A stretch of 64,000 bases of DNA, taken from sequence record MH051917, one strand, 5' to 3'. The notes beneath the pieces were generated by a model. That model did not search any database. It was not told the DNA's origin and was given only the letters and a program-made list of their open reading frames with translations. The translations under genes and the position numbers were made by a program. The DNA is from Enterobacteria phage vB_EcoM_IME341. Each line of letters begins with the position of its first letter. Positions within the stretch are counted from its first letter, which is position 1. Below are positions 1 through 64,000 of this stretch, one piece after another.

Positions 1-375
1 GGAATACGAATATTCTTTTCATTAAGGGCCTGAGTACACGTAAGCATTACGGTAGTTTTTGCCGCTGATTTAGAACTAGGAAGATATCCGTTATCCTGTG
101 CAGCCTGGACAACCGAAGAACGAAGGTTTGCAGTTCCTATAAAAGATTCGTATAAAGCTGTGTTAGCAAATTGTTGCATATAAAGGGTATTATAAGCAAG
201 CATATCAATAAGGATATTCATTCGAGAACCAACGAAATCATAATCCTTAAATTCGTCCTGGCTAGAAAGCCAGTCTATAATATTCTTTTTAATTTCTTCA
301 AACGTAGCTCCCACAAATACTTTTGGGATAGCGTTAACGGTTCTTGTTAATTGGTAATTCGTAGGAGTAGCCATT
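1..375 (-). CDS. 6: baseplate wedge subunit gp6, N-terminal part (CDS runs off the window start)
   Basis: Reverse-strand ATG at 375; translation MATPTNYQLTRTVNAIPKVFVG... resembles T4 gp6 N-terminus; follows gp5.4 as in T4. Confidence 0.8.
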
Positions 376-382
376 TTAATTC

Positions 383-676
383 CTATTTTATGAATACTTT
401 GGATGAGGCTTGTGCGACTGTATCTCCGCATGAAATAGGGTCCGCCATCTGGACAGCCTTTTTGCCTGTAACATATACCTTTGATGTTCTAGGTTGGGTT
501 ACCCCACCGTGGGTTTCATATGGTTTTTTAATTTCTGTGTGTTCTGTAATAGGGTCCCCTGCAACTAATACAGGAATACCACCCGTAAATACTTTACCTT
601 GGGTGGCATTTATTACTGTAGGAGGCCACGCTTCATGACCTGCCGTTACGCATTGGTTGTAACTTAAGCCTGACAT
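383..676 (-). CDS. 5.4: gp5.4 PAAR-repeat baseplate spike tip protein
   Basis: 97 aa, same size and position as T4 gp5.4, immediately downstream of gp5/gp5.1. Confidence 0.8.
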
Positions 677-1234
677 TTACGGCCTCGCATATACGTATTC
701 TCTTAATTGGTGAGCCCATTTGCTCCAATTACCCACTATAACCTTGGTATAAACCTTAGTAAGGGTTTTTCTTACTGGTGCTGGAGGAGGGTCTGTTTCG
801 TTACCAGCTCTAGAATTACTCCCTCCTGAGCTCCCTGTATCACCTCCTGACGTCTCTTCCTGAAAGTCATAGATTAATGTGACAGTATAAGAAAAAGTCT
901 TCTGGAGATTGCTAGGGGCTTTCCAGAGGTATAATTGAGTGCTCTCGTCCTCTGGTAAATCTTTCCATGAACCAGCAGTTTTAAATTCATCGTTTAATCG
1001 GTATTTTAATGCATCCTCGGAGAATCCAAATACTGATTCGTAGGTTCCATATAAACGGGCCCCATCGACAATAATGCCTTCTGTAGGCTCATATTCTGTT
1101 ATATTTATTTCAACTAATGTTTCGTTTGTTTCTAATTGAGCAGTAAACGTAACATCGATTGAGGCTCCTTCCATGGAGTCTCCTAAATCTGTGCTCATAG
1201 GTAAAATATTAGCCAATGTCAATCCTCGAACCAT
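677..1234 (-). CDS. 5.1: gp5.1-like protein (position-based)
   Basis: ORF between gp5 and gp5.4 as in T4; start ambiguous (TTG 1237 / ATG 1234), overlaps gp5 3' end. Confidence 0.5.
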   Translation of the reverse strand: MVRGLTLANILPMSTDLGDSMEGASIDVTFTAQLETNETLVEINITEYEPTEGIIVDGARLYGTYESVFGFSEDALKYRLNDEFKTAGSWKDLPEDESTQLYLWKAPSNLQKTFSYTVTLIYDFQEETSGGDTGSSGGSNSRAGNETDPPPAPVRKTLTKVYTKVIVGNWSKWAHQLREYVYARP

Positions 1235-2951
1235 CAATAGTGTATTGACCTGATGCTATAGAACTCATGGTCGACATAGTTTCAGACCAATTACCGGCAA
1301 CAGTCATATCAACGTTTCCGTTTACAGACCATTTAACGTTTCCATTTACTGTGTAATCATGGTTGCCTTCAACTAATGTTTTTGCATCACCTTTAACAGT
1401 TATATCGGCATTGCCTTCAACAATAACCGTAACGTTCCCTTTAACAATAAGGGTCCCATCACCTTCTACAGTTTTGGTTTCATTACCGCGAATATGGATG
1501 CTTTCGGACCCATCAGTTTGACGGCGCACGTTTGCCATATTATAATAGGTTTCATCACCACCTATATTGACTTTATTATTACCACCAACATAAGTATTTG
1601 AATCACCTTGGGTCATATAATACCCATCAGCTACAGTCTTAGAAGTTTTACGTCCGTCGGGAGCAACTTCTTCATAACTACCAGTTGGGTGGATTAAACG
1701 ATAACGTTCTTGCCCTGGGGTGTTATCGAATTCTTGAATATGTCCACCTTCAGTTTGCATGGTTTGGACATATGGGTATTCGCCTTTATAACTAGAATCA
1801 GGCTCTTTAAAAAGAATCCTTGTGTCTTCTGGAGTCCACGGATCGGCCGGGTCTGAATTTGTAGGAGCAGCAAAAGTTTGAATCATCCTATACGAACGCC
1901 CTTTAAATTCTCGTTCTTTAGGAGCCATTATGCCGTATGATTCCATATTACCGGTAAGGATAATCATTGATACCCTTGATGCACGCCCTTTAGTTTGGTT
2001 AAACCATACCGAATTTCTAGCTTCTTCAAATGCCTTTTTATAATCGCCTACTAACATTGCACCGAGCATACCACGGAATTTAGCCAACCCACCTAATCCC
2101 ATTTGGAAAGCCATGTTTTCAAGGGCCATTTGTCTTGAACGGTTTTCTTTATTGTAAACAGGACCTACAACACTGTGCCTACCTATATCATTTTGAACTT
2201 TTTTAAGGTCCTCTTGGAATAATTTAGAAGCCTCGTCCATTGATATTGCACCAGGGTTACCTTTAACTTCACGGCCTATTTGATTAGATAATATTTTGTT
2301 TATCTGATTCATATCTCTAATAGGTTGTGGTGTAATAAGGTGGCCTATACCTATAGTAGGATACCCTTCGGTGTCCCAATATACTTTAAGACGAAGACCC
2401 TCATCACGATGAAGCATGTTTTCTATTGTGAAATTAGGATTATCGTCAGGCTTGACTTGACTTAAATCTAAACCATCAGGATTAATACCTACATCAGTGT
2501 TTGCATCTTGTATTACGTTAGAAGTCGCATCATATCCAACTTCACCACCTCGGTTTAGTGCAGCAGCATCATTACCTAAATAAAGTGGGTATTGGCCTGT
2601 TGGGTCACTAAAACCTTCATTAGGGTTTGCTTTTTGTTTTGAAGCGGAACCGTATGTACCAAGGACAAGCCCGTTTAATTTCCACTTATCAAGAAAGTGG
2701 CCATAAACTTGTGTACCCGGGACCATACCTGTCATAGCGGTTTGGATACCAGAAACAGAGGCTGAAGATGTAGGCATTAATACTGACATCCATGGTAAAT
2801 CTTCTGTACGAAGGCCTTTTACAGGGCCCTGTACCTTTTCATAGGGATGCATACCCCATACGCGTACACGCACGCGACCTTGTTTGAGAGGGTCCATTCG
2901 GTCTTCAACCACACCGACGAACCAACTTACATTATCAGACATGTTAATCAT
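1209..2951 (-). CDS. 5: gp5 baseplate hub subunit and tail lysozyme
   Basis: 580 aa; N-terminal MINMSDNVSWFVGVVEDRMDPLKQGRVRVRV, lysozyme core YWDTEGYPTIGIGHLI, C-terminal VxGNxxV beta-helix repeats; T4 gp5 architecture. Confidence 0.95.
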   Translation of the reverse strand: MINMSDNVSWFVGVVEDRMDPLKQGRVRVRVWGMHPYEKVQGPVKGLRTEDLPWMSVLMPTSSASVSGIQTAMTGMVPGTQVYGHFLDKWKLNGLVLGTYGSASKQKANPNEGFSDPTGQYPLYLGNDAAALNRGGEVGYDATSNVIQDANTDVGINPDGLDLSQVKPDDNPNFTIENMLHRDEGLRLKVYWDTEGYPTIGIGHLITPQPIRDMNQINKILSNQIGREVKGNPGAISMDEASKLFQEDLKKVQNDIGRHSVVGPVYNKENRSRQMALENMAFQMGLGGLAKFRGMLGAMLVGDYKKAFEEARNSVWFNQTKGRASRVSMIILTGNMESYGIMAPKEREFKGRSYRMIQTFAAPTNSDPADPWTPEDTRILFKEPDSSYKGEYPYVQTMQTEGGHIQEFDNTPGQERYRLIHPTGSYEEVAPDGRKTSKTVADGYYMTQGDSNTYVGGNNKVNIGGDETYYNMANVRRQTDGSESIHIRGNETKTVEGDGTLIVKGNVTVIVEGNADITVKGDAKTLVEGNHDYTVNGNVKWSVNGNVDMTVAGNWSETMSTMSSIASGQYTIDGSRIDIG

Positions 2952-3553
2952 TAGAGGGCTTTCTCCATTTCGCGAATAAGGGCAGAAATAAAGGACTCAA
3001 TATCATTAGGGTCTACAATCTTTATTTCGCGCTTATATTCATTTTTACGAATAGCATCCTCGTAAATATCTACTGCGGCCAAAGGGCCCTCATATTGAGG
3101 ATAACGTTTTTCTGTATCGCCTTTATCATACCAAGTGTACGGGTTTTCTGGAGTGTTAACAAGATTCCAGAATTTCTCACCCTTTTCATTAACATGATAA
3201 AGAACTTGATTACCACCTGCAGTAGAATATCTTTGGATAGCTGCTTGATAGGCCGCTTCTTGACCTGTAATCCAGCCGTAATAGGGGTCGTATATATTAT
3301 TGCACATCAATAAAACCCAGTATAATTGAACATTGCCATAAAGTTGATGGGCCAATTCTTCCGGACGAGGAGCCCCATTGATATAATAAGTTTTTAGTGT
3401 ATAATTTTTAGCCACTTTATCAAAATATTCTTTATAATTTCTAAATATATCAGTCATCGGCACGCTCAATACATCGGCATTGGTTAATGAGCCCGAATCC
3501 GGCTTGACTGTTTTTGATTCGTAATCGATAGGATCGAAAAATGAGAAGAGCAT
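2951..3553 (-). CDS. 53: gp53 baseplate wedge subunit
   Basis: 200 aa ORF directly upstream of gp5 on the same strand, divergent from gene 4 as in T4; SD GGAGG upstream. Confidence 0.8.
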   Translation of the reverse strand: MLFSFFDPIDYESKTVKPDSGSLTNADVLSVPMTDIFRNYKEYFDKVAKNYTLKTYYINGAPRPEELAHQLYGNVQLYWVLLMCNNIYDPYYGWITGQEAAYQAAIQRYSTAGGNQVLYHVNEKGEKFWNLVNTPENPYTWYDKGDTEKRYPQYEGPLAAVDIYEDAIRKNEYKREIKIVDPNDIESFISALIREMEKAL

Positions 3554-3564
3554 AGGGCCTCCGA

Positions 3565-3572
3565 GTATAAAT
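3565..3572 (+). promoter_or_regulatory. T4-type late promoter TATAAATA for gene 4
   Basis: Exact TATAAATA about 27 nt upstream of gene 4 ATG, followed by SD AAGGAGG. Confidence 0.6.
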
Positions 3573-3579
3573 AATATTA

Positions 3580-3587
3580 ATATTTAT
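3580..3587 (-). promoter_or_regulatory. T4-type late promoter TATAAATA (minus strand) for gene 53
   Basis: Plus-strand TATTTATA = minus-strand TATAAATA about 27 nt upstream of gp53 start. Confidence 0.6.
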
Positions 3588-3599
3588 AAGGAGGCGACT

Positions 3600-4049
3600 A
3601 TGGCTTACTCAGGGAAATTTAAACCTACAAACTTACAAAAATATAAAGGTGACTGGAAGAAAATCCAATATCGTTCCTCTTGGGAAGCATGGTTTATGCG
3701 TTGGCTTGACAACCATCCTAATGTAGTCCAGTGGAATTCAGAAGAGGTGGTTATCCCATACTTTTGCAATGCTGAAGGAAAGAAAAGACGTTATTTTATG
3801 GACTTCTGGGTTAAATTTGATACAGGTCAACAATTCTTTTTTGAAGTCAAACCTTTTAAAGAAACCCATGCTCCTGCGGTGCCTGTTAAAATGACTACGG
3901 CCGCTAAAAAGAGATATATCAACGAACACTATACTTGGTCTGTTAATACCGATAAGTGGAAAGCAGCTAAAGCTACAGCAGATAAAATGGGTATCACCTT
4001 TAGATTGATTACCGAACATTCACTGAAAAAATTAGGATGGAAAGGATGA
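3600..4049 (+). CDS. 4: gp4 head completion protein
   Basis: 149 aa, [22 protein letters not shown]... matches T4 gp4 N-terminus; synteny 4-2-3-1. Confidence 0.9.
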
Positions 4050-4873
4050 GTATATTTTCCTACATCAATGAGGCTACTGAAACCACAAAAGGTTCTAAGC
4101 CTACCCGTTCAGAACAACAATGGATAGCTTTAGGTGTTGAATATGCCAAAGCTAAGGCTAAAGGTGTCTCGGCTAAGAAATTCGCTGAAGATAAAGGCAT
4201 TAAGTATTCTAGCTTTACATCTGCGATGTCTCGATACTCGAGTCGAATTAAAACCGCTGTACAGGTTGAAAAGCTTCAGAAGAAACCTGGCAATAAATTA
4301 ACCAAAGCCGAACGTCAATTAATTTTGGTAAACAGTTTTAGAAAGAGTATTCGTGATAAGATTGCTAACGAAGGCGCTGCTGTAAACAATAAATCCGCTA
4401 AATGGTTTACAGAAACATTAAAGAAAGGAATTCGTGGACACCAGGTATCTAAACCACAACCTGGAAAGCTTTATGCTTATATCTATGACGCTAAACACAA
4501 GGATACCCTACCGTACTGGGACAAATATCCTTTAATCATTTATCTTGGGTTAGGTAAGCATAATTTAATGTATGGTCTGAACTTACACTATATCCCACCT
4601 AAAGCACGCCAACAATTTCTAGAAGAATTGCTGAAGCAATACGCGAGTACGCCTACCATTACCAACTCGACTAAATTAAAAATCGATTGGAGTAAGGTAA
4701 AAGGATTCGCTGGTGCAGACGTTATGATTAAGGCTTATATCCCTGGAAATATTAAAGGACCTTTAGTAGAGATAAAACCATCTGATTGGGCTAATGTGGT
4801 CATGATGCCTCTCCAACAGTTCATGTCTAAAGGCAAGCGTTATTCAGCTCAGAAAGTATGGAAGAACTCATAA
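4037..4873 (+). CDS. 2: gp2 DNA end protector protein
   Basis: 278 aa (T4 gp2 about 274 aa), position between genes 4 and 3. Confidence 0.85.
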
Positions 4874-4958
4874 TAATCTATTATCCCAGCCAGTTATTGA
4901 ATGGAACAGACCTAGGACCATTATACACTGTCTGGGACTTAAGCAATATAGGAACCCT

Positions 4959-5549
4959 ATGAACGGTTTATTTAACCAAACTAACACCACCAACTTTATC
5001 TTAGAGGTTAGTGACTCAGGAATGACCCAGTCATTCAAATTGAACGTACAAGATGTAACACTACCTGGTATCCATATTCCGATCTCAGACGTCCCAGGAT
5101 CGACCCAGGGTATACATCGTGCTAAGCTGCCAGGTTCTACAGTAGAATTCGACCCATTGGTCGTGAACTTTCTTGTAGACCGTGAATTGAAATCATGGCT
5201 TGATGTTTATAAGTGGATGTTGTCATTAAACAACTACGTAACCCACGAATCCGAAGCTTGGCATCCTAAAGGCTTACCTGAAGCAATTACGCTCCATATT
5301 CTTGATAATAACAAACAGAAAATCGTAATGAGCATTCATTACTACGGTGGTTGGCCATCCGACCTATCCGAAATCCAGTACTCATATAAAGAGGATTCCG
5401 ACCCTGCGATAATCGCTACAGCAACATTCAACTTCAAATCGTTTGCTGTAGAAATAGATGGTACAATAGTTACAGGTCGTCCACAAATTGATTCGTATGC
5501 CGAACAACGTGTGGCTCGTATGTCTATGCATCCATCTATGAGAAAATAA
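4959..5549 (+). CDS. 3: gp3 tail completion / sheath stabilizer protein
   Basis: 196 aa ORF between gene 2 and gene 1 as in T4. Confidence 0.7.
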   Translation: MNGLFNQTNTTNFILEVSDSGMTQSFKLNVQDVTLPGIHIPISDVPGSTQGIHRAKLPGSTVEFDPLVVNFLVDRELKSWLDVYKWMLSLNNYVTHESEAWHPKGLPEAITLHILDNNKQKIVMSIHYYGGWPSDLSEIQYSYKEDSDPAIIATATFNFKSFAVEIDGTIVTGRPQIDSYAEQRVARMSMHPSMRK

Positions 5550-6302
5550 TGAAACTAATATCAATTGTAGGAATCAAACGTAGCGGTAAGGATACCGTTG
5601 CTAACTATGTAATCGAAAATATGGATTCGGTAAAATTTCAGCTCGCGGGTCCTATTAAAAAGTATCTGGCTGAAGCCTATGAATACATCTCTGATGACCC
5701 TGTATTCGACCGTAGTTATATGCCTAAACTCGATTTTAACTGTTTTGAAGGTATCGGTTACGACCGCGAAGAAATCCTTCCTTTAAAACCATATGATGTG
5801 ATTGATATCTTTGAAAATGCTATTGTCAAACTGAATAATATCCTTCCTATTCCGGGAATTGATGTTCTTACCGCATATCATTATGGTCTTACCCCAGTCC
5901 AGTATCTGTCTGAAGAAACAAAAGACCAACTGTTTGAAGTAATAAATAAAAATAACAATTGGTCAGTACGTCGTCTCATGCAGACCCTTGGGACCGATAT
6001 TATTGTTAACCAATTTGATAAGATGTATTGGGTTAAGTTGTTCGCTTTAGACTATTTTGATAAAATATACTCTGATGCGAAATACTATGTCGTACCTGAT
6101 GTTCGTCAAACACACGAAATTGATTCGCTCAGAGCGATGGGTGCTACGATTATTCATGTAGTTCGCGCTGAAACCGGTCAAGTACAAGACTCGCACATCA
6201 CTGAAGCGGGTCTACCAATTTTACCTGGTGACGTTGTTGTTGAAAATAACGGCACTCTTTCTGAACTATACACTACTATTGATAAATTATTAGGAAATAA
6301 AA

Positions 6303-6310
<8 letters not shown>
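5549..6310 (+). CDS. 1: gp1 deoxynucleoside monophosphate kinase
   Basis: 253 aa, P-loop IVGIKRSGKDT near N-terminus; T4 gene 1 position upstream of 57A. Confidence 0.85.
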
Positions 6311-7194
<884 letters not shown>

Positions 7195-7205
7195 TTTAAA
7201 AAAGG

Positions 7206-7234
7206 TGTTTACAAGGTCTATAGGCATGATACTA
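7206..7234 (+). promoter_or_regulatory. early promoter cassette (GTTTAC -35, 17-bp spacer, TACTAT -10)
   Basis: gtttacaaggtctataggcatgatactatagacctatcaa; spacer contains inverted repeat aggtctatag/ctatagacct. Confidence 0.6.
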
Positions 7235-7272
7235 TAGACCTATCAAAACAAACTAACCAAACGGAAATCAAA

Positions 7273-7497
7273 ATGAAAACTTATCAAGAATTTATTACCG
7301 AAGCTAAAAAACACGAAGACCAACTGCCGGTTGTTACAAAAACCTTTGACGGTTCATTGGCTGATTTTAAAAAAGTCCCTAGTGATAAGCTCGCTAAATT
7401 GACCGGGAGCATCGGCGAAAAAGACGGCAAGGTCACATTTTCTGCTCAAGGCACCGCTAATCTTAAAAAACTTTTGAAAGCCGCTGGCGCTGAATAA
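7273..7497 (+). CDS. internal protein (IP) with capsid-targeting sequence
   Basis: N-terminus MKTYQEFITEAKK; 74 aa. Confidence 0.7.
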   Translation: MKTYQEFITEAKKHEDQLPVVTKTFDGSLADFKKVPSDKLAKLTGSIGEKDGKVTFSAQGTANLKKLLKAAGAE

Positions 7498-7499
7498 AA

Positions 7500-7772
7500 A
7501 TGAAAACATATCAAGAATTTATCGCTGAATCTATTCTTAATGAAGAAGTAAAAATTAACAAATCTGTTAAGACTATGATTGATAATATAAATCATCTCTA
7601 TAACATCGATTTGACTAATCATGTAACTTTAGGCAATAAGCGAAACTTTTTTGTATTTGATACTTCAGAACTCGACCAGAATCAAATTAACAATATTGAA
7701 CGTTTTGCTAATGAAAAAGGGCTGCGTCACGAAACGGCTGGTTATAAAAAGTATGCAATTTATTTAAAATAA
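7500..7772 (+). CDS. internal protein (IP) with capsid-targeting sequence
   Basis: N-terminus MKTYQEFIAESIL; 90 aa; tandem to previous IP. Confidence 0.7.
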   Translation: MKTYQEFIAESILNEEVKINKSVKTMIDNINHLYNIDLTNHVTLGNKRNFFVFDTSELDQNQINNIERFANEKGLRHETAGYKKYAIYLK

Positions 7773-7774
7773 TT

Positions 7775-7804
7775 GTTTACAACGGGCTCTAGTGATGGTA
7801 CTAT
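7775..7804 (+). promoter_or_regulatory. early promoter cassette
   Basis: gtttacaacgggctctagtgatggtactatagccctatcaa. Confidence 0.55.
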
Positions 7805-7840
7805 AGCCCTATCAAAACAAATGAGTGATTGGAGAATAAA

Positions 7841-8026
7841 ATGAAACGTTGTGAATTAATTAGAAATGTTACTGCACTGGCAGCCGTTACTGCTTTTGGC
7901 TTTAGTATGTTTGCAGGATTCATGCTCGATATGCTTTCAACTTCCGAGAATATAATCTCTTTAGTAGTGGCATTTTTAATTGGTTCAATCTCTTTCGTAA
8001 TGGATAAAATCTCTAAAGGTGAATAA
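7841..8026 (+). CDS. small membrane protein
   Basis: 61 aa from ATG after SD GGAG in the cassette 3' end; hydrophobic; ORF-track start 7829 is a TTG inside the shared leader. Confidence 0.55.
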   Translation: MKRCELIRNVTALAAVTAFGFSMFAGFMLDMLSTSENIISLVVAFLIGSISFVMDKISKGE

Positions 8027-8427
8027 TGAACGTTGAATATTATGTATATGCGGATTATGAAAATAACCCGTCTAAAGATGAAGATAACCGTTTAGGTGTT
8101 GATGCTTTTGACTCTCCTGCTGCAGCTTGGCAATGGGTTGAAAGTACTGATATCCCTTATCGTTATATTGAAGTGGTAGACCATGCAGGAAACAAGTATC
8201 CTAAGGAAGCATATATTCCTTCTGGAAAGGTAAATTTCCTTTTGTTCGCCGGTGACAACTATTATCCACGTGGTGGATACACTGACTTAATCGCAAAAGC
8301 TGCTACTGAAGATGAACTACGTAATATCATTAAAGATAACGAGAATAAGCCTTGTTACGGTTCTAATCGTTTTGACTGGTGGCAGATTGTTAATGCCAAT
8401 ACCCACACAATTGTAGACGAGGGTTAA
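8026..8427 (+). CDS. hypothetical protein
   Basis: 133 aa ORF, ATGA overlap with upstream gene. Confidence 0.5.
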   Translation: MNVEYYVYADYENNPSKDEDNRLGVDAFDSPAAAWQWVESTDIPYRYIEVVDHAGNKYPKEAYIPSGKVNFLLFAGDNYYPRGGYTDLIAKAATEDELRNIIKDNENKPCYGSNRFDWWQIVNANTHTIVDEG

Positions 8428-8712
8428 ATGCTATACGTTAAGGTTACTAATCCAGAGAATGGCTATAAATCCGATCAGGTTGCAGCTGAGTTGTTGATTC
8501 GCAATTATGGCAAAGATGCTGTTCTTGATGTTCAACAGGTTAATATAGGACGTAGTTCAAGCGATGTTAAGCTCAAAGTTAACAGCCATCGTTATAATTC
8601 TGTTAACTTTACTTTTTATACCGCAACTGAAAATGGATTGGTCGAATACGACATCTTTAAAAATCCTTTGAAGATTGCTTCTATTAAACTTGATTACATT
8701 AATATGCTTTAA
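8428..8712 (+). CDS. hypothetical protein
   Basis: 94 aa ORF directly abutting previous stop. Confidence 0.5.
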   Translation: MLYVKVTNPENGYKSDQVAAELLIRNYGKDAVLDVQQVNIGRSSSDVKLKVNSHRYNSVNFTFYTATENGLVEYDIFKNPLKIASIKLDYINML

Positions 8713-8815
8713 GAATTATGTGATATTATTACTCTATCATTAATACCCTCTATTACCAAAGGTTCTTCCCTCAAAGAATCTTTCATAATAGAATTAATCA
8801 ACTAATGAGGAAAAT

Positions 8816-9235
8816 ATGATTACTCCAATTCTTATCGATTTTAACAGCGAAACCTGGGAAAATCCAGAAATCGCTACAGAAGTATTTTATAACTGCCAAC
8901 CATCTGAAATTAACTATAATTGTTTTGACGGGAATTTAATCCGTATTTGGTTAAAATCTAAAGAACACTCGGCCCATATTGTGGCTACAGTCTGTGATGA
9001 CGAGTTATATGAAATGTGTTCCGGCGTAACAGAATTTGATGCCGATTTAATTGCTGGATGGTTATTCACTGTTTTATTTGAAGATGTTTGGTCACCAGGC
9101 GGTGAACAATTCTGTTTCAGCGAGTTTGGTAAAAAGTTAGGTGTTTTTTCTTCGGATGACACCAATTTTAATATTTCGCCTGATATTTGTGTACACTATG
9201 ATGGCCCTTCCGAAGGTTGGAATTGGTCTAGTTAA
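8816..9235 (+). CDS. hypothetical protein
   Basis: 139 aa ORF with SD GAGGAA upstream. Confidence 0.5.
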   Translation: MITPILIDFNSETWENPEIATEVFYNCQPSEINYNCFDGNLIRIWLKSKEHSAHIVATVCDDELYEMCSGVTEFDADLIAGWLFTVLFEDVWSPGGEQFCFSEFGKKLGVFSSDDTNFNISPDICVHYDGPSEGWNWSS

Positions 9236-9242
9236 GAATTAA

Positions 9243-9319
9243 GGCCCTGTAGCTCAATGGTTAGCAGCAGTCCCCTCATAAGGGAAAGGTTACCAGTTCA
9301 AATCTGGTCTGGGTCACCA
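9243..9319 (+). tRNA. tRNA with CAU anticodon (Met, or Ile2 lysidine-type)
   Basis: GGCCCTG acceptor, D-arm GCTCAATGGTTAGC, anticodon loop CTCATAA, T-arm ACCAG-TTCAAAT-CTGGT, 3' CCA; one acceptor mismatch. Confidence 0.7.
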
Positions 9320-9387
9320 ACTTTGATTAGGTAGAGCAGTCAACTTCTCCATGAATAAATATCTATATAAAATTCATGGAGAAAATT

Positions 9388-10047
9388 ATGCTTTGCCAAT
9401 ATTGTTCTAAAGAATGTAAAAACTTAAATTCACTAAAGCAACATGAAAAACGGTGCAAATCTAACCCAAATGGATTAGATATGAGCGGCCCTAATAACCC
9501 TCGTTTCGGTCTTAAAGGTGTCAATCAATTTACAAAAGCCAAAGAACTAGGTAAAGAAATAAAGGTTTCTGATAAAACCAGAGAAAAACTTAGAAAAGCC
9601 AATACAGGATATGTATGGTCTAATGAACGCAAAGAAGCACATTCTAAAAGAATGCGGCAAGCTGTTCTTGATAATCCTGATTCATATTCTGCTTCTAATG
9701 TTTCTGGTCGAGTAAAAACATATGAGTTTGACGGATTTAAATTTAAAGGGACTTGGGAATTAAAAGTTGCTAAGTTTTTAAAAGAACACAATATCAAATA
9801 TACTAATGAAATAAAGCCAATTCCTTACGAATGGGAAGGTTCAGAACATCTCTATTTTCCTGATTTTTATTTACCCACTTATGATTTTTATATAGAAGTC
9901 AAAGGATATAAAAGAGATAGAGACCTTTGTAAATGGAAAGCTTTAGAAAATTTGATAGTTTTAGAAAAAGATGAGATTTCCGATTTGTCTTGTCTTTTAA
10001 ATAAATTACGTCCCGCTGGTGTAATGGATAGCATACGATCCTTCTAA
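9388..10047 (+). CDS. putative freestanding homing-endonuclease-like protein
   Basis: N-terminal Cys cluster CQYCSKEC...HEKRC, NUMOD-like basic repeats, C-terminal PD-(D/E)xK-like FPDF...YIEVKG; inserted between tRNAs like seg genes in T4; ORF-track start 9376 lies inside a hairpin. Confidence 0.5.
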   Translation: MLCQYCSKECKNLNSLKQHEKRCKSNPNGLDMSGPNNPRFGLKGVNQFTKAKELGKEIKVSDKTREKLRKANTGYVWSNERKEAHSKRMRQAVLDNPDSYSASNVSGRVKTYEFDGFKFKGTWELKVAKFLKEHNIKYTNEIKPIPYEWEGSEHLYFPDFYLPTYDFYIEVKGYKRDRDLCKWKALENLIVLEKDEISDLSCLLNKLRPAGVMDSIRSF

Positions 10048-10084
10048 GTTTGCGGTCCTGGTTCGATCCCAGGGCGGGATACCA
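10010..10084 (+). tRNA. tRNA-Arg (anticodon UCU)
   Basis: Acceptor GTCCCGC/GCGGGAT, T-arm CCTGG-TTCGATC-CCAGG, anticodon loop with TCT, 3' CCA; first ~38 nt overlap the endonuclease ORF 3' end. Confidence 0.75.
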
Positions 10085-10342
10085 AATGAAGACTATTATA
10101 TAGTCAAGCCGTCGTATGAAGACTGATTGCCAGCATTCACCGGCGCAACAAACAAGAAACCGGGTCGCTACCGGTAAGTCGTCGGACTGAAGTTCTCTGG
10201 AGTATAGTTCCTCCCACAGTTGTACTGTGTTCTGGTTCTTTACTATCACAGCTGAAACGGCGCACCGAACACTTGCCTAGCAGGTGGAACCCCGACAAGG
10301 TTGCCGCAAGGCATAGCCCCTTCCGAAAGGTTGGGGCTTTTT
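10085..10342 (+). ncRNA. candidate structured small RNA(s) downstream of tRNAs
   Basis: About 260 nt without ORF, GC-richer than surroundings, ends in strong terminator; T4 encodes stable RNAs C/D of unknown function in its tRNA cluster. Confidence 0.3.
10315..10342 (+). terminator. intrinsic terminator
   Basis: agcccc-ttccgaaaggtt-ggggct followed by TTTTT. Confidence 0.65.
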
Positions 10343-10383
10343 GGCATAATAAATAGATAAGTTAATTAACTTAGGAAATAATA

Positions 10384-10848
10384 ATGAAAACTTACAATGA
10401 ATTTTTGACTGAACAATCTAGTTCAGATGTAAAAGCCGCTGCGATTGCAGCAATTCAAGCAGGTAAATATTCTTACAAAGACGCCTCTGATGAAGAACGT
10501 TTCCGTTTTATTAAAGATTTTAAAGCCGAAGGTTTTACTAATGCTAATACTGTTAGCCGAGTTTTTAAAAGCCTAGCTGCATCAGGTGAATTGTTCCAGA
10601 AAGCTACAGGTAAAGCACCTGCGCCAAAAGCGGACCCTAAAGCCGCTCAAGAAAAAAATATCGCCAAAGGAATTATTTCTAAGTATGAAGCAATTCTTAA
10701 AGAGCTTTTAGTAATCAAAACAGAAGGCCAGAAACTGGCACGGGCACATAGCTTCAAAGATAATCCGCATGCTCACGACTTAGAGTATGTTGAAGATATT
10801 CAGAAAATCATCAAAGACCGTATCTGGTCTGCTAAACAAATCAAATAA
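10384..10848 (+). CDS. internal-protein-like protein with capsid-targeting sequence
   Basis: N-terminus [11 protein letters not shown]; 154 aa; flanked by two near-identical terminators. Confidence 0.65.
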   Translation: MKTYNEFLTEQSSSDVKAAAIAAIQAGKYSYKDASDEERFRFIKDFKAEGFTNANTVSRVFKSLAASGELFQKATGKAPAPKADPKAAQEKNIAKGIISKYEAILKELLVIKTEGQKLARAHSFKDNPHAHDLEYVEDIQKIIKDRIWSAKQIK

Positions 10849-10852
10849 CGAA

Positions 10853-10872
10853 AGCCCCGTCTGGGGTTTTTT
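10853..10872 (+). terminator. weak intrinsic terminator
   Basis: cccc-gtct-gggg followed by TTTTTT. Confidence 0.4.
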
Positions 10873-10962
10873 GGTTAACTTAGAGAAATATATGAAACTT
10901 TTAAAATAAAGCTATGTTAGCCTTCCACATAAACCCATTCCGGTTCTACAAGAACTGATTCT

Positions 10963-10991
10963 AGGCCCTTCCGAAAGGTTGGGCCTTTTTT
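10963..10991 (+). terminator. intrinsic terminator (duplicate of the 10315 module)
   Basis: aggccc-ttccgaaaggtt-gggcct + TTTTTT; loop identical to 10315 terminator. Confidence 0.65.
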
Positions 10992-11014
10992 GTTTCTAAA
11001 AGTTTAAAAAAGTT

Positions 11015-11043
11015 GTTTACACCTCCTTTAAACATGATACTAT
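11015..11043 (+). promoter_or_regulatory. early promoter cassette
   Basis: gtttacacctcctttaaacatgatactatagacctatcaaaacaa. Confidence 0.6.
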
Positions 11044-11078
11044 AGACCTATCAAAACAACAGAGTGAAGGAGAGTAAA

Positions 11079-11342
11079 ATGGATAATTATGGTGAATTGT
11101 TTAATTTCTTTATGAAATGCGTTCCTGAAGAATTTGGTGCTACTGTTAACGATATTAAGGTTATAGGTGACGACCATCCTATATTTGAAACGTATGCAGT
11201 AATGGGTAATGATGATGGCCAGTGGTATACCGTAAAGGTTGTGGTTAATATGTTTGCCGCCGAAGGTTATGTTAAATTGTCTACCAAAGTTTATCATGAT
11301 AACGATTTTGATGCGGAAGAGTATTTCAATAATATGAAATAA
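11079..11342 (+). CDS. hypothetical protein
   Basis: 87 aa from ATG after SD GGAG; ORF-track start 11064 is GTG in the leader. Confidence 0.5.
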   Translation: MDNYGELFNFFMKCVPEEFGATVNDIKVIGDDHPIFETYAVMGNDDGQWYTVKVVVNMFAAEGYVKLSTKVYHDNDFDAEEYFNNMK

Positions 11343-11344
11343 TT

Positions 11345-11374
11345 GTTTACATGGGCTCATGATTAAGATATTAT
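11345..11374 (+). promoter_or_regulatory. early promoter (GTTTAC / TATTAT) with flanking inverted repeat
   Basis: gtttacatgggctcatgattaagatattatgagcccat; arms atgggctcat / atgagcccat. Confidence 0.5.
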
Positions 11375-11399
11375 GAGCCCATAATTTGAGGAGAACATA

Positions 11400-11798
11400 A
11401 TGAATATCGAAGATAAAGAAATGCAAGAGTTGTACAATTCATTAACGCCTGAACAACAAAAAGCTGCCAAAGAATTAGAGAAAGCTCTTACTTTCAACTT
11501 GGCAAAAACTGATTGGGCTGCCATGTATGAAGAAAAAACTAGATTAGAACTTGAAGCGGTCGAGAGAAATGAATGGATTGTCGAAACCAAGATTTCTGAT
11601 GGTGGTTGCTCTGTTGAGGTGTCAGCTGTAGTTAAAGGTACCCATGGCGAAAAATCATGGGGCTGGCATAATGAGACAAACAAATATATTGTTCTCTCAA
11701 CGTCAAAAACTTATGGCCAAAGGGCTCCTGTATCCAAAGCTATTATTAAGCAAGCTCAATGGGAAGCCAATGAAATCTGCCTCGCAAAAATGAAATAA
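11400..11798 (+). CDS. hypothetical protein
   Basis: 132 aa, SD GAGGAG upstream. Confidence 0.5.
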   Translation: MNIEDKEMQELYNSLTPEQQKAAKELEKALTFNLAKTDWAAMYEEKTRLELEAVERNEWIVETKISDGGCSVEVSAVVKGTHGEKSWGWHNETNKYIVLSTSKTYGQRAPVSKAIIKQAQWEANEICLAKMK

Positions 11799-11801
11799 AA
11801 T

Positions 11802-11831
11802 GTTTACATCCCTCAGAGGACAGGGTATAAT
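11802..11831 (+). promoter_or_regulatory. early promoter (GTTTAC / TATAAT) with inverted repeat
   Basis: gtttacatccctcagaggacagggtataatgtcctc. Confidence 0.55.
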
Positions 11832-11873
11832 GTCCTCATGGATTATAAATCTTAACCAACTGAAGGAAATACT

Positions 11874-12467
11874 ATGAACACTTTAAAGAAAATCGTTGAA
11901 TTCATCCGTTCTAAACTGGGTACTGCAATGGCTCAGAACCTGTCAATCGAAGACCAGTATACTAAAGCTGCTTCTACCCTGATTGATAAAATCACTGAAC
12001 TCCAGACTGCTCATGTTAAGTCTGTGAATGAAGAAAAACGTATTCGGGCGTTGGCTAATGAAAAAGACCAGCTTGCTGCTTCTAAAGAACGTGAAATTCG
12101 TAAACTGATTGCCGAAGGCGCTGATGTCCAGGTACATGCTAAACTCGGCCTCCTTTATCGTCGTACGGCTACTCAGCTTCGTAAGAAAGCCGATGATTAT
12201 ATCGAAATGCGTAATGAAATTAAACTGAAGGTCAAGGAACTTGATGACTCTCGTCAGGAACTGGCTGTTAAGCTCGAGTACATCCGTGAAACTCGTAATA
12301 TGGCTGCCCTTGGTATTGCTACTGCCGATGATGTTGTTGAAATCGCTGCACTGACTAAGATTGATATTGAAGATACCCTGCTGCGTGTAGAAACGTTTAA
12401 AGGCCCACAGGTTGGAATGGATACGACTTCTGCTGATATCGACGACTACATTAATTCACTTAAGTAA
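11874..12467 (+). CDS. coiled-coil protein, tentatively PspA/IM30-like
   Basis: 197 aa, long predicted helices rich in E/K/R/A/L; family assignment not verified. Confidence 0.5.
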
Positions 12468-12478
12468 TGTTACCGGGA

Positions 12479-12500
12479 GACTTCGGTCTCCCTATTTGGA
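12479..12500 (+). terminator. stem-loop / weak terminator
   Basis: gggagac-ttcg-gtctccc followed by TATTT. Confidence 0.35.
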
Positions 12501-12515
12501 GGAGAGGAGAATATT

Positions 12516-13058
12516 ATGAGTTTATATGATGACCTGATATCAAATATTGATTGGTTTAAACATAGCGGTCTTTCCCATGAAACTAATGCAGTTCTTTATA
12601 GAATTCGCCAAGACCTAGGTTATTCCAATGATTTCTTAAGTCGAACAAGTAGCCATGGACACACTACCAAATTGCCCTTTATCTTCGCTTTAGCTGAAGA
12701 CCTTTCTTTTGCAGAAGCTTTAGAAATTATTGACGTAAATCTGGGTATTCAACGAGTGGAATTCGCTGGATTATGCTATTCAGTATACGCTTTAAATGAA
12801 CCAAGTGATTGTAAACAGCTTGTTGATGCTGACGATGATTACCATTTAGTATGCTATTTGATGTTAGAAAATGGTGACCACTTTGGTATGGTCGACCGCC
12901 GCCCGAGTTATTCGGATATTAAAAATTACGATAAAGATGAGCTTATTATTTTGGCTAATGAGTATACATCAGAGATTCGAAAACAACAACGGAAGCTTAA
13001 TCGTTTTATTGCTGAATGTCGCGAATACGCTAAAGAGGTTCAAAATGGAACGGCCTAG
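12516..13058 (+). CDS. hypothetical protein
   Basis: 180 aa, SD GGAGGAGAGG upstream. Confidence 0.5.
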   Translation: MSLYDDLISNIDWFKHSGLSHETNAVLYRIRQDLGYSNDFLSRTSSHGHTTKLPFIFALAEDLSFAEALEIIDVNLGIQRVEFAGLCYSVYALNEPSDCKQLVDADDDYHLVCYLMLENGDHFGMVDRRPSYSDIKNYDKDELIILANEYTSEIRKQQRKLNRFIAECREYAKEVQNGTA

Positions 13059-13398
13059 TCTTTCATCACATGTTTATCAATTGGCTGAATATGATATTGC
13101 TATTTCCTTATTTATGGGAATTGTCACCGGTATGCTAGGAGGTTTGGTTGGTCTGGTAATGACCACGGTTATGGCGGCAATCGAAGGAGTCACGCCTATT
13201 GAGATGGGTTTTTATATGATAATCGCTCCGGCTGTCGTGGCTTATTTTATCCCTGTTGTGTATGATATTTGCCATACAAACGCTTTGAATGCTCCCATCC
13301 GTAAGAGATATGCTTTAGAGATGGCTAATTATAATGAGCATGTAAAACAAACTAAACGTAATGACCTTGAAATCTTTATTAAGGAATGTAAATCATGA
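13045..13398 (+). CDS. small membrane protein
   Basis: 117 aa from ATG 13045 (ORF-track start 12871 is inside preceding gene); two hydrophobic helices; C-terminus FIKECKS. Confidence 0.5.
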   Translation: MERPSLSSHVYQLAEYDIAISLFMGIVTGMLGGLVGLVMTTVMAAIEGVTPIEMGFYMIIAPAVVAYFIPVVYDICHTNALNAPIRKRYALEMANYNEHVKQTKRNDLEIFIKECKS

Positions 13399-13685
13399 AT
13401 AAAATTGAAATCGAAATCCCAGAACACAACGATGAGAAATCTGCAGAAAAGGCTATCTATGCTCTTCTGAATAAAGTGAATACCATCGAACATGAATGTG
13501 AAGCTATTGCCGATAAGTATGGTATCCAATTCGGTACCGGTGATTATGGTTCAGGCCGTACATATTATCCTGTCGGTTATGAATGCTCCCAGTGGTTTAA
13601 AGATGAAATTGAAAACAACGGCGGTGAAGTTGAAAACGGCGTCGTTACAGTTGGTGCTTGGGTCTCCTCTTCAGCAATGTGCTAA
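13395..13685 (+). CDS. small acidic protein, WxSSSxxC-tail family member 1
   Basis: 96 aa, ends GAWVSSSAMC; first of five tandem paralogs. Confidence 0.55.
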   Translation: MNKIEIEIPEHNDEKSAEKAIYALLNKVNTIEHECEAIADKYGIQFGTGDYGSGRTYYPVGYECSQWFKDEIENNGGEVENGVVTVGAWVSSSAMC

Positions 13686-13694
13686 GGAAACGCT

Positions 13695-13976
13695 ATGATG
13701 AATGATAACCATAACAACCCGGAGCTTCTGGCCGCAGTAAAAGAAATCCATGAAGCTATTCGTCGTGCTGAGGAAATTGCAGACAAATATGAGACTCATT
13801 TTAATATATACCCTGCTCGCGGTATGGGCGGTGACTATTATTCTCCTGGCGCCCTGAAAGCTGACCTGGCCCACTGGGAAGAAGATGGTCATCCTGAATG
13901 GGCTATTGTTAATACTCATGACTATACAACTGACCTGGAAAATGGTGGTTGGGTGTCCTCTTCTTCTGAATGTTAA
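13695..13976 (+). CDS. small acidic protein, WxSSSxxC-tail family member 2
   Basis: 93 aa, ends GGWVSSSSEC. Confidence 0.55.
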   Translation: MMNDNHNNPELLAAVKEIHEAIRRAEEIADKYETHFNIYPARGMGGDYYSPGALKADLAHWEEDGHPEWAIVNTHDYTTDLENGGWVSSSSEC

Positions 13977-13985
13977 GGAATTATT

Positions 13986-14183
13986 ATGTCTCGTGAATTA
14001 GATTGTGCAATCCGTACTGCAGCCGCAGCTATTGAAAACGTTATCCAGATTTGTAAAGAAGAACGCGAAGAAGCCGATATCTATATCGATGGTGTTCGTG
14101 ACCTAGAACGACATATCACGCTTTATAACGGTTGTATTACTATTAGTGGTACCTCTTGGGTGTCCTCCTCTTACGAATGCTAA
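13986..14183 (+). CDS. small protein, WxSSSxxC-tail family member 3
   Basis: 65 aa, ends TSWVSSSYEC. Confidence 0.55.
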   Translation: MSRELDCAIRTAAAAIENVIQICKEEREEADIYIDGVRDLERHITLYNGCITISGTSWVSSSYEC

Positions 14184-14192
14184 GGAAATAAA

Positions 14193-14402
14193 ATGACTAT
14201 TGATGAAATTGAAAAACAAATCCGTGAATTAGTACGTAAAGGCCAGTCTGTGGCTGACGAAACAGGTCAGCACTTCCACGCTGGTGGCGAAGAATATATT
14301 CCAGCTTCTAGTCCGGAATATGATGATTACGAATGGGTCCGTGATGACTACGGTATTCCTGAAGGTGAAGGTTTCTGGTTTAGCTCCTCTATGTCTTGCT
14401 AA
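14193..14402 (+). CDS. small acidic protein, WxSSSxxC-tail family member 4
   Basis: 69 aa, ends GFWFSSSMSC. Confidence 0.55.
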   Translation: MTIDEIEKQIRELVRKGQSVADETGQHFHAGGEEYIPASSPEYDDYEWVRDDYGIPEGEGFWFSSSMSC

Positions 14403-14412
14403 GGTGATAAAA

Positions 14413-14637
14413 ATGACTGATATTAATGAATTAGAAAAAGCGGCACTTGAACTGGCTGCACTGTATAAGAAAGTAAAAGATATGGCTTCTGCTCAGGATT
14501 TTGGTGTTGAGCTCGATGATTATGACGGTGAAGTTCGTCTCGAAGATTGGCTGAATAGCTCTTGTTATGGTGAAGAAGCTGGTCGCACCTTCGTTGCTCG
14601 GTCCGATGGTAAAATCTGGTACCCAAGCTCATGCTAA
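14413..14637 (+). CDS. small acidic protein, WxSSSxxC-tail family member 5
   Basis: 74 aa from ATG 14413 (SD AAGGTGA), ends KIWYPSSC. Confidence 0.5.
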   Translation: MTDINELEKAALELAALYKKVKDMASAQDFGVELDDYDGEVRLEDWLNSSCYGEEAGRTFVARSDGKIWYPSSC

Positions 14638-14858
14638 AATTGAAAAAACGATACATTCGTAAAATAAACGGTCTTCGCGATTATGCCAAAGGTTGGCCAC
14701 TAAGTATTATTATGGCTGATAGACACCCACGTTATAATACCGAGATGACTTATTACAAAAAGTATGATTCGTATTGTCGGTCTAAAGCAGGCCGTTTAGA
14801 TGGTTCTTACGAAGACTATTTTGGTAAAAAACCTACTCGTGTTTCGTTAGGAAAATAA
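14631..14858 (+). CDS. hypothetical basic protein
   Basis: 75 aa ORF overlapping previous stop; no clear SD. Confidence 0.35.
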   Translation: MLKLKKRYIRKINGLRDYAKGWPLSIIMADRHPRYNTEMTYYKKYDSYCRSKAGRLDGSYEDYFGKKPTRVSLGK

Positions 14859-14888
14859 TTTAACCACATGGATGTGGTAGGAGGACTT

Positions 14889-15218
14889 ATGCATAAAGAT
14901 TCAGTATTCAAATATCTTTTGAAAACAGATAAAGAATTCTATATGAATGGGCAAGCCTTCTTGTTCGTTCGTGGTAAACGTGAGATGTTTTACAAATGCG
15001 ACCTCTCAATGCACCATCATATGTATCACACCCATGGCGAGCCTATACTGGGGTTCTCTGGTGACGAAACTAGACGTATAGCTATGTACTACGACCATTT
15101 TAAGCTCAATGATTGTGGTGACAACGCTCTGGTCTGGAATCCATCTTGGCGTCGTTGGGATACGGTAGACAACGATAAATTATTTTTAGAATATTGCAGA
15201 AGTGATGTACAACTCTAA
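14889..15218 (+). CDS. hypothetical His-rich protein
   Basis: 109 aa from ATG after SD AGGAGGA; alternative start 14868. Confidence 0.45.
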   Translation: MHKDSVFKYLLKTDKEFYMNGQAFLFVRGKREMFYKCDLSMHHHMYHTHGEPILGFSGDETRRIAMYYDHFKLNDCGDNALVWNPSWRRWDTVDNDKLFLEYCRSDVQL

Positions 15219-15261
15219 AAATACGTGTTACTATTACCCTACACAAACATGAGGAGAACAT

Positions 15262-15501
15262 ATGTGGTATTACGCTCCGATGTCCGATAAGTCTAATGAA
15301 CCGGTACGCATTACTCGTGCCAAGTTTAAAAAGATTTATGGCTTTGCTTATAAGAAGTCTGATTACGGTGTTCGTTTTGAAGATGCTCACTGTATCAATG
15401 ACCCTTATGCAGAAGAAATTTCTAATGAGATAATTCCTATCGTTGAGAGTAATTCCAATGATATGTGGGAATTGCATAACACTTACGTTGCCGAAATTTA
15501 A
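15262..15501 (+). CDS. hypothetical protein
   Basis: 79 aa, SD GAGGAG upstream. Confidence 0.5.
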   Translation: MWYYAPMSDKSNEPVRITRAKFKKIYGFAYKKSDYGVRFEDAHCINDPYAEEISNEIIPIVESNSNDMWELHNTYVAEI

Positions 15502-15520
15502 GTTTACTGAGGAAAATATT

Positions 15521-16480
15521 ATGATGCTAGTTATTGGTTCTCGCGCACTGCACCACGCTGGTCTGATTGAAAATAAGTATATCGAAAATTCTGATTGGGA
15601 TTTCATTGCCGACCAAGGCTCATGGAACCACTTTAAAGCTCGGATGTTCGGCGCCCATGTACACGTTGACAATCCTGATGTTCAGGCTTTCAAATGTATG
15701 CATAATGGTAAAGAAACCTATTTCGAAGCTTATATCGTCCGTGCTCTGACTAACGTACGTGAAATCACTGGTGAGCTCCAAGACGAAGATTTCACCTCAA
15801 GTTATCGTCTCCTGAAATATGCTGAAAATCGTATTAAAAAGGACCGTCTTACAGGTTTCTATTGGGCTACGCCTGATATCTGTCTGGCTATCAAAACCTC
15901 TCATCGTTTCCTGAAGAATAATCCTTTCTTCTTGAAAACTATGTCCCACATCAAATACCTTCGTAATAAAGGTATCACCCTGAATGAAGAACTCCAGGAA
16001 ATTATGCTGCAGCGTCAAAAAGAAACGTTGAGCTATTCCCACCCTAAATTGGATGTAAACAAATCATCGTTCTTTAACGATACCATTTATACGCTAGACC
16101 ACGACTCTATCCATGAAGCCGTGGCATTGGCAGGGCGCCCGGCATATACCTTTTATATGAAGGAAGGTTCTGAAGTCATGACCTCTCGTGAGAAGTTCGA
16201 GGCTTTGCCTGAAGCTATTAAACTGGCTGGTGTATATGAAGAAACTTGTGTCCTGGCACTAGAACGTTCACAGGTTCCTAATGACTTCAATATTTCACCA
16301 TCATTAAGTTTCTATATGGCTCTTGAGAAAGTGTGTACCTCAATCACTTCAGGTTGGTTCCGTGAGTACGCCTGGGAAAACTACCAAGCTGTGGTTAATA
16401 TGTACAAGACTTTAGGTGAAAACGACTACATCAAACGATTCCAAGATAACCATCATTTAATTCGTCCTTTCGAAAAATAA
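15521..16480 (+). CDS. hypothetical protein, possible nucleotidyltransferase-fold N-terminus
   Basis: 320 aa from ATG 15521 (SD GAGGAA); N-terminal GS...DWD resembles a loose Pol-beta NTase motif. Confidence 0.5.
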   Translation: MMLVIGSRALHHAGLIENKYIENSDWDFIADQGSWNHFKARMFGAHVHVDNPDVQAFKCMHNGKETYFEAYIVRALTNVREITGELQDEDFTSSYRLLKYAENRIKKDRLTGFYWATPDICLAIKTSHRFLKNNPFFLKTMSHIKYLRNKGITLNEELQEIMLQRQKETLSYSHPKLDVNKSSFFNDTIYTLDHDSIHEAVALAGRPAYTFYMKEGSEVMTSREKFEALPEAIKLAGVYEETCVLALERSQVPNDFNISPSLSFYMALEKVCTSITSGWFREYAWENYQAVVNMYKTLGENDYIKRFQDNHHLIRPFEK

Positions 16481-16492
16481 TTGCATAAAATT

Positions 16493-16521
16493 GTTTACAA
16501 GGTCTATAGGCATGATACTAT
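16493..16521 (+). promoter_or_regulatory. early promoter cassette
   Basis: gtttacaaggtctataggcatgatactatagacctatcaaaacaa, identical to the 7206 copy. Confidence 0.6.
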
Positions 16522-16558
16522 AGACCTATCAAAACAACAGAGTGAAATGGAGAATAAA

Positions 16559-16771
16559 ATGAAACTTTCTAACCAAGCAATCAACATGTTAAACGAAGTT
16601 CGTGCAGCTGGTGCTAAATGCCTGATGGTTAACACTCGTGACGGTGACCTTCGTCAAGCATTCGGTGAATTGAAATCTGCTGACCTGGTTAAATGTTCAG
16701 TTGGTATCGGTAACGCACTTCGTGTATCCTTATCCCCTAAAGGTAAAATGTACTTTTTCAACAAAAAGTAA
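16559..16771 (+). CDS. hypothetical protein
   Basis: 70 aa from ATG after cassette SD GGAG; ORF-track start 16481 is a TTG inside the promoter. Confidence 0.5.
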   Translation: MKLSNQAINMLNEVRAAGAKCLMVNTRDGDLRQAFGELKSADLVKCSVGIGNALRVSLSPKGKMYFFNKK

Positions 16772-16785
16772 GTGAGGAAAATATT

Positions 16786-17472
16786 ATGAACGGTCCAAAA
16801 ACTTTTAATTCTAAAGCTCGTGCAGTAGGTGGTTTCGCTGGTAAAATTTCTAATGATAAAATCAAAAACGAACCTATGTTCTTCAACAGCTCGTTGGCCT
16901 TCGCTTTTGATAATGGTGGCCCTATTACTCGCAGCTTCATCATGAACCTACCGGATGATTGGAACACTGACCGGGTTGTATTTGATTCTCGTGTTCATAT
17001 GCTGATGCCTGGCTGGTACCCTGCTATCCCAGGTTATCACCATGATGATGTACCACGTCCGGATATTCCGGTTGGCCAACACTTTATTACCGCAGGGCAG
17101 CCTGATTATGATAATCCTCGTTACCATTCTGAACATATTCTTGGTCTTGTTAACGCTGATGTGTGTCCTACCCATTTTGCAACCGGAACTGCGCAATTTA
17201 GCCAGATTCCTGAAGGCGAACTTATCTATCGCCAGTGGCATAAAGAAGTTCTGGAAAAAATTGAGTCCAATGAATTAACCAAGTGGGATGCTCCTGACCG
17301 CACGTTGCTCCAATTTGATTGGCAGACATGGCATACAGGTTCTCGTGCAGTAAGTAACGGTTGGCGCTGGTTTGGTCGTGTCTCTCGTAATACCGACCGT
17401 GTTAAAAAGATTACTAATGAAATCCGTGTTAATGCTCAAGTTTATCTGGAATTCCCTATGGAGGGCTGGTAA
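16786..17472 (+). CDS. hypothetical protein
   Basis: 228 aa, SD GAGGAA upstream. Confidence 0.55.
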   Translation: MNGPKTFNSKARAVGGFAGKISNDKIKNEPMFFNSSLAFAFDNGGPITRSFIMNLPDDWNTDRVVFDSRVHMLMPGWYPAIPGYHHDDVPRPDIPVGQHFITAGQPDYDNPRYHSEHILGLVNADVCPTHFATGTAQFSQIPEGELIYRQWHKEVLEKIESNELTKWDAPDRTLLQFDWQTWHTGSRAVSNGWRWFGRVSRNTDRVKKITNEIRVNAQVYLEFPMEGW

Positions 17473-18059
17473 TGGCCCTTTATGAACCCGGGTGTATGGG
17501 CATTGATGTAAACTTCATCCGTCGGTCGGAAAATGCCGGAATTATTATCCCAAGAGGTGAGAATATGATTATTAAAAAGTCCTGGCGAAATCTCGATGAC
17601 GGTGATGAAGGAATTTCAGCCAGTACAATAGATTGGTCAGGTTGTACTGCTGAAATGAAACAGCTTTTAATTGAGGAATATAAAATGGGTTATATCGTAA
17701 ACGGTTGGCAACCTGAACCACATAAAGAGCAGACTCCGGACCCGTTGATTTGTTATAGTAAAAAATACGGCTTTCGCGCATGGAGTGACGAATATGACAA
17801 ATTAGTGAGTTCTAGGTTCTATGTTTGGATGGGAATATTATTTTTTCCACTCCTTTGGTTTTTCCTGACAACAGATAATGACCTGCCTATTTGTGTATTC
17901 GCTTCAGCGATGTCTGCGGCTATCTCGGGTCTTATTGCGTCATTTTTATGGACCTCGGTTATCGAAGTACCTTTTCGTATTTCTAAAGTTAAAAAGGTAT
18001 ATGATGATATCTCCAAGAAAAATACATTAAACTCTTTTATTGAGGAATGCCGTAAATGA
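17472..18059 (+). CDS. membrane protein
   Basis: TAATG overlap with previous gene; alternative start about 17565 after SD AGAGGTGA; hydrophobic segments; C-terminus FIEECRK. Confidence 0.5.
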   Translation: MALYEPGCMGIDVNFIRRSENAGIIIPRGENMIIKKSWRNLDDGDEGISASTIDWSGCTAEMKQLLIEEYKMGYIVNGWQPEPHKEQTPDPLICYSKKYGFRAWSDEYDKLVSSRFYVWMGILFFPLLWFFLTTDNDLPICVFASAMSAAISGLIASFLWTSVIEVPFRISKVKKVYDDISKKNTLNSFIEECRK

Positions 18060-18292
18060 GTATTGCAATTTATATTAAATCTGAGTCATGTGATTCTTAT
18101 CTGTATTCCTATGATACCGGAACGTCAGAAGAAAAAATCAAAGAAGATTTAGAAAGCGACTTGGATATGTTCCGACCTATTTCTGATTATATGGTCCAAA
18201 TATCTGATAGTGAAAGTCCGTCAACAGAAACGTGTGTTGAAATTATTATACGAGATATCTTTAAACAATCATGGGACCGAGACAATGAGTAA
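18056..18292 (+). CDS. small acidic protein
   Basis: 78 aa, ATGA overlap with upstream gene. Confidence 0.45.
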   Translation: MSIAIYIKSESCDSYLYSYDTGTSEEKIKEDLESDLDMFRPISDYMVQISDSESPSTETCVEIIIRDIFKQSWDRDNE

Positions 18293-18734
18293 GAAAGCTA
18301 AGGAATTATCGGCAGGTATTTTGTTCATGACTGTTGATAAAGAACTGGTCATGGGGCGTGTAACAGGCTCTCGTAATCCAGAGAATATGCGTCATAAATG
18401 GGACATTCCTAAAGGTCATGTCGAACCAGGCGAAGAGCCTATTCAAGCGGCAATGCGTGAAACCGAAGAAGAGATTGGATTCACAGCATACGATCCTGCG
18501 TTCCTGAAAGACCTAGGTGAGTTCAAATATTCAAGCAATAAGAATCTACATCTGTTCTTATATACGGTGCCTGTGGAACACGAGCAGTTCAAGAATTGCA
18601 AATGTACGGCTTACCATACGTTCCCTGACGGTCGCACGATTCCTGAATTCGATGCGTTTGCCTTGATTAAACGTCCACAATGGGAATATGTCATGGGTAA
18701 GTCGATGTTTAAGGTTTTAGATTCGCTCTTTTGA
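18285..18734 (+). CDS. nudE: Nudix hydrolase (T4 NudE / e.1-like)
   Basis: Nudix box GHVEPGEEPIQAAMRETEEEIG; immediately upstream of lysozyme gene e as T4 e.1. Confidence 0.8.
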   Translation: MSKKAKELSAGILFMTVDKELVMGRVTGSRNPENMRHKWDIPKGHVEPGEEPIQAAMRETEEEIGFTAYDPAFLKDLGEFKYSSNKNLHLFLYTVPVEHEQFKNCKCTAYHTFPDGRTIPEFDAFALIKRPQWEYVMGKSMFKVLDSLF

Positions 18735-18742
18735 TATAAATA
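18735..18742 (+). promoter_or_regulatory. T4-type late promoter TATAAATA for gene e
   Basis: Exact TATAAATA 23 nt upstream of e start, overlapping the 5' arm of an RBS hairpin. Confidence 0.6.
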
Positions 18743-18764
18743 CCTCCTATACTCAGGAGGTATT

Positions 18765-19259
18765 ATGGATATTTTTGATATGTTACGTCAAGACGAAGGT
18801 CTTGATTTAAATCTTTATAAAGACACCGAAGGTTATTGGACTATTGGGATTGGCCAGTTGATTACCAAAAACCCTTCAAAAGATGTTGCTCGTGCCGAAC
18901 TTGATAAGCTTATGGGCCGGGTTTGCAACGGTCGTATTACTATGGCTGAAGCTGAACAACTCTTTAACCGATCGGTTGAAAATGCTCGTAGAGCTATTCT
19001 GCGTAATCCTAAATTGAAACCTGTTTATGATGTACTGGACGAAGTTCGTCGTTGTGCTTTAATTAACATGGTCTTCCAGATGGGTGAAGCAGGTGTAGCT
19101 GGGTTCACTAACTCTTTACGTATGCTCCAACAGAAACGTTGGGACGATGCGGCAGTTAACCTGGCTCAATCCCGTTGGTATAAACAAACTCCTAATCGTG
19201 CTAAGCGCGTGATTTCAACATTTAAAACAGGTACTTGGAAAGCATATGAAAACTTATAA
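18765..19259 (+). CDS. e: endolysin (T4 lysozyme, gene e)
   Basis: 164 aa; [54 protein letters not shown]; highly similar to T4 lysozyme. Confidence 0.95.
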
Positions 19260-19548
19260 TGAATTTATCACTGAAGCCCGCGTAACCGCAGGTAAATTAG
19301 AAGCCGCTGTAAATAAAAAGGCCCATTCATTTCATGATTTGCCAGATAAAGACCGTAAGAAACTTGTAAGCCTTTATATTGACAAAGAGCGTATTCTCGC
19401 TCTCCCGGGCGCTAATGAAGGTAAACAGGCCAAGCCTTTGAATTCTGTCGAAAAGAAAATTGATAACTTTGCTTCTAAGTTTGGTATGTCTATGGATGAC
19501 CTTCAGCAAGCGGCTACCGAAGCAGCTAAAGCAATTAAAGGTAAATAA
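19246..19548 (+). CDS. internal protein (ipII/ipIII-like) with capsid-targeting sequence
   Basis: N-terminus [13 protein letters not shown]; 100 aa; between e and denV where T4 has ipIII/ipII. Confidence 0.7.
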
Positions 19549-19551
19549 CAG

Positions 19552-19580
19552 TTTACTTTTACAATAGCTGTGATATAGTG
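19552..19580 (+). promoter_or_regulatory. early promoter (GTTTAC / TATAGT)
   Basis: gtttacttttacaatagctgtgatatagt; downstream inverted repeat gtgttctc/gagaacac covers the denV SD. Confidence 0.45.
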
Positions 19581-19608
19581 TTCTCACACAAACATGGAGA
19601 ACACTAAA

Positions 19609-20025
19609 ATGACTCGTATTAACCTTACCTTAGTATCTGAATTGGCCGACCAACACTTAATGGCTGAATATCGCGAATTACCACGTGTTTTCGGTGCAGT
19701 TCGTAAGCATGTTGCTAATGGTAAACGTGTTCGTGATTTTAAAATTAGCTCTACTTTTATCCTTGGTACCGGCCATGTTACTTTCTTTTATGATAAGCTT
19801 GAATTTTTACGTAAACGTCAAATCGAGCTTATAGCCGAATGTTTAAAACGTGGTTTTAATATCAAGGACACTACGGTCCAAGACATTAGTGATATTCCTC
19901 AGGAATTCCGTGGTGACTATACTCCACACGAAGCTTCTATTGCTATATCTCAGGCCCGTTTGGACGAAAAAATTGCACAGCGTCCTACCTGGTACAAACA
20001 TTATGGCAAGGCTATTTACGCTTAA
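19609..20025 (+). CDS. denV: endonuclease V, pyrimidine dimer DNA glycosylase
   Basis: [35 protein letters not shown]... nearly identical to T4 endo V; ORF-track start 19594 is an upstream in-frame ATG. Confidence 0.95.
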
Positions 20026-20067
20026 TTAAATCCGTGATAGAATACTTCTATCAACTTAAGGAATAAT

Positions 20068-20367
20068 ATGAAAACTTATCAAGAATTTATTACAGAAGCC
20101 AAAGCTCCTAAAGCATTTCAAATTGGAGTTCAAGGCAATTTAGACCAAGAATATGTTGATGCTATTGTAGCAAGCCTCGGTAAACAGGGTGTACAAGTGG
20201 ATTTTGTTGATTTTACCAAAGGTAATACTTTTAATATTGTTACATCTAAAGGTTCTTTAGCTAAAGTTAAAAAGGCCTTTGGCGTAGCACAAGCATATGA
20301 AATCGACCACTCCGAATTGGAAAATAAAGGTCGCCAGAACACAATTAAAGGTTCTGGTTCTTTCTAA
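20068..20367 (+). CDS. internal-protein-like protein with capsid-targeting sequence
   Basis: N-terminus MKTYQEFITEAKAP; 99 aa. Confidence 0.65.
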   Translation: MKTYQEFITEAKAPKAFQIGVQGNLDQEYVDAIVASLGKQGVQVDFVDFTKGNTFNIVTSKGSLAKVKKAFGVAQAYEIDHSELENKGRQNTIKGSGSF

Positions 20368-20463
20368 TAAAGGCAAGCCGGCCCTCTCCTCATGAACGTC
20401 GCGTCCTCTGAGTGATGGACCTTTCCCTACCTGTAATAAGGTCGAGCCCAAGTGCGGTAAAGG

Positions 20464-20492
20464 GTTTACATACGGATACATGGACGAATTAT
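20464..20492 (+). promoter_or_regulatory. possible early promoter (GTTTAC, weak -10)
   Basis: gtttacatacggatacatggacgaattat. Confidence 0.3.
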
Positions 20493-20527
20493 GTGCCAAG
20501 GAACGGCCCCACCACTAAGAGACTACT

Positions 20528-21055
20528 ATGAAATTTTTAACTCCCATTTATCTAACCTTAATGCACGCCTTCGCTGAACGCGCCATTGAACGTTTAGACT
20601 CAGACCAATATACCTGGTATGAACCTGCTTCAAGAATGCAAGAGTTTGGTACTCTTCGACTTGATGGCGGACGCCAAACAGGTAAAACAAGTGCCCTTGC
20701 TCAGTTCGCAGCTGATTGGGTTTCCAAGGGTAATGATGTGATTGTTATGTCAAGTTCTTCGCATCGCTCGCGGGAAATCTGTAATATAATAAAGCGGGTT
20801 TCTAAGGCACAACCGCATCTTAATGTTGACCAACCCGGTTTTATCGTCTACGATACTGTTCGTTCATTTTTAGATGAAGATCATTTCCATAAGTACCGTG
20901 GGCTATCTGTTACCCGATTATTGATTATTATTGAAGAGCCGATGCGCCTTCCGGCAATGGATAAGTTCTATGAAGCTTATCAGGTAATGATTAATAAATT
21001 TATGTGCCAAGGCGACAAACCTTTACCTCTGTTCTTTGTGATAGGAATGCAATGA
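20528..21055 (+). CDS. P-loop NTPase of unknown function
   Basis: Walker A GGRQTGKTS; 175 aa. Confidence 0.55.
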   Translation: MKFLTPIYLTLMHAFAERAIERLDSDQYTWYEPASRMQEFGTLRLDGGRQTGKTSALAQFAADWVSKGNDVIVMSSSSHRSREICNIIKRVSKAQPHLNVDQPGFIVYDTVRSFLDEDHFHKYRGLSVTRLLIIIEEPMRLPAMDKFYEAYQVMINKFMCQGDKPLPLFFVIGMQ

Positions 21056-21348
21056 TGACTGATGAAGAACTTTTTGAGTTCTGTTATTTCTCACGTAAGG
21101 TTCGAAGAGAGGACCTTACCGCGAATTTTGAATATGCTTATTTTTACCCACTAGAATACGTGTTCATGACAGGGCCCTTTAAGGGCTCTCGTTTTAGATG
21201 TCATGCCCCAAGCATCCGATTAATGAAACAGGTTCCTTACTTTACCCTCGAGTTCATCTCAGGGCCTTGTAAGGGTATTATTACTCGCAGTCTCTTAACT
21301 TATGACCAAGAGATTCATATGATTTCTGACTGGAAGAAATATGTCTAA
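21052..21348 (+). CDS. hypothetical protein
   Basis: 98 aa from ATG overlapping previous stop. Confidence 0.45.
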   Translation: MMTDEELFEFCYFSRKVRREDLTANFEYAYFYPLEYVFMTGPFKGSRFRCHAPSIRLMKQVPYFTLEFISGPCKGIITRSLLTYDQEIHMISDWKKYV

Positions 21349-21559
21349 ATTGACAATTGAAGGCTCTGATGAAGCTCTGAAGATGTTTGTTGACTGGTTC
21401 CACGGACAGGGCGAACAAGGCTTTTTGGAATGTTGGGATGGCGGACGCTGGAATGGTAAAGAAACCGTTTATCCTAGCACATATATCTCTGTTCGTGGTG
21501 GATATGACGGGATTCATTTAGTTGAATACGATATTGCATCTGATGAGGAAGTGAAATGA
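21341..21559 (+). CDS. hypothetical protein
   Basis: 72 aa, overlaps previous gene end. Confidence 0.45.
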   Translation: MSKLTIEGSDEALKMFVDWFHGQGEQGFLECWDGGRWNGKETVYPSTYISVRGGYDGIHLVEYDIASDEEVK

Positions 21560-21834
21560 TTGAAGATATTAAGGGTTACAAACCACATACCGACGACAAA
21601 ATCAGTAAAGTGAACGCGATTAAAGATGCTGAAGTTCGATTAGGGTTAATCTTTAAAGCCTTGGAAGAAGAATATGTTGAAGCCTTTACATGCTCGGGTG
21701 TTGACAAAATGAGTGATGAAGAATTCAACCTCACCCATGAACGCCTAGCCCAGATTCGTACGGCAATCGAACGCTTGAAAGAAGCAAGCATGTGGGCGTG
21801 TCGTTCCGTTTTCCAGCCCGAGGAAAAATACTGA
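21556..21834 (+). CDS. hypothetical protein
   Basis: 92 aa, ATGA overlap. Confidence 0.45.
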   Translation: MIEDIKGYKPHTDDKISKVNAIKDAEVRLGLIFKALEEEYVEAFTCSGVDKMSDEEFNLTHERLAQIRTAIERLKEASMWACRSVFQPEEKY

Positions 21835-22043
21835 TGAAAATTGAAAGTTTACAAGATTTCCAGCGTATCATTGGTGAAGCCTGTACCGGCTACCACAAAT
21901 ACTTGCTTGACGACCAAATGGCTTGTCTCGAAGAAGGTGAAGTACAGTATGCAGCCCAACGCCTTGAACAAGTGAAAGAGTTTTATCCTGTATTGGTAGA
22001 AATTTGTTCAGCTGCTGGAAAACTTACCCCATTCCAAGAATAA
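21834..22043 (+). CDS. hypothetical protein
   Basis: 69 aa from ATG overlapping previous TGA. Confidence 0.45.
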   Translation: MKIESLQDFQRIIGEACTGYHKYLLDDQMACLEEGEVQYAAQRLEQVKEFYPVLVEICSAAGKLTPFQE

Positions 22044-22047
22044 AGCA

Positions 22048-22076
22048 GTTTACATCTCCTGTAGACATGATACTAT
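22048..22076 (+). promoter_or_regulatory. early promoter cassette with RBS-sequestering inverted repeat
   Basis: gtttacatctcctgtagacatgatactataaacctatcaactacaggag; arms ctcctgtag / ctacaggag (SD in 3' arm). Confidence 0.6.
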
Positions 22077-22104
22077 AAACCTATCAACTACAGGAGATTA
22101 CAAA

Positions 22105-22563
22105 ATGTCAGAAATTAATTCAGAAGTATTCATCCGCCGCAACAAATTACGTCGTCAGTTCGAAACCGAATTCCGTGAACTGAATGCGTCCATCAAAAAA
22201 GCCGCCATTAAGAGCGGTGTCCCAGCCTTCTTTATTAAGTACTCTAATCACTTGTTGGACCGTGCTATCCAACGTGAAATCGACGAAAAATACGTTTTTG
22301 CTTTATTCAAGCAACTCCATAACCATGTTAAAGAAATCCACGAATTCTTAATCCAGGAACCTCTGCCTGATGTAGAATCCGAAATTGTCCCTGGTAAAGT
22401 GTATCGTCCATTGCGTCTCGAAATTACCGATAAAACCTTATGGCTAGGTATGACAGTAGACCGTAAACATCCTGATAAAGGATATTCCCTTAAATGTCGT
22501 ATGGCATTTGTTAACTCTAAACGTTTAGAAGGTAAAACCAGCACTAAAGTAATCTATCTTTAA
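22105..22563 (+). CDS. hypothetical protein
   Basis: 152 aa after cassette. Confidence 0.5.
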   Translation: MSEINSEVFIRRNKLRRQFETEFRELNASIKKAAIKSGVPAFFIKYSNHLLDRAIQREIDEKYVFALFKQLHNHVKEIHEFLIQEPLPDVESEIVPGKVYRPLRLEITDKTLWLGMTVDRKHPDKGYSLKCRMAFVNSKRLEGKTSTKVIYL

Positions 22564-22575
22564 TAATGAGGTCTC

Positions 22576-23115
22576 ATGAAAAAAGTATTAGCCACTTTAC
22601 TATTGACAGTTAGTATGTCTGCCCATAGCGTAGAGCCTACTTTCAGTAATGAACAACTCGATAATTTACATTACGCGTATGCTTTCGGTGAACAATACCA
22701 AAAGTCGGGAAAGTTCAAAGAAAACCCTAATCAAAAAGGATTAGGATATATCATGGCCGGATTACTATGGCAGGAATCATCCGCCGGAATTAATCAAGGT
22801 TTAAATAAAGATAAGCACCATGCTTATGGCATGTTCCAAAATTACTTGCCTACGTTAAGAAGTCGTGTTCAACAGGTAGGTTGGAAGATGTCAGACAAAG
22901 AAATAATTCGTATGGTCCAAAAACGACAGAACAGTGCCTCTTGGGCCTACATTGAGCTGTCTTATTGGATTGATGTTCACAAAGGTGACCTGAGAAAAGC
23001 GATTGCTTCTTATAATGCGGGCTGGAACGTCAAAGCAGGCAGTAAGTATGCTTCTGAAGTTCTAGAAAAGGCCAATTACCTAAAATCTAAAAAGATGTTT
23101 GAGGCGGTATATTAA
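22576..23115 (+). CDS. secreted lytic transglycosylase-like protein (SLT domain)
   Basis: Signal peptide MKKVLATLLLTVSMSAHS; SLT motifs ES (WQESSAG), YGMFQ, ASYNAG. Confidence 0.65.
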   Translation: MKKVLATLLLTVSMSAHSVEPTFSNEQLDNLHYAYAFGEQYQKSGKFKENPNQKGLGYIMAGLLWQESSAGINQGLNKDKHHAYGMFQNYLPTLRSRVQQVGWKMSDKEIIRMVQKRQNSASWAYIELSYWIDVHKGDLRKAIASYNAGWNVKAGSKYASEVLEKANYLKSKKMFEAVY

Positions 23116-23472
23116 ATGATTAAGCAGATGACTATAGCGCTTATGTTGATCGCTCCGGGAGTATTAGCGTCACAAGTTGATGATAGCAATAATTCAATTG
23201 TTGAGTATGCTACCCGCACAGCAAAAGATTATTGTCATCCAAGTAATACTGAATGCGTTATCGAATTCAGTTCAAAAATCACAGCGGCTTTTAAAGATGG
23301 ACAGAACGACGTAGAGCATCGCAGAATGAAAGAGAAAACTCTTTCTAAAAGGTACGAGCAACGTCTAAACGTTACTGAATGTGTTCCATCTGATAAAAAG
23401 TACAAAGAAATGTGTGCGTCTATGGTAGACAGACTCGTTGACTCATACAACCGAGGATTAAACTCTAAATGA
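23116..23472 (+). CDS. secreted protein of unknown function
   Basis: 118 aa with N-terminal signal peptide MIKQMTIALMLIAPGVLAS, four Cys. Confidence 0.5.
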   Translation: MIKQMTIALMLIAPGVLASQVDDSNNSIVEYATRTAKDYCHPSNTECVIEFSSKITAAFKDGQNDVEHRRMKEKTLSKRYEQRLNVTECVPSDKKYKEMCASMVDRLVDSYNRGLNSK

Positions 23473-23936
23473 TTATTGATTATATTAAGGGCGATATAGT
23501 CGCCCTGTTTCTTCAAGGTAATAATGTTGCACACGGGTGCAATTGTTTCCATACAATGGGTTCAGGTGTAGCCGGACAATTGGCTAAGGCTTATCCGCCT
23601 ATTCTCGCTATCGATAAAACCACTTATTTAGGTGGGGTAGAAAAACTTGGCACGTTTACCCAAGCCACAGGTAATAATGGCCAAATTTGCTATAATCTTT
23701 ATACGCAATACGAACCTGGCCCTAATCTTGATTATGGTGCTTTAGTAAACTGTATGATAGAATTAAACCGTACCGCAAAGGGTCTTTTGTTTAAACCCAG
23801 AATTTATATTCCTCGCATCGGTTGTGGTATTGCTGGTGGTGATTGGGACAAGGTTTATCAATTGATTAATTTGTTTACTCCTGATATTAATTTAGTGGTG
23901 GTAGATTATGAAAGCCCATTACCCACATCCGTTTGA
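23469..23936 (+). CDS. macro domain (ADP-ribose-binding/processing) protein
   Basis: 155 aa; N-terminal glycine-rich loop NVAHGCNC...MGSGVAGQ and C-terminal GCGIAGGDW as in macro domains. Confidence 0.55.
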   Translation: MIIDYIKGDIVALFLQGNNVAHGCNCFHTMGSGVAGQLAKAYPPILAIDKTTYLGGVEKLGTFTQATGNNGQICYNLYTQYEPGPNLDYGALVNCMIELNRTAKGLLFKPRIYIPRIGCGIAGGDWDKVYQLINLFTPDINLVVVDYESPLPTSV

Positions 23937-24120
23937 CCCTAAAAACAAAGCGGAAATTATTCGACGCTGGACCGAAACCCGAGTAACCAAATGTCCTATA
24001 AAAAGTCAACACAACACCGATAAATGGTATATCGGTGAATACGTTGAATATACTTTTATAGATAAAAATAAACGTAAACATCATGTAGAAGAATATTGCT
24101 TAAAGGTGCAATGGCTATGA
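23908..24120 (+). CDS. hypothetical basic protein
   Basis: 70 aa ORF overlapping previous gene 3' end. Confidence 0.35.
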   Translation: MKAHYPHPFDPKNKAEIIRRWTETRVTKCPIKSQHNTDKWYIGEYVEYTFIDKNKRKHHVEEYCLKVQWL

Positions 24121-24302
24121 GTCTGAGTAAAGAACAGAAAGATAAATTGTTTGAGCTTATCCATGAGCTTTTGGATGAGCATACAGAAGCAAACGCCTTT
24201 TATGATGAATACGGTCCAATAGATGCCGAACATCAGGAAGAATTTGCCAATCGATTTGATGAGAAAGAAAATGAATTAATAGCTTATGTAAATAGTCTTT
24301 AA
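24117..24302 (+). CDS. small acidic protein
   Basis: 61 aa from ATG overlapping previous TGA. Confidence 0.4.
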   Translation: MSLSKEQKDKLFELIHELLDEHTEANAFYDEYGPIDAEHQEEFANRFDEKENELIAYVNSL

Positions 24303-24311
24303 GAAGGTAAT

Positions 24312-24884
24312 ATGGCCCAACTTTATTTTCACTACGCAGCAATGAATTCCGGGAAGACCGCTTCATTGCTAACAGCCGCTCATAACTACAAAGAACGTGG
24401 TATGGGCGTACTTCTTTTAAAGCCTGCGATAGACAATAGAGAATCAAGCCATAGCATTTCGTCTCGTATAGGGATTAGCCAAGAGGCTAATGCAGTGACT
24501 CCAGATATGGACCTATACGAGTTCTATCGTTGGGCTGAATCTCAAAAAGATATCCACTGCGTGTTTGTGGATGAAGCACAGTTCTTAGAACCAATACAGA
24601 TAAAACAACTGGCAAAGATAGTAGACAATTATAATGTTCCAGTTATGTGCTATGGGCTAAGAACTGATTTTCAGGGTAAACTGTTTCCTGGTTCTGCTGA
24701 ATTACTCGCTACAGCAGATAAACTCGTTGAGTACAAAGGTGTGTGCCATTGTGGACGTAAAGCTACTATGACGGCTCGTATCCAAGATGGTATCGCAATT
24801 AAGGACGGTGACCAAGTTTCTATAGGTGGCAACGATTCTTACGTGTCATTGTGCAGGAAGCACTGGATAGAAATAACGAGTTGA
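24312..24884 (+). CDS. tk: thymidine kinase
   Basis: 190 aa; P-loop MNSGKT, VDEAQF, C-terminal Zn ribbon CHCGRKA...CRKH; resembles E. coli Tdk and T4 tk. Confidence 0.9.
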   Translation: MAQLYFHYAAMNSGKTASLLTAAHNYKERGMGVLLLKPAIDNRESSHSISSRIGISQEANAVTPDMDLYEFYRWAESQKDIHCVFVDEAQFLEPIQIKQLAKIVDNYNVPVMCYGLRTDFQGKLFPGSAELLATADKLVEYKGVCHCGRKATMTARIQDGIAIKDGDQVSIGGNDSYVSLCRKHWIEITS

Positions 24885-24891
24885 GGGTACT

Positions 24892-25170
24892 ATGGACCTA
24901 AATTCAAAGATTTTAATTCTAGCGTTCGCTGTGGCTATTTCTTATATTGTTCTTTCGCCTATCATGGATGATGTGGCTTACAAAAGAGAGATAGAGGTTG
25001 TAGCAGCGACGTATAATGCTAATAATAAAGAATGCCCTAATAAAAATGGGATGGATTTAATTAAAGCGCATTATATGCTTTCCATTACCTCGCCTATACA
25101 GAGGAATTGGGTTGAATATAATTTTAACGACGTGTTCTATTCTTATTGTCGTAAGCTTAAAAAGCTATAA
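24892..25170 (+). CDS. small membrane protein
   Basis: 92 aa, N-terminal hydrophobic helix. Confidence 0.45.
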   Translation: MDLNSKILILAFAVAISYIVLSPIMDDVAYKREIEVVAATYNANNKECPNKNGMDLIKAHYMLSITSPIQRNWVEYNFNDVFYSYCRKLKKL

Positions 25171-25262
25171 ATAATAATACTAACCGTAGAGCTTTAGCTT
25201 TTGGTAATCGCTATCGGTTAAGGCCGAAAGGCAAATAGTATAAAACAACAAAGGACATTTGT

Positions 25263-25556
25263 ATGGATATTTTCCGTACAGCGGCTTGTATCCTTATGGC
25301 GGGATGTTTAGGCCCTTCAGTTTCACTAGCAAATGATACCAATGATAAATTGATGGACGCGTTTGCTAGTAGTGCGATGCCTGTTTATGCGCAAATGAGT
25401 AGACCCAGCGTAAAAGCCTCCGAAGATTATTGGGCCTATGTTACGGCTTCCTGGAAGAATTCAAGTTGTCGGACTATAGAAGCGTGCTCAATTGAAGGTC
25501 GTGCCATCGGAGAGCGTTATGCAAAACTAATGAAGGTAGAAGATGAAATTCAATGA
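25263..25556 (+). CDS. predicted lipoprotein
   Basis: Signal peptide with lipobox LMAGC. Confidence 0.5.
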   Translation: MDIFRTAACILMAGCLGPSVSLANDTNDKLMDAFASSAMPVYAQMSRPSVKASEDYWAYVTASWKNSSCRTIEACSIEGRAIGERYAKLMKVEDEIQ

Positions 25557-25926
25557 TTTCGTACCCGGTCGAGGGTCTGAAGTGGATTCTTATATTGGTT
25601 GGCTACTGGTTTCTTTAGCCTATTTTAAGTCAGCCCATTTAGAAACCAAAAGCTATGCAAGACACAAAGCGTATGACTTCTATTATGTAGAAGTTCAAGG
25701 ACCTCTGGACCAATTTAGTGAGCAATATCTTGGATTCAGTGGCAAAGAATATAAAGCATCATTACCGTCTGCTTCAGACTTGCCTAAGGACCCTGTAGAT
25801 TTCCTTGATGAGCTTCTTAAAGCAACTGATAAAATCTATGGCACTCTTCCTAAGGCCATCCAGTCGACTTTGGACGATATCACTGGCGTCTTTTACCAGA
25901 CTAAGTATTTGCTGACGTTAGAATAA
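25543..25926 (+). CDS. hypothetical protein
   Basis: 127 aa, followed by strong terminator. Confidence 0.5.
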   Translation: MKFNDFVPGRGSEVDSYIGWLLVSLAYFKSAHLETKSYARHKAYDFYYVEVQGPLDQFSEQYLGFSGKEYKASLPSASDLPKDPVDFLDELLKATDKIYGTLPKAIQSTLDDITGVFYQTKYLLTLE

Positions 25927-25930
25927 TCAA

Positions 25931-25957
25931 AGGTCTCACTTCGGTGGGACCTTTTTT
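25931..25957 (+). terminator. intrinsic terminator
   Basis: aggtctcac-ttcg-gtgggacct + TTTTTT. Confidence 0.7.
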
Positions 25958-25966
25958 CGTTTAGGT

Positions 25967-25995
25967 GTTTACATCCTCTAGGAACATGATACTAT
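25967..25995 (+). promoter_or_regulatory. early promoter cassette
   Basis: gtttacatcctctaggaacatgatactatagacctatcaactaatgagg. Confidence 0.6.
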
Positions 25996-26023
25996 AGACC
26001 TATCAACTAATGAGGAAAACAGT

Positions 26024-26260
26024 ATGAAACTTACAAGTACTACGGTTTCATTAGAATATGAAATCAACGGTCGTATCCTTGAGATTAAGATATTCGACGA
26101 CCGAAGTATCTTTGCCGATTATCGAGGATACAGAATTCGTCTGGAAAAGGACGAGCTCAAGGAACCGTGGCTCCTTAAAGACACATTAAAGGGTTGTGGG
26201 TGTAAACTGAAAACCACCCAAGCCCAAGAATTAATTTCTACTATCAACAAATACTGGTGA
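26024..26260 (+). CDS. hypothetical protein
   Basis: 78 aa. Confidence 0.5.
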   Translation: MKLTSTTVSLEYEINGRILEIKIFDDRSIFADYRGYRIRLEKDELKEPWLLKDTLKGCGCKLKTTQAQELISTINKYW

Positions 26261-26264
26261 TATT

Positions 26265-26447
26265 ATGTTAACTACTGAACAGTGTGCAAAAATTCTTAAA
26301 TTGGCTATTGAAATTGAAAGAGATTCTAACGACCTTGCGGTTGAGATGTGTGAAGGTTATTCATATTCCGGAATAGAACGGTGTAAACGAGATTTGGCTA
26401 AATCAAAACAGGCTTTGGTTGATTATTTAGAAGAATTGAAAGCATAA
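26265..26447 (+). CDS. hypothetical protein
   Basis: 60 aa. Confidence 0.45.
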   Translation: MLTTEQCAKILKLAIEIERDSNDLAVEMCEGYSYSGIERCKRDLAKSKQALVDYLEELKA

Positions 26448-26471
26448 TGGCTGGTGGCATAGGAGCATGAT

Positions 26472-26567
26472 ATGATTTACTATCTTGAACCTTGGGCTTG
26501 GCTAACAATGGCTGTAGGGCCTGTTTTAATTGGTTTATTCTTTTCATGGTTAGCGAGGAAACTGTAA
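26472..26567 (+). CDS. possible 31-aa hydrophobic peptide
   Basis: MIYYLEPWAWLTMAVGPVLIGLFFSWLARKL after SD AGGAG; TAATG overlap with next ORF; below ORF-track size cutoff. Confidence 0.3.
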   Translation: MIYYLEPWAWLTMAVGPVLIGLFFSWLARKL

Positions 26568-26764
26568 TGTTATACGATCCGAGTGGTTGTTCTGAAGATG
26601 GTATTATTGTTCTTTTGGCAGATGTTGAAGAATCTGACGATGATATCTTTGTTAAAGATTGGGAAGAAAAAGGTGGAATTACGCTCCAACAAGAAAATGA
26701 TATGATTTGTCTGAACGCAAGCCAAGTCGAAGAGCTTTATAGTATTTTAAAACACAACCGGTGA
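26567..26764 (+). CDS. small acidic protein
   Basis: 65 aa from ATG after SD GAGGAA (ORF-track start 26492 is TTG). Confidence 0.45.
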   Translation: MLYDPSGCSEDGIIVLLADVEESDDDIFVKDWEEKGGITLQQENDMICLNASQVEELYSILKHNR

Positions 26765-26767
26765 TTT

Positions 26768-26950
26768 ATGAAAACCGAAGAAAAGCACTTAAAGCTTGAA
26801 GAGCTTATCGAGATATATTCTGGAGCAGTGGCCAGATTTGAAACTGCGTTTTGCAACGATTACCCAGCTAGTGAATGCAGCAGGCTTTCTAAAGAAGAAG
26901 ATGAAGCTCTTAAAGAGTTGTTAAATTTTATTAAACAAAATGTGAAATGA
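26768..26950 (+). CDS. hypothetical protein
   Basis: 60 aa. Confidence 0.45.
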   Translation: MKTEEKHLKLEELIEIYSGAVARFETAFCNDYPASECSRLSKEEDEALKELLNFIKQNVK

Positions 26951-26960
26951 GGAACGGAAA

Positions 26961-27521
26961 ATGATTATTGAAACATCTGGGTTGTTTGGTGACCTGACCG
27001 CTGAAGTAGTTGATAATGCAATTGTGCTTTCACAAGAAGACGATAAAATCGTACTGACTATCCAAGATATCAAACCACTTTACGATTTAAAGGTTTTGGA
27101 CAAACACCAATATCTTAATGGTAGTTTTAGAGGTGTATTTAATATTAACGATGATATGTGGGCCCAGATTTATAACCATGACAACGGGTTTAATTTGGAA
27201 ACGGATAGGGAATGTCTAAGCATTAGTGATTCTGCTAATTTCTTTAAATGTATTTTTAAACTGTTCCAGGAAGAATGTAAGCCAGAAGTCGAATGGAAAG
27301 TCCCTGGCCAAGATGCGGTGATTCGTTCTAGTGAAACCTTTGAGGGTGACGAAGAAGAACTGGATTATGACACCGAATTGTCCGTGTATCAACACCAGGG
27401 TCGTGATTTGCTATCCTTGACCCAAAGACATGACGGTGAAAATGAAGTGGTATTTACTAAGGACGAGCTCAAGGCTTTAGTCTCTTATCTGAACTCTGTT
27501 ATCCCAACTATGAACTCTTAA
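26961..27521 (+). CDS. hypothetical acidic protein
   Basis: 186 aa, SD GAGGAA. Confidence 0.5.
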   Translation: MIIETSGLFGDLTAEVVDNAIVLSQEDDKIVLTIQDIKPLYDLKVLDKHQYLNGSFRGVFNINDDMWAQIYNHDNGFNLETDRECLSISDSANFFKCIFKLFQEECKPEVEWKVPGQDAVIRSSETFEGDEEELDYDTELSVYQHQGRDLLSLTQRHDGENEVVFTKDELKALVSYLNSVIPTMNS

Positions 27522-27530
27522 GGAAATATT

Positions 27531-27983
27531 ATGATTATCAATACAAACTCTTGGCACGTTAAATTACACGACCGTTTTTATGACCGTCATTCTCGACCGC
27601 ACTCTTTATGTGCTTACTTCTGGAAAATGGTTTGGGCCTGTTTTGCTTGTGCTGTTGTTGCAGGTAGTACGCTTTTTGGATTAACTGTTGCAGGCGCTGG
27701 TGTATTAGAGCATTTCTTTGTATTAAGTACCCCTGTTCTGTTGAGTCTAGGGTTTGTTTTAGGGTTGATTACGATAGCTCTTATTATTGCGCTATCCATT
27801 GGTTTGGCATTCGGTGCGATGAATTTACACGCATGGTATGATGCCCGTAGAGAAGAAAAGGAATGGCAACGTATTCAAGCTGAGCGTGAAGGCCGAGAAA
27901 CTAAAGAAAACGTTGTCATCCAATATATTAAAGCTCGTAAATCTAAGGTCTGCCCTGTAATCCACTTCGAGAACAAAGAATGA
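27531..27983 (+). CDS. membrane protein
   Basis: 150 aa, two long hydrophobic segments. Confidence 0.5.
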   Translation: MIINTNSWHVKLHDRFYDRHSRPHSLCAYFWKMVWACFACAVVAGSTLFGLTVAGAGVLEHFFVLSTPVLLSLGFVLGLITIALIIALSIGLAFGAMNLHAWYDARREEKEWQRIQAEREGRETKENVVIQYIKARKSKVCPVIHFENKE

Positions 27984-28990
27984 GAACAGTTATGAAAGGC
28001 TACTTCGGTAGCCACCTTTATGGAACAAGTACTCCGGAATCTGATGTCGATTTTAAAGAAATCTTTGTTCCACATCCGCGTGATATTCTGTTAGGTACGG
28101 CTATGAACCATACCAACCTGAATACGAATAACACCGCTTCCAAAAACACTAAAGATGATGTTGACCACGAGCTTTATAGCCTGAAATATTTCTTTAAACT
28201 AGCGGCTGAAGGCGAAACCGTTGCTCTGGACATGATTCATACTCCACCTGAACTGGTGGTTAAATCTGATTTACCTGATGTATGGAAATTTATCCAGGAT
28301 AACCGTTCACGGTTCTATACAACCAACATGAAAGCCTATTTAGGGTACGTCCGTAAGCAAGCTTCTAAATATGGTGTTAAAGGTTCTCGTCTGGCTGCTC
28401 TGCGTGGTGTACTGGCTATTGTTAACCAGATTCCTGAACAGTGGGTCGATTATCAAGAAGATGGTTCGACTAAGCAACGTCGCTCTAAGGTGGAAGATAT
28501 CAAACATCGGCTCCCTGAAAACGAATTCTGTGAATGGGTATTCCATAACCATGAGAAAACAGGTCCTCAAACGTTTTATACTGTTCTCGGACGTAAATAC
28601 CAAACCACTCTGTCATTAATCGAGCTCAAGCAATCTCTGAATAAGCTCGATGCGGAATATGGTGAACGTGCTCGTAAGGCTGAAGCCAATGAAGGTATTG
28701 ACTGGAAAGCTCTGAGCCATGCTTATCGTGCTGGTTATCAGTTGAAGGAAATCTATCAAACAGGTGACCTGGTTTATCCGCTTAAAAATGCTTCTATTAT
28801 TAAAGCAATAAAAGCAGGTGATATGCCTTTTAAAGTGGTCCAAGGGCTGTTGGAAAATATTGTTGATGAAGTCGAAGTCCTGGCTATCCAGGCTCATAAG
28901 AACGGTATGCCTGAGAAGGTAGATATGAAGTTCTGGGACAAGTTCGTTGAAGAGGTGTACCTTGACAACCACAACGCTTATTACCGCTAA
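27980..28990 (+). CDS. Pol-beta superfamily nucleotidyltransferase, unknown substrate
   Basis: N-terminal GSHLYGTSTPESDVDF (hG[GS]x9-13DxD) plus downstream ALDMIH acidic motif; 336 aa. Confidence 0.55.
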   Translation: MRTVMKGYFGSHLYGTSTPESDVDFKEIFVPHPRDILLGTAMNHTNLNTNNTASKNTKDDVDHELYSLKYFFKLAAEGETVALDMIHTPPELVVKSDLPDVWKFIQDNRSRFYTTNMKAYLGYVRKQASKYGVKGSRLAALRGVLAIVNQIPEQWVDYQEDGSTKQRRSKVEDIKHRLPENEFCEWVFHNHEKTGPQTFYTVLGRKYQTTLSLIELKQSLNKLDAEYGERARKAEANEGIDWKALSHAYRAGYQLKEIYQTGDLVYPLKNASIIKAIKAGDMPFKVVQGLLENIVDEVEVLAIQAHKNGMPEKVDMKFWDKFVEEVYLDNHNAYYR

Positions 28991-29186
28991 AGAAGAAATT
29001 AACGTCTTTCTATCGTATGGAAGACCTCATAAAACTCGACGTTGGTATCTTGAAGCCGTCTGTAAAGAAACCGGACGTCGAGTCAATATCAAGTACGCAT
29101 GCAAACCTACGCCTAAACAGACAAGACGATTTGTTAACTGGGCTATAAATGATATCCGCTTCTATAATTTTTGGAGCGCAATTTAG
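28947..29186 (+). CDS. possible small basic protein
   Basis: ORF-track ORF with TTG start overlapping NTase 3' end; ends at terminator. Confidence 0.25.
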   Translation: MKRCTLTTTTLITAKEEINVFLSYGRPHKTRRWYLEAVCKETGRRVNIKYACKPTPKQTRRFVNWAINDIRFYNFWSAI

Positions 29187-29207
29187 GAACCTTCGGGTTC
29201 CTTTTTT
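29185..29207 (+). terminator. intrinsic terminator
   Basis: aggaacc-ttcg-ggttcct + TTTTTT. Confidence 0.7.
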
Positions 29208-29226
29208 GGGTTTAGTGCAAAAAGGT

Positions 29227-29255
29227 GTTTACAACCTCGTAGAGCATGATACTAT
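29227..29255 (+). promoter_or_regulatory. early promoter cassette
   Basis: gtttacaacctcgtagagcatgatactatagacctatcaaataa. Confidence 0.6.
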
Positions 29256-29303
29256 AGACCTATCAAATAAATGAACTGAAACAACTTAAAACGGAGATAC
29301 AAA

Positions 29304-29558
29304 ATGAATATTAAAGCACCTTTCGCCGGTAATGTTATTCGTGAAGATTCAATCGAAATCAACGGTGTGGTAGTTAAAGCGGTTTTAACTGATATCAAAA
29401 CCCTGGTTAAAGTTGATTACTTAACCTTTAATTTCGAAAACATTGAAGGTTATATTAATTTCCCACCAAGCATTAAAATGCATGTACGCCATGAAACTTG
29501 GTCTAAAGCAGATCAGCAAAAAGCAGTAGATTTTATTATTGAGTTCTTCTCAAAATAA
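29304..29558 (+). CDS. hypothetical protein
   Basis: 84 aa. Confidence 0.5.
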   Translation: MNIKAPFAGNVIREDSIEINGVVVKAVLTDIKTLVKVDYLTFNFENIEGYINFPPSIKMHVRHETWSKADQQKAVDFIIEFFSK

Positions 29559-29560
29559 GT

Positions 29561-29589
29561 GTGTACATATGCTTTAAACGTGTTATTAT
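29561..29589 (+). promoter_or_regulatory. degenerate early promoter cassette (GTGTAC / TATTAT)
   Basis: gtgtacatatgctttaaacgtgttattatagacctatcaa. Confidence 0.4.
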
Positions 29590-29626
29590 AGACCTATCAA
29601 ATCTACTGAGTGAAATGGAGAATATA

Positions 29627-30607
29627 ATGTTAACTATCAAAATCAACAAAGGTATCTATCGCGGTAATGAAATCTCTGGTACGTTCATGAGTTCAGGTAA
29701 AACCTGGTTCCCTAATAAAATTCATGAATCCGAAGCTCACCTCGGTGATGGCAAGGTATTCGTACAGATTGATGGTGTTGAACGTGGTGTATGGGTGTTC
29801 AAATGTGACGTTGAAATGGAAGGTGCTGAAGCTCCTGTAGTGGTTACTGAATCCGCTGAAGAAATGAAACATCGCATCAACAAACGTTTTAAAGTAATGA
29901 ACATGATGACTAACGGAATCATCGATGGTAAAATTCGTTCCCTTATCATCTCTGGTGCCGCAGGTATTGGTAAAACGTATTCTTTGGATAAAGCATTACA
30001 GAATGCCCATGAAAATGAAACTATCGAATATAAATCAATCAACGGAAAGATTAGTGGAATCGGTCTTTACGAGCAGCTTTGGAATAACCGCGGCCCTAAT
30101 AGTGTTCTTCTTATCGATGATGTTGATGTATTCTCTGATATGGATATCCTGAACCTGTTAAAAGCAGCATTGGATACCGGTGAAAAACGTAAGGTGTGCT
30201 GGAGCACTTCAAGTTCTTACCTCGATGATAAAAATATCGATAAAGAATTCGAATACGAAGGCACCATCGTGTTCATCACCAACGTTGATATTGACCGTGA
30301 ATTAGAACGTGGAACTAAACTTGCTCCACACCTCCAGGCTTTAGTATCTCGTTCAGTTTACTTAGACCTCGGAGTTCACTCTAACGAAGAGATTATGGTT
30401 CGTGTTGAAGACGTTATCCTGTCCACTGATATGATGCAAAACCGAGGTCTGTCTGATGCTGAGACCTATCAAGCTTTAGCATGGATGAAGGCTAATGTAT
30501 CTCGTCTTCGTAACGTATCATTACGTACAGCTCTTTATCTAGCGGACTTCATTGCCACCGATAAAAATGACTGGAACGAAATCGCTGAAGTTACCCTTCT
30601 GAAATAA
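29627..30607 (+). CDS. P-loop AAA-type ATPase of unknown function
   Basis: Walker A SGAAGIGKT, Walker B VLLIDDVD; 327 aa from ATG after cassette SD. Confidence 0.55.
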   Translation: MLTIKINKGIYRGNEISGTFMSSGKTWFPNKIHESEAHLGDGKVFVQIDGVERGVWVFKCDVEMEGAEAPVVVTESAEEMKHRINKRFKVMNMMTNGIIDGKIRSLIISGAAGIGKTYSLDKALQNAHENETIEYKSINGKISGIGLYEQLWNNRGPNSVLLIDDVDVFSDMDILNLLKAALDTGEKRKVCWSTSSSYLDDKNIDKEFEYEGTIVFITNVDIDRELERGTKLAPHLQALVSRSVYLDLGVHSNEEIMVRVEDVILSTDMMQNRGLSDAETYQALAWMKANVSRLRNVSLRTALYLADFIATDKNDWNEIAEVTLLK

Positions 30608-30617
30608 AGGTGAAATT

Positions 30618-30959
30618 ATGTTCGAACAATTTAGTTACGACCTTATAAAAGCAGAGTTGAAGTACTCTAATGCCATGAAACAGTCCGTCGAGGACTACGA
30701 TAATGAATTTAAATACAAATTCGCCGAAAAGGTTTATAAAACCGATTGTGAAGAAGGAGACTACAAGAGACTGGCCTTGGCCGCTAAGACTCAGGCCTTA
30801 ATAAATCTAGACCGTAAGCAGGTAAAGTTGGCAGGCGACTTCCGAGGTGAACTCTGCGCCATCAGGAATGAATACCTTATTCGTATTAAACACCAACGGA
30901 AAGAGAACAACCAATCCGCTTGGTTTAGTGGTCAATCAGGTGAAAAAAGTTTCTATTAG
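30618..30959 (+). CDS. hypothetical protein
   Basis: 113 aa. Confidence 0.5.
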   Translation: MFEQFSYDLIKAELKYSNAMKQSVEDYDNEFKYKFAEKVYKTDCEEGDYKRLALAAKTQALINLDRKQVKLAGDFRGELCAIRNEYLIRIKHQRKENNQSAWFSGQSGEKSFY

Positions 30960-30961
30960 TT

Positions 30962-30990
30962 GTTTACATCTCCAGTAGAAATGATACTAT
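30962..30990 (+). promoter_or_regulatory. early promoter cassette with RBS-sequestering inverted repeat
   Basis: gtttacatctccagtagaaatgatactatagacctatcaactactggag; arms ctccagtag / ctactggag. Confidence 0.6.
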
Positions 30991-31016
30991 AGACCTATCA
31001 ACTACTGGAGGTTATC

Positions 31017-31541
31017 ATGAACGCTAAAGATATTTTTTCACTGATTAATTTCAACAACGGTAATTTCAAATCTGAAAAACAAAGCAAGTTCTTTAACGAC
31101 GTTGCTTGTGGTAATGAGATTACCGTATCTGGAGGAGAGATTTACAAAAGCCGTTGGAACTGGATTGCTATCATCGATTCAGTTGGTATTGTAGAGCTCT
31201 ATAAAAACACTAACAAAAAACGTATTCTTTACTGGAGTCGTGAAAACAATCAAGCTTATCAAGCTGAACGTAACAAACGTTTAATGCCTACTGAATCTGA
31301 CCTGGCAAACGTTAAATCTGATATCGCTTATTTCGATAATCTGATTGCCGAACAACAAGCAGTTATTGATAAGTTTGACGAAATCAAAGCTTGTAAAGAG
31401 ATTCCTGAATTCATGCGGGAATCAGTAAACGAACAGTACGCCCTCACTTCAGGTCGTATCGAGCAGTACAAATCACAACGAGCTGAACGCCAAGCTCTGC
31501 TTCAGAAATTTGAAGAGCGTTTAAAGACGGTTCTCGCATAA
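31017..31541 (+). CDS. hypothetical protein with C-terminal coiled coil
   Basis: 174 aa. Confidence 0.5.
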   Translation: MNAKDIFSLINFNNGNFKSEKQSKFFNDVACGNEITVSGGEIYKSRWNWIAIIDSVGIVELYKNTNKKRILYWSRENNQAYQAERNKRLMPTESDLANVKSDIAYFDNLIAEQQAVIDKFDEIKACKEIPEFMRESVNEQYALTSGRIEQYKSQRAERQALLQKFEERLKTVLA

Positions 31542-31542
31542 A

Positions 31543-31567
31543 CGCTTTATACCAAGGATGGTATAAT
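31543..31567 (+). promoter_or_regulatory. possible T4-type middle promoter (MotA box + -10)
   Basis: cGCTTTA, 12 bp, TATAAT; palindrome tacca/tggta across the -10. Confidence 0.35.
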
Positions 31568-31604
31568 GGTTCTAGGTTCTTAATTACTTACTGAGGAAAT
31601 TATT

Positions 31605-32447
31605 ATGTCACAGGCAATTAATCAAATTCGTTCTGAAGTTAAAAAAGTTATTAAATTTGGTCGTATTCCACTGAATAAAGAAGTGGTTGAAAAGGTTTTG
31701 GCCATGATGTGGGAAAAGTTTGAAGTTTGTATTTCTGTAGATGAATTCACTAAAATCTTTGACAAGACTAAAGGTTTGTTTACGTTAGAAGACAGAGTCA
31801 TGAAATCTCTTCACAGGGCCGGTATGTTGACTCGTGCTAACGCCAGAATTATTCTTAGAAATTATAACAAAGGCTACGACCTCTATGGTCGTTTAATCCC
31901 GGCGATGTCATTTGATGAAGTTGTTAAAGATCTTCGTACTAACCAACGTCGTTTACTAGCACTGGGTGCTCGTCTGGCTTTAGGTAAAGATAAGCAAATG
32001 CCATTTAAGACTAATGGTTCGGGCGATTGGATTATCTTTAATATTGTCAACCAACCAGGTAACGAAAACGAGTATCTTACTTCAACTTTTAGTGGTTGTC
32101 AATATGACAATTGGAAATTCCATCTTCGATTAGCTTTGTCCGAACTCGAACGTAGCGGTATTCTTACCTTCGATAATGTTAATACCAGTACAGGCTGGCG
32201 TATTAAACTTGTTAAGCCCGGTAATGAAGTTAAAAGTCATTCAGAAGCTCCTAAACCAGAACCTGTGCCAGTGCGCAGCAATGAGAAGCATCAAGCCCAG
32301 ATTGAGTATTTTAGCAATTTGCTTACTTGCTTGAATGTTACAATCCAACAACAAGATGATGAGATTTTCCGACTCTCTGGTCTGAATGCTAAAGCTAAGG
32401 CTGAACGTCAAAAATATATCGATATCCTAAATCTTCTTAAGGATTAA
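31605..32447 (+). CDS. hypothetical protein with C-terminal coiled coil
   Basis: 280 aa. Confidence 0.5.
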   Translation: MSQAINQIRSEVKKVIKFGRIPLNKEVVEKVLAMMWEKFEVCISVDEFTKIFDKTKGLFTLEDRVMKSLHRAGMLTRANARIILRNYNKGYDLYGRLIPAMSFDEVVKDLRTNQRRLLALGARLALGKDKQMPFKTNGSGDWIIFNIVNQPGNENEYLTSTFSGCQYDNWKFHLRLALSELERSGILTFDNVNTSTGWRIKLVKPGNEVKSHSEAPKPEPVPVRSNEKHQAQIEYFSNLLTCLNVTIQQQDDEIFRLSGLNAKAKAERQKYIDILNLLKD

Positions 32448-32448
32448 T

Positions 32449-32652
32449 ATGGCTATAATTATCAGTTTTATTTTTGGATACCTTGTGATAGGATTCATTA
32501 CTGTCCTTATTGGTCGTAATCATATGGAAATTAACTCAGGTGGTGAAGCAGTATTCGCTACCTTTATTTGGCCTGTGCTTGTTTTATTTGGAATAGTTTC
32601 TATTGTGACTTGGCCTTTAGCTAAACTCTATGAAAAATTATTTGGACTTTAA
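32449..32652 (+). CDS. small membrane protein
   Basis: 67 aa, two hydrophobic helices. Confidence 0.45.
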   Translation: MAIIISFIFGYLVIGFITVLIGRNHMEINSGGEAVFATFIWPVLVLFGIVSIVTWPLAKLYEKLFGL

Positions 32653-32653
32653 T

Positions 32654-33523
32654 ATGAACATTAAAACACGTAAAGAATATTCCCGATATGATTTTGATAC
32701 CACACGTCGTATCGCTATCGATCGGCTGGCCGACTTCGGCCATATTTGTAATGGTAATTATACTTATGGTGTAGGACGTAAAGGGACTTATATTAGTTCT
32801 TTGAACGATTATTGCCGTTGCCCAGCCCATCTGTTTGGAGCAACATTGCGAGCTAATATCAAAGACCTCTTGGCTACTGCAGGACGTATTTCTACGGTTC
32901 CTGTCAATATCAAGAATATTAATTTTACGGCTCGTAACCTAGTCATTAATATTCTGTCTGACGGTATCCAAGTTCGTTTCCGTCCTACCTCAAAAGGTAA
33001 TAAGGCCCTTCGTGAAGCATTCGAAACCTTATTCAGAGAAGCAATGACTCGTATTAAGGCAGTAGAATCATATAAAGTTACAACCGATGAATATGCTGAT
33101 TGTTCCGGACGGCCTGATGCAGTGTATTTTAATGTTAAACTAACTCGTGAATATCTTTTGTCTTATGCCCCTTATCAATCCCAACAAAAGGACCCACAAA
33201 TGGAACGTCGTATCTCTGCAGTATCATGTGACAGTGTAGGCCAGTATGCAGCCTATGACAAATTCAAAACCACAGCCGTGCCTAGTCCATTCAATTCTGA
33301 ACCGTATCATTGGAAAATTAAACCCGAGAATTCTTTGGTTGTTACTAACCCTACGATGAAACCTATCGAGAAGTATCATGAGGACCACCTCCAGGAATCA
33401 ATCCACCGTTTAAACGGTCAGATCGAAGATGAGAAAAAGAGTATTCAAGACGTACTGATTCGCATCAAGAACATGGAACTCCAGCGTGACAAGCTCCGCT
33501 CGGCAGTATTAGCTCTAAAATAA
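32654..33523 (+). CDS. hypothetical protein with C-terminal coiled coil
   Basis: About 290 aa; start ambiguous (32630 or 32654). Confidence 0.45.
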   Translation: MNIKTRKEYSRYDFDTTRRIAIDRLADFGHICNGNYTYGVGRKGTYISSLNDYCRCPAHLFGATLRANIKDLLATAGRISTVPVNIKNINFTARNLVINILSDGIQVRFRPTSKGNKALREAFETLFREAMTRIKAVESYKVTTDEYADCSGRPDAVYFNVKLTREYLLSYAPYQSQQKDPQMERRISAVSCDSVGQYAAYDKFKTTAVPSPFNSEPYHWKIKPENSLVVTNPTMKPIEKYHEDHLQESIHRLNGQIEDEKKSIQDVLIRIKNMELQRDKLRSAVLALK

Positions 33524-33524
33524 T

Positions 33525-33554
33525 GTTTACATCCAAGGACGGATGGAGTATAAT
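33525..33554 (+). promoter_or_regulatory. early promoter (GTTTAC / TATAAT)
   Basis: gtttacatccaaggacggatggagtataat. Confidence 0.55.
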
Positions 33555-33580
33555 CTTTCTATCAACTTGAGGAGAATATC

Positions 33581-34591
33581 ATGACTCGTACTGAATACAT
33601 TAATGCCTTTACTACTTATATCACTGCCAATACCCCTCCATTAACCCCATATGTGGTAATAGTTTCTAATATCAATAAATGGGTCGACCAAATTGATGAT
33701 GCATTATCGCGCTGTTTCAAAGCTGAAATCGAAAAGATTGCAGGCCGTTTGTGCATTCATGATATCATTAAAACATTTAAAGGTTCTCGACTGCTTTCGC
33801 GACTGGTCAATAAGGACATCCTTTCAGAGTTTGGCAAAGAGAAACATCCGGGTTCTAGCCATGCTGTTAGCTACAAATGGTTTGGTGATACCATAAAAAG
33901 TTATATCAAAATTAAAGGTATGGACCCTAGTAGTTTATTTCCGCAACGTTGGGTTACCGAATTCAAGGCTAACTCTGCATTAATTCTCAAAGCGGCCTCT
34001 AAAACTATAGTTTCCGGTGATTGTCGTACTATTCACCCGATGGCTAATTGCATGATTAAAACAAATAGTTATAAAGGAAAAGCTATTATTTCTGTTATTT
34101 GGTCACCTAATAGGAAACCTAAAGATGATGCGGAAGTTGTAAAGTATCAAGATATTGCTTACGATACCTTGAATACTATCGAACAAGCTTTAGCTCTGAT
34201 GGATACCGTAGAGAAATATGAGACCCAAGAAGTTAAACACCACTTAGGCTGGAAAGGATATGAAGTCTTAGTAACAGTTCGCGAAATCAAATGTACTGTT
34301 CCAAAAACTGATGCTGAAATTTACCAAGAAAAATGTGAGGAAATTGTGAATACTGATAAAGAGCCTGCAACATTAGAAGACTTGATTAACGACTTGAACA
34401 GCCCTATCATGGCCCCTACACCAATTACTAAATCCAAGTTACCAGAAATCGTTGCCTTAGAAAAAGCGTATAAAGATGCCCTGGCTATCAACAAAAAACT
34501 GACCGGACAATATACTGCTGCCAAGAAACTTTGGGAAGAGTCTACCAATCGTTTAGACCGTCTTGAACAGGCTCTGGAGCTGCTGAAATGA
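33581..34591 (+). CDS. hypothetical protein with C-terminal coiled coil
   Basis: 336 aa. Confidence 0.5.
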   Translation: MTRTEYINAFTTYITANTPPLTPYVVIVSNINKWVDQIDDALSRCFKAEIEKIAGRLCIHDIIKTFKGSRLLSRLVNKDILSEFGKEKHPGSSHAVSYKWFGDTIKSYIKIKGMDPSSLFPQRWVTEFKANSALILKAASKTIVSGDCRTIHPMANCMIKTNSYKGKAIISVIWSPNRKPKDDAEVVKYQDIAYDTLNTIEQALALMDTVEKYETQEVKHHLGWKGYEVLVTVREIKCTVPKTDAEIYQEKCEEIVNTDKEPATLEDLINDLNSPIMAPTPITKSKLPEIVALEKAYKDALAINKKLTGQYTAAKKLWEESTNRLDRLEQALELLK

Positions 34592-34899
34592 AACAACGTT
34601 TAGCTGAAGATATTGCTTCAACAACCAATACCGGTTTATTGAAATTTATTAAAGCCGAGGATGTTGAAGTTGAATTGGTTGGTAAAATTCATGGCTGTGA
34701 TGAATATAGTGATGCTGTTAATTGGGATGCTGTAATGGCTATGGTCGCACGCCGCGAGCAAGCTTCTAAGAATGTACCAAACTGTCCTGAGTGTGGTACA
34801 GAACAGGTCCAATTGGTCCATTGGCAGACTAGTAATCTTCGTTACAAATGCCGTCATTGTAAACACAAATTTGAGCGAGACGAAAATGGCAAAGCGTAA
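34588..34899 (+). CDS. zinc-ribbon protein
   Basis: 103 aa; CPEC...CRHC four-Cys motif. Confidence 0.5.
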
Positions 34900-35122
34900 A
34901 GAATATGTAGAGGCTGCCGATAAGGCAGTCCGCGAACTTACTCTAGCTTATTATAAAGAGCATGGTAAATTCCCAGACAGTTATTCAGTATTGAAATCTG
35001 CTTTAACTCGCTCGTATAATAATATACTATCTGATGTATATGATTTAAAATATGAGCACATGGAAAAATATGGAACAGAACTCGACCGTTCTGAAGCATT
35101 CAAACAAATATTAGGAATTTAA
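34886..35122 (+). CDS. hypothetical protein
   Basis: 78 aa from ATG overlapping previous gene end. Confidence 0.45.
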
Positions 35123-35124
35123 AA

Positions 35125-35388
35125 ATGTTTAAAGTTTATGGTTACGATTCAAATATTCACCGCTGTGTTTTCTGTGATAATGCCAAACGTCTGCTTGATG
35201 TTAAGAAACAACCTTACGAATTCATTAACGTGATGCCTGAAAAAGGCGTATTTGATGATGAGAAGATTGCTGAACTCTTGACTGCTCTTGGTCGCGAATC
35301 TCAGGTAGGTTTGACTATGCCTCAGGTATTTGCTCCGGACGGAACTTCTATTGGTGGCTTTGACCAACTGCGAGCTTATTTCAAATGA
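35125..35388 (+). CDS. nrdC: glutaredoxin/thioredoxin NrdC
   Basis: MFKVYGYDSNIHRCVFCDNAKRLL...; CxxC active site; highly similar to T4 NrdC. Confidence 0.9.
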   Translation: MFKVYGYDSNIHRCVFCDNAKRLLDVKKQPYEFINVMPEKGVFDDEKIAELLTALGRESQVGLTMPQVFAPDGTSIGGFDQLRAYFK

Positions 35389-35546
35389 TTGAATTAATGT
35401 TGGTTGTTTTATATCTTATCATCGGTATTGGTTATGCTAAGACCCTAGCTAAATTAGATGATTCCGGTGATTTTTGTTGGTGGCTGACGTCTATGATTTG
35501 TTGGCCTTTATTTCTGGTTGGTGCTTCATTCTGGAACTTCAAATGA
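35385..35546 (+). CDS. possible 53-aa membrane peptide
   Basis: MIELMLVVLYLIIGIGYAK...; ATGA overlaps on both sides; below ORF-track cutoff. Confidence 0.35.
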   Translation: MIELMLVVLYLIIGIGYAKTLAKLDDSGDFCWWLTSMICWPLFLVGASFWNFK

Positions 35547-35719
35547 CTGAATTTGATATAGCTTATGAAACCTGCGCAAGTGAGTTTGATACTCCTGCGC
35601 CTAGTAAAGAAACCGTATTGGCAAATCTCCCGGATTGGTTAAAAGAAGAAGCCAACGAATGGGGTTGGACTGATACCTGTGTACGTGACCAGCTATTTGA
35701 ATTTATGGTGGAGTTATGA
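35543..35719 (+). CDS. small acidic protein
   Basis: 58 aa from ATG 35543. Confidence 0.4.
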   Translation: MTEFDIAYETCASEFDTPAPSKETVLANLPDWLKEEANEWGWTDTCVRDQLFEFMVEL

Positions 35720-36024
35720 TTGAATTAAACGAACAAACCATTTTTCTAGGTGATGGCACCGAAGATGACCTGGAATATAAACTATACGAATATATGGTTT
35801 GGTTGGCTAAAGCAGAAGGTATAGACTTTGCTGTAGCTCACCCATATGGCGAGAACACTGTTGTAATCGGTGGCACTGCTTATGAAGTCCAATGGCAATA
35901 CGTTGGGCTTGAATCTGAAGAATTTGAAGAAGATGAACATGGCGATTGGCATCCAGTCGGCCCTTGGTACTGGGAACACGGTGAACCTGATTTTGAAGTA
36001 AGTAGTTGGTGGTGGGACCGTTAA
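35716..36024 (+). CDS. hypothetical acidic Trp-rich protein
   Basis: 102 aa. Confidence 0.45.
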   Translation: MIELNEQTIFLGDGTEDDLEYKLYEYMVWLAKAEGIDFAVAHPYGENTVVIGGTAYEVQWQYVGLESEEFEEDEHGDWHPVGPWYWEHGEPDFEVSSWWWDR

Positions 36025-36070
36025 GCCATGGTATACCGCTCGATGGGAAACTGTCGAGCCAGAGGAACCT

Positions 36071-36100
36071 GTTTACAACGATTCCGAAATAGAGTATAAT
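36071..36100 (+). promoter_or_regulatory. early promoter (GTTTAC / TATAAT)
   Basis: gtttacaacgattccgaaatagagtataat. Confidence 0.5.
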
Positions 36101-36140
36101 GAACCTTCAAACAATGATTTAATCGATATGGAGTTTGGAT

Positions 36141-36314
36141 ATGAGTACCAAAATTGAAGTTGGCCGTCATAAAGGCCGTCTGATTGAACATTCGCTTTAC
36201 GAGTTGTCGGATTCAGGTTCTTTACCTGACCTAGAATCCGATTTGATTAAAGCTGCGGCCGATTATATTCATTGGCTTGAAGCTCAACTTCGCTTTTCCG
36301 ATGAGGCCTTCTGA
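36141..36314 (+). CDS. small protein
   Basis: 57 aa after SD GGAG; not in ORF track (below cutoff). Confidence 0.4.
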   Translation: MSTKIEVGRHKGRLIEHSLYELSDSGSLPDLESDLIKAAADYIHWLEAQLRFSDEAF

Positions 36315-36616
36315 TGAATTTATTTGAATTTGAAGGTAAAACTGTTCGTATTACTGAAGAAGATGTCGACCATTATGTTGACTGGCCTGAATTAAATGGT
36401 AATCGTGGTTTTGAGTCAGGTGAGCTCTGTGAAGGCGCCGAAGTTAAAATCCTTAAGGTGGAAATGTCTCCATGGGGCGACCCTGAAATCATCGGCGTAA
36501 CTGCTATCGAATTCAATGGTAAGGTATACGAATACACTAAAGAAATGTTTGAAGATACTAAAGCTTCATTCTGGTGTTTTTGGACCAACGATGATAATGA
36601 ATTTGAGGTCGCATGA
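36314..36616 (+). CDS. hypothetical acidic protein
   Basis: 100 aa. Confidence 0.5.
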   Translation: MNLFEFEGKTVRITEEDVDHYVDWPELNGNRGFESGELCEGAEVKILKVEMSPWGDPEIIGVTAIEFNGKVYEYTKEMFEDTKASFWCFWTNDDNEFEVA

Positions 36617-36789
36617 AAACTGTATTAGTCTATACCGAAAAGTTGAATGGTGGTAAGGTCTGGAAACTTCTTATCAAAGGAAGCCCTACCGACCAGTTTA
36701 TGGCCACCTGTATAGGATTATATACCCGTCCTACTAAAAAGATGATTCGACAATTTAAACGTTTGCATCGTTCGTTCTATGGGGTCTGA
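36613..36789 (+). CDS. small basic protein
   Basis: 58 aa, ATGA overlap. Confidence 0.4.
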   Translation: MKTVLVYTEKLNGGKVWKLLIKGSPTDQFMATCIGLYTRPTKKMIRQFKRLHRSFYGV

Positions 36790-36790
36790 T

Positions 36791-36883
36791 ATGGATGCTC
36801 TTATTACGGTATTTTGGGTAGGAGTTGTTTTATTCGGATTGTTGTTAGTGCTAAGTTGCACTGCTAAACTATTAGGATATTAA
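36791..36883 (+). CDS. possible 30-aa hydrophobic peptide
   Basis: MDALITVFWVGVVLFGLLLVLSCTAKLLGY. Confidence 0.25.
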   Translation: MDALITVFWVGVVLFGLLLVLSCTAKLLGY

Positions 36884-36888
36884 TAAAT

Positions 36889-36913
36889 ACCCTTATCTAA
36901 TAATGGTAAGGGT
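36889..36913 (+). promoter_or_regulatory. stem-loop upstream of gene 49
   Basis: accctta - 11-nt loop - taagggt ending 5 nt before the gene 49 ATG. Confidence 0.45.
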
Positions 36914-36918
36914 TTATT

Positions 36919-37392
36919 ATGTTGTTGACCGGCAAATTATACAAAGAAGAAAAACAAAAACTTTATGATGCACAATGTGGTAAGTGTTTGATTTGTAAAC
37001 GTGAATTAAACCCTGATGTTCAAAGTAACCACCTTGACCACGACCACGAGTTAAACGGGCCAAAAGCCGGTAAGGTTCGTGGTTTACTATGTAACCTGTG
37101 CAATGCTGCAGAAGGACAAATGAAGCATAAGTTCAACCGTTCTGGTCTTAAAGGTCAAAACGTTGACTACCTCGAATGGTTAGAGAATTTGCTGGTCTAT
37201 CTGAAAGCTGATTATACTGAAAACAATATTCATCCTAATTTCGTTCCTGATAAAACCAAAGAGTTCAGCAGGTTGGGTAAGGAAGAAATGATTGCTGAAA
37301 TGCTTTCACATGGAATGACTTATAATGAATCTGCTACTAAGAAACAAATGGTCGATTCGTTTAAAAAACAACTGAGGAAATCGCTTAAATGA
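36919..37392 (+). CDS. 49: endonuclease VII (Holliday junction resolvase)
   Basis: MLLTGKLYKEEKQKLYDAQCGKCLICKRELNPDVQSNHLDHDHELNGPKAGKVRGLLCNLCNAAEG; highly similar to T4 gp49. Confidence 0.95.
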   Translation: MLLTGKLYKEEKQKLYDAQCGKCLICKRELNPDVQSNHLDHDHELNGPKAGKVRGLLCNLCNAAEGQMKHKFNRSGLKGQNVDYLEWLENLLVYLKADYTENNIHPNFVPDKTKEFSRLGKEEMIAEMLSHGMTYNESATKKQMVDSFKKQLRKSLK

Positions 37393-37513
37393 TTAATTTT
37401 TATGGCTACACATTTTATGCTTTAGCCGAATCTCTGAACGATGCAGTGCGTATTATGGGTGTTGAGTATCCTGCTCAATGGTTATTTGTTGTAACTAACA
37501 TGTGGGTTCTTTA

Positions 37514-37729
37514 ATGAACAAATTTCGTAATGCTGTTTCCGATATCCTGGCCAATATTACATTTGCCCTGTTTATCGTGTGCCTTTTAATCCTGGTCATC
37601 CCGTTTGGATTACTGTTTGTTATTATCGGTGCCCTGAGTACTGAAAAAGGTCTTGAAGGGTCTGAGTTCGAAAAACGAATCCAGTCTGTTCATGGTGTTA
37701 TTTCTAAAATGATGAAGGTGAAAGAATGA
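37514..37729 (+). CDS. small membrane protein
   Basis: 71 aa from ATG 37514; one TM helix. Confidence 0.45.
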   Translation: MNKFRNAVSDILANITFALFIVCLLILVIPFGLLFVIIGALSTEKGLEGSEFEKRIQSVHGVISKMMKVKE

Positions 37730-38022
37730 AACGTTTTGAAGAATATGTAGCTACTAATTGGACCGCATGGGACAAGTTCGGTGATGATTGGTACTTCCAT
37801 GACTGTGACCTGAACCCGGAATTCTTTGTCGGTAAGGAAGAAGACCTCAAGGACATCTATACTCTTTCAGAGATTCATGGTATCAAACCTACTGTCTACT
37901 TCTCTTTTGATGATACCGGGTTCCTTATCAAGATTTACGTCCCGTATGGAACTAATGAGGACGAAGTTCTAAAAACCTGGGACTACCAAGGAGTTATTTC
38001 CTGTGGACCAAAAGTTAACTAA
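37726..38022 (+). CDS. hypothetical protein
   Basis: 98 aa. Confidence 0.5.
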   Translation: MKRFEEYVATNWTAWDKFGDDWYFHDCDLNPEFFVGKEEDLKDIYTLSEIHGIKPTVYFSFDDTGFLIKIYVPYGTNEDEVLKTWDYQGVISCGPKVN

Positions 38023-38320
38023 AATCGAAATCTACGGCATTCCTGAGACAGTTATGCGCTGTCCAGGGTGCATTGCAGTTCTATCGCTCCTAAATTCCCT
38101 TTCTATCCCACATACTTTCTATCCTGTGATTAACCAGACGCCGTCAGGCGCGGTATATGACAAGCCTCTTATAGTATCATTGGCTAAACGCGCCGGCTTC
38201 AAGAGCTTAGCGATACGCTATCCTGTCATCTTTGTCGATAATAAGAAAATAGAAAATATTCCTGCCTTCAAATCACTTTTGATTGAACTTGGTTATGACC
38301 AAGATTTAATTGAAGATTAG
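38003..38320 (+). CDS. glutaredoxin/thioredoxin-like protein (CPGC)
   Basis: KIEIYG...CPGC resembles NrdC/NrdH N-terminus; GTG start after SD AGGAG. Confidence 0.45.
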   Translation: MDQKLTKIEIYGIPETVMRCPGCIAVLSLLNSLSIPHTFYPVINQTPSGAVYDKPLIVSLAKRAGFKSLAIRYPVIFVDNKKIENIPAFKSLLIELGYDQDLIED

Positions 38321-38321
38321 T

Positions 38322-38350
38322 GTTTACTTCCTCTCCTCACGTGTTATAGT
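38322..38350 (+). promoter_or_regulatory. early promoter with RBS-sequestering inverted repeat
   Basis: gtttacttcctctcctcacgtgttatagt...aacacatgaggag; arms ctcctcacgtgtt / aacacatgaggag. Confidence 0.5.
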
Positions 38351-38379
38351 CTATCCTATCAACACATGAGGAGAACATT

Positions 38380-38562
38380 ATGACTATCCAAGATAAAGAA
38401 ATTAAAGCCGACCAGTATTATTTGGTAAATGGGCGTGCGGTTCGTGTAATTGCTGCTAGCGATTCAGACGTATGGTATCGTGTACTGGACCATAGAAATA
38501 TTCCATTGATGGTATGTGACCGTAGTTTGTTTTGTTCGATAGCTAAGGAAATTAAATTATGA
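38380..38562 (+). CDS. hypothetical protein
   Basis: 60 aa. Confidence 0.45.
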   Translation: MTIQDKEIKADQYYLVNGRAVRVIAASDSDVWYRVLDHRNIPLMVCDRSLFCSIAKEIKL

Positions 38563-38813
38563 GCCTGAAATTACACTCAATGGAAAATATCATTACCCTT
38601 AATCTGGATGATGAGCGCCTGATTTTTCTCACCATCACTGATAAAAATATTGAAATCGCTAACGGCCCGAAAACTTATTGCTGTCCTGTTAAGAATTGGA
38701 AACGCGTAACATTTCTTACTCTGGCCGAACGCCTGAAAGATATTAAGTTAGATTTGGATGTCAAAGATGTCCAATACATTAAAAATCTTATTGGATACAA
38801 ACTGCTGAGGTAA
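38559..38813 (+). CDS. hypothetical protein
   Basis: 84 aa. Confidence 0.45.
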   Translation: MSLKLHSMENIITLNLDDERLIFLTITDKNIEIANGPKTYCCPVKNWKRVTFLTLAERLKDIKLDLDVKDVQYIKNLIGYKLLR

Positions 38814-38815
38814 CT

Positions 38816-39109
38816 ATGGGTAAAACTATCCGTCGTAAAGAATTGTCTGTAAAAGATTTTTATTATTCCGGACGCCGTAAAGCACCGGACGGCGTAAGTC
38901 AGGATTTGGTTGAAGAAAATATCTTCCGTTCTGACAAGTGGAAACGTATGCGCGGTGTTGATTCCGAAGTTAAGAATGAAATGAATCGCCAGCTTCGTAA
39001 AGAAGTGAGAAAGCTGAAAAAAGATGTTTACAACGATGATGAACCTGATTACAATACTTCTCATCAAGTTGCAAAACGTAAATCAAACGAATGTTATCGT
39101 TACAGCTGA
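38816..39109 (+). CDS. hypothetical basic protein
   Basis: 97 aa, K/R-rich. Confidence 0.45.
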   Translation: MGKTIRRKELSVKDFYYSGRRKAPDGVSQDLVEENIFRSDKWKRMRGVDSEVKNEMNRQLRKEVRKLKKDVYNDDEPDYNTSHQVAKRKSNECYRYS

Positions 39110-39248
39110 GGAAAATATGAATATCAAACGAATGCTTTTTAAGCAAGGGTTATATACCTTAAATGTTGCTCCAAAAGGCGATACAACCAAGTGGTCAGTA
39201 AATGACTGGGTTAAATTCATTGATGAAAATGGCAATTGGAAAATTTAA

Positions 39249-39449
39249 ATGAATCCTGAATCTAAATTATCACAGCAAATTTCTGAAGCCCGTCGTCAGT
39301 TCTTTGAAAATATGATAGCCCAAGGTATTGATGACGAAGTTTTTCTGAACTGGTTTTGGAACCACAAATATTCAGCTTGTTCAGGCGCTTTGTTAATTTC
39401 CGCAGCAATGATGTTCGAAGGTTGGAAAGGCGCTAAAGCACAAAAATAG
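39249..39449 (+). CDS. hypothetical protein
   Basis: 66 aa. Confidence 0.45.
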   Translation: MNPESKLSQQISEARRQFFENMIAQGIDDEVFLNWFWNHKYSACSGALLISAAMMFEGWKGAKAQK

Positions 39450-39478
39450 TTTACAAACTCTTGGGACCAGAGTATAAT
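39449..39478 (+). promoter_or_regulatory. early promoter (GTTTAC / TATAAT) with inverted repeat
   Basis: gtttacaaactcttgggaccagagtataatggtcc. Confidence 0.5.
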
Positions 39479-39517
39479 GGTCCTACGGATTATAACTTTA
39501 AAACTGAGGAAATTATT

Positions 39518-39847
39518 ATGTCACAAGCTATTAAAAACGTACTGAACTCTTTCGCTTTCGATAAAGTAAACGAACTGATGAAAACAGGTTTTGTAACTCC
39601 TCAGGTTCTTGACCAATGGGTTGCCGAACTGTTACCAATCATGCACTCCAAAGACCAGAAAATTGGTAAGAATGGTATTCGTGAAATCCTGGTCCAATAT
39701 ATCCTCGATGAATTCGATGTCGCTGCCTTTGGTGTTGAATCTAAAGCTTGGGCCCCTGGTGAAATCTCGGATAAAACTATCCGTCGTATGAAAAACCAAC
39801 GTAAGAAAAAATTCGTTGACCTTAAAATTGTTAAGGCGGCGAAATGA
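39518..39847 (+). CDS. hypothetical protein
   Basis: 109 aa from ATG after SD GAGGAA. Confidence 0.5.
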   Translation: MSQAIKNVLNSFAFDKVNELMKTGFVTPQVLDQWVAELLPIMHSKDQKIGKNGIREILVQYILDEFDVAAFGVESKAWAPGEISDKTIRRMKNQRKKKFVDLKIVKAAK

Positions 39848-40092
39848 GTAATTTGCCTGAAGATGTATCGGTTATAATAGTTCTTAAAGCTTTAGCCGGT
39901 TTCCAACGTACACCCATGATGGATAATATTGAAACTATTATAAAAGCGGTTAAGAGGCTAAGTGTAATCCATCGTGATTTCAGGATATTTCCTATAAGCT
40001 CTGAGACCACTTATATGAAAATGCCTAATCCTAAAACAGCTTGGGATGAAGGCATGACATTAAATGAATTTGAGGATTATTTAAATGATTAA
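39844..40092 (+). CDS. hypothetical protein
   Basis: 82 aa. Confidence 0.45.
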   Translation: MSNLPEDVSVIIVLKALAGFQRTPMMDNIETIIKAVKRLSVIHRDFRIFPISSETTYMKMPNPKTAWDEGMTLNEFEDYLND

Positions 40093-40351
40093 AATAAAAC
40101 TCTCTAATTACGATAAAAACTTGGAAATGATTACTATGAAAGAAGAACTCCTGAATGATGTCCGCTTTACCGGTTATGCAGTTCAATTTAATGGCGATGG
40201 GACTCTTCAAATTGAAGGCGACCACTTTATTATTGAATATGAATTCCACCAGTATTGGTTGTATGCGAAGGACGAAGTTGGCGGTGTTGATTACGTCGAT
40301 GAGTTTGATAATCTTGATGACGCACTAGAAGGAGCTCGATTCCTACAATGA
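40085..40351 (+). CDS. hypothetical acidic protein
   Basis: 88 aa. Confidence 0.45.
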   Translation: MIKIKLSNYDKNLEMITMKEELLNDVRFTGYAVQFNGDGTLQIEGDHFIIEYEFHQYWLYAKDEVGGVDYVDEFDNLDDALEGARFLQ

Positions 40352-40611
40352 CCCCTGTATCCACTACCCTCGCCTACGAAGGACTAGGGATTTTCTTAAT
40401 AGATAGTTATATGAATGTTGAGTTTATTTGTGGAGAGACTTCTGAAGTGTGGAAGTCTCATATTTCCAAATATAACCAATCAGAATATTTGGTCCTTTAC
40501 CAACAATTCTGTCTTTACATTCAAAGCCAAGGGTTTGAAGGAGCTCCTTCCTTTGAAGAGTTCAAAAAAATCCTTGAAACAGTATTTCAGGCTTATTGCT
40601 TACTCCGTTGA
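40348..40611 (+). CDS. hypothetical protein
   Basis: 87 aa. Confidence 0.45.
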   Translation: MTPVSTTLAYEGLGIFLIDSYMNVEFICGETSEVWKSHISKYNQSEYLVLYQQFCLYIQSQGFEGAPSFEEFKKILETVFQAYCLLR

Positions 40612-40677
40612 TGCTTTAAACGGGTCTTCAAATACTATGATATAATAGACCTATGATTTGAGTTATCTGAGGTAACA

Positions 40678-41235
40678 ATGACCGAAATTAAACTGACTAA
40701 AAATAACTATGTAAATAATAAGGAGCTTCTGAAAGCTATTACCCAATGGAAAACAGAGCTCAGAGAAAATACCGATCCTAATAAAATAGTTCGTCAGAAC
40801 GACGTTATCGGCTTGGCTATTATGCTCATTGCTGAAGGACTAAGTAAACGTTTCAACTTCTCAGGATATACCCAATCTTGGAAGCAAGAAATGATTGCTG
40901 ATGGAATCGAAGCTTCGATTAAAGGTCTTCACAACTTCGACGAAACAAAATACGACAACCCACATGCATATATCACTATGGCTTGTTTTAATGCCTTCGT
41001 TCAGCGTATCAAAAAAGAACGTAAAGAAATGGCAAAGAAATATAGCTACTTCGTCCATAACGTCTATGACAGTAATGATGACGACATGGTAGGTATTGCA
41101 GATGAAACCTTTATCCAAGATATCTACGACAAAATGACTCAGTATGAAACCTCTTTAACTAAAGCACCAGGGTCTGATAAGAGTGCCGAACCTAAAGTTG
41201 GTGAACTGGATTTTTTATATGGAACATCAGATTAA
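40678..41235 (+). CDS. 55: gp55 late-transcription sigma factor
   Basis: 185 aa; [71 protein letters not shown]; highly similar to T4 gp55. Confidence 0.9.
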
Positions 41236-41449
41236 TATCACTCCACTTTTGGATGGAATGGAAGACTTTGAAGCACTCCCTTATTTTATTAAATTGATAT
41301 TACGGGATGTTAAAGGCCTTCCTATTGATATTGACCCACTTAACGTCAGGAATATTGAATTCACTTCTCCTGACAATAACGTAGATTATCGTTATCATGT
41401 TGAGAACGCTAATTTCTACTTCACTATTGAATTGACTCCAAAGGATTAA
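41219..41449 (+). CDS. hypothetical protein
   Basis: 76 aa from ATG overlapping gp55 end. Confidence 0.4.
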
Positions 41450-41450
41450 T

Positions 41451-41762
41451 ATGCAAAGCCATGACATTTCTCAATTGACTGATGAGCAAATTGAAGAAGC
41501 CCAGCAACGTTTAGAAGAGCACAATATTAAAGAAGCTAATTCTCAAGCGGCTAAGATTCTTAAGAAGAATGCTCGTGAAATCCGTCGTTTAAATCTCCAT
41601 GCCCAAGGCGCTGTACTTGAAAACAACTTTGAAGCATATAAGTACGCTTTAATTAAATTACGTGGTATTTACCGTCAACCTGTTACTGATGAACTTGTTC
41701 AATTGATGTGGGAATCTACTCGCAAACAAATTTGGGAAATCGTCAATGGCTCTAGTAAATAA
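41451..41762 (+). CDS. hypothetical protein
   Basis: 103 aa. Confidence 0.5.
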   Translation: MQSHDISQLTDEQIEEAQQRLEEHNIKEANSQAAKILKKNAREIRRLNLHAQGAVLENNFEAYKYALIKLRGIYRQPVTDELVQLMWESTRKQIWEIVNGSSK

Positions 41763-41946
41763 ACCCTTTAAACGGCTTCTTATTGGAGCCGCCTTTAGAC
41801 TTCGCTCATACGGTAATATCTGTATTAAGCAGTCCGAAACCGAATATAAAATGATGGGCCAATATTCTGATGGTATTTTTCAGATTGAGCCCGTAGCCAA
41901 GGTTTGGGTAGATTCTCATCAACTTAAGAAGTGGTGGCAGAGATGA
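41746..41946 (+). CDS. hypothetical protein
   Basis: 66 aa. Confidence 0.4.
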   Translation: MALVNKPFKRLLIGAAFRLRSYGNICIKQSETEYKMMGQYSDGIFQIEPVAKVWVDSHQLKKWWQR

Positions 41947-42168
41947 TAACATGGACTGCAGGCTAATGAAAGACGAATACGAAAAAGTTTAAGAGGCTGT
42001 ATGAATGACGAATTCGATGGATTTTGATAAGATTAAATCTGACAAAAATGAGATGTTGCTTCAATTTGAAGCCGCTCGTATTAAAGCAGAAAATGAAGGT
42101 ACTATTACCTATAAGCCTATCAAGTTCAGGTCTAATCACGAACCTCTGTACGGTGTATTAGTTGGTAA

Positions 42169-42189
42169 AGGAGCTTAGGCTCCTTTTTT
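42169..42189 (+). terminator. intrinsic terminator
   Basis: aggagc-ttag-gctcct + TTTTT. Confidence 0.6.
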
Positions 42190-42213
42190 GCTTTATGCAT
42201 ATCGGAGTACAAT
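42188..42213 (+). promoter_or_regulatory. possible T4-type middle promoter (MotA box TGCTTTA + TACAAT)
   Basis: tTGCTTtA, 12 bp, TACAAT upstream of small ORF and gene 47. Confidence 0.35.
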
Positions 42214-42374
42214 AGTCTAAACTGAGGAGAACATATGGAATTATTTTTAGGATATGTCGTGCTATTAATGGCATTCTATACATTCACACGAGCTTGTTGG
42301 ATAGGATTCTTTTCCACTCCTGACGGGTTCATTTCAATAATTTTATTTTGCACTGCGATAACGGCGCTTGGCTT

Positions 42375-43397
42375 ATGAAAATACTAAACACAGGTGACTG
42401 GCACCTTGGAGTTAAGAACGATGATGTGTGGGTACAGAATATCCAACGTCAAGGTATCCAAGACGCTATTGATTATTCTAAAGCAAATGGTATTACTGTC
42501 TGGATTCAGTACGGTGATATCTTTGACGTTCGTAAAGCAATTACCCACAAGTGCATGGAATTCGCTCGCGAAATTTCCGATTTGCTTAAAGCCAACGGCA
42601 TTACCATGTATACTATCGTTGGCAACCATGATATGCACTACAAAAATACCTTGACTCCGAACGCAGCTTCAGAAGTTCTGGGTAAATATGACCATATCAA
42701 GGTTATTGAGAAACCTACTACGGTTAACTTTGATGGCACCGAAATTGATTTGATTCCATGGATGTGTGAAGAAAACACGACCGATATCATGGACCATATC
42801 AAAAATACCACAGCAGATTTCTGTATAGGTCACTGGGAATTAAATGGTTTCTATTTCTATAAAGGAATGAAATCTCATGGTTTAGAACCTGATTTCCTTA
42901 AGAAGTATAAGCAAGTTTGGTCAGGCCATTTCCACACTATTTCTGATGCAGCAAACGTTAAGTATATTGGTACGCCATGGACCCTGACTGCTGGAGATGA
43001 GAACGACCCTCGCGGCTTTTGGATTTTCGATACAGAAACCCATAAGATGGATTTCATCATTAATGAAACCTGTTGGCACCGTAAGATTCATTATCCAAAT
43101 GCGACTATCGATTACAAAGATTTTACAAATATCGCAGTTCGTGTTATAGTCGATAAAATTGATGACGGTCTTACTAAGTTCGAATCAGAGCTTGAAAAGG
43201 TTGTCCATTCTTTACGTATCGTGTCTAAGGTAGATAACAGTGTTGATATCGATGATTCTGAAGAGGAAGATGAAGTTAAGTCCCTCTTGGATATGATGTA
43301 TGATTATATCGATGCCCTTCCTGATGGCCACACTGAAGACGATGTTAAAGCCCTTAAGACTATGGCTGCACAACTTTATAATGAGGTTACACGATGA
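42375..43397 (+). CDS. 47: gp47 recombination endonuclease subunit (Mre11-like)
   Basis: MKILNTGDWHLGVK..., phosphoesterase motifs GDIFD, GNHD; ORF-track start 42348 is upstream non-ATG. Confidence 0.9.
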   Translation: MKILNTGDWHLGVKNDDVWVQNIQRQGIQDAIDYSKANGITVWIQYGDIFDVRKAITHKCMEFAREISDLLKANGITMYTIVGNHDMHYKNTLTPNAASEVLGKYDHIKVIEKPTTVNFDGTEIDLIPWMCEENTTDIMDHIKNTTADFCIGHWELNGFYFYKGMKSHGLEPDFLKKYKQVWSGHFHTISDAANVKYIGTPWTLTAGDENDPRGFWIFDTETHKMDFIINETCWHRKIHYPNATIDYKDFTNIAVRVIVDKIDDGLTKFESELEKVVHSLRIVSKVDNSVDIDDSEEEDEVKSLLDMMYDYIDALPDGHTEDDVKALKTMAAQLYNEVTR

Positions 43398-43657
43398 CTT
43401 TAGATGAATTCAAAAAATCAGGCCTTGAACTAGAACACGACTGTATCGTTATTGATGACGATAACCAAACGAGCATCATTAAGTTCTGGTTTGAAGCCGT
43501 GAGCACTCGTGATACCAACGAGCTTATTAAAGTTTATGTTGCTACTGATTGGGCTGTGGAATTTAGCTTTAATGTAATGGTAGATGATACTCCAGAAACA
43601 TTAATTCATATGGCTGAATCATGCATCAAGGATGCTTATAACGATGAAGACTTTTAA
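43394..43657 (+). CDS. hypothetical protein between genes 47 and 46
   Basis: 87 aa. Confidence 0.45.
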   Translation: MTLDEFKKSGLELEHDCIVIDDDNQTSIIKFWFEAVSTRDTNELIKVYVATDWAVEFSFNVMVDDTPETLIHMAESCIKDAYNDEDF

Positions 43658-45326
43658 GTTAAAGAAAGTAACGTATAAAAATATTATGTCGGTAGGCCAG
43701 CAACCTATTACAATCCAACTTGACAAGGTCCAAAAGACCTTAGTCACCGGTAAAAATGGCGCTGGTAAATCTACGTTCCTTGAAGCCGTTACATTTGCTC
43801 TGTTCGGTAAGCCTTTTCGTGATGTTAAGAAAGGGCAGTTGATTAACTCAAGTAATAAGAAAGACCTTTTGGTCGAACTGTGGATGGAATATGATGGCAA
43901 AGAATACTATATCAAGCGCGGGCAAAAACCCAATATTTTTGAAATCTCTTGTGGCGGTGAACGTCTTGATGAATCTGCCAGCAGTAAAGACTTCCAAGCA
44001 GAATTTGAACAGCTTATCGGAATGTCATATGCCAGTTTCAAACAGATTGTCGTACTTGGTACAGCAGGGTATACCCCTTTCATGGGTTTGTCGACCCCTG
44101 CGCGCCGAAAGCTTGTGGAAGACCTCTTAGAGGTTTCTGTATTGGCGGATATGGACAAGTTGAACAAATCTTTGATTCGTGAGACTAATAGCCAAATCCA
44201 GGTAATCGACGTTAAACAGGATTCTATTACCCAGCAAATTAAAATTTATAATGACAACGAAGAACGTCAGCGTAAATTATCCGGCGAGAATGCAGCACGT
44301 CTACAAACAATGTACGATGAGCTCGTGAAGGAAGCCAGGACTGCGAAGGGCAATATAGAAAAACTGACTGATGAATTACTCAATGTCATCGTCGATGATG
44401 ACCCTAGCAACTCTATGAGTGACCTGAGCAATAAAGGATTTGCAATCAAGAATGATATGGCAACCTTTACTAAGGTTGTGAAATTATACGAAACCGGTGG
44501 TAGTTGTCCTACATGTATGCAAGGATTGGAAGAGCATGGAAATATCCTTACTAAAATTAAGGATAAGAACTTTGAGCTTCAAAAATCTTTGGATAAGATT
44601 AATGAGCAGTACCAAGAACTCAAGCTCATTAAGGACCAAGTAACCGAACAACGTAATAAAGCACTGGCTATTAAATCTCAGATAGCTACTCATAAGCAAC
44701 AAGCCATTACTGCTGTAGAGAAAGCTAAAAAGGTTAAAGTATTAATTGACCAAGCTGCGGCAGAGTTCGTAAGTAATGCCGAAGAGATTGCCACGCTTCA
44801 AGCAGAGCTTGATAAAATCGTCTCTACCAAATCGTCCTTAGTAATGGAAAAATATCATCGTGGAATTCTGACAGAAATGTTGAAGGATACCGGTATTAAA
44901 GGTTCCATTATTAAGAAATACATTCCTATCTTTAATAAGCAGATAAATTCTTATTTGAAGATTATGGAAGCCGACTACGTCTTTACACTGGACGAAGAGT
45001 TCAATGAGACGATTAAATCACGTGGACGTGAAGACTTTAGCTATGCTTCATTTTCACAGGGTGAGAAAGCACGTATTGATATCGCACTACTTTTTACATG
45101 GCGCGATATTGCTTCTAAGGTATCAGGTGTTAATATCAGCACGTTAATTCTTGATGAGGTATTTGACAGTGCTACTGACGCTGAAGGCGTTAAGACCATT
45201 GCAACCATCTTGAATAGCCTTGAGGATACGAACGTGTTCATTATCTCTCACCGAGACCATGACCCACAAGCTTATGGCCAACATCTTCAAATGAAGAAAG
45301 TTGGACGATTTACGGTGATGGAATGA
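43644..45326 (+). CDS. 46: gp46 recombination endonuclease subunit (Rad50/SbcC-like)
   Basis: Walker A GKNGAGKST, long coiled coil, CPTC zinc hook, signature/Walker B LILDEVFD. Confidence 0.9.
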   Translation: MKTFKLKKVTYKNIMSVGQQPITIQLDKVQKTLVTGKNGAGKSTFLEAVTFALFGKPFRDVKKGQLINSSNKKDLLVELWMEYDGKEYYIKRGQKPNIFEISCGGERLDESASSKDFQAEFEQLIGMSYASFKQIVVLGTAGYTPFMGLSTPARRKLVEDLLEVSVLADMDKLNKSLIRETNSQIQVIDVKQDSITQQIKIYNDNEERQRKLSGENAARLQTMYDELVKEARTAKGNIEKLTDELLNVIVDDDPSNSMSDLSNKGFAIKNDMATFTKVVKLYETGGSCPTCMQGLEEHGNILTKIKDKNFELQKSLDKINEQYQELKLIKDQVTEQRNKALAIKSQIATHKQQAITAVEKAKKVKVLIDQAAAEFVSNAEEIATLQAELDKIVSTKSSLVMEKYHRGILTEMLKDTGIKGSIIKKYIPIFNKQINSYLKIMEADYVFTLDEEFNETIKSRGREDFSYASFSQGEKARIDIALLFTWRDIASKVSGVNISTLILDEVFDSATDAEGVKTIATILNSLEDTNVFIISHRDHDPQAYGQHLQMKKVGRFTVME

Positions 45327-45514
45327 GTGATTTTATAACAGGCCAGCATTTGTTGGCCGTTCCTGAACTAAAGCGATACGTTTTAGTTAACAACTTCTCT
45401 GGTGACGAACACCTTGTTACTGAAGATTATCTCCGAAATGCTTTTAAGTCAGAGTATGATAGAATCATGTCGAACAGGAACCCTGCCTGGTTCGTTTATG
45501 AATACTTTGATTAA
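45323..45514 (+). CDS. hypothetical protein (45.2 position)
   Basis: 63 aa. Confidence 0.45.
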   Translation: MSDFITGQHLLAVPELKRYVLVNNFSGDEHLVTEDYLRNAFKSEYDRIMSNRNPAWFVYEYFD

Positions 45515-45574
45515 ATTAAGTGCTTTAAAATATTGATTTATAATACATCTACCAACCAAATGAGAGAAAATATT

Positions 45575-45988
45575 ATGTTTGCTAACGCTATTACTGTTAA
45601 AGATATCCAAGTTAAAACCATTCGTACTGACTCTAACCCACACAATCAAAACCGTATTCGTAAATCATGGGTACTGAATATTGATACCAACTCTGCACGT
45701 CGTCTGCAGTCTCTTCCACAAGAAACTAAGTTCATGCTCTATGGTATCATTGATAACGACGTATCCGATAAGTGGGTAGAAATTATGCGTCGTCATTATA
45801 ATGATTCTCTGGCCGCAGGTGCTAAACTGGTTATCGACCGTGATGGTTCTGAACGTCTCGAAGATGATTATTGCGTAGATTTTGACGAACAACTGCTTGA
45901 AGCCGGTGCTATTGTTGCTTCCCAGATTCCAGAGTATATTGAATCTCTGCCTGAATCCATTCGTAAACAAATGATCGTTATTGCTTAA
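45575..45988 (+). CDS. putative RNA polymerase-binding protein RpbA (position-based)
   Basis: 137 aa between 45.2 and gene 45 as T4 rpbA. Confidence 0.45.
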   Translation: MFANAITVKDIQVKTIRTDSNPHNQNRIRKSWVLNIDTNSARRLQSLPQETKFMLYGIIDNDVSDKWVEIMRRHYNDSLAAGAKLVIDRDGSERLEDDYCVDFDEQLLEAGAIVASQIPEYIESLPESIRKQMIVIA

Positions 45989-46016
45989 TTAATTTTTGAC
46001 TTGATAAGGAAACATT

Positions 46017-46715
46017 ATGAAATTCTCTAAAGAAACTCTGAACATTCTGAAAAACTTCTCCGGTATTAACCCAGGTATCATGCTTAAACCTGGTAACACT
46101 ATTCTAACTCGTTCAGTAACGGGTGCCAGTTATGGTGAAGCTACTGTAAATGACACCTTTGATATCGAAGCCGCAATTTATGATTTGAATGGCTTCTTAA
46201 GTATTCTGTCATTGGTATCCGATAGTGCTGAAGTTTCGGTAAGTGAAGACCAAACCACCTTAATTATTAAAGACCAACGTTCAACTATTAAGTGGCCTAT
46301 TGCCGACCCAAGTACAATTGCATTCCCAAGCAAAGCTATTCCGTTCCCGGTGGCTGAAGTTATTTTTGACCTTAAAGCCGAAGATTACCAACAGTTGATG
46401 CGTGTGTCCTCTGGACTGAGTATTGATACATTTGCTATCACTGTAGACAATGGTAAAATTGTAATCAACGGTTACAAACAAGTTGATGATAAGGACCTGG
46501 CACGTCCATTGTATTCCTTAGTGGTTGCGGACCATGATGGCCCTGAATTCAAATTCATTATTAACAAAACTAATATGAAAATGATGCCGGCTGATTACCA
46601 TGTATTGCTATGGGCTCGTGGTGAAGGTCAAGACGCTCGTTTCGCAGCCAAGTTTGAAGGTTCACAAGCTTCTTACGTATTAGCTATGGAAGCAGGCTCA
46701 AGCCACTCGTTCTAA
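46017..46715 (+). CDS. 45: gp45 sliding clamp
   Basis: 232 aa; NPGIMLKPGNTILTRSV, DPSTIAFPSKAIPFPVAEV; resembles T4 gp45. Confidence 0.9.
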   Translation: MKFSKETLNILKNFSGINPGIMLKPGNTILTRSVTGASYGEATVNDTFDIEAAIYDLNGFLSILSLVSDSAEVSVSEDQTTLIIKDQRSTIKWPIADPSTIAFPSKAIPFPVAEVIFDLKAEDYQQLMRVSSGLSIDTFAITVDNGKIVINGYKQVDDKDLARPLYSLVVADHDGPEFKFIINKTNMKMMPADYHVLLWARGEGQDARFAAKFEGSQASYVLAMEAGSSHSF

Positions 46716-46740
46716 AGCATGGGGAGGAGATTCCTCCCTT
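46712..46740 (+). promoter_or_regulatory. stem-loop followed by TTGGAGTATAATG upstream of gene 44
   Basis: gggagga-gat-tcctccc then ttggagtataatg. Confidence 0.35.
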
Positions 46741-46776
46741 GGAGTATAATGTAAAAACAAACCTGAGGAAATTAAT

Positions 46777-47736
46777 ATGCTTACAGTAAATAATAATGAA
46801 TTCATGTGGGAACAGAAATATCGTCCGGGTACTTTATCTGAATGTATTCTGCCTGCACATGATAAAGAAACTCTCCAAGCCATTGTTAATAAGGGCCTAA
46901 TCCCTAACATTATCCTAGTCTCTGCTTCACCAGGCACAGGCAAAACTACCGTAGCTAAAGCATTGTGTGCTGATACAAATTCAGATATGCTGTTTGTTAA
47001 CGGTTCTGACTGTCGTATTGATTTCGTTCGTAATGAACTTACTCGTTTTGCATCTTCCAAATCTATCGAAGGTAAGCGTAAGGTAATTGTTATCGACGAA
47101 TTCGACCGTGCTGGTGTTGCTGAAGCTCAACGTCACCTTCGTTCGTTCTTAGAAGCCTATTCCTCAAACTGTTCTGTAATTATTACAGCAAACAATATTG
47201 ATGGTATTATTGGCCCACTTCAATCCCGTTGTCGCGTTATTAAATTTGGTGAAGCCACTCCGGCTGACCAAACATCCATGATGAAAGAAATGATTCATCG
47301 TGCTGTAGCAATCTGTAAAAACGAAAATATCGAAGTCGAAGACCTTAAAGTTATTGCTGCTTTAGTTAAGCAAAACTTTCCTGACTTCCGAAAAACAGTT
47401 AACCAACTAGACCGTTACTCATCCAGTGGTAAAATCGATACAGGCATTTTGAGTATTGTAATGAATACCAATTCGCCTATAGATGAAGTAGTGGCTGCAC
47501 TGAAAGATAAAAACTTTAAAGAACTCCGTGCATTAGCTCCACGCCACGTCAATGACTATTCCAACTTTATTATGACACTGGCTAACGAACTCTATGGTAA
47601 ATTGCCTGGGCCAAGCATTGTTAGAATGTACGAAATTGTCGGTGAAAATAACCAATACCACGGTATTGCGGCTAACCCAGAAATTCACATGACTTATCTG
47701 TTCATCCAACTTGCTCTGGAGCTCCAATGGCTATAA
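46777..47736 (+). CDS. 44: gp44 clamp loader large subunit
   Basis: AAA+ Walker A SPGTGKTT, Walker B VIVIDEFD. Confidence 0.9.
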   Translation: MLTVNNNEFMWEQKYRPGTLSECILPAHDKETLQAIVNKGLIPNIILVSASPGTGKTTVAKALCADTNSDMLFVNGSDCRIDFVRNELTRFASSKSIEGKRKVIVIDEFDRAGVAEAQRHLRSFLEAYSSNCSVIITANNIDGIIGPLQSRCRVIKFGEATPADQTSMMKEMIHRAVAICKNENIEVEDLKVIAALVKQNFPDFRKTVNQLDRYSSSGKIDTGILSIVMNTNSPIDEVVAALKDKNFKELRALAPRHVNDYSNFIMTLANELYGKLPGPSIVRMYEIVGENNQYHGIAANPEIHMTYLFIQLALELQWL

Positions 47737-48299
47737 GTCTTTTTGATGATGACGTTGAACTGAACGAACATGAAGTTGCTTGGAAACAACGTAACGATGC
47801 TGCTATTCAAGCCTTGGCCGATTCATTTAAAGAAAAGGCTGAAAACGAACTGTTCGCTATTATGAACGATATCACATATGGTAAGAACCAACGTAACCTA
47901 GCTCAATCGGAAAACTATAATCAATTTTGGCTCGATAATAGTTTGAGCCAACATGTGGATTGCATTATGCAAGCTGCAATGGTTAACTGTTTGAAACTTG
48001 ATGACCAAAGTCATTTTAACTATCTTTTACACGCCGTTCCTAAGGGTAAGAGATTTGGTAAATGGGCTAAGGCCCATGATGATGAAGTTAGTGTAGTTTT
48101 TATTACTCGTTTATTGATGAAATACCATTCAATTAATAATGATGACGCTTATCGTTATCTCGAGACTTATAAAATTAAAGGCCATCTTCCGGCAGTGCTT
48201 AAGAAGATGAAAGGGTTGGTTACGGACGAATTCCTGAAATCCGTAACTAAAAATGTTAAAGAACAAAAAGACTTGAAAAAGAAAGCATTGGAATGGTAA
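47727..48299 (+). CDS. 62: gp62 clamp loader small subunit
   Basis: 190 aa immediately after gp44. Confidence 0.8.
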   Translation: MAISLFDDDVELNEHEVAWKQRNDAAIQALADSFKEKAENELFAIMNDITYGKNQRNLAQSENYNQFWLDNSLSQHVDCIMQAAMVNCLKLDDQSHFNYLLHAVPKGKRFGKWAKAHDDEVSVVFITRLLMKYHSINNDDAYRYLETYKIKGHLPAVLKKMKGLVTDEFLKSVTKNVKEQKDLKKKALEW

Positions 48300-48305
48300 A
48301 TTAAA

Positions 48306-48668
48306 ATGATTGAAATTACTCTGAAACAACCTGAAGACTTCTTGAAAGTGAAAGAGACCCTAACTCGTATGGGTATTGCTAATAATAAAGAAAAGAAACT
48401 ATATCAATCCTGCCACATTCTGCAAAAGCAAGGGCTATATTATATCGTCCACTTTAAAGAGATGTTGCGTATGGATGGCCGCCAAGTTGATATTGATGGT
48501 GAAGACTACCAACGTCGGGATTCTATTGCCCAGCTTCTTAAGGAGTGGGGACTGATTGATATTGTAGATGAATCTGAACTGTTTGAAATCACCAATAACT
48601 TCCGTGTCATTTCCTTTAAGCAGAAAAATGACTGGGAACTATTGTCCAAATACACAATCGGTAATTAA
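48306..48668 (+). CDS. regA: RegA translational repressor
   Basis: MIEITLKQPEDFLKVKETLTRMGIANNKEK...; highly similar to T4 RegA. Confidence 0.9.
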   Translation: MIEITLKQPEDFLKVKETLTRMGIANNKEKKLYQSCHILQKQGLYYIVHFKEMLRMDGRQVDIDGEDYQRRDSIAQLLKEWGLIDIVDESELFEITNNFRVISFKQKNDWELLSKYTIGN

Positions 48669-48669
48669 T

Positions 48670-48885
48670 ATGATTCATGAAATTGAAACGTGTGAACGAC
48701 TTAAAGAGGTGTACGGGCTTTCCACAACTCAAACTGTTTTTGACCTTTCCGAAGAGCTCCAAATAGAATTTCAAAAGGACCTCCAAAAGTTACTACATCC
48801 TGGCCAGCAAGTCTTCCAGGCTATGATTAAAACTAAAGACGAAGATGGTAATTCAACTATTAAACGTCAGACAATAGAAATTTAA
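48670..48885 (+). CDS. hypothetical protein
   Basis: 71 aa between regA and gene 43. Confidence 0.45.
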   Translation: MIHEIETCERLKEVYGLSTTQTVFDLSEELQIEFQKDLQKLLHPGQQVFQAMIKTKDEDGNSTIKRQTIEI

Positions 48886-48888
48886 GCA

Positions 48889-48908
48889 AAGGGACTTCGG
48901 TCCCTTTT
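48889..48908 (+). terminator. stem-loop / terminator followed by TTGGAGTATAATG
   Basis: aagggac-ttcg-gtccctt + TTTT. Confidence 0.45.
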
Positions 48909-48966
48909 GGAGTATAATGATTCATCAACAAACAAAAGACAATCACTCGTCTATAAAGGAAATGAA

Positions 48967-51678
48967 ATGCAAGAATTCTATTTGACAGTCGAACAAATCG
49001 GTGATAATATTCTCGAACGTTACATCGATAAAAATGGTAACGAACGTAGTCGTGAAGTTCCTTACAAGCCCACAATGTTTATGCATGCCAATCCAGAGCA
49101 AGCCGTAAAATACATTGATATCTATGGTAAGGGTTGTGTTAAGAAAGAATTCGACTCTATGCGCGATGCATCCCAATGGATGAAACGTATGGACGATATG
49201 GGTCTCGAAGCCCTGGGTATGGACGACTATAAATTAGCCTATTTGTCTGATACCTATCGTAAAGAAATCAGGTATGATTCTTCTAAGATTCGTATTGCTA
49301 ACTTCGACATCGAGGTAACATCTCCTGATGGATTCCCTGAACCAGCTCAGGCTAAACATCCTATCGATGCCATTACCCACTACGACTCGATTGACGATAA
49401 ATTCTATGTATTCGACCTTTTAGTTTCGCCTTATGGTACCGTCGAAGAGTGGTCGATTAAAATCGCTGAGAAACTCCAAGAAGAAGGTGGTGACGAAGTT
49501 CCACAAGAAATCATTGACAAAATCGTTTATCTTCCGTTTAATTCCGAAGAAGAAATGATGCTTGAGTATCTGAATTTCTGGCAACAGAAAACTCCTGTGA
49601 TTTTGACTGGATGGAACGTTGAGTCGTTTGACGTACCATACGTTTATAACCGTCTGAAAAATCTGTTTGGTGAGAACACTGCTAAGCGATTAAGCCCGCA
49701 TCGTAAGACTCGTGTTAAAGTTATCGAGAACATGTACGGTGCTCGTGAAATTATTACATTGTTCGGTATCTCTGTTCTAGATTATATCGACCTGTATAAA
49801 AAATTCAGCTTTACCAACCAGCCTTCTTATTCTCTGGATTATGTTTCTGAATATGAATTGAAAGTAGGTAAGTTGAAATATGATGGTCCAATCTCCAAGT
49901 TACGTGAGACTAACCACCAACGATATATTTCCTATAACATTATCGACGTATATCGTGTAGTGCAGATTGATATGAAACGCCAGTTCATTCTTTTGAGTTT
50001 GGACATGGGTTATTATGCTAAGATGCAGATTCAGTCGGTGTTCAGTCCAATTAAGACTTGGGATGCTATTATCTTTAATAGCCTTAAAGAACAAGGCAAG
50101 GTCATTCCGCAGGGTCGTTCACACGTGGTCCAACCTTATCCTGGTGCTTTCGTTAAGGAACCTATTCCTAACGCTTACAAATATGTAATGAGTTTCGACC
50201 TTACATCTCTGTACCCGAGTATCATTCGACAAGTGAATATAAGCCCAGAGACCATCGCAGGGACATTCGCTAACGCACCTATACATGAATATATTGCCGG
50301 AACAGCTCCGCGTCCTAGCGACACCTACAGTTGCTCTCCTAACGGCATGATGTACTATAAAGACCGTGAAGGTGTGATTCCGACAGAAATCACTAAGGTG
50401 TTCTTACAACGTAAAGAACATAAAGGTTATATGCTTGCAGCCCAACGTAATGGTGAGTTAATTAAAGAAGCATTAGAAAATCCTAATCTCTCGGTTGATA
50501 GTCCACTGGATATCGATTATCGTTTTGACTTCTCTGACGAAATCAAAGCCCAGATTAAAGCACTGTCAGCGCCTTCTTTAAGAGAAATGTTGAAGAAAGC
50601 CGAGCTCACTGAAGTTGCAGGTAATACGGCTCAGATTAACCGTAAGTTGCTTATCAACTCCCTTTATGGTGCACTTGGTAACGTATGGTTCCGTTACTAC
50701 GACCTCAGGAACGCAACTGCAATCACACTGTTTGGTCAAATGGCCCTCCAATGGATTGAACGTAAGGTTAACGAATATCTGAATAGCGTGTGTAAGACTG
50801 AAAACCAGAAGTTCGTGCTCTATGGTGATACTGACTCCATTTATGTTAAGGCAGATGCAATCATCAATAAAGTAGGTGAAGATAAATTCCGTGACACTAA
50901 CCACTGGGTCGACTTCTTAGATAAATTTGCACGTGAACGTATGGAACCGGCTATTGATGCAGGCTTCCGTGAGATGTGCGAGTACATGAACAACAAACAA
51001 CACTTGATGTTCATGGACCGAGAAGCTATCGCAGGTCCTCCACTTGGTTCTAAAGGTCTTGGTGGATTCTGGACAGGCAAGAAACGTTATGCACTGAACG
51101 TTTGGGACATGGAAGGTACTCGTTATGCCGAACCACACTTGAAAATCATGGGCCTTGAAACTCAGAAATCAAGTACGCCTAAAGCGGTTCAGAAAGCTCT
51201 GAAAGAATGTATCCGTCGTATGCTTCAGGAAGGCGAGGCCTCTTTGCAAGAATATTTCAAACAGTTTAATAAGGAATTTAACGAACTAAACTATGTAAGC
51301 ATTGCAGCAGTATCCAGTGCTAACAACATTGAGAAATATAACGAAGGCGGATTCCCTGGTTCTAAATGCCCGTACCATATCAAAGGTTGCTTAGCTTACA
51401 TGCGTGCTTCTGCAGGTGATTTGACTATGCCTCGTATCGTTGATGGTGAAAAGGTATATGTACTGCCACTTAAAGAAGGCAACCCGTTTGGTGAAGCCTG
51501 TATGGCATGGCCGTCAGGTATTGAACTTCCAGTTCAGATTCGTGACCAAGTCCTCCGTTGGATGGACTACAACGTACTGTTCCAAAAGACCTTTATCAAG
51601 CCTCTGACTGGTTTTACTGAGTCCGCTAAAATCGACTACGAGAAAAAAGCAACATTATTTGATATGTTCGACTTTTAA
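48967..51678 (+). CDS. 43: gp43 DNA polymerase (family B)
   Basis: 903 aa; MQEFYLTVEQIGDNILERYID..., exo and pol motifs (FDIE, YGDTDS); ORF-track start 48907 is upstream. Confidence 0.95.
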   Translation: MQEFYLTVEQIGDNILERYIDKNGNERSREVPYKPTMFMHANPEQAVKYIDIYGKGCVKKEFDSMRDASQWMKRMDDMGLEALGMDDYKLAYLSDTYRKEIRYDSSKIRIANFDIEVTSPDGFPEPAQAKHPIDAITHYDSIDDKFYVFDLLVSPYGTVEEWSIKIAEKLQEEGGDEVPQEIIDKIVYLPFNSEEEMMLEYLNFWQQKTPVILTGWNVESFDVPYVYNRLKNLFGENTAKRLSPHRKTRVKVIENMYGAREIITLFGISVLDYIDLYKKFSFTNQPSYSLDYVSEYELKVGKLKYDGPISKLRETNHQRYISYNIIDVYRVVQIDMKRQFILLSLDMGYYAKMQIQSVFSPIKTWDAIIFNSLKEQGKVIPQGRSHVVQPYPGAFVKEPIPNAYKYVMSFDLTSLYPSIIRQVNISPETIAGTFANAPIHEYIAGTAPRPSDTYSCSPNGMMYYKDREGVIPTEITKVFLQRKEHKGYMLAAQRNGELIKEALENPNLSVDSPLDIDYRFDFSDEIKAQIKALSAPSLREMLKKAELTEVAGNTAQINRKLLINSLYGALGNVWFRYYDLRNATAITLFGQMALQWIERKVNEYLNSVCKTENQKFVLYGDTDSIYVKADAIINKVGEDKFRDTNHWVDFLDKFARERMEPAIDAGFREMCEYMNNKQHLMFMDREAIAGPPLGSKGLGGFWTGKKRYALNVWDMEGTRYAEPHLKIMGLETQKSSTPKAVQKALKECIRRMLQEGEASLQEYFKQFNKEFNELNYVSIAAVSSANNIEKYNEGGFPGSKCPYHIKGCLAYMRASAGDLTMPRIVDGEKVYVLPLKEGNPFGEACMAWPSGIELPVQIRDQVLRWMDYNVLFQKTFIKPLTGFTESAKIDYEKKATLFDMFDF

Positions 51679-51680
51679 GT

Positions 51681-51710
51681 GTTTACATACCACAAGGAAC
51701 GTGGTAGTAT
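51681..51710 (+). promoter_or_regulatory. early promoter (GTTTAC / TAGTAT) with inverted repeat
   Basis: gtttacataccacaaggaacgtggtagtat. Confidence 0.5.
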
Positions 51711-51741
51711 CCTTCCTATCAACTACTTAGAGGAAATTACA

Positions 51742-51978
51742 ATGGAAGCTTTAATCGTTAGTGCTGGTGTTTTAGGATTTGGTTCTCTGGTTATTATGTT
51801 CATCGGTTACTTTTTACCATGGATTTTAGCTCTTCTGCGAGGCACTCGTAGTAATGTAGGAATTTTCTTCCTTAATCTCCTGTTGGGTTGGACGATGATT
51901 GGTTGGGTAGTGGCTTTAATCTGGGCTATCGTCGCTGAACGTAAATCAAACGCACAAATCATTATCGTTAAGCAATGA
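51742..51978 (+). CDS. superinfection immunity (Imm)-like membrane protein
   Basis: 78 aa, two TM helices; directly after gene 43 where T4 has imm. Confidence 0.55.
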   Translation: MEALIVSAGVLGFGSLVIMFIGYFLPWILALLRGTRSNVGIFFLNLLLGWTMIGWVVALIWAIVAERKSNAQIIIVKQ

Positions 51979-52112
51979 AAATAATTATTTTATTTCTTAT
52001 AATGGCTGCCTTTACCGTTTATTGGGCAGTGGCAATTCCGCCAATGATTCCGACACTAATCATCGGATGGATTATTCTTATAGCACAAATTAAGTATAAC
52101 TGTTTTAATTGA
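51975..52112 (+). CDS. possible 45-aa membrane peptide
   Basis: MKIIILFLIMAAFTVYWAVAIPPMIP... Confidence 0.35.
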   Translation: MKIIILFLIMAAFTVYWAVAIPPMIPTLIIGWIILIAQIKYNCFN

Positions 52113-52119
52113 GGATATT

Positions 52120-52620
52120 ATGAAAAAGTTAATTATCGCAATGAGTATACTCCTATCAGGTTGCGCGGCCCAATATGGTGATGCAGTTTCAGCCGATGAA
52201 GTTGGTAAAGCTCGTATCGCAGCTGAACAGAAACAATTCGATGGCGAAATGAAATTCCGTGCAGGTTCTGGACTTGTGTATACCCGAGCTAATAATCAAT
52301 GCGGTAATAACTGTGCAAAATATGCTCAAAGGGAAATCGAATTCCAACGTGAACAAGAGTCTAAGCGTGAAGCGGTACTAGCCAAACACCAGGCAGAAAT
52401 GAAGCGCCAAGATGATTTGTACAAAAAGCAGAAACTGTATGCGATGTGCGTAAACCATATCAATCTACAGATTTCTATCCATGAGGCTCGTTATTACGAA
52501 ATGCTCGAAACCGAGAGCTTCGATAAAGCCCGTGATTATAAGAAACAAATCAATAAGCTCAAGACCAAAGTACCGGCGGCAATAGAACAGTGTATTGAAA
52601 TCGGTAAAGATAAGATTTAA
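52120..52620 (+). CDS. predicted lipoprotein
   Basis: Signal peptide with lipobox LLSGC; coiled-coil rest. Confidence 0.55.
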   Translation: MKKLIIAMSILLSGCAAQYGDAVSADEVGKARIAAEQKQFDGEMKFRAGSGLVYTRANNQCGNNCAKYAQREIEFQREQESKREAVLAKHQAEMKRQDDLYKKQKLYAMCVNHINLQISIHEARYYEMLETESFDKARDYKKQINKLKTKVPAAIEQCIEIGKDKI

Positions 52621-52680
52621 GCAATACCAATTTATTAAAAATAGTGTATAATGTACCTACATTCACTTGAGGAACAGATA

Positions 52681-54354
52681 ATGAAAAAGGTTGTTATTTT
52701 AGGCGCAGGTCTTGGCTCACGGTTGTATCCAATTACTAACGAAATCCCGAAGGTATTGGTTAACTACAAACAACATACTGTATTAAAACATTTGTATGAT
52801 TTGTATAGTAACCAATCGGATGAAATTATTCTGGTTATTCACAGCAAATTTAACGACCTCGTTAAAGGCTATATTAAATCCATTAACATGATTAATAGTG
52901 ATAAGCCTAAATTCACTATTCGTAACGTAGATGTGGCTAATGGTTCAGCTCATGCTATTGATTGCATTGCCGAAGATATCATCGGGCACAATGTCTTGTT
53001 TAACTGGTGTGATATTATTCCTGAAGGTTATAAAGTTGAGTGGGATAACGACTATTGCTATACCTACGGGACTGACTGTCGTTTTACATTTGAAGAACCG
53101 TACTTGCGTGAAATTGGTACCGGTGGTGGCGTAGTTGGCTTGTATCAGGTGGCTAATTGGACAGGTTTTAACGGTCTGTATTATGGCGAAGACCTGGCCG
53201 ACAACCTGGATTCAATGGTCCATTTGACCGAACGTAAGCTAGACTTTGTAGTTGATGTCGGTGACAAACTGAAACTGGCTAAGGCCCATGAAGAATCTGA
53301 AATTAACCGTGAATTTAATAAATTAGAGTTCACTGAGAATCTGGCTATTAAAGTACCTACCAACGAATTAGGTAAAGAAATCCAATCTAAAGAAATCAAT
53401 TGGTATAATTCTATTGATTCTGAATTTGTTCCGAGCATTGTAGACTTTGCTCCAGGTGAATTCATTAAAATGGAACGTATCTTTGGTCGTACTATGGCAG
53501 ATGCCTATCGGTTTATGTCTAAAGAAACTAAAGTCCTCATGGTTTATAAGGTCATTAGTGCATTACGTTCATTCGGTGGAACTATCGATAATCCATCCGA
53601 TGAGCAATGGTATTCCGATGTTAAGAAAGAAGTATTGGACAAGGTCCTTATTCGTAATGCTTCTATTGCCGGATTGATTGAAGGCTTTGCTCCACAGGGC
53701 ATTACCCATGTCAATGACTTTAAGGTAGGCGACCCTGAAAAACTTCTTCGCCATGCACTAGAAATTCTGTCTGAACATAAAGAACCGTACCAACTTATTC
53801 ATGGCGACCCGCACTACAGTAATATTATGTTGTCGGACGAAGGTGATATTAAAATCATCGACCCACGTGGTTATTTTGGTAATAGTTCTAAAGGCCCTGC
53901 GATTTATGACGAAGCTAAAGTGCTTTATTCTATCGATGGTTATGACAAATTTAACTCTGACCCTCTATGGGGCGGCTTAACTCGTAACGGAACTCGTGTA
54001 TTCGTTGATATTGAAAAGGTTATGCCTTTAGACGATATTCCGATGTGTACATTTAAGCACAAGCTCTGGATTGCTGTTATCTGGATGGCATTGGCAGGTT
54101 ACTTTAAAAATAACCCTCTGAAAGCTCTGGGTGCTTATTACAACGGGTTGTACCAACTGAGTGTGCTGCTTAAGCGGCATCCTCGTAAGCGTAAGCTTAT
54201 CACAGGTGAATTTGTCGATGAAGTTCGTGACCCTATCACGGCTCAAATTATCACTCGTTGTCCTGATAAGTGGGTTTTGCTTGACCAAGAAACTGGTGTA
54301 AAATATAAACCTACAGGTTCTACTGAACTCCACAAACAATGGAAGAAAATTTAA
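52681..54354 (+). CDS. bifunctional sugar-1-phosphate nucleotidyltransferase / APH-fold kinase
   Basis: N-terminal NTP-transferase motif ILGAGLGSRLYP; C-terminal kinase motifs LIHGDPHYSNIML and IDPRGYFG (Brenner / DFG-like); 557 aa. Confidence 0.65.
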   Translation: MKKVVILGAGLGSRLYPITNEIPKVLVNYKQHTVLKHLYDLYSNQSDEIILVIHSKFNDLVKGYIKSINMINSDKPKFTIRNVDVANGSAHAIDCIAEDIIGHNVLFNWCDIIPEGYKVEWDNDYCYTYGTDCRFTFEEPYLREIGTGGGVVGLYQVANWTGFNGLYYGEDLADNLDSMVHLTERKLDFVVDVGDKLKLAKAHEESEINREFNKLEFTENLAIKVPTNELGKEIQSKEINWYNSIDSEFVPSIVDFAPGEFIKMERIFGRTMADAYRFMSKETKVLMVYKVISALRSFGGTIDNPSDEQWYSDVKKEVLDKVLIRNASIAGLIEGFAPQGITHVNDFKVGDPEKLLRHALEILSEHKEPYQLIHGDPHYSNIMLSDEGDIKIIDPRGYFGNSSKGPAIYDEAKVLYSIDGYDKFNSDPLWGGLTRNGTRVFVDIEKVMPLDDIPMCTFKHKLWIAVIWMALAGYFKNNPLKALGAYYNGLYQLSVLLKRHPRKRKLITGEFVDEVRDPITAQIITRCPDKWVLLDQETGVKYKPTGSTELHKQWKKI

Positions 54355-54713
54355 TGCATCTGTGTTTTGATATCGATAACACAATCACGGTTTGGAACCA
54401 CGACCGTGATTATGAAAACTTTAAACCGGACACCGAAATGGTGTCCATGATTAATAAGCTTTATGACGAAGGTTATGAGATTACACTGTTCACTGCTCGT
54501 GGCATGACTTCATGTGGACCCGGTCGAATCTTGGTTGAAGTAGTTCCTGCATTGGTTAAGAACCTTGAAAAGATTGGATTGAAATATCATAATCTGCTTA
54601 CACACAAGCCGAGTTATACTTTTATCATCGATGACCGAGCAATCCGTCCTGACCACTTTAAAGAAATGGTTCGTGAAGGAACTCTTGAAACCTATAAGGC
54701 ATATCATCCGTGA
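54354..54713 (+). CDS. HAD-superfamily phosphatase
   Basis: Motif I FDIDNTIT (DxDxT), motif II TLFTARG, motif III K...IIDD; 119 aa. Confidence 0.65.
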   Translation: MHLCFDIDNTITVWNHDRDYENFKPDTEMVSMINKLYDEGYEITLFTARGMTSCGPGRILVEVVPALVKNLEKIGLKYHNLLTHKPSYTFIIDDRAIRPDHFKEMVREGTLETYKAYHP

Positions 54714-55246
54714 AACCAAAAATCATTGTTATCGACGGCCCGGATAATTCCGGGAAGTCTACTTTAATTGAATCACTTTTATCTGATAAGAAATATCGTC
54801 TTATTGATTTTCCTAAAAAGATTAATGGCAAATGCATTTCATTAGGGACTGATAATGACAAGGCTTTAGTCGAGACGTTGTATAAGTTTTTAGACCCTAA
54901 TTTCGTTTACATCCTCGACCGTGGTTATCCAAGTAATATAGTTTACTCAGGATTCCTTCGTGGTGAAATGGACCCTTATGTGGAACTAGCAGATTGGATT
55001 GATTTCAAAAAAGAATTCAATATCATTGAGATTATTTTAACCCGTAATCCGTTGGATAAAGACTTTGAAGATGACCTCATTAAACTGACTAAAGATGAGT
55101 TCAACTTAACTATTCAGAAATATGAAGACTGTTTTAAAAATGTTTTTAAAGTTTTAAACCATGACGGACATAATAACTTGCTTAACGTCGATATGGTAGA
55201 ATTAAAACGTCTGAATGAATATATTGAAAATAAGGTGAATAAATGA
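54710..55246 (+). CDS. P-loop nucleoside/nucleotide kinase-like protein
   Basis: Walker A IDGPDNSGKST in a 178-aa protein (dNK/TMK-like size). Confidence 0.55.
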   Translation: MKPKIIVIDGPDNSGKSTLIESLLSDKKYRLIDFPKKINGKCISLGTDNDKALVETLYKFLDPNFVYILDRGYPSNIVYSGFLRGEMDPYVELADWIDFKKEFNIIEIILTRNPLDKDFEDDLIKLTKDEFNLTIQKYEDCFKNVFKVLNHDGHNNLLNVDMVELKRLNEYIENKVNK

Positions 55247-55941
55247 AACACATTACCGCTGTTAGTTTTGAAAACGCGTTTAAGCAAATGAACGAAGAAA
55301 TCCTGGAAGCTCCACAGTTTGCAGTTGATTCTCGTATCGGCCGTTGTTATGAAATTGGTTCTGCTTCGGTAGAAGTACTGGATGCAAGCACTTACAAATT
55401 CACCGATCCCCGCATTAATCGTATCAACTATGATTATGCCGAATCTTTCTGGAAATTTATGATTTCTGGTGGTACTGATGCCGCCGAAGCATTTAAGGAA
55501 TATCCTAATGTTGCTAAGTTCATTGATAAGCCGAAAAGTGACGTATTGCCTGCAAACTTCAACACTTTCTATGGACCTCGAATTGTGGCCCAACTCCCAG
55601 CCCTACTTAAAGAGCTTAAAGAAAAGCCTAACTCGCGAAGAGTTGTGTTCCAGATTCTCCAAGAACAAGACCAAGCCCTCCTTGATTCTGACGAATCCTT
55701 AGAATATCCGTGTACCGATTCGGTAACATATTATATTCGTGATGGACGTCTGTATGCACACACTCATATGCGTTCACAGAACTGTGCTATCGTTATGCAG
55801 CTGGATTTCTATCTGCAGGGTAAACTGATGGCCTTTATTGCTGAACAGTGTGGTGTTGGTCTGGGTACGTATTCCCATACTATGGTTAGTGCACATGTAT
55901 TTGAACGTGATTTTGACTACGTTCGAGGATTCCTGAAATGA
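55243..55941 (+). CDS. thymidylate-synthase-superfamily pyrimidine hydroxymethylase (divergent gp42-like)
   Basis: Recalled TS/dCH motifs: NSRR, catalytic PC (EYPCTDSVTYYIRDG), HMRSQN, Asp at specificity position, HVFERDF. Confidence 0.6.
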   Translation: MKHITAVSFENAFKQMNEEILEAPQFAVDSRIGRCYEIGSASVEVLDASTYKFTDPRINRINYDYAESFWKFMISGGTDAAEAFKEYPNVAKFIDKPKSDVLPANFNTFYGPRIVAQLPALLKELKEKPNSRRVVFQILQEQDQALLDSDESLEYPCTDSVTYYIRDGRLYAHTHMRSQNCAIVMQLDFYLQGKLMAFIAEQCGVGLGTYSHTMVSAHVFERDFDYVRGFLK

Positions 55942-56831
55942 GTCTGTTTATCGTTCCTATTTTCAGTATGCGTAGTTACGAAACAGGTGAATATGCCGTC
56001 CTTAAGGACGGTAATTTTCAACTCCATTTAAACCGTGCTTGCCCAGGTGATTATCTGGCTTATCCTAGAAATTCGAGCGATATCAAAGAATGTATTGAAT
56101 TGTTTCCTGAACTGAATTTTGTACCGCTTTGGTATAAAGAAAATGCTTATGAAACCCGTAAACATTTTTGGTCTGAAAATGAGTTCGTTGTTGATTCGCT
56201 AATCGAATACTATGACTGCTCAGGATTAGTAACCGATATCACAGGTTATGATGGTGCTCAGACAGTACAATTCAACTTTAACATTACAATGGACCCTGAA
56301 GTTCCTCGTTATTATATTGATGAGTTCATTGATATCGATGTGTCTTCGGTTGAACGTTCGATTTATACTACAGTCCTTAACCAATGCCAGAAAGACGTCC
56401 TGGTGTCACGAGGTGCGTCCTCTGATAAGATTTTTGTAGACCAAAAGGTAATTAATCCTGCAATAATTGAGCGTTACTCTGAAGGTCTAGCGCCTATTAA
56501 AATTGATGGTATTTTCCATCCATTCCGTATCTCTGATAAATGCTATCAATTCGAAAGAGTTGTAGACCAAGCTGCGGCTGAAGGTTCTCGTCTTTACATC
56601 ACCGATCCGAATGATTCATTTAAGCGTGAAGACTATCGTCCTGATGTAGAGATTATTAAATTCAAACCGAGTAAGGTTGAATATTATCAGATTCTGAAAT
56701 CAAGACCTCATATCATTTATCATGAGAATCCTGGTTTAGTATTCCATCCTGGTCTAGCTGAATTCATTTATTTCGGTGCCCATATCCATTCTGAGTACGA
56801 AATGCCGAGTTATGAGGACGTAGTATGCTAG
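55938..56831 (+). CDS. hypothetical protein in the position of T4 beta-glucosyltransferase
   Basis: 297 aa; no motif recognised by eye. Confidence 0.5.
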   Translation: MSLFIVPIFSMRSYETGEYAVLKDGNFQLHLNRACPGDYLAYPRNSSDIKECIELFPELNFVPLWYKENAYETRKHFWSENEFVVDSLIEYYDCSGLVTDITGYDGAQTVQFNFNITMDPEVPRYYIDEFIDIDVSSVERSIYTTVLNQCQKDVLVSRGASSDKIFVDQKVINPAIIERYSEGLAPIKIDGIFHPFRISDKCYQFERVVDQAAAEGSRLYITDPNDSFKREDYRPDVEIIKFKPSKVEYYQILKSRPHIIYHENPGLVFHPGLAEFIYFGAHIHSEYEMPSYEDVVC

Positions 56832-56956
56832 GTCCTTTATTGCTTTTTATAGGTTTGTTATTATTCTCTTTCGGAGCCTTGTTATTATTATGCTGGCTCG
56901 AGAAACGAGAAGTCCGGAAGATAGTCGATAAGGCTATCAACCGAGGAATAAAATAA
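56825..56956 (+). CDS. possible 43-aa membrane peptide
   Basis: MLGPLLLFIGLLLFSFGALLLLCW... Confidence 0.3.
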   Translation: MLGPLLLFIGLLLFSFGALLLLCWLEKREVRKIVDKAINRGIK

Positions 56957-57033
56957 CGCTGTAAATGTGAAGTGATATAATTACCCTATCTTAAAACGTG
57001 AGTAAAATATAATGGTGCCTATGGAAAAATATA

Positions 57034-58215
57034 ATGTCCGATTTAAAATCCCGTTTGATTAAAGCTTCTACTTCTAAAATGACTGCCGACCTGACCAAAT
57101 CTAAATTGTTTAATGGTCGTGACGAAGTTCCTACTCGTATCCCTATGCTTAATATTGCATTAGGCGGTGCATTGAATGCAGGCTTACAATCAGGTTTGAC
57201 AATCTTTGCTGCTCCATCTAAACACTTTAAAACGTTGTTTGGACTTACCATGGTTGCGGCATATATGAAGAAATATCCAGACGCAATTTGTTTGTTCTAT
57301 GACTCTGAGTTTGGTGCTTCAGAATCTTATTTCCGTTCGATGGGTGTTGACCTGGAACGTGTGGTTCATACACCAATCCAGTCAGTCGAACAGCTTAAAG
57401 TTGATATGACCAACCAGTTAGAAGAAATTACTCGCGGCGAAAAGGTTATTATCTTTATCGACTCCATTGGTAACACTGCTTCTAAGAAAGAAACCGAAGA
57501 TGCTTTGAACGAGAAAGTTGTAGGTGATATGACTCGTGCTAAGTCACTGAAATCTCTGTTCCGTATCGTAACACCTTATCTGACCATCAAAGATATCCCT
57601 TGTGTAGCAATTAACCACACGGCTATGGAAATTGGTGGAATGTATCCTAAAGAGATTATGGGTGGTGGTACTGGTATTCTGTACTCTGCTTCTACCGTGT
57701 TCTTTATCTCTAAACGTCAGGTTAAAGATGGTACTGAGCTCACTGGTTATGACTTCACACTGAAGGCTGAGAAATCTCGTACGGTTAAAGAGAAGTCAAC
57801 GTTCCCTATCACCGTTAACTTTGAAGGCGGTATCGACCCGTTCAGTGGATTGCTTGAAATGGCTACTGATATCGGCTTTGTCGTGAAACCTAAAGCTGGT
57901 TGGTATAATCGTGCATTCCTTGACGAAACCACGGGTGAAATGGTTCAAGAAGAAAAAGCATGGCGTGCCAAAGCTACCGATTGTGTTGAGTTCTGGGGAC
58001 CTCTGTTTAAACATGCCCCGTTCCGTGAAGCAATCGAGAATAAGTATAAGCTTGGTGCAATTAATTCTATTAAAGAAGTTGACGATGCAGTGAACGACCT
58101 TATTAACTCTCGTGTCTCTAAGAACGTTGCTGTTAAATTAGGCGGAAATACCCAAAGCGCCGCTGACATCGAAAGCGATTTAGAAAACATGAATTTTGTG
58201 AGCGACCATGACTGA
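57034..58215 (+). CDS. uvsX: UvsX recombinase (RecA-like)
   Basis: 393 aa; RecA fold motifs incl. Walker A-like region FAAPSKHFKT and loop regions; position before gp40/gp41. Confidence 0.9.
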   Translation: MSDLKSRLIKASTSKMTADLTKSKLFNGRDEVPTRIPMLNIALGGALNAGLQSGLTIFAAPSKHFKTLFGLTMVAAYMKKYPDAICLFYDSEFGASESYFRSMGVDLERVVHTPIQSVEQLKVDMTNQLEEITRGEKVIIFIDSIGNTASKKETEDALNEKVVGDMTRAKSLKSLFRIVTPYLTIKDIPCVAINHTAMEIGGMYPKEIMGGGTGILYSASTVFFISKRQVKDGTELTGYDFTLKAEKSRTVKEKSTFPITVNFEGGIDPFSGLLEMATDIGFVVKPKAGWYNRAFLDETTGEMVQEEKAWRAKATDCVEFWGPLFKHAPFREAIENKYKLGAINSIKEVDDAVNDLINSRVSKNVAVKLGGNTQSAADIESDLENMNFVSDHD

Positions 58216-58537
58216 TTTATCTGATTTAGATAATTTTGTTAAAGATACCGAAGAGGGTCCTAGTGACCCTCGTTATTATGAGAAATCATTAGATATAATC
58301 CGTAAGTCAATGGGTTCTGTTAAGCAGGAAATTATGCTTACTTTACCCGATGGCACTGCTCACATCGTTTATGTGATGAATATTGTTATTGAGAAAGATG
58401 GAAAAGTGTCGGTTGATTTCGGAACACCTTCCGAAGACCGAAAAGAAGAGCTAGCGCTTCATGTAGAAAAATGTGTTACAATGCAAATACAAGAAGAACT
58501 GGATAAAATTAAATCTAAGAGGTGGTGGAAGTGGTAG
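58208..58537 (+). CDS. 40: gp40 head vertex assembly chaperone (position-based)
   Basis: 109 aa between uvsX and gene 41. Confidence 0.55.
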   Translation: MTDLSDLDNFVKDTEEGPSDPRYYEKSLDIIRKSMGSVKQEIMLTLPDGTAHIVYVMNIVIEKDGKVSVDFGTPSEDRKEELALHVEKCVTMQIQEELDKIKSKRWWKW

Positions 58538-59961
58538 AAACTATTTTGGCTCAACTGCTAGGCAATAGTGATTATTTCACTAAGGTCTGGCCTTATATGA
58601 ATGATTCATATTTTGACCAGGGTCCTGCAAAGACCCTTTTCAAAGAAATTAAAAAACACGTCAATGAATATAATGCAGTGCCTTCTAAGAACGCATTGAG
58701 CATTGCATTAGATAACAGTACGCTTTCAGAAGTTGAACATCAAGGCGCTAAAGAGCTTTTAAGCTCACTGAATGCTGGACCTGAAGACCAAGAATGGTTG
58801 GTTAAAGAGACGGAGAAATACGTTCAGAAAGCAGCGATGTATAATGCAACTTCAAAAATCATTGAAATCCAAACTAATGCCGACCTTCCGGTTGAGCAAC
58901 AAAATAGAAAACTTCCAGGTATTGGTGCTATTCCAGATATCATGCGTGATGCATTATCGATTTGTTTCGATTCTGAATTAGGTCATGACTGGATGGATGA
59001 CTATGAAGAACGATTCAAAAGTTATTCCGATAAAGCACGTAAGGTTCCATTCCGTCTTAATATTCTGAATAAGATTACCAAGGGCGGTGCTGAGTTTGGT
59101 ACTGAAAACGTATTGTTGGCAGGAACAAACGTAGGTAAGTCTCTTGGGCTGTGTTCATTGGCTGCTGATTACCTTCAATCCGGATACGATGTTCTTTATA
59201 TCTCCATGGAGATGGCAGAGGAAGTATGTGCTAAGCGTATCGATGCCAACCTTCTGGATGTATCACTGGATGATATCGATGATGGTCACGTCTCTTGGCC
59301 TGAATATAAAGCTAAGATGGATAAATGGCGTTCAACTGCTACTTTAGGTCGTTTAAAGATTAAACAGTATCCTACCGGTGGTGCTAATGCCGATACATTC
59401 CGAGCATTATTAAACGAATACAAGCTCAAACAAAACTTTGTCCCACAGGTCGTTATCGTCGACTACTTGGCCATCTGTGCATCATCTCGTACGAAAGTTT
59501 TCTCTGAAAACAGTTATGGATTGATTAAGATGGTAGCCGAAGAACTACGTGGACTTGCAGTAGAGAAGAAATTATTGTTGTGGACTGCAGCCCAGACTAC
59601 TCGTGGTGCGAACGTTGCCGCCGAAATCGATATGGCTGATATTGCTGAATCCTTTGGTATTGCACATACTGCCGACTTCATGTTGGGTGTGGTCGAGACA
59701 GAAGAGTTTGCCCAGATGGGTATGCAGATGGTTAAGCAGCTTAAATCTCGTTATGGCGATAAGAGCTACTACAACAAATTTAAGATTGGTGTTAAGAAAG
59801 GAAATCAACGTTGGTACGAAGTTGAAGATGATTCCAATCCGGGTCCAGTGAACACTGTTCGTGAGGCTACAGGTGAGATGAATCGTCAAGCCGAGGTCAA
59901 TCGACAGACGCGTGTTAATAGAAGTGATTTGGATGATTTAGCAGCATCTATCAAATTTTAA
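58531..59961 (+). CDS. 41: gp41 replicative DNA helicase
   Basis: DnaB-like Walker A GTNVGKSLG; likely GTG start (MVETILAQLL) after SD GAGGTGG. Confidence 0.9.
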   Translation: MVETILAQLLGNSDYFTKVWPYMNDSYFDQGPAKTLFKEIKKHVNEYNAVPSKNALSIALDNSTLSEVEHQGAKELLSSLNAGPEDQEWLVKETEKYVQKAAMYNATSKIIEIQTNADLPVEQQNRKLPGIGAIPDIMRDALSICFDSELGHDWMDDYEERFKSYSDKARKVPFRLNILNKITKGGAEFGTENVLLAGTNVGKSLGLCSLAADYLQSGYDVLYISMEMAEEVCAKRIDANLLDVSLDDIDDGHVSWPEYKAKMDKWRSTATLGRLKIKQYPTGGANADTFRALLNEYKLKQNFVPQVVIVDYLAICASSRTKVFSENSYGLIKMVAEELRGLAVEKKLLLWTAAQTTRGANVAAEIDMADIAESFGIAHTADFMLGVVETEEFAQMGMQMVKQLKSRYGDKSYYNKFKIGVKKGNQRWYEVEDDSNPGPVNTVREATGEMNRQAEVNRQTRVNRSDLDDLAASIKF

Positions 59962-59982
59962 GGAGCTTCGGCTCCTTTTTTG
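59960..59982 (+). terminator. intrinsic terminator after gene 41
   Basis: aggagc-ttcg-gctcct + TTTTTT. Confidence 0.7.
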
Positions 59983-59990
59983 TTTTAAGG

Positions 59991-60019
59991 GTTTACATCT
60001 CCTGTAGGCGTGATACTAT
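59991..60019 (+). promoter_or_regulatory. early promoter cassette
   Basis: gtttacatctcctgtaggcgtgatactatagacctatcaacttggag. Confidence 0.6.
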
Positions 60020-60043
60020 AGACCTATCAACTTGGAGAACAAA

Positions 60044-60361
60044 ATGAAAACCATCGACTGTAAAGCAGAATATAAAGTGTATTACCACGGAAGTTGTAGT
60101 GTTGCTAATATCGGTAATATGCTTTGTCCTCCTGAGGAAACAGGAGTTCTGTCTGAAACTGGTCGTAAGAAAAACCTGAATCGTGTGTTCTTTACTGAAG
60201 ATATCGGTTTGGCTAAGATTTATGCTGGACGTGCAGCTCGTTCAGTGGGAGGAGAACCTCGTCTTTATCGTGTAATTGCTCCGGTAGATGTGGTTTGTTT
60301 AAATGATACTAAAGGCGCTACGGTTTATCATGCTGAATGGGCCTTCTGTGAGGAAATCTAA
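60044..60361 (+). CDS. hypothetical protein
   Basis: 105 aa from ATG after cassette SD. Confidence 0.5.
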   Translation: MKTIDCKAEYKVYYHGSCSVANIGNMLCPPEETGVLSETGRKKNLNRVFFTEDIGLAKIYAGRAARSVGGEPRLYRVIAPVDVVCLNDTKGATVYHAEWAFCEEI

Positions 60362-60556
60362 ATGTCTGAATCAATTAAAGTAAAATTTGTCGGCCATTTC
60401 ACCAACGGCGATACCGCTACCAAAGAAGCTTCAGTGCGTGAAAACGATATCGTGTGGGTGACTACCCAATTCGCTGAAGTCAATAATATTTTGGTTAAGG
60501 CGTATGTCGACGATGTAGAAGTTTATGAACATGATGCCCGTATTGAGGAAATCTAA
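60362..60556 (+). CDS. dmd: Dmd, antitoxin against RnlA/LsoA
   Basis: 64 aa; VWVTTQFAEVNNILVKAYVDD resembles T4 Dmd (61.5); position between genes 41 and 61. Confidence 0.65.
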   Translation: MSESIKVKFVGHFTNGDTATKEASVRENDIVWVTTQFAEVNNILVKAYVDDVEVYEHDARIEEI

Positions 60557-60697
60557 ATGGAAGAATTTGAATGTGTAGTATGTGGTTGTTCGGTCTGTGA
60601 AGACCAGGCAGTATTTGATGCTTGGGACAACGCAACCTGTTTAGACTGTGACAGCGAATTCGAAGAAATTGCTCATAAACATGAAGGCGAGGAATAA
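60557..60697 (+). CDS. possible small zinc-ribbon protein
   Basis: 46 aa, CVVCGC...CLDC. Confidence 0.4.
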   Translation: MEEFECVVCGCSVCEDQAVFDAWDNATCLDCDSEFEEIAHKHEGEE

Positions 60698-60937
60698 ATG
60701 AATATCGTACTAATGAAACCAACTCCTAGCTCTTTTTGGAATAAATCTTTCGGTAAGCATAATATGTTTATCCACCGCACTGTAAGCAACTGGGAACTGG
60801 TTCTTTCAGTGGGCCACAACGATTATGAACAAGAATACGTAGAGTTCTTCGAATTTCCTGTGAAGCCTACTAAGCGTCAGATTCGTCAGACAAAACGTAA
60901 ATTCCGTAAGATTTATTTGGAAGATTCGTTAAAATAA
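60698..60937 (+). CDS. hypothetical protein
   Basis: 79 aa. Confidence 0.45.
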   Translation: MNIVLMKPTPSSFWNKSFGKHNMFIHRTVSNWELVLSVGHNDYEQEYVEFFEFPVKPTKRQIRQTKRKFRKIYLEDSLK

Positions 60938-60938
60938 A

Positions 60939-60968
60939 GTTTACAACGGTCTATGGTAGTGATACTAT
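60939..60968 (+). promoter_or_regulatory. early promoter cassette
   Basis: gtttacaacggtctatggtagtgatactatagacctatcaactaacgagg. Confidence 0.6.
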
Positions 60969-60996
60969 AGACCTATCAACTAACGAGGAGTTAAAA

Positions 60997-61290
60997 ATGA
61001 AAAAGTTATTAATCGCAGCAATCCTTACAGTAGCATCATGTGGCACGGCTCCAGTTACGGCTGGATTGGATAAAGACCTTTGTGAATGGTCTATGACTGC
61101 AGACCAAGAATCGGTTGAACATCAGATTTATGCTGATATCATGAACATCACTAAACGCGACCGCCCTGATATGGCTAAAGAAGTGTCAGACCAATTAGCT
61201 TCAGGTGGCGTTATGCAATATAACTATGTTTTGTATTGCGATGCCAATTTCGATAACAAAAATATCGTTAAAGAGGTGACAGGTGAATAA
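60997..61290 (+). CDS. sp: Spackle (Sp) periplasmic protein
   Basis: 97 aa; signal peptide/lipobox LTVASC; DKDLCEWSMTADQ and GGVMQYNYVLYCD resemble T4 Sp (61.3). Confidence 0.75.
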   Translation: MKKLLIAAILTVASCGTAPVTAGLDKDLCEWSMTADQESVEHQIYADIMNITKRDRPDMAKEVSDQLASGGVMQYNYVLYCDANFDNKNIVKEVTGE

Positions 61291-61723
61291 GATTAACAGA
61301 AATTTAGTTATCAAAAAACTTTGTTGTAAAAATCCAAATGCACAAGCATACAGGATGTTTTGGAGCGACGACCACCAATACCTAGGTTATTTTCTTGTTG
61401 ATAGTGATGATCGAATCACAATGGCTCATAAACTTCTTAACAGAGAATTAAACCATTGGCAAGAACTTATTGCGGTGAGGTCTAAATTATTTTCGTGCAA
61501 TACAATGCACCAATTGGTTTATTTTTTCGCTGAAGGTATTCCTGACAAGGTCGAGTTTGATGGATTCGAATTTAAAGATATCCTCCCGGACAACGAATTG
61601 AATGACGGCGTTAATATGGATATCCCTAGCAAGTATATCAAAAACAGTCTGTTGAAAATTCTGGAAGCTCCGGTTTATTCAATAGATGACCAAATTTTTA
61701 ATGCTTTTATGAATCGAGGTTAA
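61283..61723 (+). CDS. hypothetical protein
   Basis: 146 aa. Confidence 0.5.
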   Translation: MNKINRNLVIKKLCCKNPNAQAYRMFWSDDHQYLGYFLVDSDDRITMAHKLLNRELNHWQELIAVRSKLFSCNTMHQLVYFFAEGIPDKVEFDGFEFKDILPDNELNDGVNMDIPSKYIKNSLLKILEAPVYSIDDQIFNAFMNRG

Positions 61724-61724
61724 T

Positions 61725-61946
61725 ATGTTTGTCTTAACTCAATTCTCTAAAGCAGTGTATAGTTACTCTTGTCAGTGGGAAGTCTTTATCGATTCTCCTT
61801 CACCTAAGTACGGTGTTTTTGGACGAGTAACTACCCAATCTTATGTTGCGCGGCCAACTAAGCGCCAGCTTCGTAAACTTAAAAAGGCTCATCGCCAACT
61901 GATTAAAAGAAGGGAACAATATGAGTGCAATGTGTACGGGCTCTAA
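61725..61946 (+). CDS. hypothetical protein
   Basis: 73 aa. Confidence 0.45.
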   Translation: MFVLTQFSKAVYSYSCQWEVFIDSPSPKYGVFGRVTTQSYVARPTKRQLRKLKKAHRQLIKRREQYECNVYGL

Positions 61947-62112
61947 GATTTCTGTATTCGAATTATTCGAAGAATATGAAATAGTATCAAAAGACCAAGA
62001 AGCTATCCATATTATTGCTGGTGATGGCGTAACTTGGATTATTCCACTTTACCACGAAGATACCTATGAAGTCACTGATGCAAATGGTGATAAAGCTATT
62101 TTCGTAATATAA
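61921..62112 (+). CDS. hypothetical protein
   Basis: 63 aa. Confidence 0.4.
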   Translation: MSAMCTGSKISVFELFEEYEIVSKDQEAIHIIAGDGVTWIIPLYHEDTYEVTDANGDKAIFVI

Positions 62113-62328
62113 ATAAGGCCAGGAGCCTATGAAATCTTTTAAAGAAGTTATGAACGAAGATATGGTCGCAGGTGATGCAGGCGGAAATCCTACTGCTATT
62201 GCCTCCGGAACTACCTCAGGCGCTGTCGTCAACAAAGGGCCTGAACAAATCCCATCTAAAAAGCGTAAAGAAAAATCTGAAAACGAATGATATAATGGCT
62301 CTATTAATTTAGAGCCCAAGGAAAAATA

Positions 62329-63357
62329 ATGTCATATGTCGATAGAGAATTTGCTGTACGTGCCTTGAATTACCAACCTAAATTCAGACAAGTAACTGGT
62401 AGTGATTTTAAATTAAACTGTCGTTGCCGTGTATGTGGCGACTCCCTAAAAGATGAGAACAAAGCGCGTTTTTGGGCCTATCCGGCTAATGACGGCTCTG
62501 TAATGCTGCACTGTTTTAACTGTGATTATTCAGCAGGAATTAAGAAGTATCTATACGAATATGAGCCTGATTTATATCGCGAATATATTCTTGAGAAACA
62601 TAAAGAGCAATCGTTCGGGAGACAAGCTGCACCTAAGGTGGAGATATCTGAAAAAATTAAAGCTAAGATGCCTGTCATCGAAAAGCTTAATTTCTGTGAA
62701 CGATTAGATAGAATGCCAAAGGACCATCCTATTATCAAATATGTGACACTACGTTGCATTCCTGAAAACAAATGGAATCGGCTGTGGTTTACTAAAGAAT
62801 GGCCTGCATTAGTTAACTCTGTGAATCCAGGGACCTATTCTAAAGAAATGCCTGAGCCTCGTTTGGTTATTCCAATTTTCAATAAGAATAAACAAATTGA
62901 AAGTTTTCAGGGTCGAGCCTTACGTAAAGATGCTCCACAAAAATATATTACAATAAAAGCTCATGACCAAGCTACAAAAATATATGGAATGGATACAGTT
63001 GATGAACGTCAATTGGTGTGGGTAATGGAAGGTCCTATCGATTCATTATTCGTACCGAATGCAATAGCAATTACTGGCGGATCGTTGGACTTGGCTATGG
63101 TTCCGTGTAAAGAAACACGTGCCTGGGTAATGGACAATGAACCCCGCCATCCTGACACAATTAAGCGTATGCAACGATTAGTTGATGCCGGCGAAAGGGT
63201 TCTATTCTGGGACAAGGCTCCGTGGCCTTCTAAAGATATAAATGATATGGTTATGAAAGATAAAGCCGATATAAATGATGTACTGGCATATATGAAAGCT
63301 AATATCGCACAAGGTCTAATGGCAAAAATGAGACTTTCAAAATATTCCAAGATTTAG
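62329..63357 (+). CDS. 61: gp61 DNA primase
   Basis: 342 aa; N-terminal zinc ribbon CRCRVCGD...HCFNCD; TOPRIM-like core; same size as T4 gp61. Confidence 0.9.
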   Translation: MSYVDREFAVRALNYQPKFRQVTGSDFKLNCRCRVCGDSLKDENKARFWAYPANDGSVMLHCFNCDYSAGIKKYLYEYEPDLYREYILEKHKEQSFGRQAAPKVEISEKIKAKMPVIEKLNFCERLDRMPKDHPIIKYVTLRCIPENKWNRLWFTKEWPALVNSVNPGTYSKEMPEPRLVIPIFNKNKQIESFQGRALRKDAPQKYITIKAHDQATKIYGMDTVDERQLVWVMEGPIDSLFVPNAIAITGGSLDLAMVPCKETRAWVMDNEPRHPDTIKRMQRLVDAGERVLFWDKAPWPSKDINDMVMKDKADINDVLAYMKANIAQGLMAKMRLSKYSKI

Positions 63358-63554
63358 GCAGGAATTCCGCTAAAGAATCCAACTATGCTTAACACATGCT
63401 CCATTGTAACCGCTGGTAAAATTACACCCTGACTAGCGGCTACAGGGACTACCAGAAGATTCCAAAGGAATACGTCTAGCGCAAGAAAACCTAACATCAT
63501 TTTCTTGTCTTTCTTTTCGGCCAATTTCCAGATTTGGTAAAAAATACTACCCAT
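63354..63554 (-). CDS. small membrane protein (minus strand)
   Basis: 66 aa; strong RBS AGGAGG 5 nt upstream of ATG on minus strand; convergent with gene 61. Confidence 0.5.
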   Translation of the reverse strand: MGSIFYQIWKLAEKKDKKMMLGFLALDVFLWNLLVVPVAASQGVILPAVTMEHVLSIVGFFSGIPA

Positions 63555-63635
63555 GTTATCCTCCTGTTAAATTATTATTTATTCGCTTTAATTTAACAGT
63601 TTATAATTATCTAACTTATTAATGAATTGAAAAAG

Positions 63636-64000
63636 GAAAAATATAATGGCACACTTTAATGAATGTTCACAACTTATTGCTGGTGTTGATAAAGCTGAGA
63701 AAGCTTATTTTAATGCTCTGATTCACGAAGATAAAGACCCTCTGCAGGTTATGCTTGATATGCAGAAATCATTACAGGTCCGTTTGGCTAAAGATAAACC
63801 TGAATATAACCGTCATCCTGATGACTTGGCTACTGCAGGTGAAGTTGTTGATTGGTTGCGCAATCAGAAAGATTATATTGATGATGAATTCCGCGAACTT
63901 CTGACTTCTCTTGGTGGCATGAGCAATGGCGAAAAAGATGCGAGCGCTGTATGGAAGCCTTGGAAAGCTCAACATGCTGAACGTCGTGAAACCCTGATTA
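63636..64000 (+). CDS. 56: gp56 dCTP pyrophosphatase (MazG-like), N-terminal part; continues past window end
   Basis: MAHFNECSQLIAGVDKAEKAYF...DPLQVMLDMQ...DDEFRELLTSLG highly similar to T4 gp56. Confidence 0.85.

Follow-up and report, generated by a model that had tools for sequence, protein, structure and literature searches.

An rnaD family gene, a putative rnaD-like unit and a terminator behind the tRNA genes of Enterobacteria phage vB_EcoM_IME341

RNAs C and D of phage T4 have been known since the 1970s, without an assigned function (PMC3014915, PMC9697503). The locus described here raises the question of what a phage encodes directly behind its tRNA genes, where the DNA is structured and contains no plausible open reading frame. 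The DNA analysed, referred to as the window, is a stretch of 64,000 nt (64 kb) from Enterobacteria phage vB_EcoM_IME341 (MH051917), and the segment in question lies at 10085-10342. An earlier note had proposed this segment as a candidate stable small RNA. Our analysis makes it quite probable that the segment is the 3' end of a tRNA operon, in which a trailer and a terminator come after two structured small RNAs that are released by processing. Its principal part belongs to the rnaD family, whose sequence, place in the operon and secondary structure it shows, and is neither a tRNA nor rnaC.

Position, composition and parts of the segment

The gene of tRNA(CAU) is located on the + strand at 9243-9319 and is followed by an endonuclease-like ORF and then by the gene of tRNA-Arg(UCU) at 10010-10084, also on the + strand. 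The latter has an encoded CCA (ARAGORN; 48.8 bits with the Rfam tRNA model), and a four-way alignment showed no differences from the T4 tRNA-Arg allele. The segment starts at 10085, the first base past the tRNA-Arg 3' end. On the + strand of 10085-10342, only ORFs of 24 aa (10116-10190) and 27 aa (10273-10356, with a TTG start) were found. Minus-strand ORFs run antisense through tRNA-Arg, including an ORF of 116 aa with a GTG start at 9899-10249. The GC content was 0.485-0.515 across 10000-10299, compared with 0.285-0.415 in the flanking 2 kb on each side (200-nt windows). The position directly after the tRNAs, the lack of a plausible ORF, the higher GC content than in the AT-rich surroundings and a strong terminator at the end, located at 10316-10342 and described below, had all been pointed out in the earlier note and were borne out; the limits it gave agreed with the feature to the single base.

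The + strand of the segment folded with a predicted energy of -87.5 kcal/mol, compared with -75.0 +/- 5.1 kcal/mol for dinucleotide shuffles (z -2.45), and 1 of 200 shuffles was as stable. The minus strand folded more weakly (z -1.94). Among the curated Rfam families, only the two tRNAs passed the gathering score in the whole window, and a search of 9900-10500 with permissive filters and E up to 10 gave nothing relevant. T4 rnaD and rnaC themselves were also compared with Rfam, and neither belongs to any family.

BLAST of 10000-10360 against 50,697 phage records matched 753 T4-like phages. Several of the matched records (T4, RB3, Aplg8 and RB68) annotate rnaC and rnaD, and also tRNA-Arg, under the match. 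The annotated order in T4 and RB3 is tRNA-Arg, rnaD (species II RNA, 121 nt in RB3), rnaC (species I RNA, 139-140 nt) and terminator. The four-way alignment divided the segment of the window into three parts, namely a unit at 10085-10150, rnaD at 10152-10267, and a trailer with terminator at 10268-10342. The earlier proposal of a stable small RNA was supported in essence but was incomplete, since the first 66 nt form a separate, shorter rnaD-like unit and the last 75 nt are trailer and terminator, outside the small RNA. The proposed likeness to T4 RNAs C and D at the equivalent place held for D, which has its orthologue at 10152-10267, and failed for C, which is absent.

The rnaD orthologue, its core and its variable arm

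The orthologue of rnaD (T4 species 2 RNA) is located on the + strand at 10152-10267, in the same position and orientation as in T4, and its ends were assigned from those annotated for the homologous genes of RB3 and T4. In blastn its 5' end was 94% identical to T4 rnaD across 50 nt and its 3' end 92.6% identical across 27 nt, so that the alignment to the T4 genes, which the earlier note had suggested, matched at both ends of rnaD and had no counterpart for rnaC. The identity to T2 rnaD was 95.7% over 116 nt. A covariance model built here from 34 distinct rnaD sequences matched 10151-10268 over its full length (model positions 1-123) with 116 bits and an E value of 5.7e-26, and this was its sole match in the 64-kb window. 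Judged by sequence, 10152-10267 is a clear orthologue of T4 rnaD. It resembles T4 rnaD and the T2 allele in strand, in its place 3' of tRNA-Arg(UCU), in the 5' hairpin, the closing stem and helices 3 and 4, and in an ACC-type tail. It differs from T4 rnaD in carrying a T2-type arm and in ending in CACCG, where T4 has CACCA. At the level of the locus, the window differs from T4 by a 66-nt unit between tRNA-Arg and rnaD and by a trailer that follows rnaD directly, with no rnaC.

The sequences compared came from T4, RB3, T2, T6, JS98, VR25, Mosigvirus, Providencia phage PSTCR6 and vequintavirus W70, and from IMG/VR and metagenome contigs. RNAalifold of the 34 distinct sequences, in a plain MAFFT alignment, gave four helices with 22 pairs, of which 7 showed compensatory changes. 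In the window, all on the + strand, the helices are the 5' hairpin (H1, 10159-10163 with 10171-10175), the closing stem (H2, 10180-10184 with 10258-10262, plus 10178-10179 with 10264-10265), a 4-bp helix (H3, 10191-10194 with 10250-10253), and the base of the variable arm (H4, 10198-10199 with 10247-10248 and 10201-10204 with 10241-10244). In pair counts, 98.0% of the core cells were paired, compared with 91.9% in shuffles, and 0 of 500 shuffles were as high. Sliding the 3' partners by 1-3 columns dropped the paired cells to 28-50%. When two Karamvirus-type relatives (KaAlpha and Ursula) were added, double changes were found in 9 of the 22 pairs, in an alignment of 36 sequences that was fitted to the model and hence leans towards the structure. 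The rnaD of the window formed all 22 consensus pairs in the model alignment. The four-helix core of rnaD is thus conserved and supported by covariation, and the structural conservation across relatives on which the earlier note had made its proposal depend was found for this part by both RNAalifold and pair counts.

Covariation was located at the base of the 5' hairpin (AU/GC/GU), in helix 3, where the 34-sequence alignment showed UA (21), AU (9) and UU (4), and in helix 4 (GC/AU, UA/GC and AU/UA). After addition of the Karamvirus types, the pairs of helix 3 were UA/AU, GC/AU and UG/AU/CG, with UGUU/AGCA changing to UAAU/AUUA. The lower-stem register of the single-sequence minimum free energy (MFE) fold (CUG/CAG, UGU/ACA) lost to the RNAalifold register UGUU/AGCA, which was preferred because it alone was kept through the U/A to A/U, U-to-C and Karamvirus AU changes. 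The inner five pairs of the closing stem, CGUCG/CGGCG including a U-G pair, showed no variation in the 36 sequences; they are therefore uninformative on pairing, but mark a strongly constrained sequence. A reading of the internal loop between helices 2 and 3 (GGACUGA/GAAA) as a K-turn or tandem G-A motif was rejected, the loop being different in Karamvirus-type members. The short single-stranded 3' tail, in most members ACC and one further nucleotide, also varied across the family (ACCA, ACCG, ACCU, ACCC, ACAG and AAAG, with CCGA in the Karamvirus type, unlike the ACCG of the window), which means that the family has no constant CCA end of the tRNA kind. A final A of the tail could be added post-transcriptionally.

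The central 45-60 nt between the conserved CCCUG and (U/C)CACAGC form an arm that occurs in at least four unrelated forms, described from two of our alignments (A2 and A5). These are the T4/RB3 type, which is a long AU-rich hairpin with compensatory changes of its own, the T2 type of the window, the JS98/VR25 type, and the short W70/Karamvirus type. In the window the arm lies at 10200-10246 on the + strand, as placed by alignment and as an MFE substructure, and is an irregular hairpin with CACAG-UUGUA-CUGUG at 10215-10229. Among the closest relatives of the window, it was 96% identical to the arm of IME540 and only 27-29% identical, a random level, to those of EcWhh-1 and QL01. The 66-nt unit and both halves of the rnaD core were 95-100% identical to EcWhh-1 and QL01. 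The arm is thus exchanged as a cassette between otherwise near-identical phages. Pattern scans of IMG/VR and metagenomes, which required exact conserved ends, gained few new arm types, and 44 of the 84 matches were chance matches in GC-rich contigs.

Genes of the rnaD type were also found directly after a tRNA in PSTCR6, W70, KaAlpha, Citrobacter phage Ursula and a Jiaodavirus (W14-4). The rnaD model scored 126.5 bits in PSTCR6, 93 bits in W70/A73 (Vequintavirinae), 33.1 bits in Ursula, 28.4 bits in KaAlpha and 16.6 bits in W14-4. By covariance model these genes have the same core as rnaD of the window, and the genes of other phage groups differ in a shorter arm (about 104 nt overall), in the sequence of the 5' hairpin and in the loop between helices 2 and 3. 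An ORF, and not a tRNA, precedes rnaD in T2-type and Mosigvirus genomes. In a search for a host origin or mimicry, none of 5,426 complete E. coli genomes had a match, and when 185,579 species genomes were scanned by pattern, only two matches came up, neither of which was supported by the rnaD model. With a core supported by covariation and D-like genes beyond the Straboviridae, a curated RNA family could be built.

The 66-nt unit between tRNA-Arg and rnaD

The unit at 10085-10150 (+ strand) is missing from T4 and RB3 in the four-way alignment. It consists of a leader (AAUGAAGA), a 5' hairpin (10091-10096 with 10100-10105), AAGC, a closing stem (CGUCG at 10110-10114 with CGGCG at 10141-10145), an inner hairpin of UGAA/UUCA plus CUG/CAG, and a 3' tail, CAACA. 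This layout of leader, hairpin, AAG(C/U)CGUCG, GACUGAU and CGGCGCA(A/C)CAAAC is common to the unit and rnaD. The leader corresponds to AAUGAGAA in T4 rnaD. After a 6-bp hairpin the unit reads AAGC-CGUCG, compared with AAGU-CGUCG in rnaD, and GACUGAU is found in both. The 3' end is CGGCGCAACAAACA in the unit and CGGCGCACCGAACA in rnaD, and a repeat search listed the two as direct repeat D1.

Local alignment of the unit with rnaD, allowing a cheap long internal gap, gave z values of 3.8-4.4 and was matched by 3-8 of 2000 shuffles. The fold of the unit had a predicted energy of -16.4 kcal/mol, with z -2.47 compared with shuffles. The rnaD model aligned to the unit end to end and ranked it second in 9900-10500, with 6.0 bits and an E value of 0.12, a level at which a chance match at 10427 scored 5.5 bits. 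Only 25 phage records carried the unit; all of them were Dhakavirus-like, and its copies were at least 97% identical, too uniform for a covariation test. It was present both with rnaC (QL01) and without it (the window, IME540 and EcWhh-1), so its gain is independent of the loss of rnaC. From its sequence, the unit is probably a truncated paralogue of rnaD that keeps only the core.

There is roughly an even chance that the unit is released as an RNA of its own rather than being a scar of recombination. It is a real, though on the whole doubtful, possibility that the unit is no gene and arose by recombination or gene conversion as a partial duplication of the rnaD ends. Such a scar might, with the same degree of doubt, have been left when a T4-type tRNA-Arg cassette, driven by an endonuclease (homing), was pasted beside a JS98-type rnaD. 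In favour of a scar, the unit opens with the T4-type leader AAUGA and closes with the JS98/RB3-type junction C(A/C)CAAACAAGAAACC, and a 9-nt direct repeat, ATGAAGACT, occurs within it at 10086 and 10116. It also occurs only in phages with the T4-type tRNA-Arg beside an endonuclease ORF, and its chance-level score with the rnaD model agrees with an origin as a scar. However, the core elements are all present in order, namely a hairpin, then the closing stem, whose U-G pair is that of rnaD, and last the tail, and the unit folds better than shuffles. What little variation it shows falls in a loop (10126) and the tail (10148) and not in stems, and the unit has been kept in phages with three different rnaD arms, whether rnaC is present or not. 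These observations argue against a scar.

Absence of rnaC, the terminator, and the role of the segment

T4 rnaC had no blastn match in the 64-kb window (word size 7, E 1e-3), although the same query matched 12 other loci at 97-99% identity. In the alignment, the junction between rnaD and the trailer of the window appears as a clean deletion of rnaC. T4 rnaC, the partner gene of rnaD at the T4 locus, is flanked by a CAAA repeat on both sides, while the junction of the window has one copy-like GAAC. The slot between rnaD and the trailer varies from phage to phage: it may contain rnaC, be empty, or be filled with some other DNA of about 500 bp, as in TH40 and L004. The window, JS98, CLB_P2, IME540 and EcWhh-1 lack rnaC. 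Either rnaC was lost in the lineage of the window or it was never acquired. Where present, rnaC is conserved at 97-99%, unlike rnaD with its mosaic arm.

The trailer and terminator, which stand after rnaC in T4, directly follow rnaD in the window. The conserved trailer (10268-10315, + strand) was 92.6% identical to the T4 trailer and has three hairpins, CACUUGC-CUA-GCAGGUG at 10270-10286, AACC...GGUU at 10288-10302 and GCC-GCAA-GGC at 10303-10312. Its first 36 nt, covering two hairpins, were invariant in sequence in 16 distinct trailers, and the third hairpin is swapped for ACC-CUA-GGU or deleted in other lineages. The predicted intrinsic terminator (10316-10342, + strand; GCCCC UU CC GAAA GG UU GGGGC followed by U5) is formed by GCCCCUUCCGAAAGGUUGGGGC, with a hairpin at 10316-10337 of predicted energy -15.1 kcal/mol. 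A simple terminator scan missed it because of the UU/UU internal loop. The homologous terminator of the T4 tRNA operon has a perfect stem (-19.4 kcal/mol), and a single pair of the terminator stem changes in a compensatory way (CG in 12 sequences, GC in 4).

In T4, the tRNAs and the species I and II RNAs derive from a common primary transcript, which spans the tRNA cluster and terminates beyond species I RNA (PMC2330249). Both RNAC and RNAD were detected in T4 infection (PMC9697503), where they accumulate, RNAD as a discrete stable RNA of about 120 nt (PMC9697503, PMC3014915). In the window, tRNA-Arg, the 66-nt unit and rnaD each end in a GC-rich stem with a short tail of the (A/C)C(A/G) type, behind which stands an A-rich spacer a few nucleotides long, and a single terminator closes the operon. 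This anatomy fits, by analogy, the common precursor of T4. The two small RNAs are like tRNAs in these respects and in lying within a tRNA operon; rnaD differs from tRNAs in having no cloverleaf, T-loop or anticodon arm, and in a 5' hairpin placed before the closing stem. For this reason its geometry departs from that of canonical RNase P substrates.

Judged by the T4 literature and this anatomy, the tRNAs and both small RNAs would be made as one precursor from an upstream promoter. The tRNA-maturation enzymes of the host would then release the small RNAs by endonucleolytic cuts in the A-rich spacers of 1-6 nt after each (A/C)C(A/G) end. Exonucleolytic trimming from the 3' side would be expected to halt at the closing stem and ACC tail, and the 5' hairpin together with the paired, C-rich 3' end would make the RNAs stable. 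A MotA-box-like site lies upstream at 8703. The exact T4 late-promoter box (TATAAATA) did not occur in 8000-10400, and a scan for sigma-70 promoters showed only background levels.

The most serious alternative for the whole segment, which we regard as unlikely, is that it acts only in cis, as a structured 3' spacer with a terminator, and that the stable RNAs are functionless by-products with a long life. It would, on this equally unlikely account, aid 3' maturation of tRNA-Arg, shield the operon transcript from 3' exonucleases and stop transcription. The trailer and terminator are indeed the parts that vary least in sequence, and rnaC can be lacking, being missing from the window, JS98, CLB_P2 and IME540 and replaced by other DNA of about 500 bp in TH40 and L004. 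Deletions of T4 that take out the rnaC/rnaD region are viable in laboratory hosts. Fifty years have passed without a function being found (PMC3014915), and a trans-acting function was never demonstrated for RNAD (PMC3014915, PMC9697503). However, compensatory changes preserve base pairing in the helices of rnaD, and the core sequence stays the same from genus to genus, even in a vequintavirus, which is more than a mere spacer would need. The placement of rnaD after an ORF in T2-type and Mosigvirus genomes means that its presence is not bound to 3' maturation of a single tRNA. For a T4-like phage adapting to a new host, a convergent SNP in rnaD has also been reported (PMC12685909). The covariation, a core kept into Karamvirus, Jiaodavirus and a vequintavirus, the position after ORFs and the reported SNP are thus in favour of a role beyond that of a spacer.

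Under the preferred reading, with two processed small RNAs, the conserved core may be a putative binding site for a host or phage protein, so that rnaD could act in trans, as an RNA that titrates the protein or serves as a decoy, and the exchangeable arm may tune the interaction of the core with that protein. A more far-reaching version, which we consider rather improbable, is that RNAs of the rnaD type form a family across phage tRNA clusters with a constant core and an exchangeable arm, the arm being the specificity module and the 66-nt unit an expressed, minimised paralogue. The arm would then be under diversifying or host-dependent selection and would, for example, tune the decoying or titration of a host factor for RNA processing or for defence by tRNA targeting. 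If this were true, the 66-nt unit would mark out the functional core.

That the segment consists of degenerate tRNA genes, left over from the larger clusters of relatives, is very improbable. Relatives have up to 10 tRNAs at this locus, compared with 2 in the window, and T4 RNA C contains a hairpin, GGUUCGAAUCC, that resembles a T arm, and gives a weak match of the tRNA-Sec type at 17.5 bits, under the threshold of 47. However, ARAGORN made no call in 10085-10342, Rfam gave no match of the tRNA clan in 9900-10500 even with permissive filters and E up to 10, and the fold supported by covariation is a hairpin with a long branched stem and no cloverleaf. Least credible of all is that one or several small proteins are encoded in the segment, as the short 'hypothetical protein' CDSs called over rnaD/rnaC by automatic annotation in T2, G2469, ESh29 and CLB_P2 would have it, because the + strand ORFs of the segment are of only 24 and 27 aa, allele lengths of 118-125 nt differ by numbers that are not multiples of 3 and so leave no conserved reading frame, the arm is replaced by unrelated sequence, substitutions track base pairing and not codon structure, and the T4 products are known RNAs (PMC9697503, PMC2330249).

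The rnaD family itself is old and ordinary in T4-like phages. What is new is modest, and comprises the unannotated 66-nt unit, the arrangement of D without C, an arm documented as an exchangeable cassette, and a family that is distributed more widely. Rfam covers neither rnaC nor rnaD, and both are routinely missed in genome annotation or labelled as hypothetical proteins. The locus sharpens the long-standing gap in the function of both genes by offering useful natural variants, and gives no answer to the function itself. These natural experiments are D without C, a minimal D-like unit with only the core, and near-isogenic phages that differ only in the arm of D. The core and its distribution also enable clean deletion and arm-swap tests on host panels.

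When the window was searched for antisense targets, the longest complementarity of the 66-nt unit, rnaD and the trailer was 12-13 nt, which is about what chance gives. A 16-nt match of the trailer elsewhere in the window was only a second copy of the terminator. The 18-nt core of the terminator recurs unchanged at 10966-10983.

tRNA genes and the intervening ORF

The tRNA gene at 9243-9319 (+ strand) was called Met(CAT) by ARAGORN. Alignment showed that its body was that of the T4 gene annotated as tRNA-Ile and was unlike tRNA-Met of phages JS98 and VR25; the gene probably encodes an isoleucine tRNA with a CAU anticodon. The cluster of the window contained only two tRNA genes, compared with 8-10 in T4 and RB3.

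A 223-aa ORF (9376-10047, + strand) was located between tRNA(CAU) and tRNA-Arg, in the slot where T4, the close relative IME540 and Providencia phage PSTCR6 instead carry the GIY-YIG homing endonuclease SegB. BLASTP revealed no relationship of this ORF to SegB (E 0.58). Its N-terminus was Cys/His-rich, and Phage_endo_I matched it weakly, at 24.3 bits, under the cut-off of 29.1. The counterpart in EcWhh-1, another close relative, was 99.6% identical, and Acinetobacter T4-like phages encoded proteins of 59% identity that are annotated as endodeoxyribonuclease I. The ORF probably encodes a free-standing endonuclease other than SegB, one that took the place of segB. The 3' end of its reading frame overlapped tRNA-Arg by 38 nt (10010-10047), and its stop codon (10045-10047) was positioned within the tRNA-Arg anticodon loop (TTCTAAG). 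In T4 and IME540, the SegB frame ends immediately ahead of the tRNA.

Terminator core copies and a candidate promoter

The 18-nt core of the operon terminator, CCCTTCCGAAAGGTTGGG, was present in two copies on the + strand, at 10318-10335 and 10966-10983, at a distance of 650 bp from each other. Two matches were obtained in 0 of 100 shuffles. The copy at 10966-10983 was followed by U6 and gave a fold of -15.6 kcal/mol. A related sequence, GGCCCTTCCGAAGGTTGG, was observed at about 9204-9221, within the end of the ORF at 8816-9235. Upstream of this ORF and of the tRNA genes, pattern matching identified a MotA-box-like TATGCTTTA with TATTAT 12 nt further on (8703-8733, + strand), which is a candidate middle promoter of the tRNA operon, as judged from sequence.

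rnaD and rnaC in other phages

A clear rnaD-family gene, scoring 93 bits with the covariance model built from 34 distinct rnaD sequences, was found directly 3' of a tRNA in Escherichia phage W70 of the Vequintavirinae (positions 1491-1594 of the extracted locus, L011), and phage A73 carried an identical gene. Because W70 lies outside the Straboviridae, its rnaD-family gene suggests that this RNA gene spread horizontally between phage families.

In public annotations, short 'hypothetical protein' CDSs were placed over rnaD and rnaC in T2 (L016, 673-944) and in three further loci, L018 (682-810), L019 (690-970) and L020 (660-749). These are probably false calls atop RNA genes. In the Gaprivervirus-like genomes of TH40 (L013, 1118-1622) and locus L004, the interval between rnaD and the conserved trailer was occupied by about 500 bp of unrelated DNA and not by rnaC.

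A further structured, non-tRNA RNA of about 140 nt was identified in Klebsiella phages KaAlpha (L086, 1576-1716) and W14-4 (L088, about 1080-1205), and in the same region of Citrobacter phage Ursula (L087). It was located immediately 3' of the rnaD-like gene and ahead of the next tRNA, and carried no annotation in any of the three phages. This RNA is not the same as rnaC, which occupied another position in that tRNA cluster. Fold z-scores were -4.3 and -4.0. The closing stem was about 19 bp long, and its pairing was kept despite sequence changes, with UUUAC/GUAAA in KaAlpha and UUCGC/GCGAA in W14-4.

Follow-up and report, generated by a model that had tools for sequence, protein, structure and literature searches.

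We analysed a window of 64,000 nucleotides (64 kb) of Enterobacteria phage vB_EcoM_IME341 (sequence record MH051917), in which five consecutive small open reading frames, O1 to O5, lie in tandem on the + strand. The array had been described in a first-pass annotation as five ORFs of 65-96 aa sharing a C-terminal tail, and both the ORFs and the tails are as given there (Table 1). A six-frame scan of the whole 64 kb for the pattern W..S.{0,3}C-stop returned O1-O5 and two stray matches, and base shuffles gave a mean of 1.1 matches per window; since five consecutive ORF ends match within 1.25 kb, the array is not a product of chance. The array lies in a hyperplastic early region, which also holds internal head protein genes. 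The best sigma-70-type promoter-like site is located upstream of the array, and no terminator-like site was found on the + strand between it and the enzyme gene downstream of the array; judged from the sequence, an early transcript covering the array may start at this candidate promoter. O4 is annotated in phages C6, dhabil, and SP18, and carries no annotation in the records of IME08 (a Dhakavirus; RefSeq NC_014260) and JS98.

Table 1 Features of the array, its junctions and the neighbouring genes (positions in the window)
Feature	Position	Strand	Description
Best sigma-70-type promoter-like site	11803-11831	+	TTTACA-17-TATAAT, 11/12; before the e.6 homolog; from a consensus scan alone
O1	13395-13685	+	96 aa, main type; end GAWVSSSAMC; tail WVSSSAMC 13659-13682
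O2	13695-13976	+	93 aa, main type with GMGG hairpin motif; end GGWVSSSSEC; tail WVSSSSEC 13950-13973
O3	13986-14183	+	65 aa, shortened divergent member without the Y-G-x-G-G hairpin; end TSWVSSSYEC; tail WVSSSYEC 14157-14180
O4	14193-14402	+	69 aa, family member; end GFWFSSSMSC; tail WFSSSMSC 14376-14399
O5	14413-14637	+	74 aa, two-motif subtype with internal DWLNSSCYGE and end KIWYPSSC; WYPSSC 14617-14634
48-nt junction repeat, three copies	13658-13705, 13949-13996, 14156-14203	+	Tail codons + TAA + GGA + 6 nt + ATG; family D1, 65-79% identity
orf119	14631-14858	+	Small intervening gene, pI 10.0
orf118	14868-15218	+	Small intervening gene
orf117	15262-15501	+	Small intervening gene
Putative partner enzyme	15521-16480	+	319 aa, MenT/AbiEii-like nucleotidyltransferase; Pfam DUF7277 + DUF7275

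The five proteins are diverged, old tandem paralogs of one phage-specific family of small acidic proteins, and the earlier impression that their bodies are unrelated does not hold. O1, O2, O4, and O5 match phrog_899 with E-values of 1.4e-23, 3.4e-19, 2.2e-13, and 4.9e-10, respectively, and O2 matches our family HMM at 8e-22. O3 has its own match, phrog_4882, and joins the main family through profile-profile comparison only (hhalign of its ortholog profile, 91% probability, E 1e-6); the O5-type profile is joined to the main profile in the same way (93% probability, E 4e-7). Common to all five are an N-terminal helix, an acidic pI of 4.2-4.6, and the invariant W, S-S, and terminal C. A Y-G-M-G-G-type hairpin, found in 139 of the 189 small proteins retrieved, takes the form YGSGR in O1 and RGMGG in O2, is reduced in O4 (AGGE), and is absent from O3 and O5. 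A full HMMER scan yielded 476 family clusters (50% identity), nearly all of 70-110 aa, acidic, and with Cys as their exact end; a HMMER match in P0103, a protein of 2,381 aa, was taken as spurious.

By HMM score, the window proteins are members of phrog_899, phrog_4882, phrog_2141, and Pfam DUF7277 and DUF7275; these entries record no function, C-terminal motif, arrays, or linkage. Pfam, NCBIfam, and PADLOC gave nothing meaningful for O1-O5 and 64 family members, and a PDB sequence search with the family profile retrieved coiled or designed helices only. T4 has no member of either the small-protein or the enzyme family; its Tk.1 protein gives a weak HMM match (E 0.04-0.1) and was rejected as a member because the tail is absent. 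No mention was found in the literature searched for the phrog families, DUF7275, and DUF7277. The array proteins belong to an uncharacterised phage family, and the first-pass remark that it is not a described T4 family was right.

The tail motif, written originally as W-(V/F/Y)-S-S-S-x-x-C, stands for its W, S-S, and terminal C; the first of its three serines, at position -5, varies (S/A/P/N/T), so that the invariant core is W-x-x-S-S-(x-x)-C. The last residue is C in 177 of the 189 retrieved proteins and C plus one residue in 8 more; among the 177, W is kept in 166, S-4 in 169, and S-3 in 168. The S-x-x-C-COOH spacing is found in O1-O4 and not in O5, whose subtype differs in its Ser-to-Cys distance. 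In the AF2 model of O1 (pLDDT 93.3), W-V-S makes up the last beta-strand and S-S-x-x a short terminal helix, and the predicted family fold runs from an N-terminal helix through a small beta-sheet, which bears the Y-G-M-G-G hairpin, to the last strand with a terminal turn. The model thus indicates that the tail is part of a confidently predicted fold rather than a loose tag. Of the proposed protein-level signal, the amino-acid conservation, seen across the 476 clusters, is retained, and the idea of a freely attached tag is not.

The first-pass annotation had offered an RNA-level alternative, namely that UCCUC in the tail codons pairs with the downstream AAGGA Shine-Dalgarno sequence, couples translation, and thereby conserves the tail codons. 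The UCCU:AGGA pairing does occur in the minimum-energy folds of window junctions 1-3, TCC makes up 5 of the 14 tail Ser codons of the array against 12% genome-wide, and the array junction is a 48-nt DNA repeat. However, shuffled sequences fold at least as well as the four junctions that bear a Shine-Dalgarno sequence (z +0.5 to +1.9); the O5 junction, at z -1.6, has none. In other genera the peptide is kept, but its Ser codons vary among TCA, TCT, TCG, TCC, AGC, and AGT (TCC in 2 of 26), and so does the sequence after the tail, which may be TAATGA, TGATGA, TAAAATG, a terminator-like hairpin, or TAG plus non-coding DNA. In close orthologs, synonymous changes of the tail codons outnumber non-synonymous ones by 15 to 6, and none falls on W, S-4, S-3, or C. 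Rfam gave no match, and neither nucleotide conservation beyond the peptide nor structure above chance, as a cis-acting RNA element should have, was found. Because of the variable Ser codons, the variable downstream context, and junction folds no better than shuffles, RNA pairing is refuted as the cause of the tail conservation, to which we now give almost no credence; selection on the tail acts at the amino-acid level.

TAAGGA followed by ATG, reported earlier after every ORF, is present after O1-O3; O4 is followed by TAAGGT, and O5 by TAAAAT, its stop being overlapped by the next ATG (ATGCTAA). TAA-GG[AT]-N6-ATG occurs five times among the window's + strand ORFs of at least 60 aa, four times in the array. 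TAAGGA-N6-ATG is an ordinary stop-overlapping Shine-Dalgarno site that was copied along with each duplication.

Downstream of the array, the three intervening genes (14631-15501) match phrog_7065, phrog_9796, and phrog_3723, all function-less entries, and had no Pfam match. They are followed by the gene for a 319-aa protein, for which the RefSeq start of orf116 (TTG 15443) lies 26 codons too early. This product has a nucleotidyltransferase fold of the MenT/AbiEii/ANT(2'') type with an intact catalytic motif (G[SG]...DxD...acidic), and its activity is putative. Its nearest structural relatives, MenT, ANT(2''), and LnuA, all transfer a nucleotide to a hydroxyl. Pfam reports only DUF7277 and DUF7275 for it, and no DUF1814/AbiEii, when each half is searched at E up to 10; PADLOC and a PDB sequence search gave no DUF1814/AbiEii match either. 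The DUF7275 half is a large extra helical part of ~180 aa with conserved H...H...DHD...H residues, from which an HD-like phosphohydrolase is suspected; Pfam gives no HD match in this half even at E up to 10. GenBank has 732 phage records with the DUF7277-DUF7275 enzyme.

In phage lineages that are distant from one another, the small genes form arrays of 1-7 copies on the same strand as, and just upstream of, the DUF7277-DUF7275 gene. Among 80 IMG/VR loci picked by the enzyme gene, the HMM detects members at 69, and the inclusion of tail-motif ORFs raises this to about 73 (1-6 each), counts that overstate the number of independent observations because many of these loci belong to related T4-like phages; the remaining 7-11 have no detectable member. 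Each of the 170 members at these loci is encoded on the same strand as the enzyme, 168 of them upstream of it, and the median gap measures 482 nt. The reverse approach agrees, in that all six contigs found via the small proteins have a DUF7275 gene downstream, at a distance of 3 nt to 2.1 kb. Ten GenBank phages chosen by the enzyme alone have members within 3.3 kb in seven cases, which include Phapecoctavirus, Otagovirus, Menderavirus, a jumbo Xanthomonas phage, and Aeromonas, Shewanella, and Acinetobacter T4-likes. Member and enzyme genes are adjacent on contigs L013, L015, and L029; on L029 they are 3 nt apart, in a short three-gene + strand block between - strand genes. In the window the gap from array to enzyme gene is 883 nt and holds the three other genes; in IME08 and other Tevenvirinae, three unrelated small genes part the two.

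When one genome from each of 185,579 species of bacteria and archaea was scanned with a conserved-peptide pattern, the enzyme was found in 5 MAG contigs only, four of them 73-167 kb long; four of the five have upstream members, and the fifth (2.3 kb) has almost no upstream sequence. None of 5,426 complete E. coli genomes contains the module, and a survey of jumbo phages (PMC7824862) does not describe it. No fusion proteins joining the two families were found. A 'DprA-like' gene was considered as a core component and rejected, being near the enzyme gene at 11 of the 80 loci and absent from the window. The gene linkage points to the array and the enzyme as an undescribed two-part phage system.

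As to how such a system might work, we tentatively favour, with somewhat less than even confidence, the view that the small proteins are direct partners of the enzyme in one module, most likely as antitoxin-like regulators. Both components would be made early in infection and form one functional unit, in which the small proteins bind the enzyme directly. The analogy is with MenA1, a 68-aa protein that is encoded upstream of MenT1 and blocks it (PMC10435456); unrelated MenA antitoxins target the active site of their toxin by inducing its auto-phosphorylation (PMC11375011). By docking on the enzyme, the small proteins would present the invariant Ser-Ser/terminal-Cys tail at or near the active site, and the docked tail may gate when, or on what, the enzyme transfers nucleotides; having several diverged copies would allow such control to be tuned or diversified.

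Several observations count against this model. Antitoxins do not typically come in as many as 7 diverged copies, and it is not obvious why a virulent phage would need an addiction module. The 7-11 memberless enzyme loci, the three-gene gap in Tevenvirinae, the failure of the DUF1814/AbiEii and PADLOC models to detect the enzyme, and its extra helical DUF7275 half also count against it.

The same gene linkage would be expected if the small proteins were instead substrates. In that case the enzyme would covalently modify the tail, for instance through a reaction at the terminal Cys or by O-nucleotidylylation of the invariant Ser-Ser dyad, and the array would supply it with diversified precursors or carriers. 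The hydroxyl acceptors of the enzyme's nearest structural relatives (the tRNA 3'-OH for MenT, antibiotic hydroxyls for ANT(2'') and LnuA) suit this reading, as do the invariant residues of the tail, which are hydroxyl and thiol nucleophiles set at a constant distance from the C-terminal end, and the several diverged small genes per enzyme gene, reminiscent of multi-precursor modification systems. However, the tail is predicted to be packed in the fold rather than to form a free peptide, the O5 subtype breaks the Ser-to-Cys spacing, and lyase, cyclase, or protease genes are not recognisable nearby; we consider the substrate role unlikely. Still less probable is its most elaborate form, in which one bifunctional enzyme nucleotidylylates several tails, possibly followed by elimination or Cys cross-linking, in a multi-precursor post-translational modification pathway; if true, such a pathway would produce modified effector or carrier proteins for host takeover, of a kind not described in phages.

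The small proteins might also hit host targets independently of the enzyme, for instance by decoying or inhibiting the host's defence toxins of the AbiEii/MenT type or other host proteins, diversified in an arms race, in which case the linkage would reflect common descent or co-regulation only. They are small acidic proteins of a hyperplastic early region, their copy number of 1-7 and strong divergence resemble those of counter-defence gene sets, and AbiE, according to PMC7725324 and a FEMS review (PMC13064643), is an anti-phage system with the same enzyme fold. But the strict same-strand, upstream, near-adjacent order across unrelated phage families exceeds what co-regulation usually preserves, and no PADLOC or anti-defence annotation was obtained; this reading, too, seems improbable, to about the same degree as a substrate role. 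Far less likely is a targeting or attachment function of the terminal Cys, be it lipidation, secretion, or capsid packaging as for T4 internal proteins. In its favour are the Cys, which hardly varies and is seldom followed by a further residue, and the internal head protein genes in this part of the genome; against this, O1-O5 have no signal peptide or lipobox and nothing else indicating targeting or lipidation, the proteins are acidic and are predicted to be globular, with a fold that takes in the tail, their N-termini show no conserved sequence for capsid targeting, and the family is found in phages whose virions are unrelated, in every case next to the enzyme gene.

Among known systems, the locus is nearest to MenA1-MenT1 (Rv0078B/Rv0078A of M. 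tuberculosis) and the wider MenAT/AbiE (DUF1814) systems, with which it shares the MenT-like nucleotidyltransferase fold with its catalytic motif and a small partner gene upstream on the same strand. Those are toxin-antitoxin systems, whereas the module described here is found in virulent phages; its enzyme falls outside the DUF1814 and PADLOC models and has the additional DUF7275 half, and its partner is not homologous to known MenA or AbiEi antitoxins, differs from them in predicted fold, ends in the invariant W-x-x-S-S-(x-x)-C, and comes in arrays. ANT(2'')-Ia and LnuA are stand-alone resistance enzymes without a small-protein partner; the phage enzyme has no sequence similarity to them and carries an additional domain.

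In prochlorosin clusters, several diverged small ProcA genes with a conserved part are served by a single enzyme gene, ProcM. The present array resembles them in its invariant Ser and Cys, with a C-terminal S-x-x-C of lanthionine/AviCys-like spacing, and differs in having no recognisable dehydratase or cyclase, in the O5 spacing, and in encoding predicted folded domains rather than leader-core peptides. Pfam searches of most ORFs in 12516-17472 gave DUF7277 and DUF7275 only, and no lanthipeptide/AviCys dehydratase, cyclase, or decarboxylase gene.

Both families are widely distributed among large virulent phages that infect Proteobacteria, where they bear 'unknown function' labels only. The small protein has a confidently predicted fold without a match among solved structures, and its near-absolute need for Cys as the last residue is unusual. 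Given the linkage and the MenT/AbiEii-type identity of the larger protein, two anonymous families become a two-component system that can be tested. Should the enzyme edit tRNA ends like MenT, the module could be a phage tool for shutting off host translation or a counter to tRNA-directed defence, and the small proteins would represent either regulators of a new class or, for this enzyme clade, the first substrates that are proteins.

The ORF listing bore out the first-pass annotation of five tandem small ORFs (O1–O5) with a shared W-x-x-S-S-(x-x)-C ending, all on the + strand. The surrounding 2.2 kb is 100% identical to the complementary strand of Escherichia phage IME08 (Dhakavirus, Tevenvirinae), and the site is a variable region with the tRNA genes/e.6 on one side and e.2/nudE/e on the other. 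A six-frame search of the window for W..S.{0,3}C-stop returned O1–O5 and two strays, against about one match per window in shuffled sequence. TAAGGA, reported after each ORF, was found only after O1–O3, whereas O4 is followed by TAAGGT and O5 by no Shine-Dalgarno (SD) sequence; the next ATG overlaps the O5 stop codon (ATGCTAA). This ATG opens orf119, which encodes a very basic protein (pI 10.0, phrog_7065) directly 3' of the five acidic ones. RefSeq NC_014260 and JS98 both omit O4, and the former extends O5 (orf120) in the 5' direction across it.

Coordinates of the array and associated features (loci L009–L022 belong to other phages)
Feature	Position	Strand	Length	C-terminus	Source or remark
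O1	13395-13685	+	96 aa	GAWVSSSAMC	ORF listing
O2	13695-13976	+	93 aa	GGWVSSSSEC	ORF listing
O3	13986-14183	+	65 aa	TSWVSSSYEC	ORF listing
O4	14193-14402	+	69 aa	GFWFSSSMSC	ORF listing
O5	14413-14637	+	74 aa	KIWYPSSC	ORF listing
orf120	14248-14637				RefSeq version of O5
orf119	14631-14858		75 aa
Enzyme gene	15521-16480		319 aa		annotated 15443-16480 (orf116)
Promoter-like site	11803-11831				TTTACA-17-TATAAT
phi25-307 O3-type gene	L009:4205-4378			...ITVQG
phiC120 counterpart	L012:4205-4402				tail kept
ZZ1p0083	L022:2036-2224			...WSASSENS
'DprA-like' gene	L016:5184-5813
'DprA-like' gene	L017:6884-7459
'DprA-like' gene	L018:1596-2177
'DprA-like' gene	L020:2215-2718

The bodies of the five proteins, taken at first to be unrelated, belong together: four match PHROG family 899 (E 1e-23 to 5e-10), and O3 matches phrog_4882. 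In profile-profile comparison with 43 typical members, the O3-type and O5-type ortholog sets scored 91% (E 1e-6) and 93% (E 4e-7) probability, respectively; the 98% match between these two sets is an overestimate, as the O3 alignment included a single O5-type sequence. All five are acidic (pI 4.2–4.6), have an amphipathic N-terminal helix whose last residues are ...A-D/E, contain a Trp in mid-protein and finish with the tail. Together, these matches and common features show the five genes to be old tandem duplicates of about 25–30% identity.

A word-indexed search reached close relatives only, while HMMER run exhaustively against 1.84 billion representatives returned 476 clusters (E<=1e-3), nearly all of them 68–140 aa long and matching to the last residue. 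One matched protein of 2,381 aa (P0103) was rejected, its seven weak stretches, confined to profile positions 29–70, being taken as a presumed repeat or low-complexity artefact. Cys is the last residue in 177 of the 189 retrieved small proteins and is followed by one residue in 8 more, with the tail consensus G-G-W-[VI]-[S/A/P]-S-S-x-x-C. The subtype including O5 carries two motif copies (...DW[LQN]SS[SA]CYGE...W-x-x-S-[SN]-C), and an internal copy also occurs in several typical members. Searches of 64 diverse members against Pfam, NCBIfam, PADLOC and PDB sequences gave no match. The AlphaFold2 model of O1, built from the family alignment (pLDDT 93.3), shows a long helix (14–42) and a small sheet, in which W-V-S forms the last strand (88–91) and S-S-A-M a terminal helical turn (92–95). 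The tail is thus predicted to be part of the fold rather than a loose tag, and a targeting tag is a very unlikely account of it. Very few members lack the terminal Cys, among them ZZ1p0083 of Acinetobacter phage ZZ1, a clear member by its AYGMGG hairpin. The O3-type ortholog of Shigella phage phi25-307 is a natural tail-less variant that has lost W-V-S-S-S-x-x-C; its counterpart in phage phiC120, a near-identical gene, keeps it.

The first-pass annotation had left open whether the tail is a protein signal or an RNA constraint, and codon comparison of IME08 with five close orthologous arrays (C6, JS98, dhabil, TH41 and SP18) upheld amino-acid conservation. Specifically, 21 tail codons differ from IME08, 15 synonymously and 6 non-synonymously, the latter all at variable positions and none at W, the two conserved serines (S-4, S-3) or C. 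The sequence after the O1 tail of TH41 is TAATATGATG, without GGA. In other genera (Providencia, Mosigvirus, Moonvirus and one Klebsiella phage), the tail serines use TCA, TCT, TCG, TCC, AGC and AGT, and what comes after the tail is a TAATGA or TGATGA overlap, TAAAATG, a hairpin, or TAG and non-coding DNA. UCCU:AGGA pairing is present in the minimum-energy folds of junctions 1–3; however, the four SD-bearing IME08 junctions are no more stably folded than their dinucleotide-shuffled versions (z +0.5 to +1.9), the O5 junction, without an SD, gives z -1.6, and an Rfam search found no match. RNA pairing is therefore a most improbable explanation of the motif. The residual DNA-level signal is local: the junction is a 48-nt direct repeat (65–79% identity), and four of the five TAA-GG[AT]-N6-ATG occurrences among the window's + strand ORFs of >=60 aa lie in the array. 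TCC is somewhat over-used in IME08 tails (5/14 vs 12% overall) but not in those of other genera (2/26). On the simplest reading, the duplication unit took in the stop-overlapping ribosome-binding site, and with spacers of 9–10 nt ordinary translational coupling is plausible.

The small proteins are tightly linked, in the same orientation, to a MenT-like nucleotidyltransferase gene encoding DUF7277 and DUF7275. All six long metagenomic contigs found via members carry this ~300-aa gene downstream on the same strand, at 3 nt to 2.1 kb, the wider gaps being filled by further members (arrays of 3, at least 7, and 6–7). The IME08 enzyme gene (DUF7275 E 2e-77, DUF7277 E 3.5e-27) lies 883 nt past O5; homologs of 305–322 aa point to ATG 15521 as its true start. 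RefSeq orf116 begins at TTG 15443, overlapping orf117. Among ten GenBank phages selected solely by tblastn to the enzyme, seven encode members on the same strand no more than 3.3 kb away (Shewanella Thanatos-2, Aeromonas 25, Phapecoctavirus nieznany, Stenotrophomonas YB07, Pseudomonas VCM, Acinetobacter ZZ1 and jumbo Xanthomonas phage XbC2). Vibrio CZ01, Streptomyces Annadreamy and Gordonia Culver have none nearby; their homologs are shorter (about 250–263 aa), the match being confined to the DUF7275 half in the two actinophages, Annadreamy and Culver, and only 26% identical in CZ01. The small proteins thus track the full-length DUF7277+DUF7275 architecture.

Of 80 IMG/VR loci retrieved with the enzyme profile, 69 contain members by HMM and 4 more an upstream motif-ending ORF; the subset with more divergent enzymes has members in 42 of 52. 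The 170 IMG/VR members are all encoded on the same strand as the enzyme, 168 of them upstream of it, and 169 terminate in C or C+1; the median distance from the enzyme gene to the nearest member is 482 nt. Many loci are related T4-likes, so these counts are not independent. A conserved-peptide scan of one genome each for 185,579 species yielded five enzyme-bearing MAG contigs, four of them 73–167 kb long; four carry upstream members, and the fifth, of 2.3 kb, has almost no upstream sequence. Neither family was found in the complete T4 genome, and no complete E. coli genome contains DNA similar to the module. The oriented linkage recurs across several phage families, and both gene families are restricted to phages. 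Mutually homologous 'DprA-like' proteins (BLASTP E 1e-19 to 1e-31) are encoded within ~2.5 kb of the enzyme gene in four unrelated phages; such a gene occurs in only 11 of the 80 IMG/VR loci and not in the IME08 window.

Thirty enzyme homologs keep G6-S7, D25-x-D27 and E69, a polymerase-beta-type nucleotidyltransferase signature, and, in the C-terminal half, a group of His, Asp and Lys residues. The AlphaFold2 model (pLDDT 91.6) superposes on MenT1 toxin (score 10.8), ANT(2'') (9.0), TglT/MenT3 (9.0), MenT4 (8.2), H. pylori nucleotidyltransferase (8.1) and LnuA (7.2), over 115–147 residues of the N-terminal half only. Pfam, PDB sequence and PADLOC searches did not place the enzyme in DUF1814/AbiEii, and model comparison yielded no assignable fold for the DUF7275 half.

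We propose that the small proteins, a paralogous family whose C-terminal motif is held at the protein level, form one module with the enzyme and would be its protein partners. The module would probably be expressed early; the best promoter-like match within 8 kb, a near-consensus sigma-70-type site, sits immediately 5' of the e.6 homolog, with no + strand terminator-like site found between it and the enzyme gene. MenT toxins attach nucleotides to the acceptor ends of tRNAs. MenA1 (68 aa, encoded upstream) blocks MenT1 (PMC10435456); unrelated MenA antitoxins induce auto-phosphorylation in the toxin active site (PMC11375011). By this analogy, the small proteins may be antitoxin-like regulators, which we rate most likely, at somewhat under an even chance. 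Against this stand their high and variable copy number, the three genes between array and enzyme in Tevenvirinae, and a small protein unlike any known antitoxin. Two serious rivals, each clearly less probable, are that the small proteins are substrates of the enzyme, or that they act on the host independently of it.

Both families fall in existing unnamed clusters (phrog_899, phrog_2141, DUF7275/7277), of which a literature search found no mention; the motif, arrays, linkage and MenT-like fold appear undescribed. The IME08-type module resembles nucleotidyltransferase toxin-antitoxin pairs in layout and enzyme fold, but differs in its virulent-phage carrier, partner protein, copy number and extra domain, and there is a modest chance that it represents a new protein-modification system.

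Follow-up and report, generated by a model that had tools for sequence, protein, structure and literature searches.

The lysozyme gene e of Enterobacteria phage vB_EcoM_IME341 (MH051917) lies directly downstream of nudE, on the same strand as a long run of other genes, which raises the question of how a cell-wall-degrading enzyme could be withheld from early read-through RNA and still be made efficiently late in infection. We addressed this question in a 64,000-nt stretch of the phage sequence, hereafter the window. Over the kilobase that surrounds gene e, the window matches Escherichia phage IME08 (HM071924.1; Dhakavirus, Tevenvirinae) at 100% identity; elsewhere, BLAST alignment of the window to HM071924.1 returned 84-99.6% identity with indels and unaligned gaps (e.g. 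8798-10148, 20542-21025, and 36319-36612), and the best match in the phage collection for positions 26000-34000 reached about 95%. Judged by these alignments, the phage is a member of the JS98/IME08 group and not IME08 itself, and the window looks like a mosaic Dhakavirus relative.

The gene e product is 75% identical to T4 lysozyme, with catalytic residues E11, D20, and T26 invariant and a Pfam Phage_lysozyme domain, and the gene has the same neighbors, in the order nudE-e-ip, as in T4 and IME08. Across the nudE-e junction the region reads ...TTT TGA TATAAATACCTCCTATACTCAGGAGGTATT ATG GAT..., and the 30-nt spacer is made up of the T4-type late promoter box TATAAATA and a hairpin, and nothing else (Table 1). 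A first-pass annotation of this DNA had placed TATAAATA (18735-18742) and a pair of complementary arms (acctcct / aggaggt) upstream of the lysozyme gene, with the Shine-Dalgarno (SD) sequence in the 3' arm. These motifs and coordinates were exact: acctcct lies at 18742-18748, aggaggt at 18755-18761, and the gene e ATG at 18765, with AGGAGG inside the stem. The hairpin had, however, been described as 7 bp, whereas folding yields a helix of 10 perfect Watson-Crick pairs. Because the helix is longer than first thought, the box overlaps its 5' arm by 4 nt, and the stem stops 1 nt before the AUG.

Table 1. Coordinates of the gene e leader and of associated features in the window.
Feature	Position	Strand	Basis or remark
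nudE (Nudix hydrolase) CDS	18285..18734	+	ORF list; Pfam NUDIX, E 7e-15; syntenic nudE annotation in IME08 and T4
nudE stop TGA	18732-18734	+	directly abuts late promoter box
Late promoter box TATAAATA, T4-type, gp55-dependent (predicted)	18735..18742	+	exact motif; -13 to -6 by T4 geometry
Hairpin 5' arm AAUACCUCCU, containing anti-SD CCUCC	18739..18748	+	RNA folding
Predicted late +1, 6-7 nt past last A of box	18748..18749	+	placed from T4 box geometry
Hairpin loop AUACUC, 6 nt	18749..18754	+	sequence and folding
Hairpin 3' arm AGGAGGUAUU, SD and spacer before AUG	18755..18764	+	RNA folding
Shine-Dalgarno AGGAGG	18755-18760	+	part of 3' arm
Gene e, soluble T4-type lysozyme (endolysin), 164 aa	18765..19259	+	ORF, identity to T4 e, Pfam
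gp55 late sigma factor gene	40678..41235	+	phmmer against PDB 7d7c chain F, E 6e-94
Gene 49, endonuclease VII	ORF 36919-37392; leader architecture 36883-36921	+	Pfam Endonuclease_7 and dimerisation domain
Nearest upstream candidate early promoter, TTTACA-16-TACTAT with TG	16494..16527	+	promoter scan; inside 28-nt perfect stem-loop
Copies of early-promoter-like motif TGATACTATAGACC	7214-7241, 16500-16527, 1243, 7788, 11027, 22060, 25979, 30974, 60003, 60952	+	

The 29-nt hairpin segment folds at -14.1 kcal/mol, compared to -3.7 +/- 1.95 kcal/mol for dinucleotide shuffles (z = -5.3; 0/200 as stable), and when all perfect hairpins with 10 or more stem base pairs and a 3-10 nt loop were counted exhaustively, the 64 kb window contained 3 vs 0.63 expected per shuffle. 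An Rfam search of positions 18500-19000 with E up to 10 returned sub-threshold minus-strand noise only (maximum 20.7 bits vs cut-offs of 55-85). We expressed the accessibility of the ribosome-binding site (RBS) as an opening energy, calculated from ensemble free energies as the penalty for keeping positions 18755-18767, from the SD to the AUG, unpaired. RNAs beginning at -200, -100, -60, or the box itself carry a predicted cost of 12.7-14.3 kcal/mol, with an SD unpaired probability of 0.01 in the -80..+40 early context, in line with the proposal of the first-pass annotation that the RBS would be sequestered in early read-through RNA. For 5' ends at 18747-18750 it drops to a predicted 3.7-4.5 kcal/mol, a gap of about 9-10 kcal/mol between long and short leaders, and the minimum free energy of the short leaders is no better than that of shuffles (z +0.19 to +0.25). 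Their SD unpaired probability is merely moderate (0.26-0.32) because of weak alternative pairings, which are themselves no better than in shuffled sequence. Folding of the two leader variants thus bears out the contrast originally drawn between them, with a long form that is occluded and a short form unstructured beyond shuffles. The accompanying statement that late transcripts would lack the 5' arm holds for a +1 placed near 18748 by T4 spacing (about 4 kcal/mol) but fails for a start immediately after the box: from 18743, a 6-bp helix would persist, at a predicted opening energy of 8.8-9.1 kcal/mol, so that the statement depends on T4 spacing.

Given that the window and IME08 are 84-99.6% identical with indels outside gene e, RBS occlusion was ranked across genes on IME08 coordinates, after many annotated starts had been shifted by one codon. 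Among the 114 annotated starts of the IME08 early region, the gene e RBS came second (14.5 kcal/mol; median 5.0, 95th percentile 11.8), and no other start with a credible ATG and SD had a higher opening energy. The RBS of gene 49, the other known T4 case, ranked fourth.

Whether TATAAATA is a genuine late promoter has to be judged on other grounds than its frequency: the motif is not enriched in the window (5 sites vs 7.3 expected), hence the promoter call rests on position, conservation in relatives, and the T4 precedent instead of motif statistics. The same lack of over-representation would fit an explanation in which the leader has no function, TATAAATA being a chance A+T-rich octamer and the complementarity a by-product of a strong SD near a promoter-proximal pyrimidine run. 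The hairpin, an outlier against all 200 shuffles and of a kind rare in the window, speaks against this, and so does the distribution of the anti-SD. T4 late boxes span -13 to -6 (PMC2988020), a geometry that would place the late +1 near 18748, where the 5' arm ends. The sequence downstream of such boxes is normally A+T-rich (PMC2988020), in contrast to the G+C-rich stretch that follows the gene e box. When the window was pooled with 50 kb from the late region of IME08, giving 114 kb of Dhakavirus DNA, 20 TATAAATA sites were counted; the gene e site alone has an anti-SD (CTCC/CCTCC) after it, and all others are A+T-rich downstream. At the level of sequence, the anti-SD is therefore specific to gene e and no generic feature of late promoters, which provides an independent argument for selection. 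The late sigma factor gp55, the trans-acting factor needed for use of the TATAAATA box, is encoded in the window.

In T4, gene e is reportedly preceded by an RBS-occluding hairpin with late promoters inside it, a mechanism said to have been shown experimentally (McPheeters et al. 1986, Nucleic Acids Res 14:5813). The longer early transcripts of T4 gene e form an inhibitory structure that cuts lysozyme synthesis about 100-fold (PMC3014915, citing McPheeters et al. 1986); RNAs started at either of the two late promoters do without the 5' strand of this structure and are translated well (PMC3014915). The T4 nudE-e leader (NC_000866), TATAAATACCTTCTATAAATACTTAGGAGGTATTATG, folds at -13.3 kcal/mol vs -14.1 here. 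It precedes an orthologous gene and follows the same nudE, TATAAATA overlaps the 5' arm in both phages, and the SD and the UAUU spacer between SD and AUG are identical. The arms form the same 10 pairs, AAUACCU(C/U)CU / AGGAGGUAUU, except for a single C-to-U change that converts a C-G into a U·G pair, and the T4 stem hence contains one wobble whereas 10 of 10 pairs are Watson-Crick here. The apical part differs more: the T4 loop spans 10 nt by the register used (8 by RNAfold, which closes one extra A-U pair) and carries, within AUAAAUACUU, a second TATAAATA and thus a second late start, while the 6-nt loop here has no second box. At the other end, the nudE stop abuts the box here but is separated from it by 3 nt in T4, where it lies 7 nt from the stem instead of 4. 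The first-pass annotation's identification of the classical T4 gene e arrangement was therefore well founded, with the distinction that the T4 element is experimentally validated and the one described here is predicted.

Taken together, these observations lead us to interpret the 30-nt spacer, with a probability of roughly 85%, as the ortholog of the T4 gene e leader, a switch that times translation. In the early phase, transcription by host RNA polymerase would run rightward along the early genes, which lie on the same strand, pass through nudE, and continue into gene e, and in the resulting long RNAs AAUACCUCCU would pair with AGGAGGUAUU, burying the lysozyme SD in the 10-bp helix. We propose that 30S subunits would then be unable to dock, and hence that no lysozyme would be made before progeny assembly. 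After the onset of replication, gp55-RNA polymerase would recognize TATAAATA and initiate near 18748, inside or just past the 5' arm, yielding a late mRNA with an unstructured leader of about 17 nt, a free AGGAGG, and efficient translation. Three of these steps, namely early read-through into gene e, the translational block of the early RNA, and the position of the late start, are carried over from T4 by analogy. Such an element would keep the enzyme off early read-through RNA and confine lysis capacity to the late phase, a clean example of gene timing through the choice of transcription start instead of a regulator. It is an already known element, since the T4 switch to which it is orthologous has been characterized and its conservation in relatives published: a 2010 review predicted that closely related phages have leaders of this kind, their 5' strand containing a late promoter (PMC3014915). 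The local differences (one late promoter, a 6-nt loop, and all-Watson-Crick pairs) are incremental, and the leader opens no new question. Literature searches on IME08 and JS98 found no paper discussing the gene e leader.

The proximity of nudE nevertheless invites a different account of the same hairpin, in which it tunes lysozyme synthesis and does not block it. Ribosomes finishing nudE would unwind the 5' arm from 18739 onward and allow low, coupled translation of lysozyme from early RNA; the element would set this basal level, and the late promoter would merely add mRNA. A stop-to-stem distance of this size falls within the ribosome footprint, and a terminating ribosome should transiently melt the helix. 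The nudE stop is indeed just 4 nt from the first paired base in a spacer of 30 nt overall, and relatives also keep the distance between the nudix gene and e short (32-33 nt). Melting by ribosomes could accordingly make repression leaky. However, a 10-bp hairpin with a 6-nt loop refolds quickly, and the layout in T4 is almost identical (7 nt between stop and stem), yet the early RNA there forms the inhibitory structure, with the approximately 100-fold reduction reported (PMC3014915). Since T4 is repressed despite this similar geometry, we treat leakiness as a minor modifier of the switch; as a replacement for it, tuning appears unlikely, and the two are not mutually exclusive.

Relatives were sampled with a protein-anchored scan, which returned 71 loci encoding gene e homologs and, not depending on the leader, introduced no bias toward it; eight GenBank phages were added. 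Wherever a late box could be identified in a Tevenvirinae leader (20 distinct sequences; genera Tequatrovirus, Dhakavirus, Kanagawavirus, Winklervirus, Karamvirus, and Jiaodavirus by record taxonomy), ATAAATA precedes the ATG by 27-34 nt, with an anti-SD and an SD-containing hairpin after it. Predicted opening energies across these 20 leaders are 10-19 kcal/mol for the early and 1-8 kcal/mol for the late form. The core ATAAATAC is invariant in 19 of 19 aligned distinct Tevenvirinae leaders, with unrelated sequence in the upstream flank, and the first box position is T, A, or G, a variability consistent with T4 late promoters, for which A(-13) and other variants with a single deviation are described (PMC2988020). 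Outside this group, the phi92-like phages FKP3 and PD06 and the Aeromonas Angelvirus AsFcp_2 have neither box nor hairpin upstream of their gene e homologs, in agreement with the phages listed as lacking an apparent structure in the earlier review (PMC3014915).

Plain MAFFT alignment placed ACTCC-type and ACCTCC-type 5' arms out of register, so pairs were counted instead on the alignment produced by a purpose-built covariance model (28 leaders, 15 distinct); the model missed three Moon-like loci (L024, L025, and L070) and a fourth, L015, which were folded directly. In this alignment, which is itself fitted to the structure, standard pairs occupy 83-87% of helix cells vs 40-57% when partners are slid by 1-3 columns. 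Some compensatory changes of the kind anticipated by the first-pass annotation are present. CCUCC/GGAGG is replaced by CCCC/GGGG in one leader (L007) with the helix kept, and loss of a C from the 5' arm in X20-like leaders is matched by a change from GGAGG to GGAGU, the X20 helix being ACUCCUAUAU/GUAUAGGAGU. The helix is also kept, as CUCCUAUC/GAUAGGAG, in L016 and Moon-like phages. In Karamvirus, Kanagawavirus, and Moon-like phages, the basal AAUA/UAUU pairs are replaced by apical ones, and the apical extension itself varies among leaders (UAUC/GAUA vs UAUAU/GUAUA). Strict two-sided changes are, however, few: they affect just 1-2 of 11-13 pairs, and the covariation score of 0.075, compared to 0.058 in shuffled alignments, is reached by 9-18 of 500 shuffles. 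We attribute this sparseness to the nature of the arms, one being the SD and the other abutting an invariant promoter.

The fact that most helix pairs never vary, along with these weak covariation statistics, is what a functionless by-product would also predict. Such a by-product is nonetheless scarcely credible, given that divergent leaders retain the helix with different arm sequences and lengths amid randomized flanks, that homologs of gene e in non-Tevenvirinae do without both box and hairpin, and that T4 provides an experimental precedent.

The early half of the proposed switch requires transcription to reach gene e from upstream. From about 15.5 kb to gene e, every gene is encoded on the + strand, and the ORFs overlap or abut one another. 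A terminator scan of positions 15500-21000 made no call at the nudE-e junction, and no convincing + strand terminator was found between the nearest upstream promoter candidate (Table 1) and gene e; this candidate is a possible origin of the early read-through RNA. The gene e hairpin, a stable stem-loop at the end of nudE, could alternatively be read as an RNA end or stability element, acting as the nudE terminator, as a 3' stabilizer, or as a barrier to RegB or RNase E at GGAG, which is a RegB target motif (PMC3014915); regB is encoded nearby. Among these, a rho-independent terminator was rejected, as the stem is followed by AUGGAUAU with no U-run and was not called by the scan. More generally, the 3' arm is the gene e SD in all 20 lineages, with the stem ending within a few nucleotides of the AUG, a placement that a 3'-end element would not need, and the late promoter core is co-conserved in the 5' arm. 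An RNA-end or stability function is thus very improbable.

The temporal switch that we favor has counterparts beyond gene e. In the leaders of T4 gene 49 (endonuclease VII), soc, I-TevI, and Aeh1 mobE, the RBS of a late gene is sequestered in early or middle read-through RNA (PMC3014915), and the logic is the same, with a late promoter in or beside the 5' strand of the helix that hides the SD; these genes and arm sequences are unrelated to those of e, making them analogs, not orthologs. The window contains the gene 49 version: AATAAATA at 36883-36890 overlaps the 5' arm of a hairpin folding at -14.1 kcal/mol (z -3.55; 0/200 shuffles as stable), the 3' arm carries the gene 49 SD, and RNA starting at 36897 is predicted to be unstructured. 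The gene e covariance model also matched this site (E 0.23), which corresponds to the known T4 gene 49 case. Generic bacterial RBS-sequestering hairpins likewise pair the SD in a local stem, translation efficiency scaling with helix stability, and repression is predicted from opening energy as done here. Unlike in those leaders, where a ligand, temperature, a protein, or upstream translation acts as the switch, it is here the choice of transcription start.

Leaders of more distant lysozyme genes hint at a broader distribution. The T4L-type lysozyme gene of Cronobacter phage S13 (L027, 1450-1494) is preceded by an SD-burying hairpin, AACCUCUUCUAAA/UUUAGAGGAGGUU, at -22.7 kcal/mol (z -6.0), with the box-like sequence TCTAAATA in its 5' arm. 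SD-burying hairpins also occur on two prophage-like contigs (L042, 1440-1503, -14.9 kcal/mol, z -4.8; L049, 1420-1462, -23.8 kcal/mol, z -6.9), with weaker z-scores in L043, L045, L047, and L048 of the same group. Within the Tevenvirinae, the helix migrates along the leader through its basal AAUA/UAUU or apical UAUC/GAUA extension, and the number of promoters varies. An endolysin RBS hidden by a leader hairpin and relieved by a promoter inside it may occur more widely, and in more variable forms, than T4 alone would lead one to expect, a generalization that we offer tentatively and consider doubtful at this stage. Should the distant hairpins represent independent inventions, unmasking of an RBS by start-site selection would be a general device for lysis timing.

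For annotation purposes, the leader marks a late promoter, flags a single-promoter, all-Watson-Crick Dhakavirus variant of the T4 leader, and fixes the true gene e start at ATG 18765, which the closest GenBank record places one codon early. Among the 114 CDS of that IME08 annotation (L083/L084), at least 22 have their start placed one codon before the genuine ATG, including gene e (ATT, window position 18762) and gene 49, and a further 31 annotated starts are ATA, ATT, or ATC; the off-by-one-codon starts are a systematic annotation artifact.

Several other features of the window were noted along the way. The early-promoter-like motif ...TGATACTATAGACC occurs in 10 copies, all on the + strand, vs 0.04 expected; the copies at 7214-7241 and 16500-16527 share one sequence, a perfect 28-nt stem-loop (AGGTCTATAGGCATGATACTATAGACCT) preceded by a TTTACA -35 element, and resemble the promoter-early stem-loop (PeSL) cassettes of T4-type phages. 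Just downstream of the leader, an ipII-like ORF (19246-19548) begins 14 nt inside the 3' end of gene e (19246-19259), its ATG overlapping the e CDS, which suggests translational coupling of this internal head protein gene to lysozyme. The denV leader (approximately 19560-19596; ORF 19594-20025) has the third-highest predicted opening energy among credible IME08 early-region starts (12.6 vs a median of 5.0 kcal/mol), with GUGUGA.../...UCACAC-type pairing and no obvious SD at its start. Finally, two TATAAATA boxes stand back to back at 3566-3573 (+) and 3581-3588 (-) in an A+T-rich palindrome; downstream of each box come an SD and an ATG, and the two are probably divergent late promoters. The late region of IME08 has similar pairs (L082, 34346/34367 and 38569/38572).
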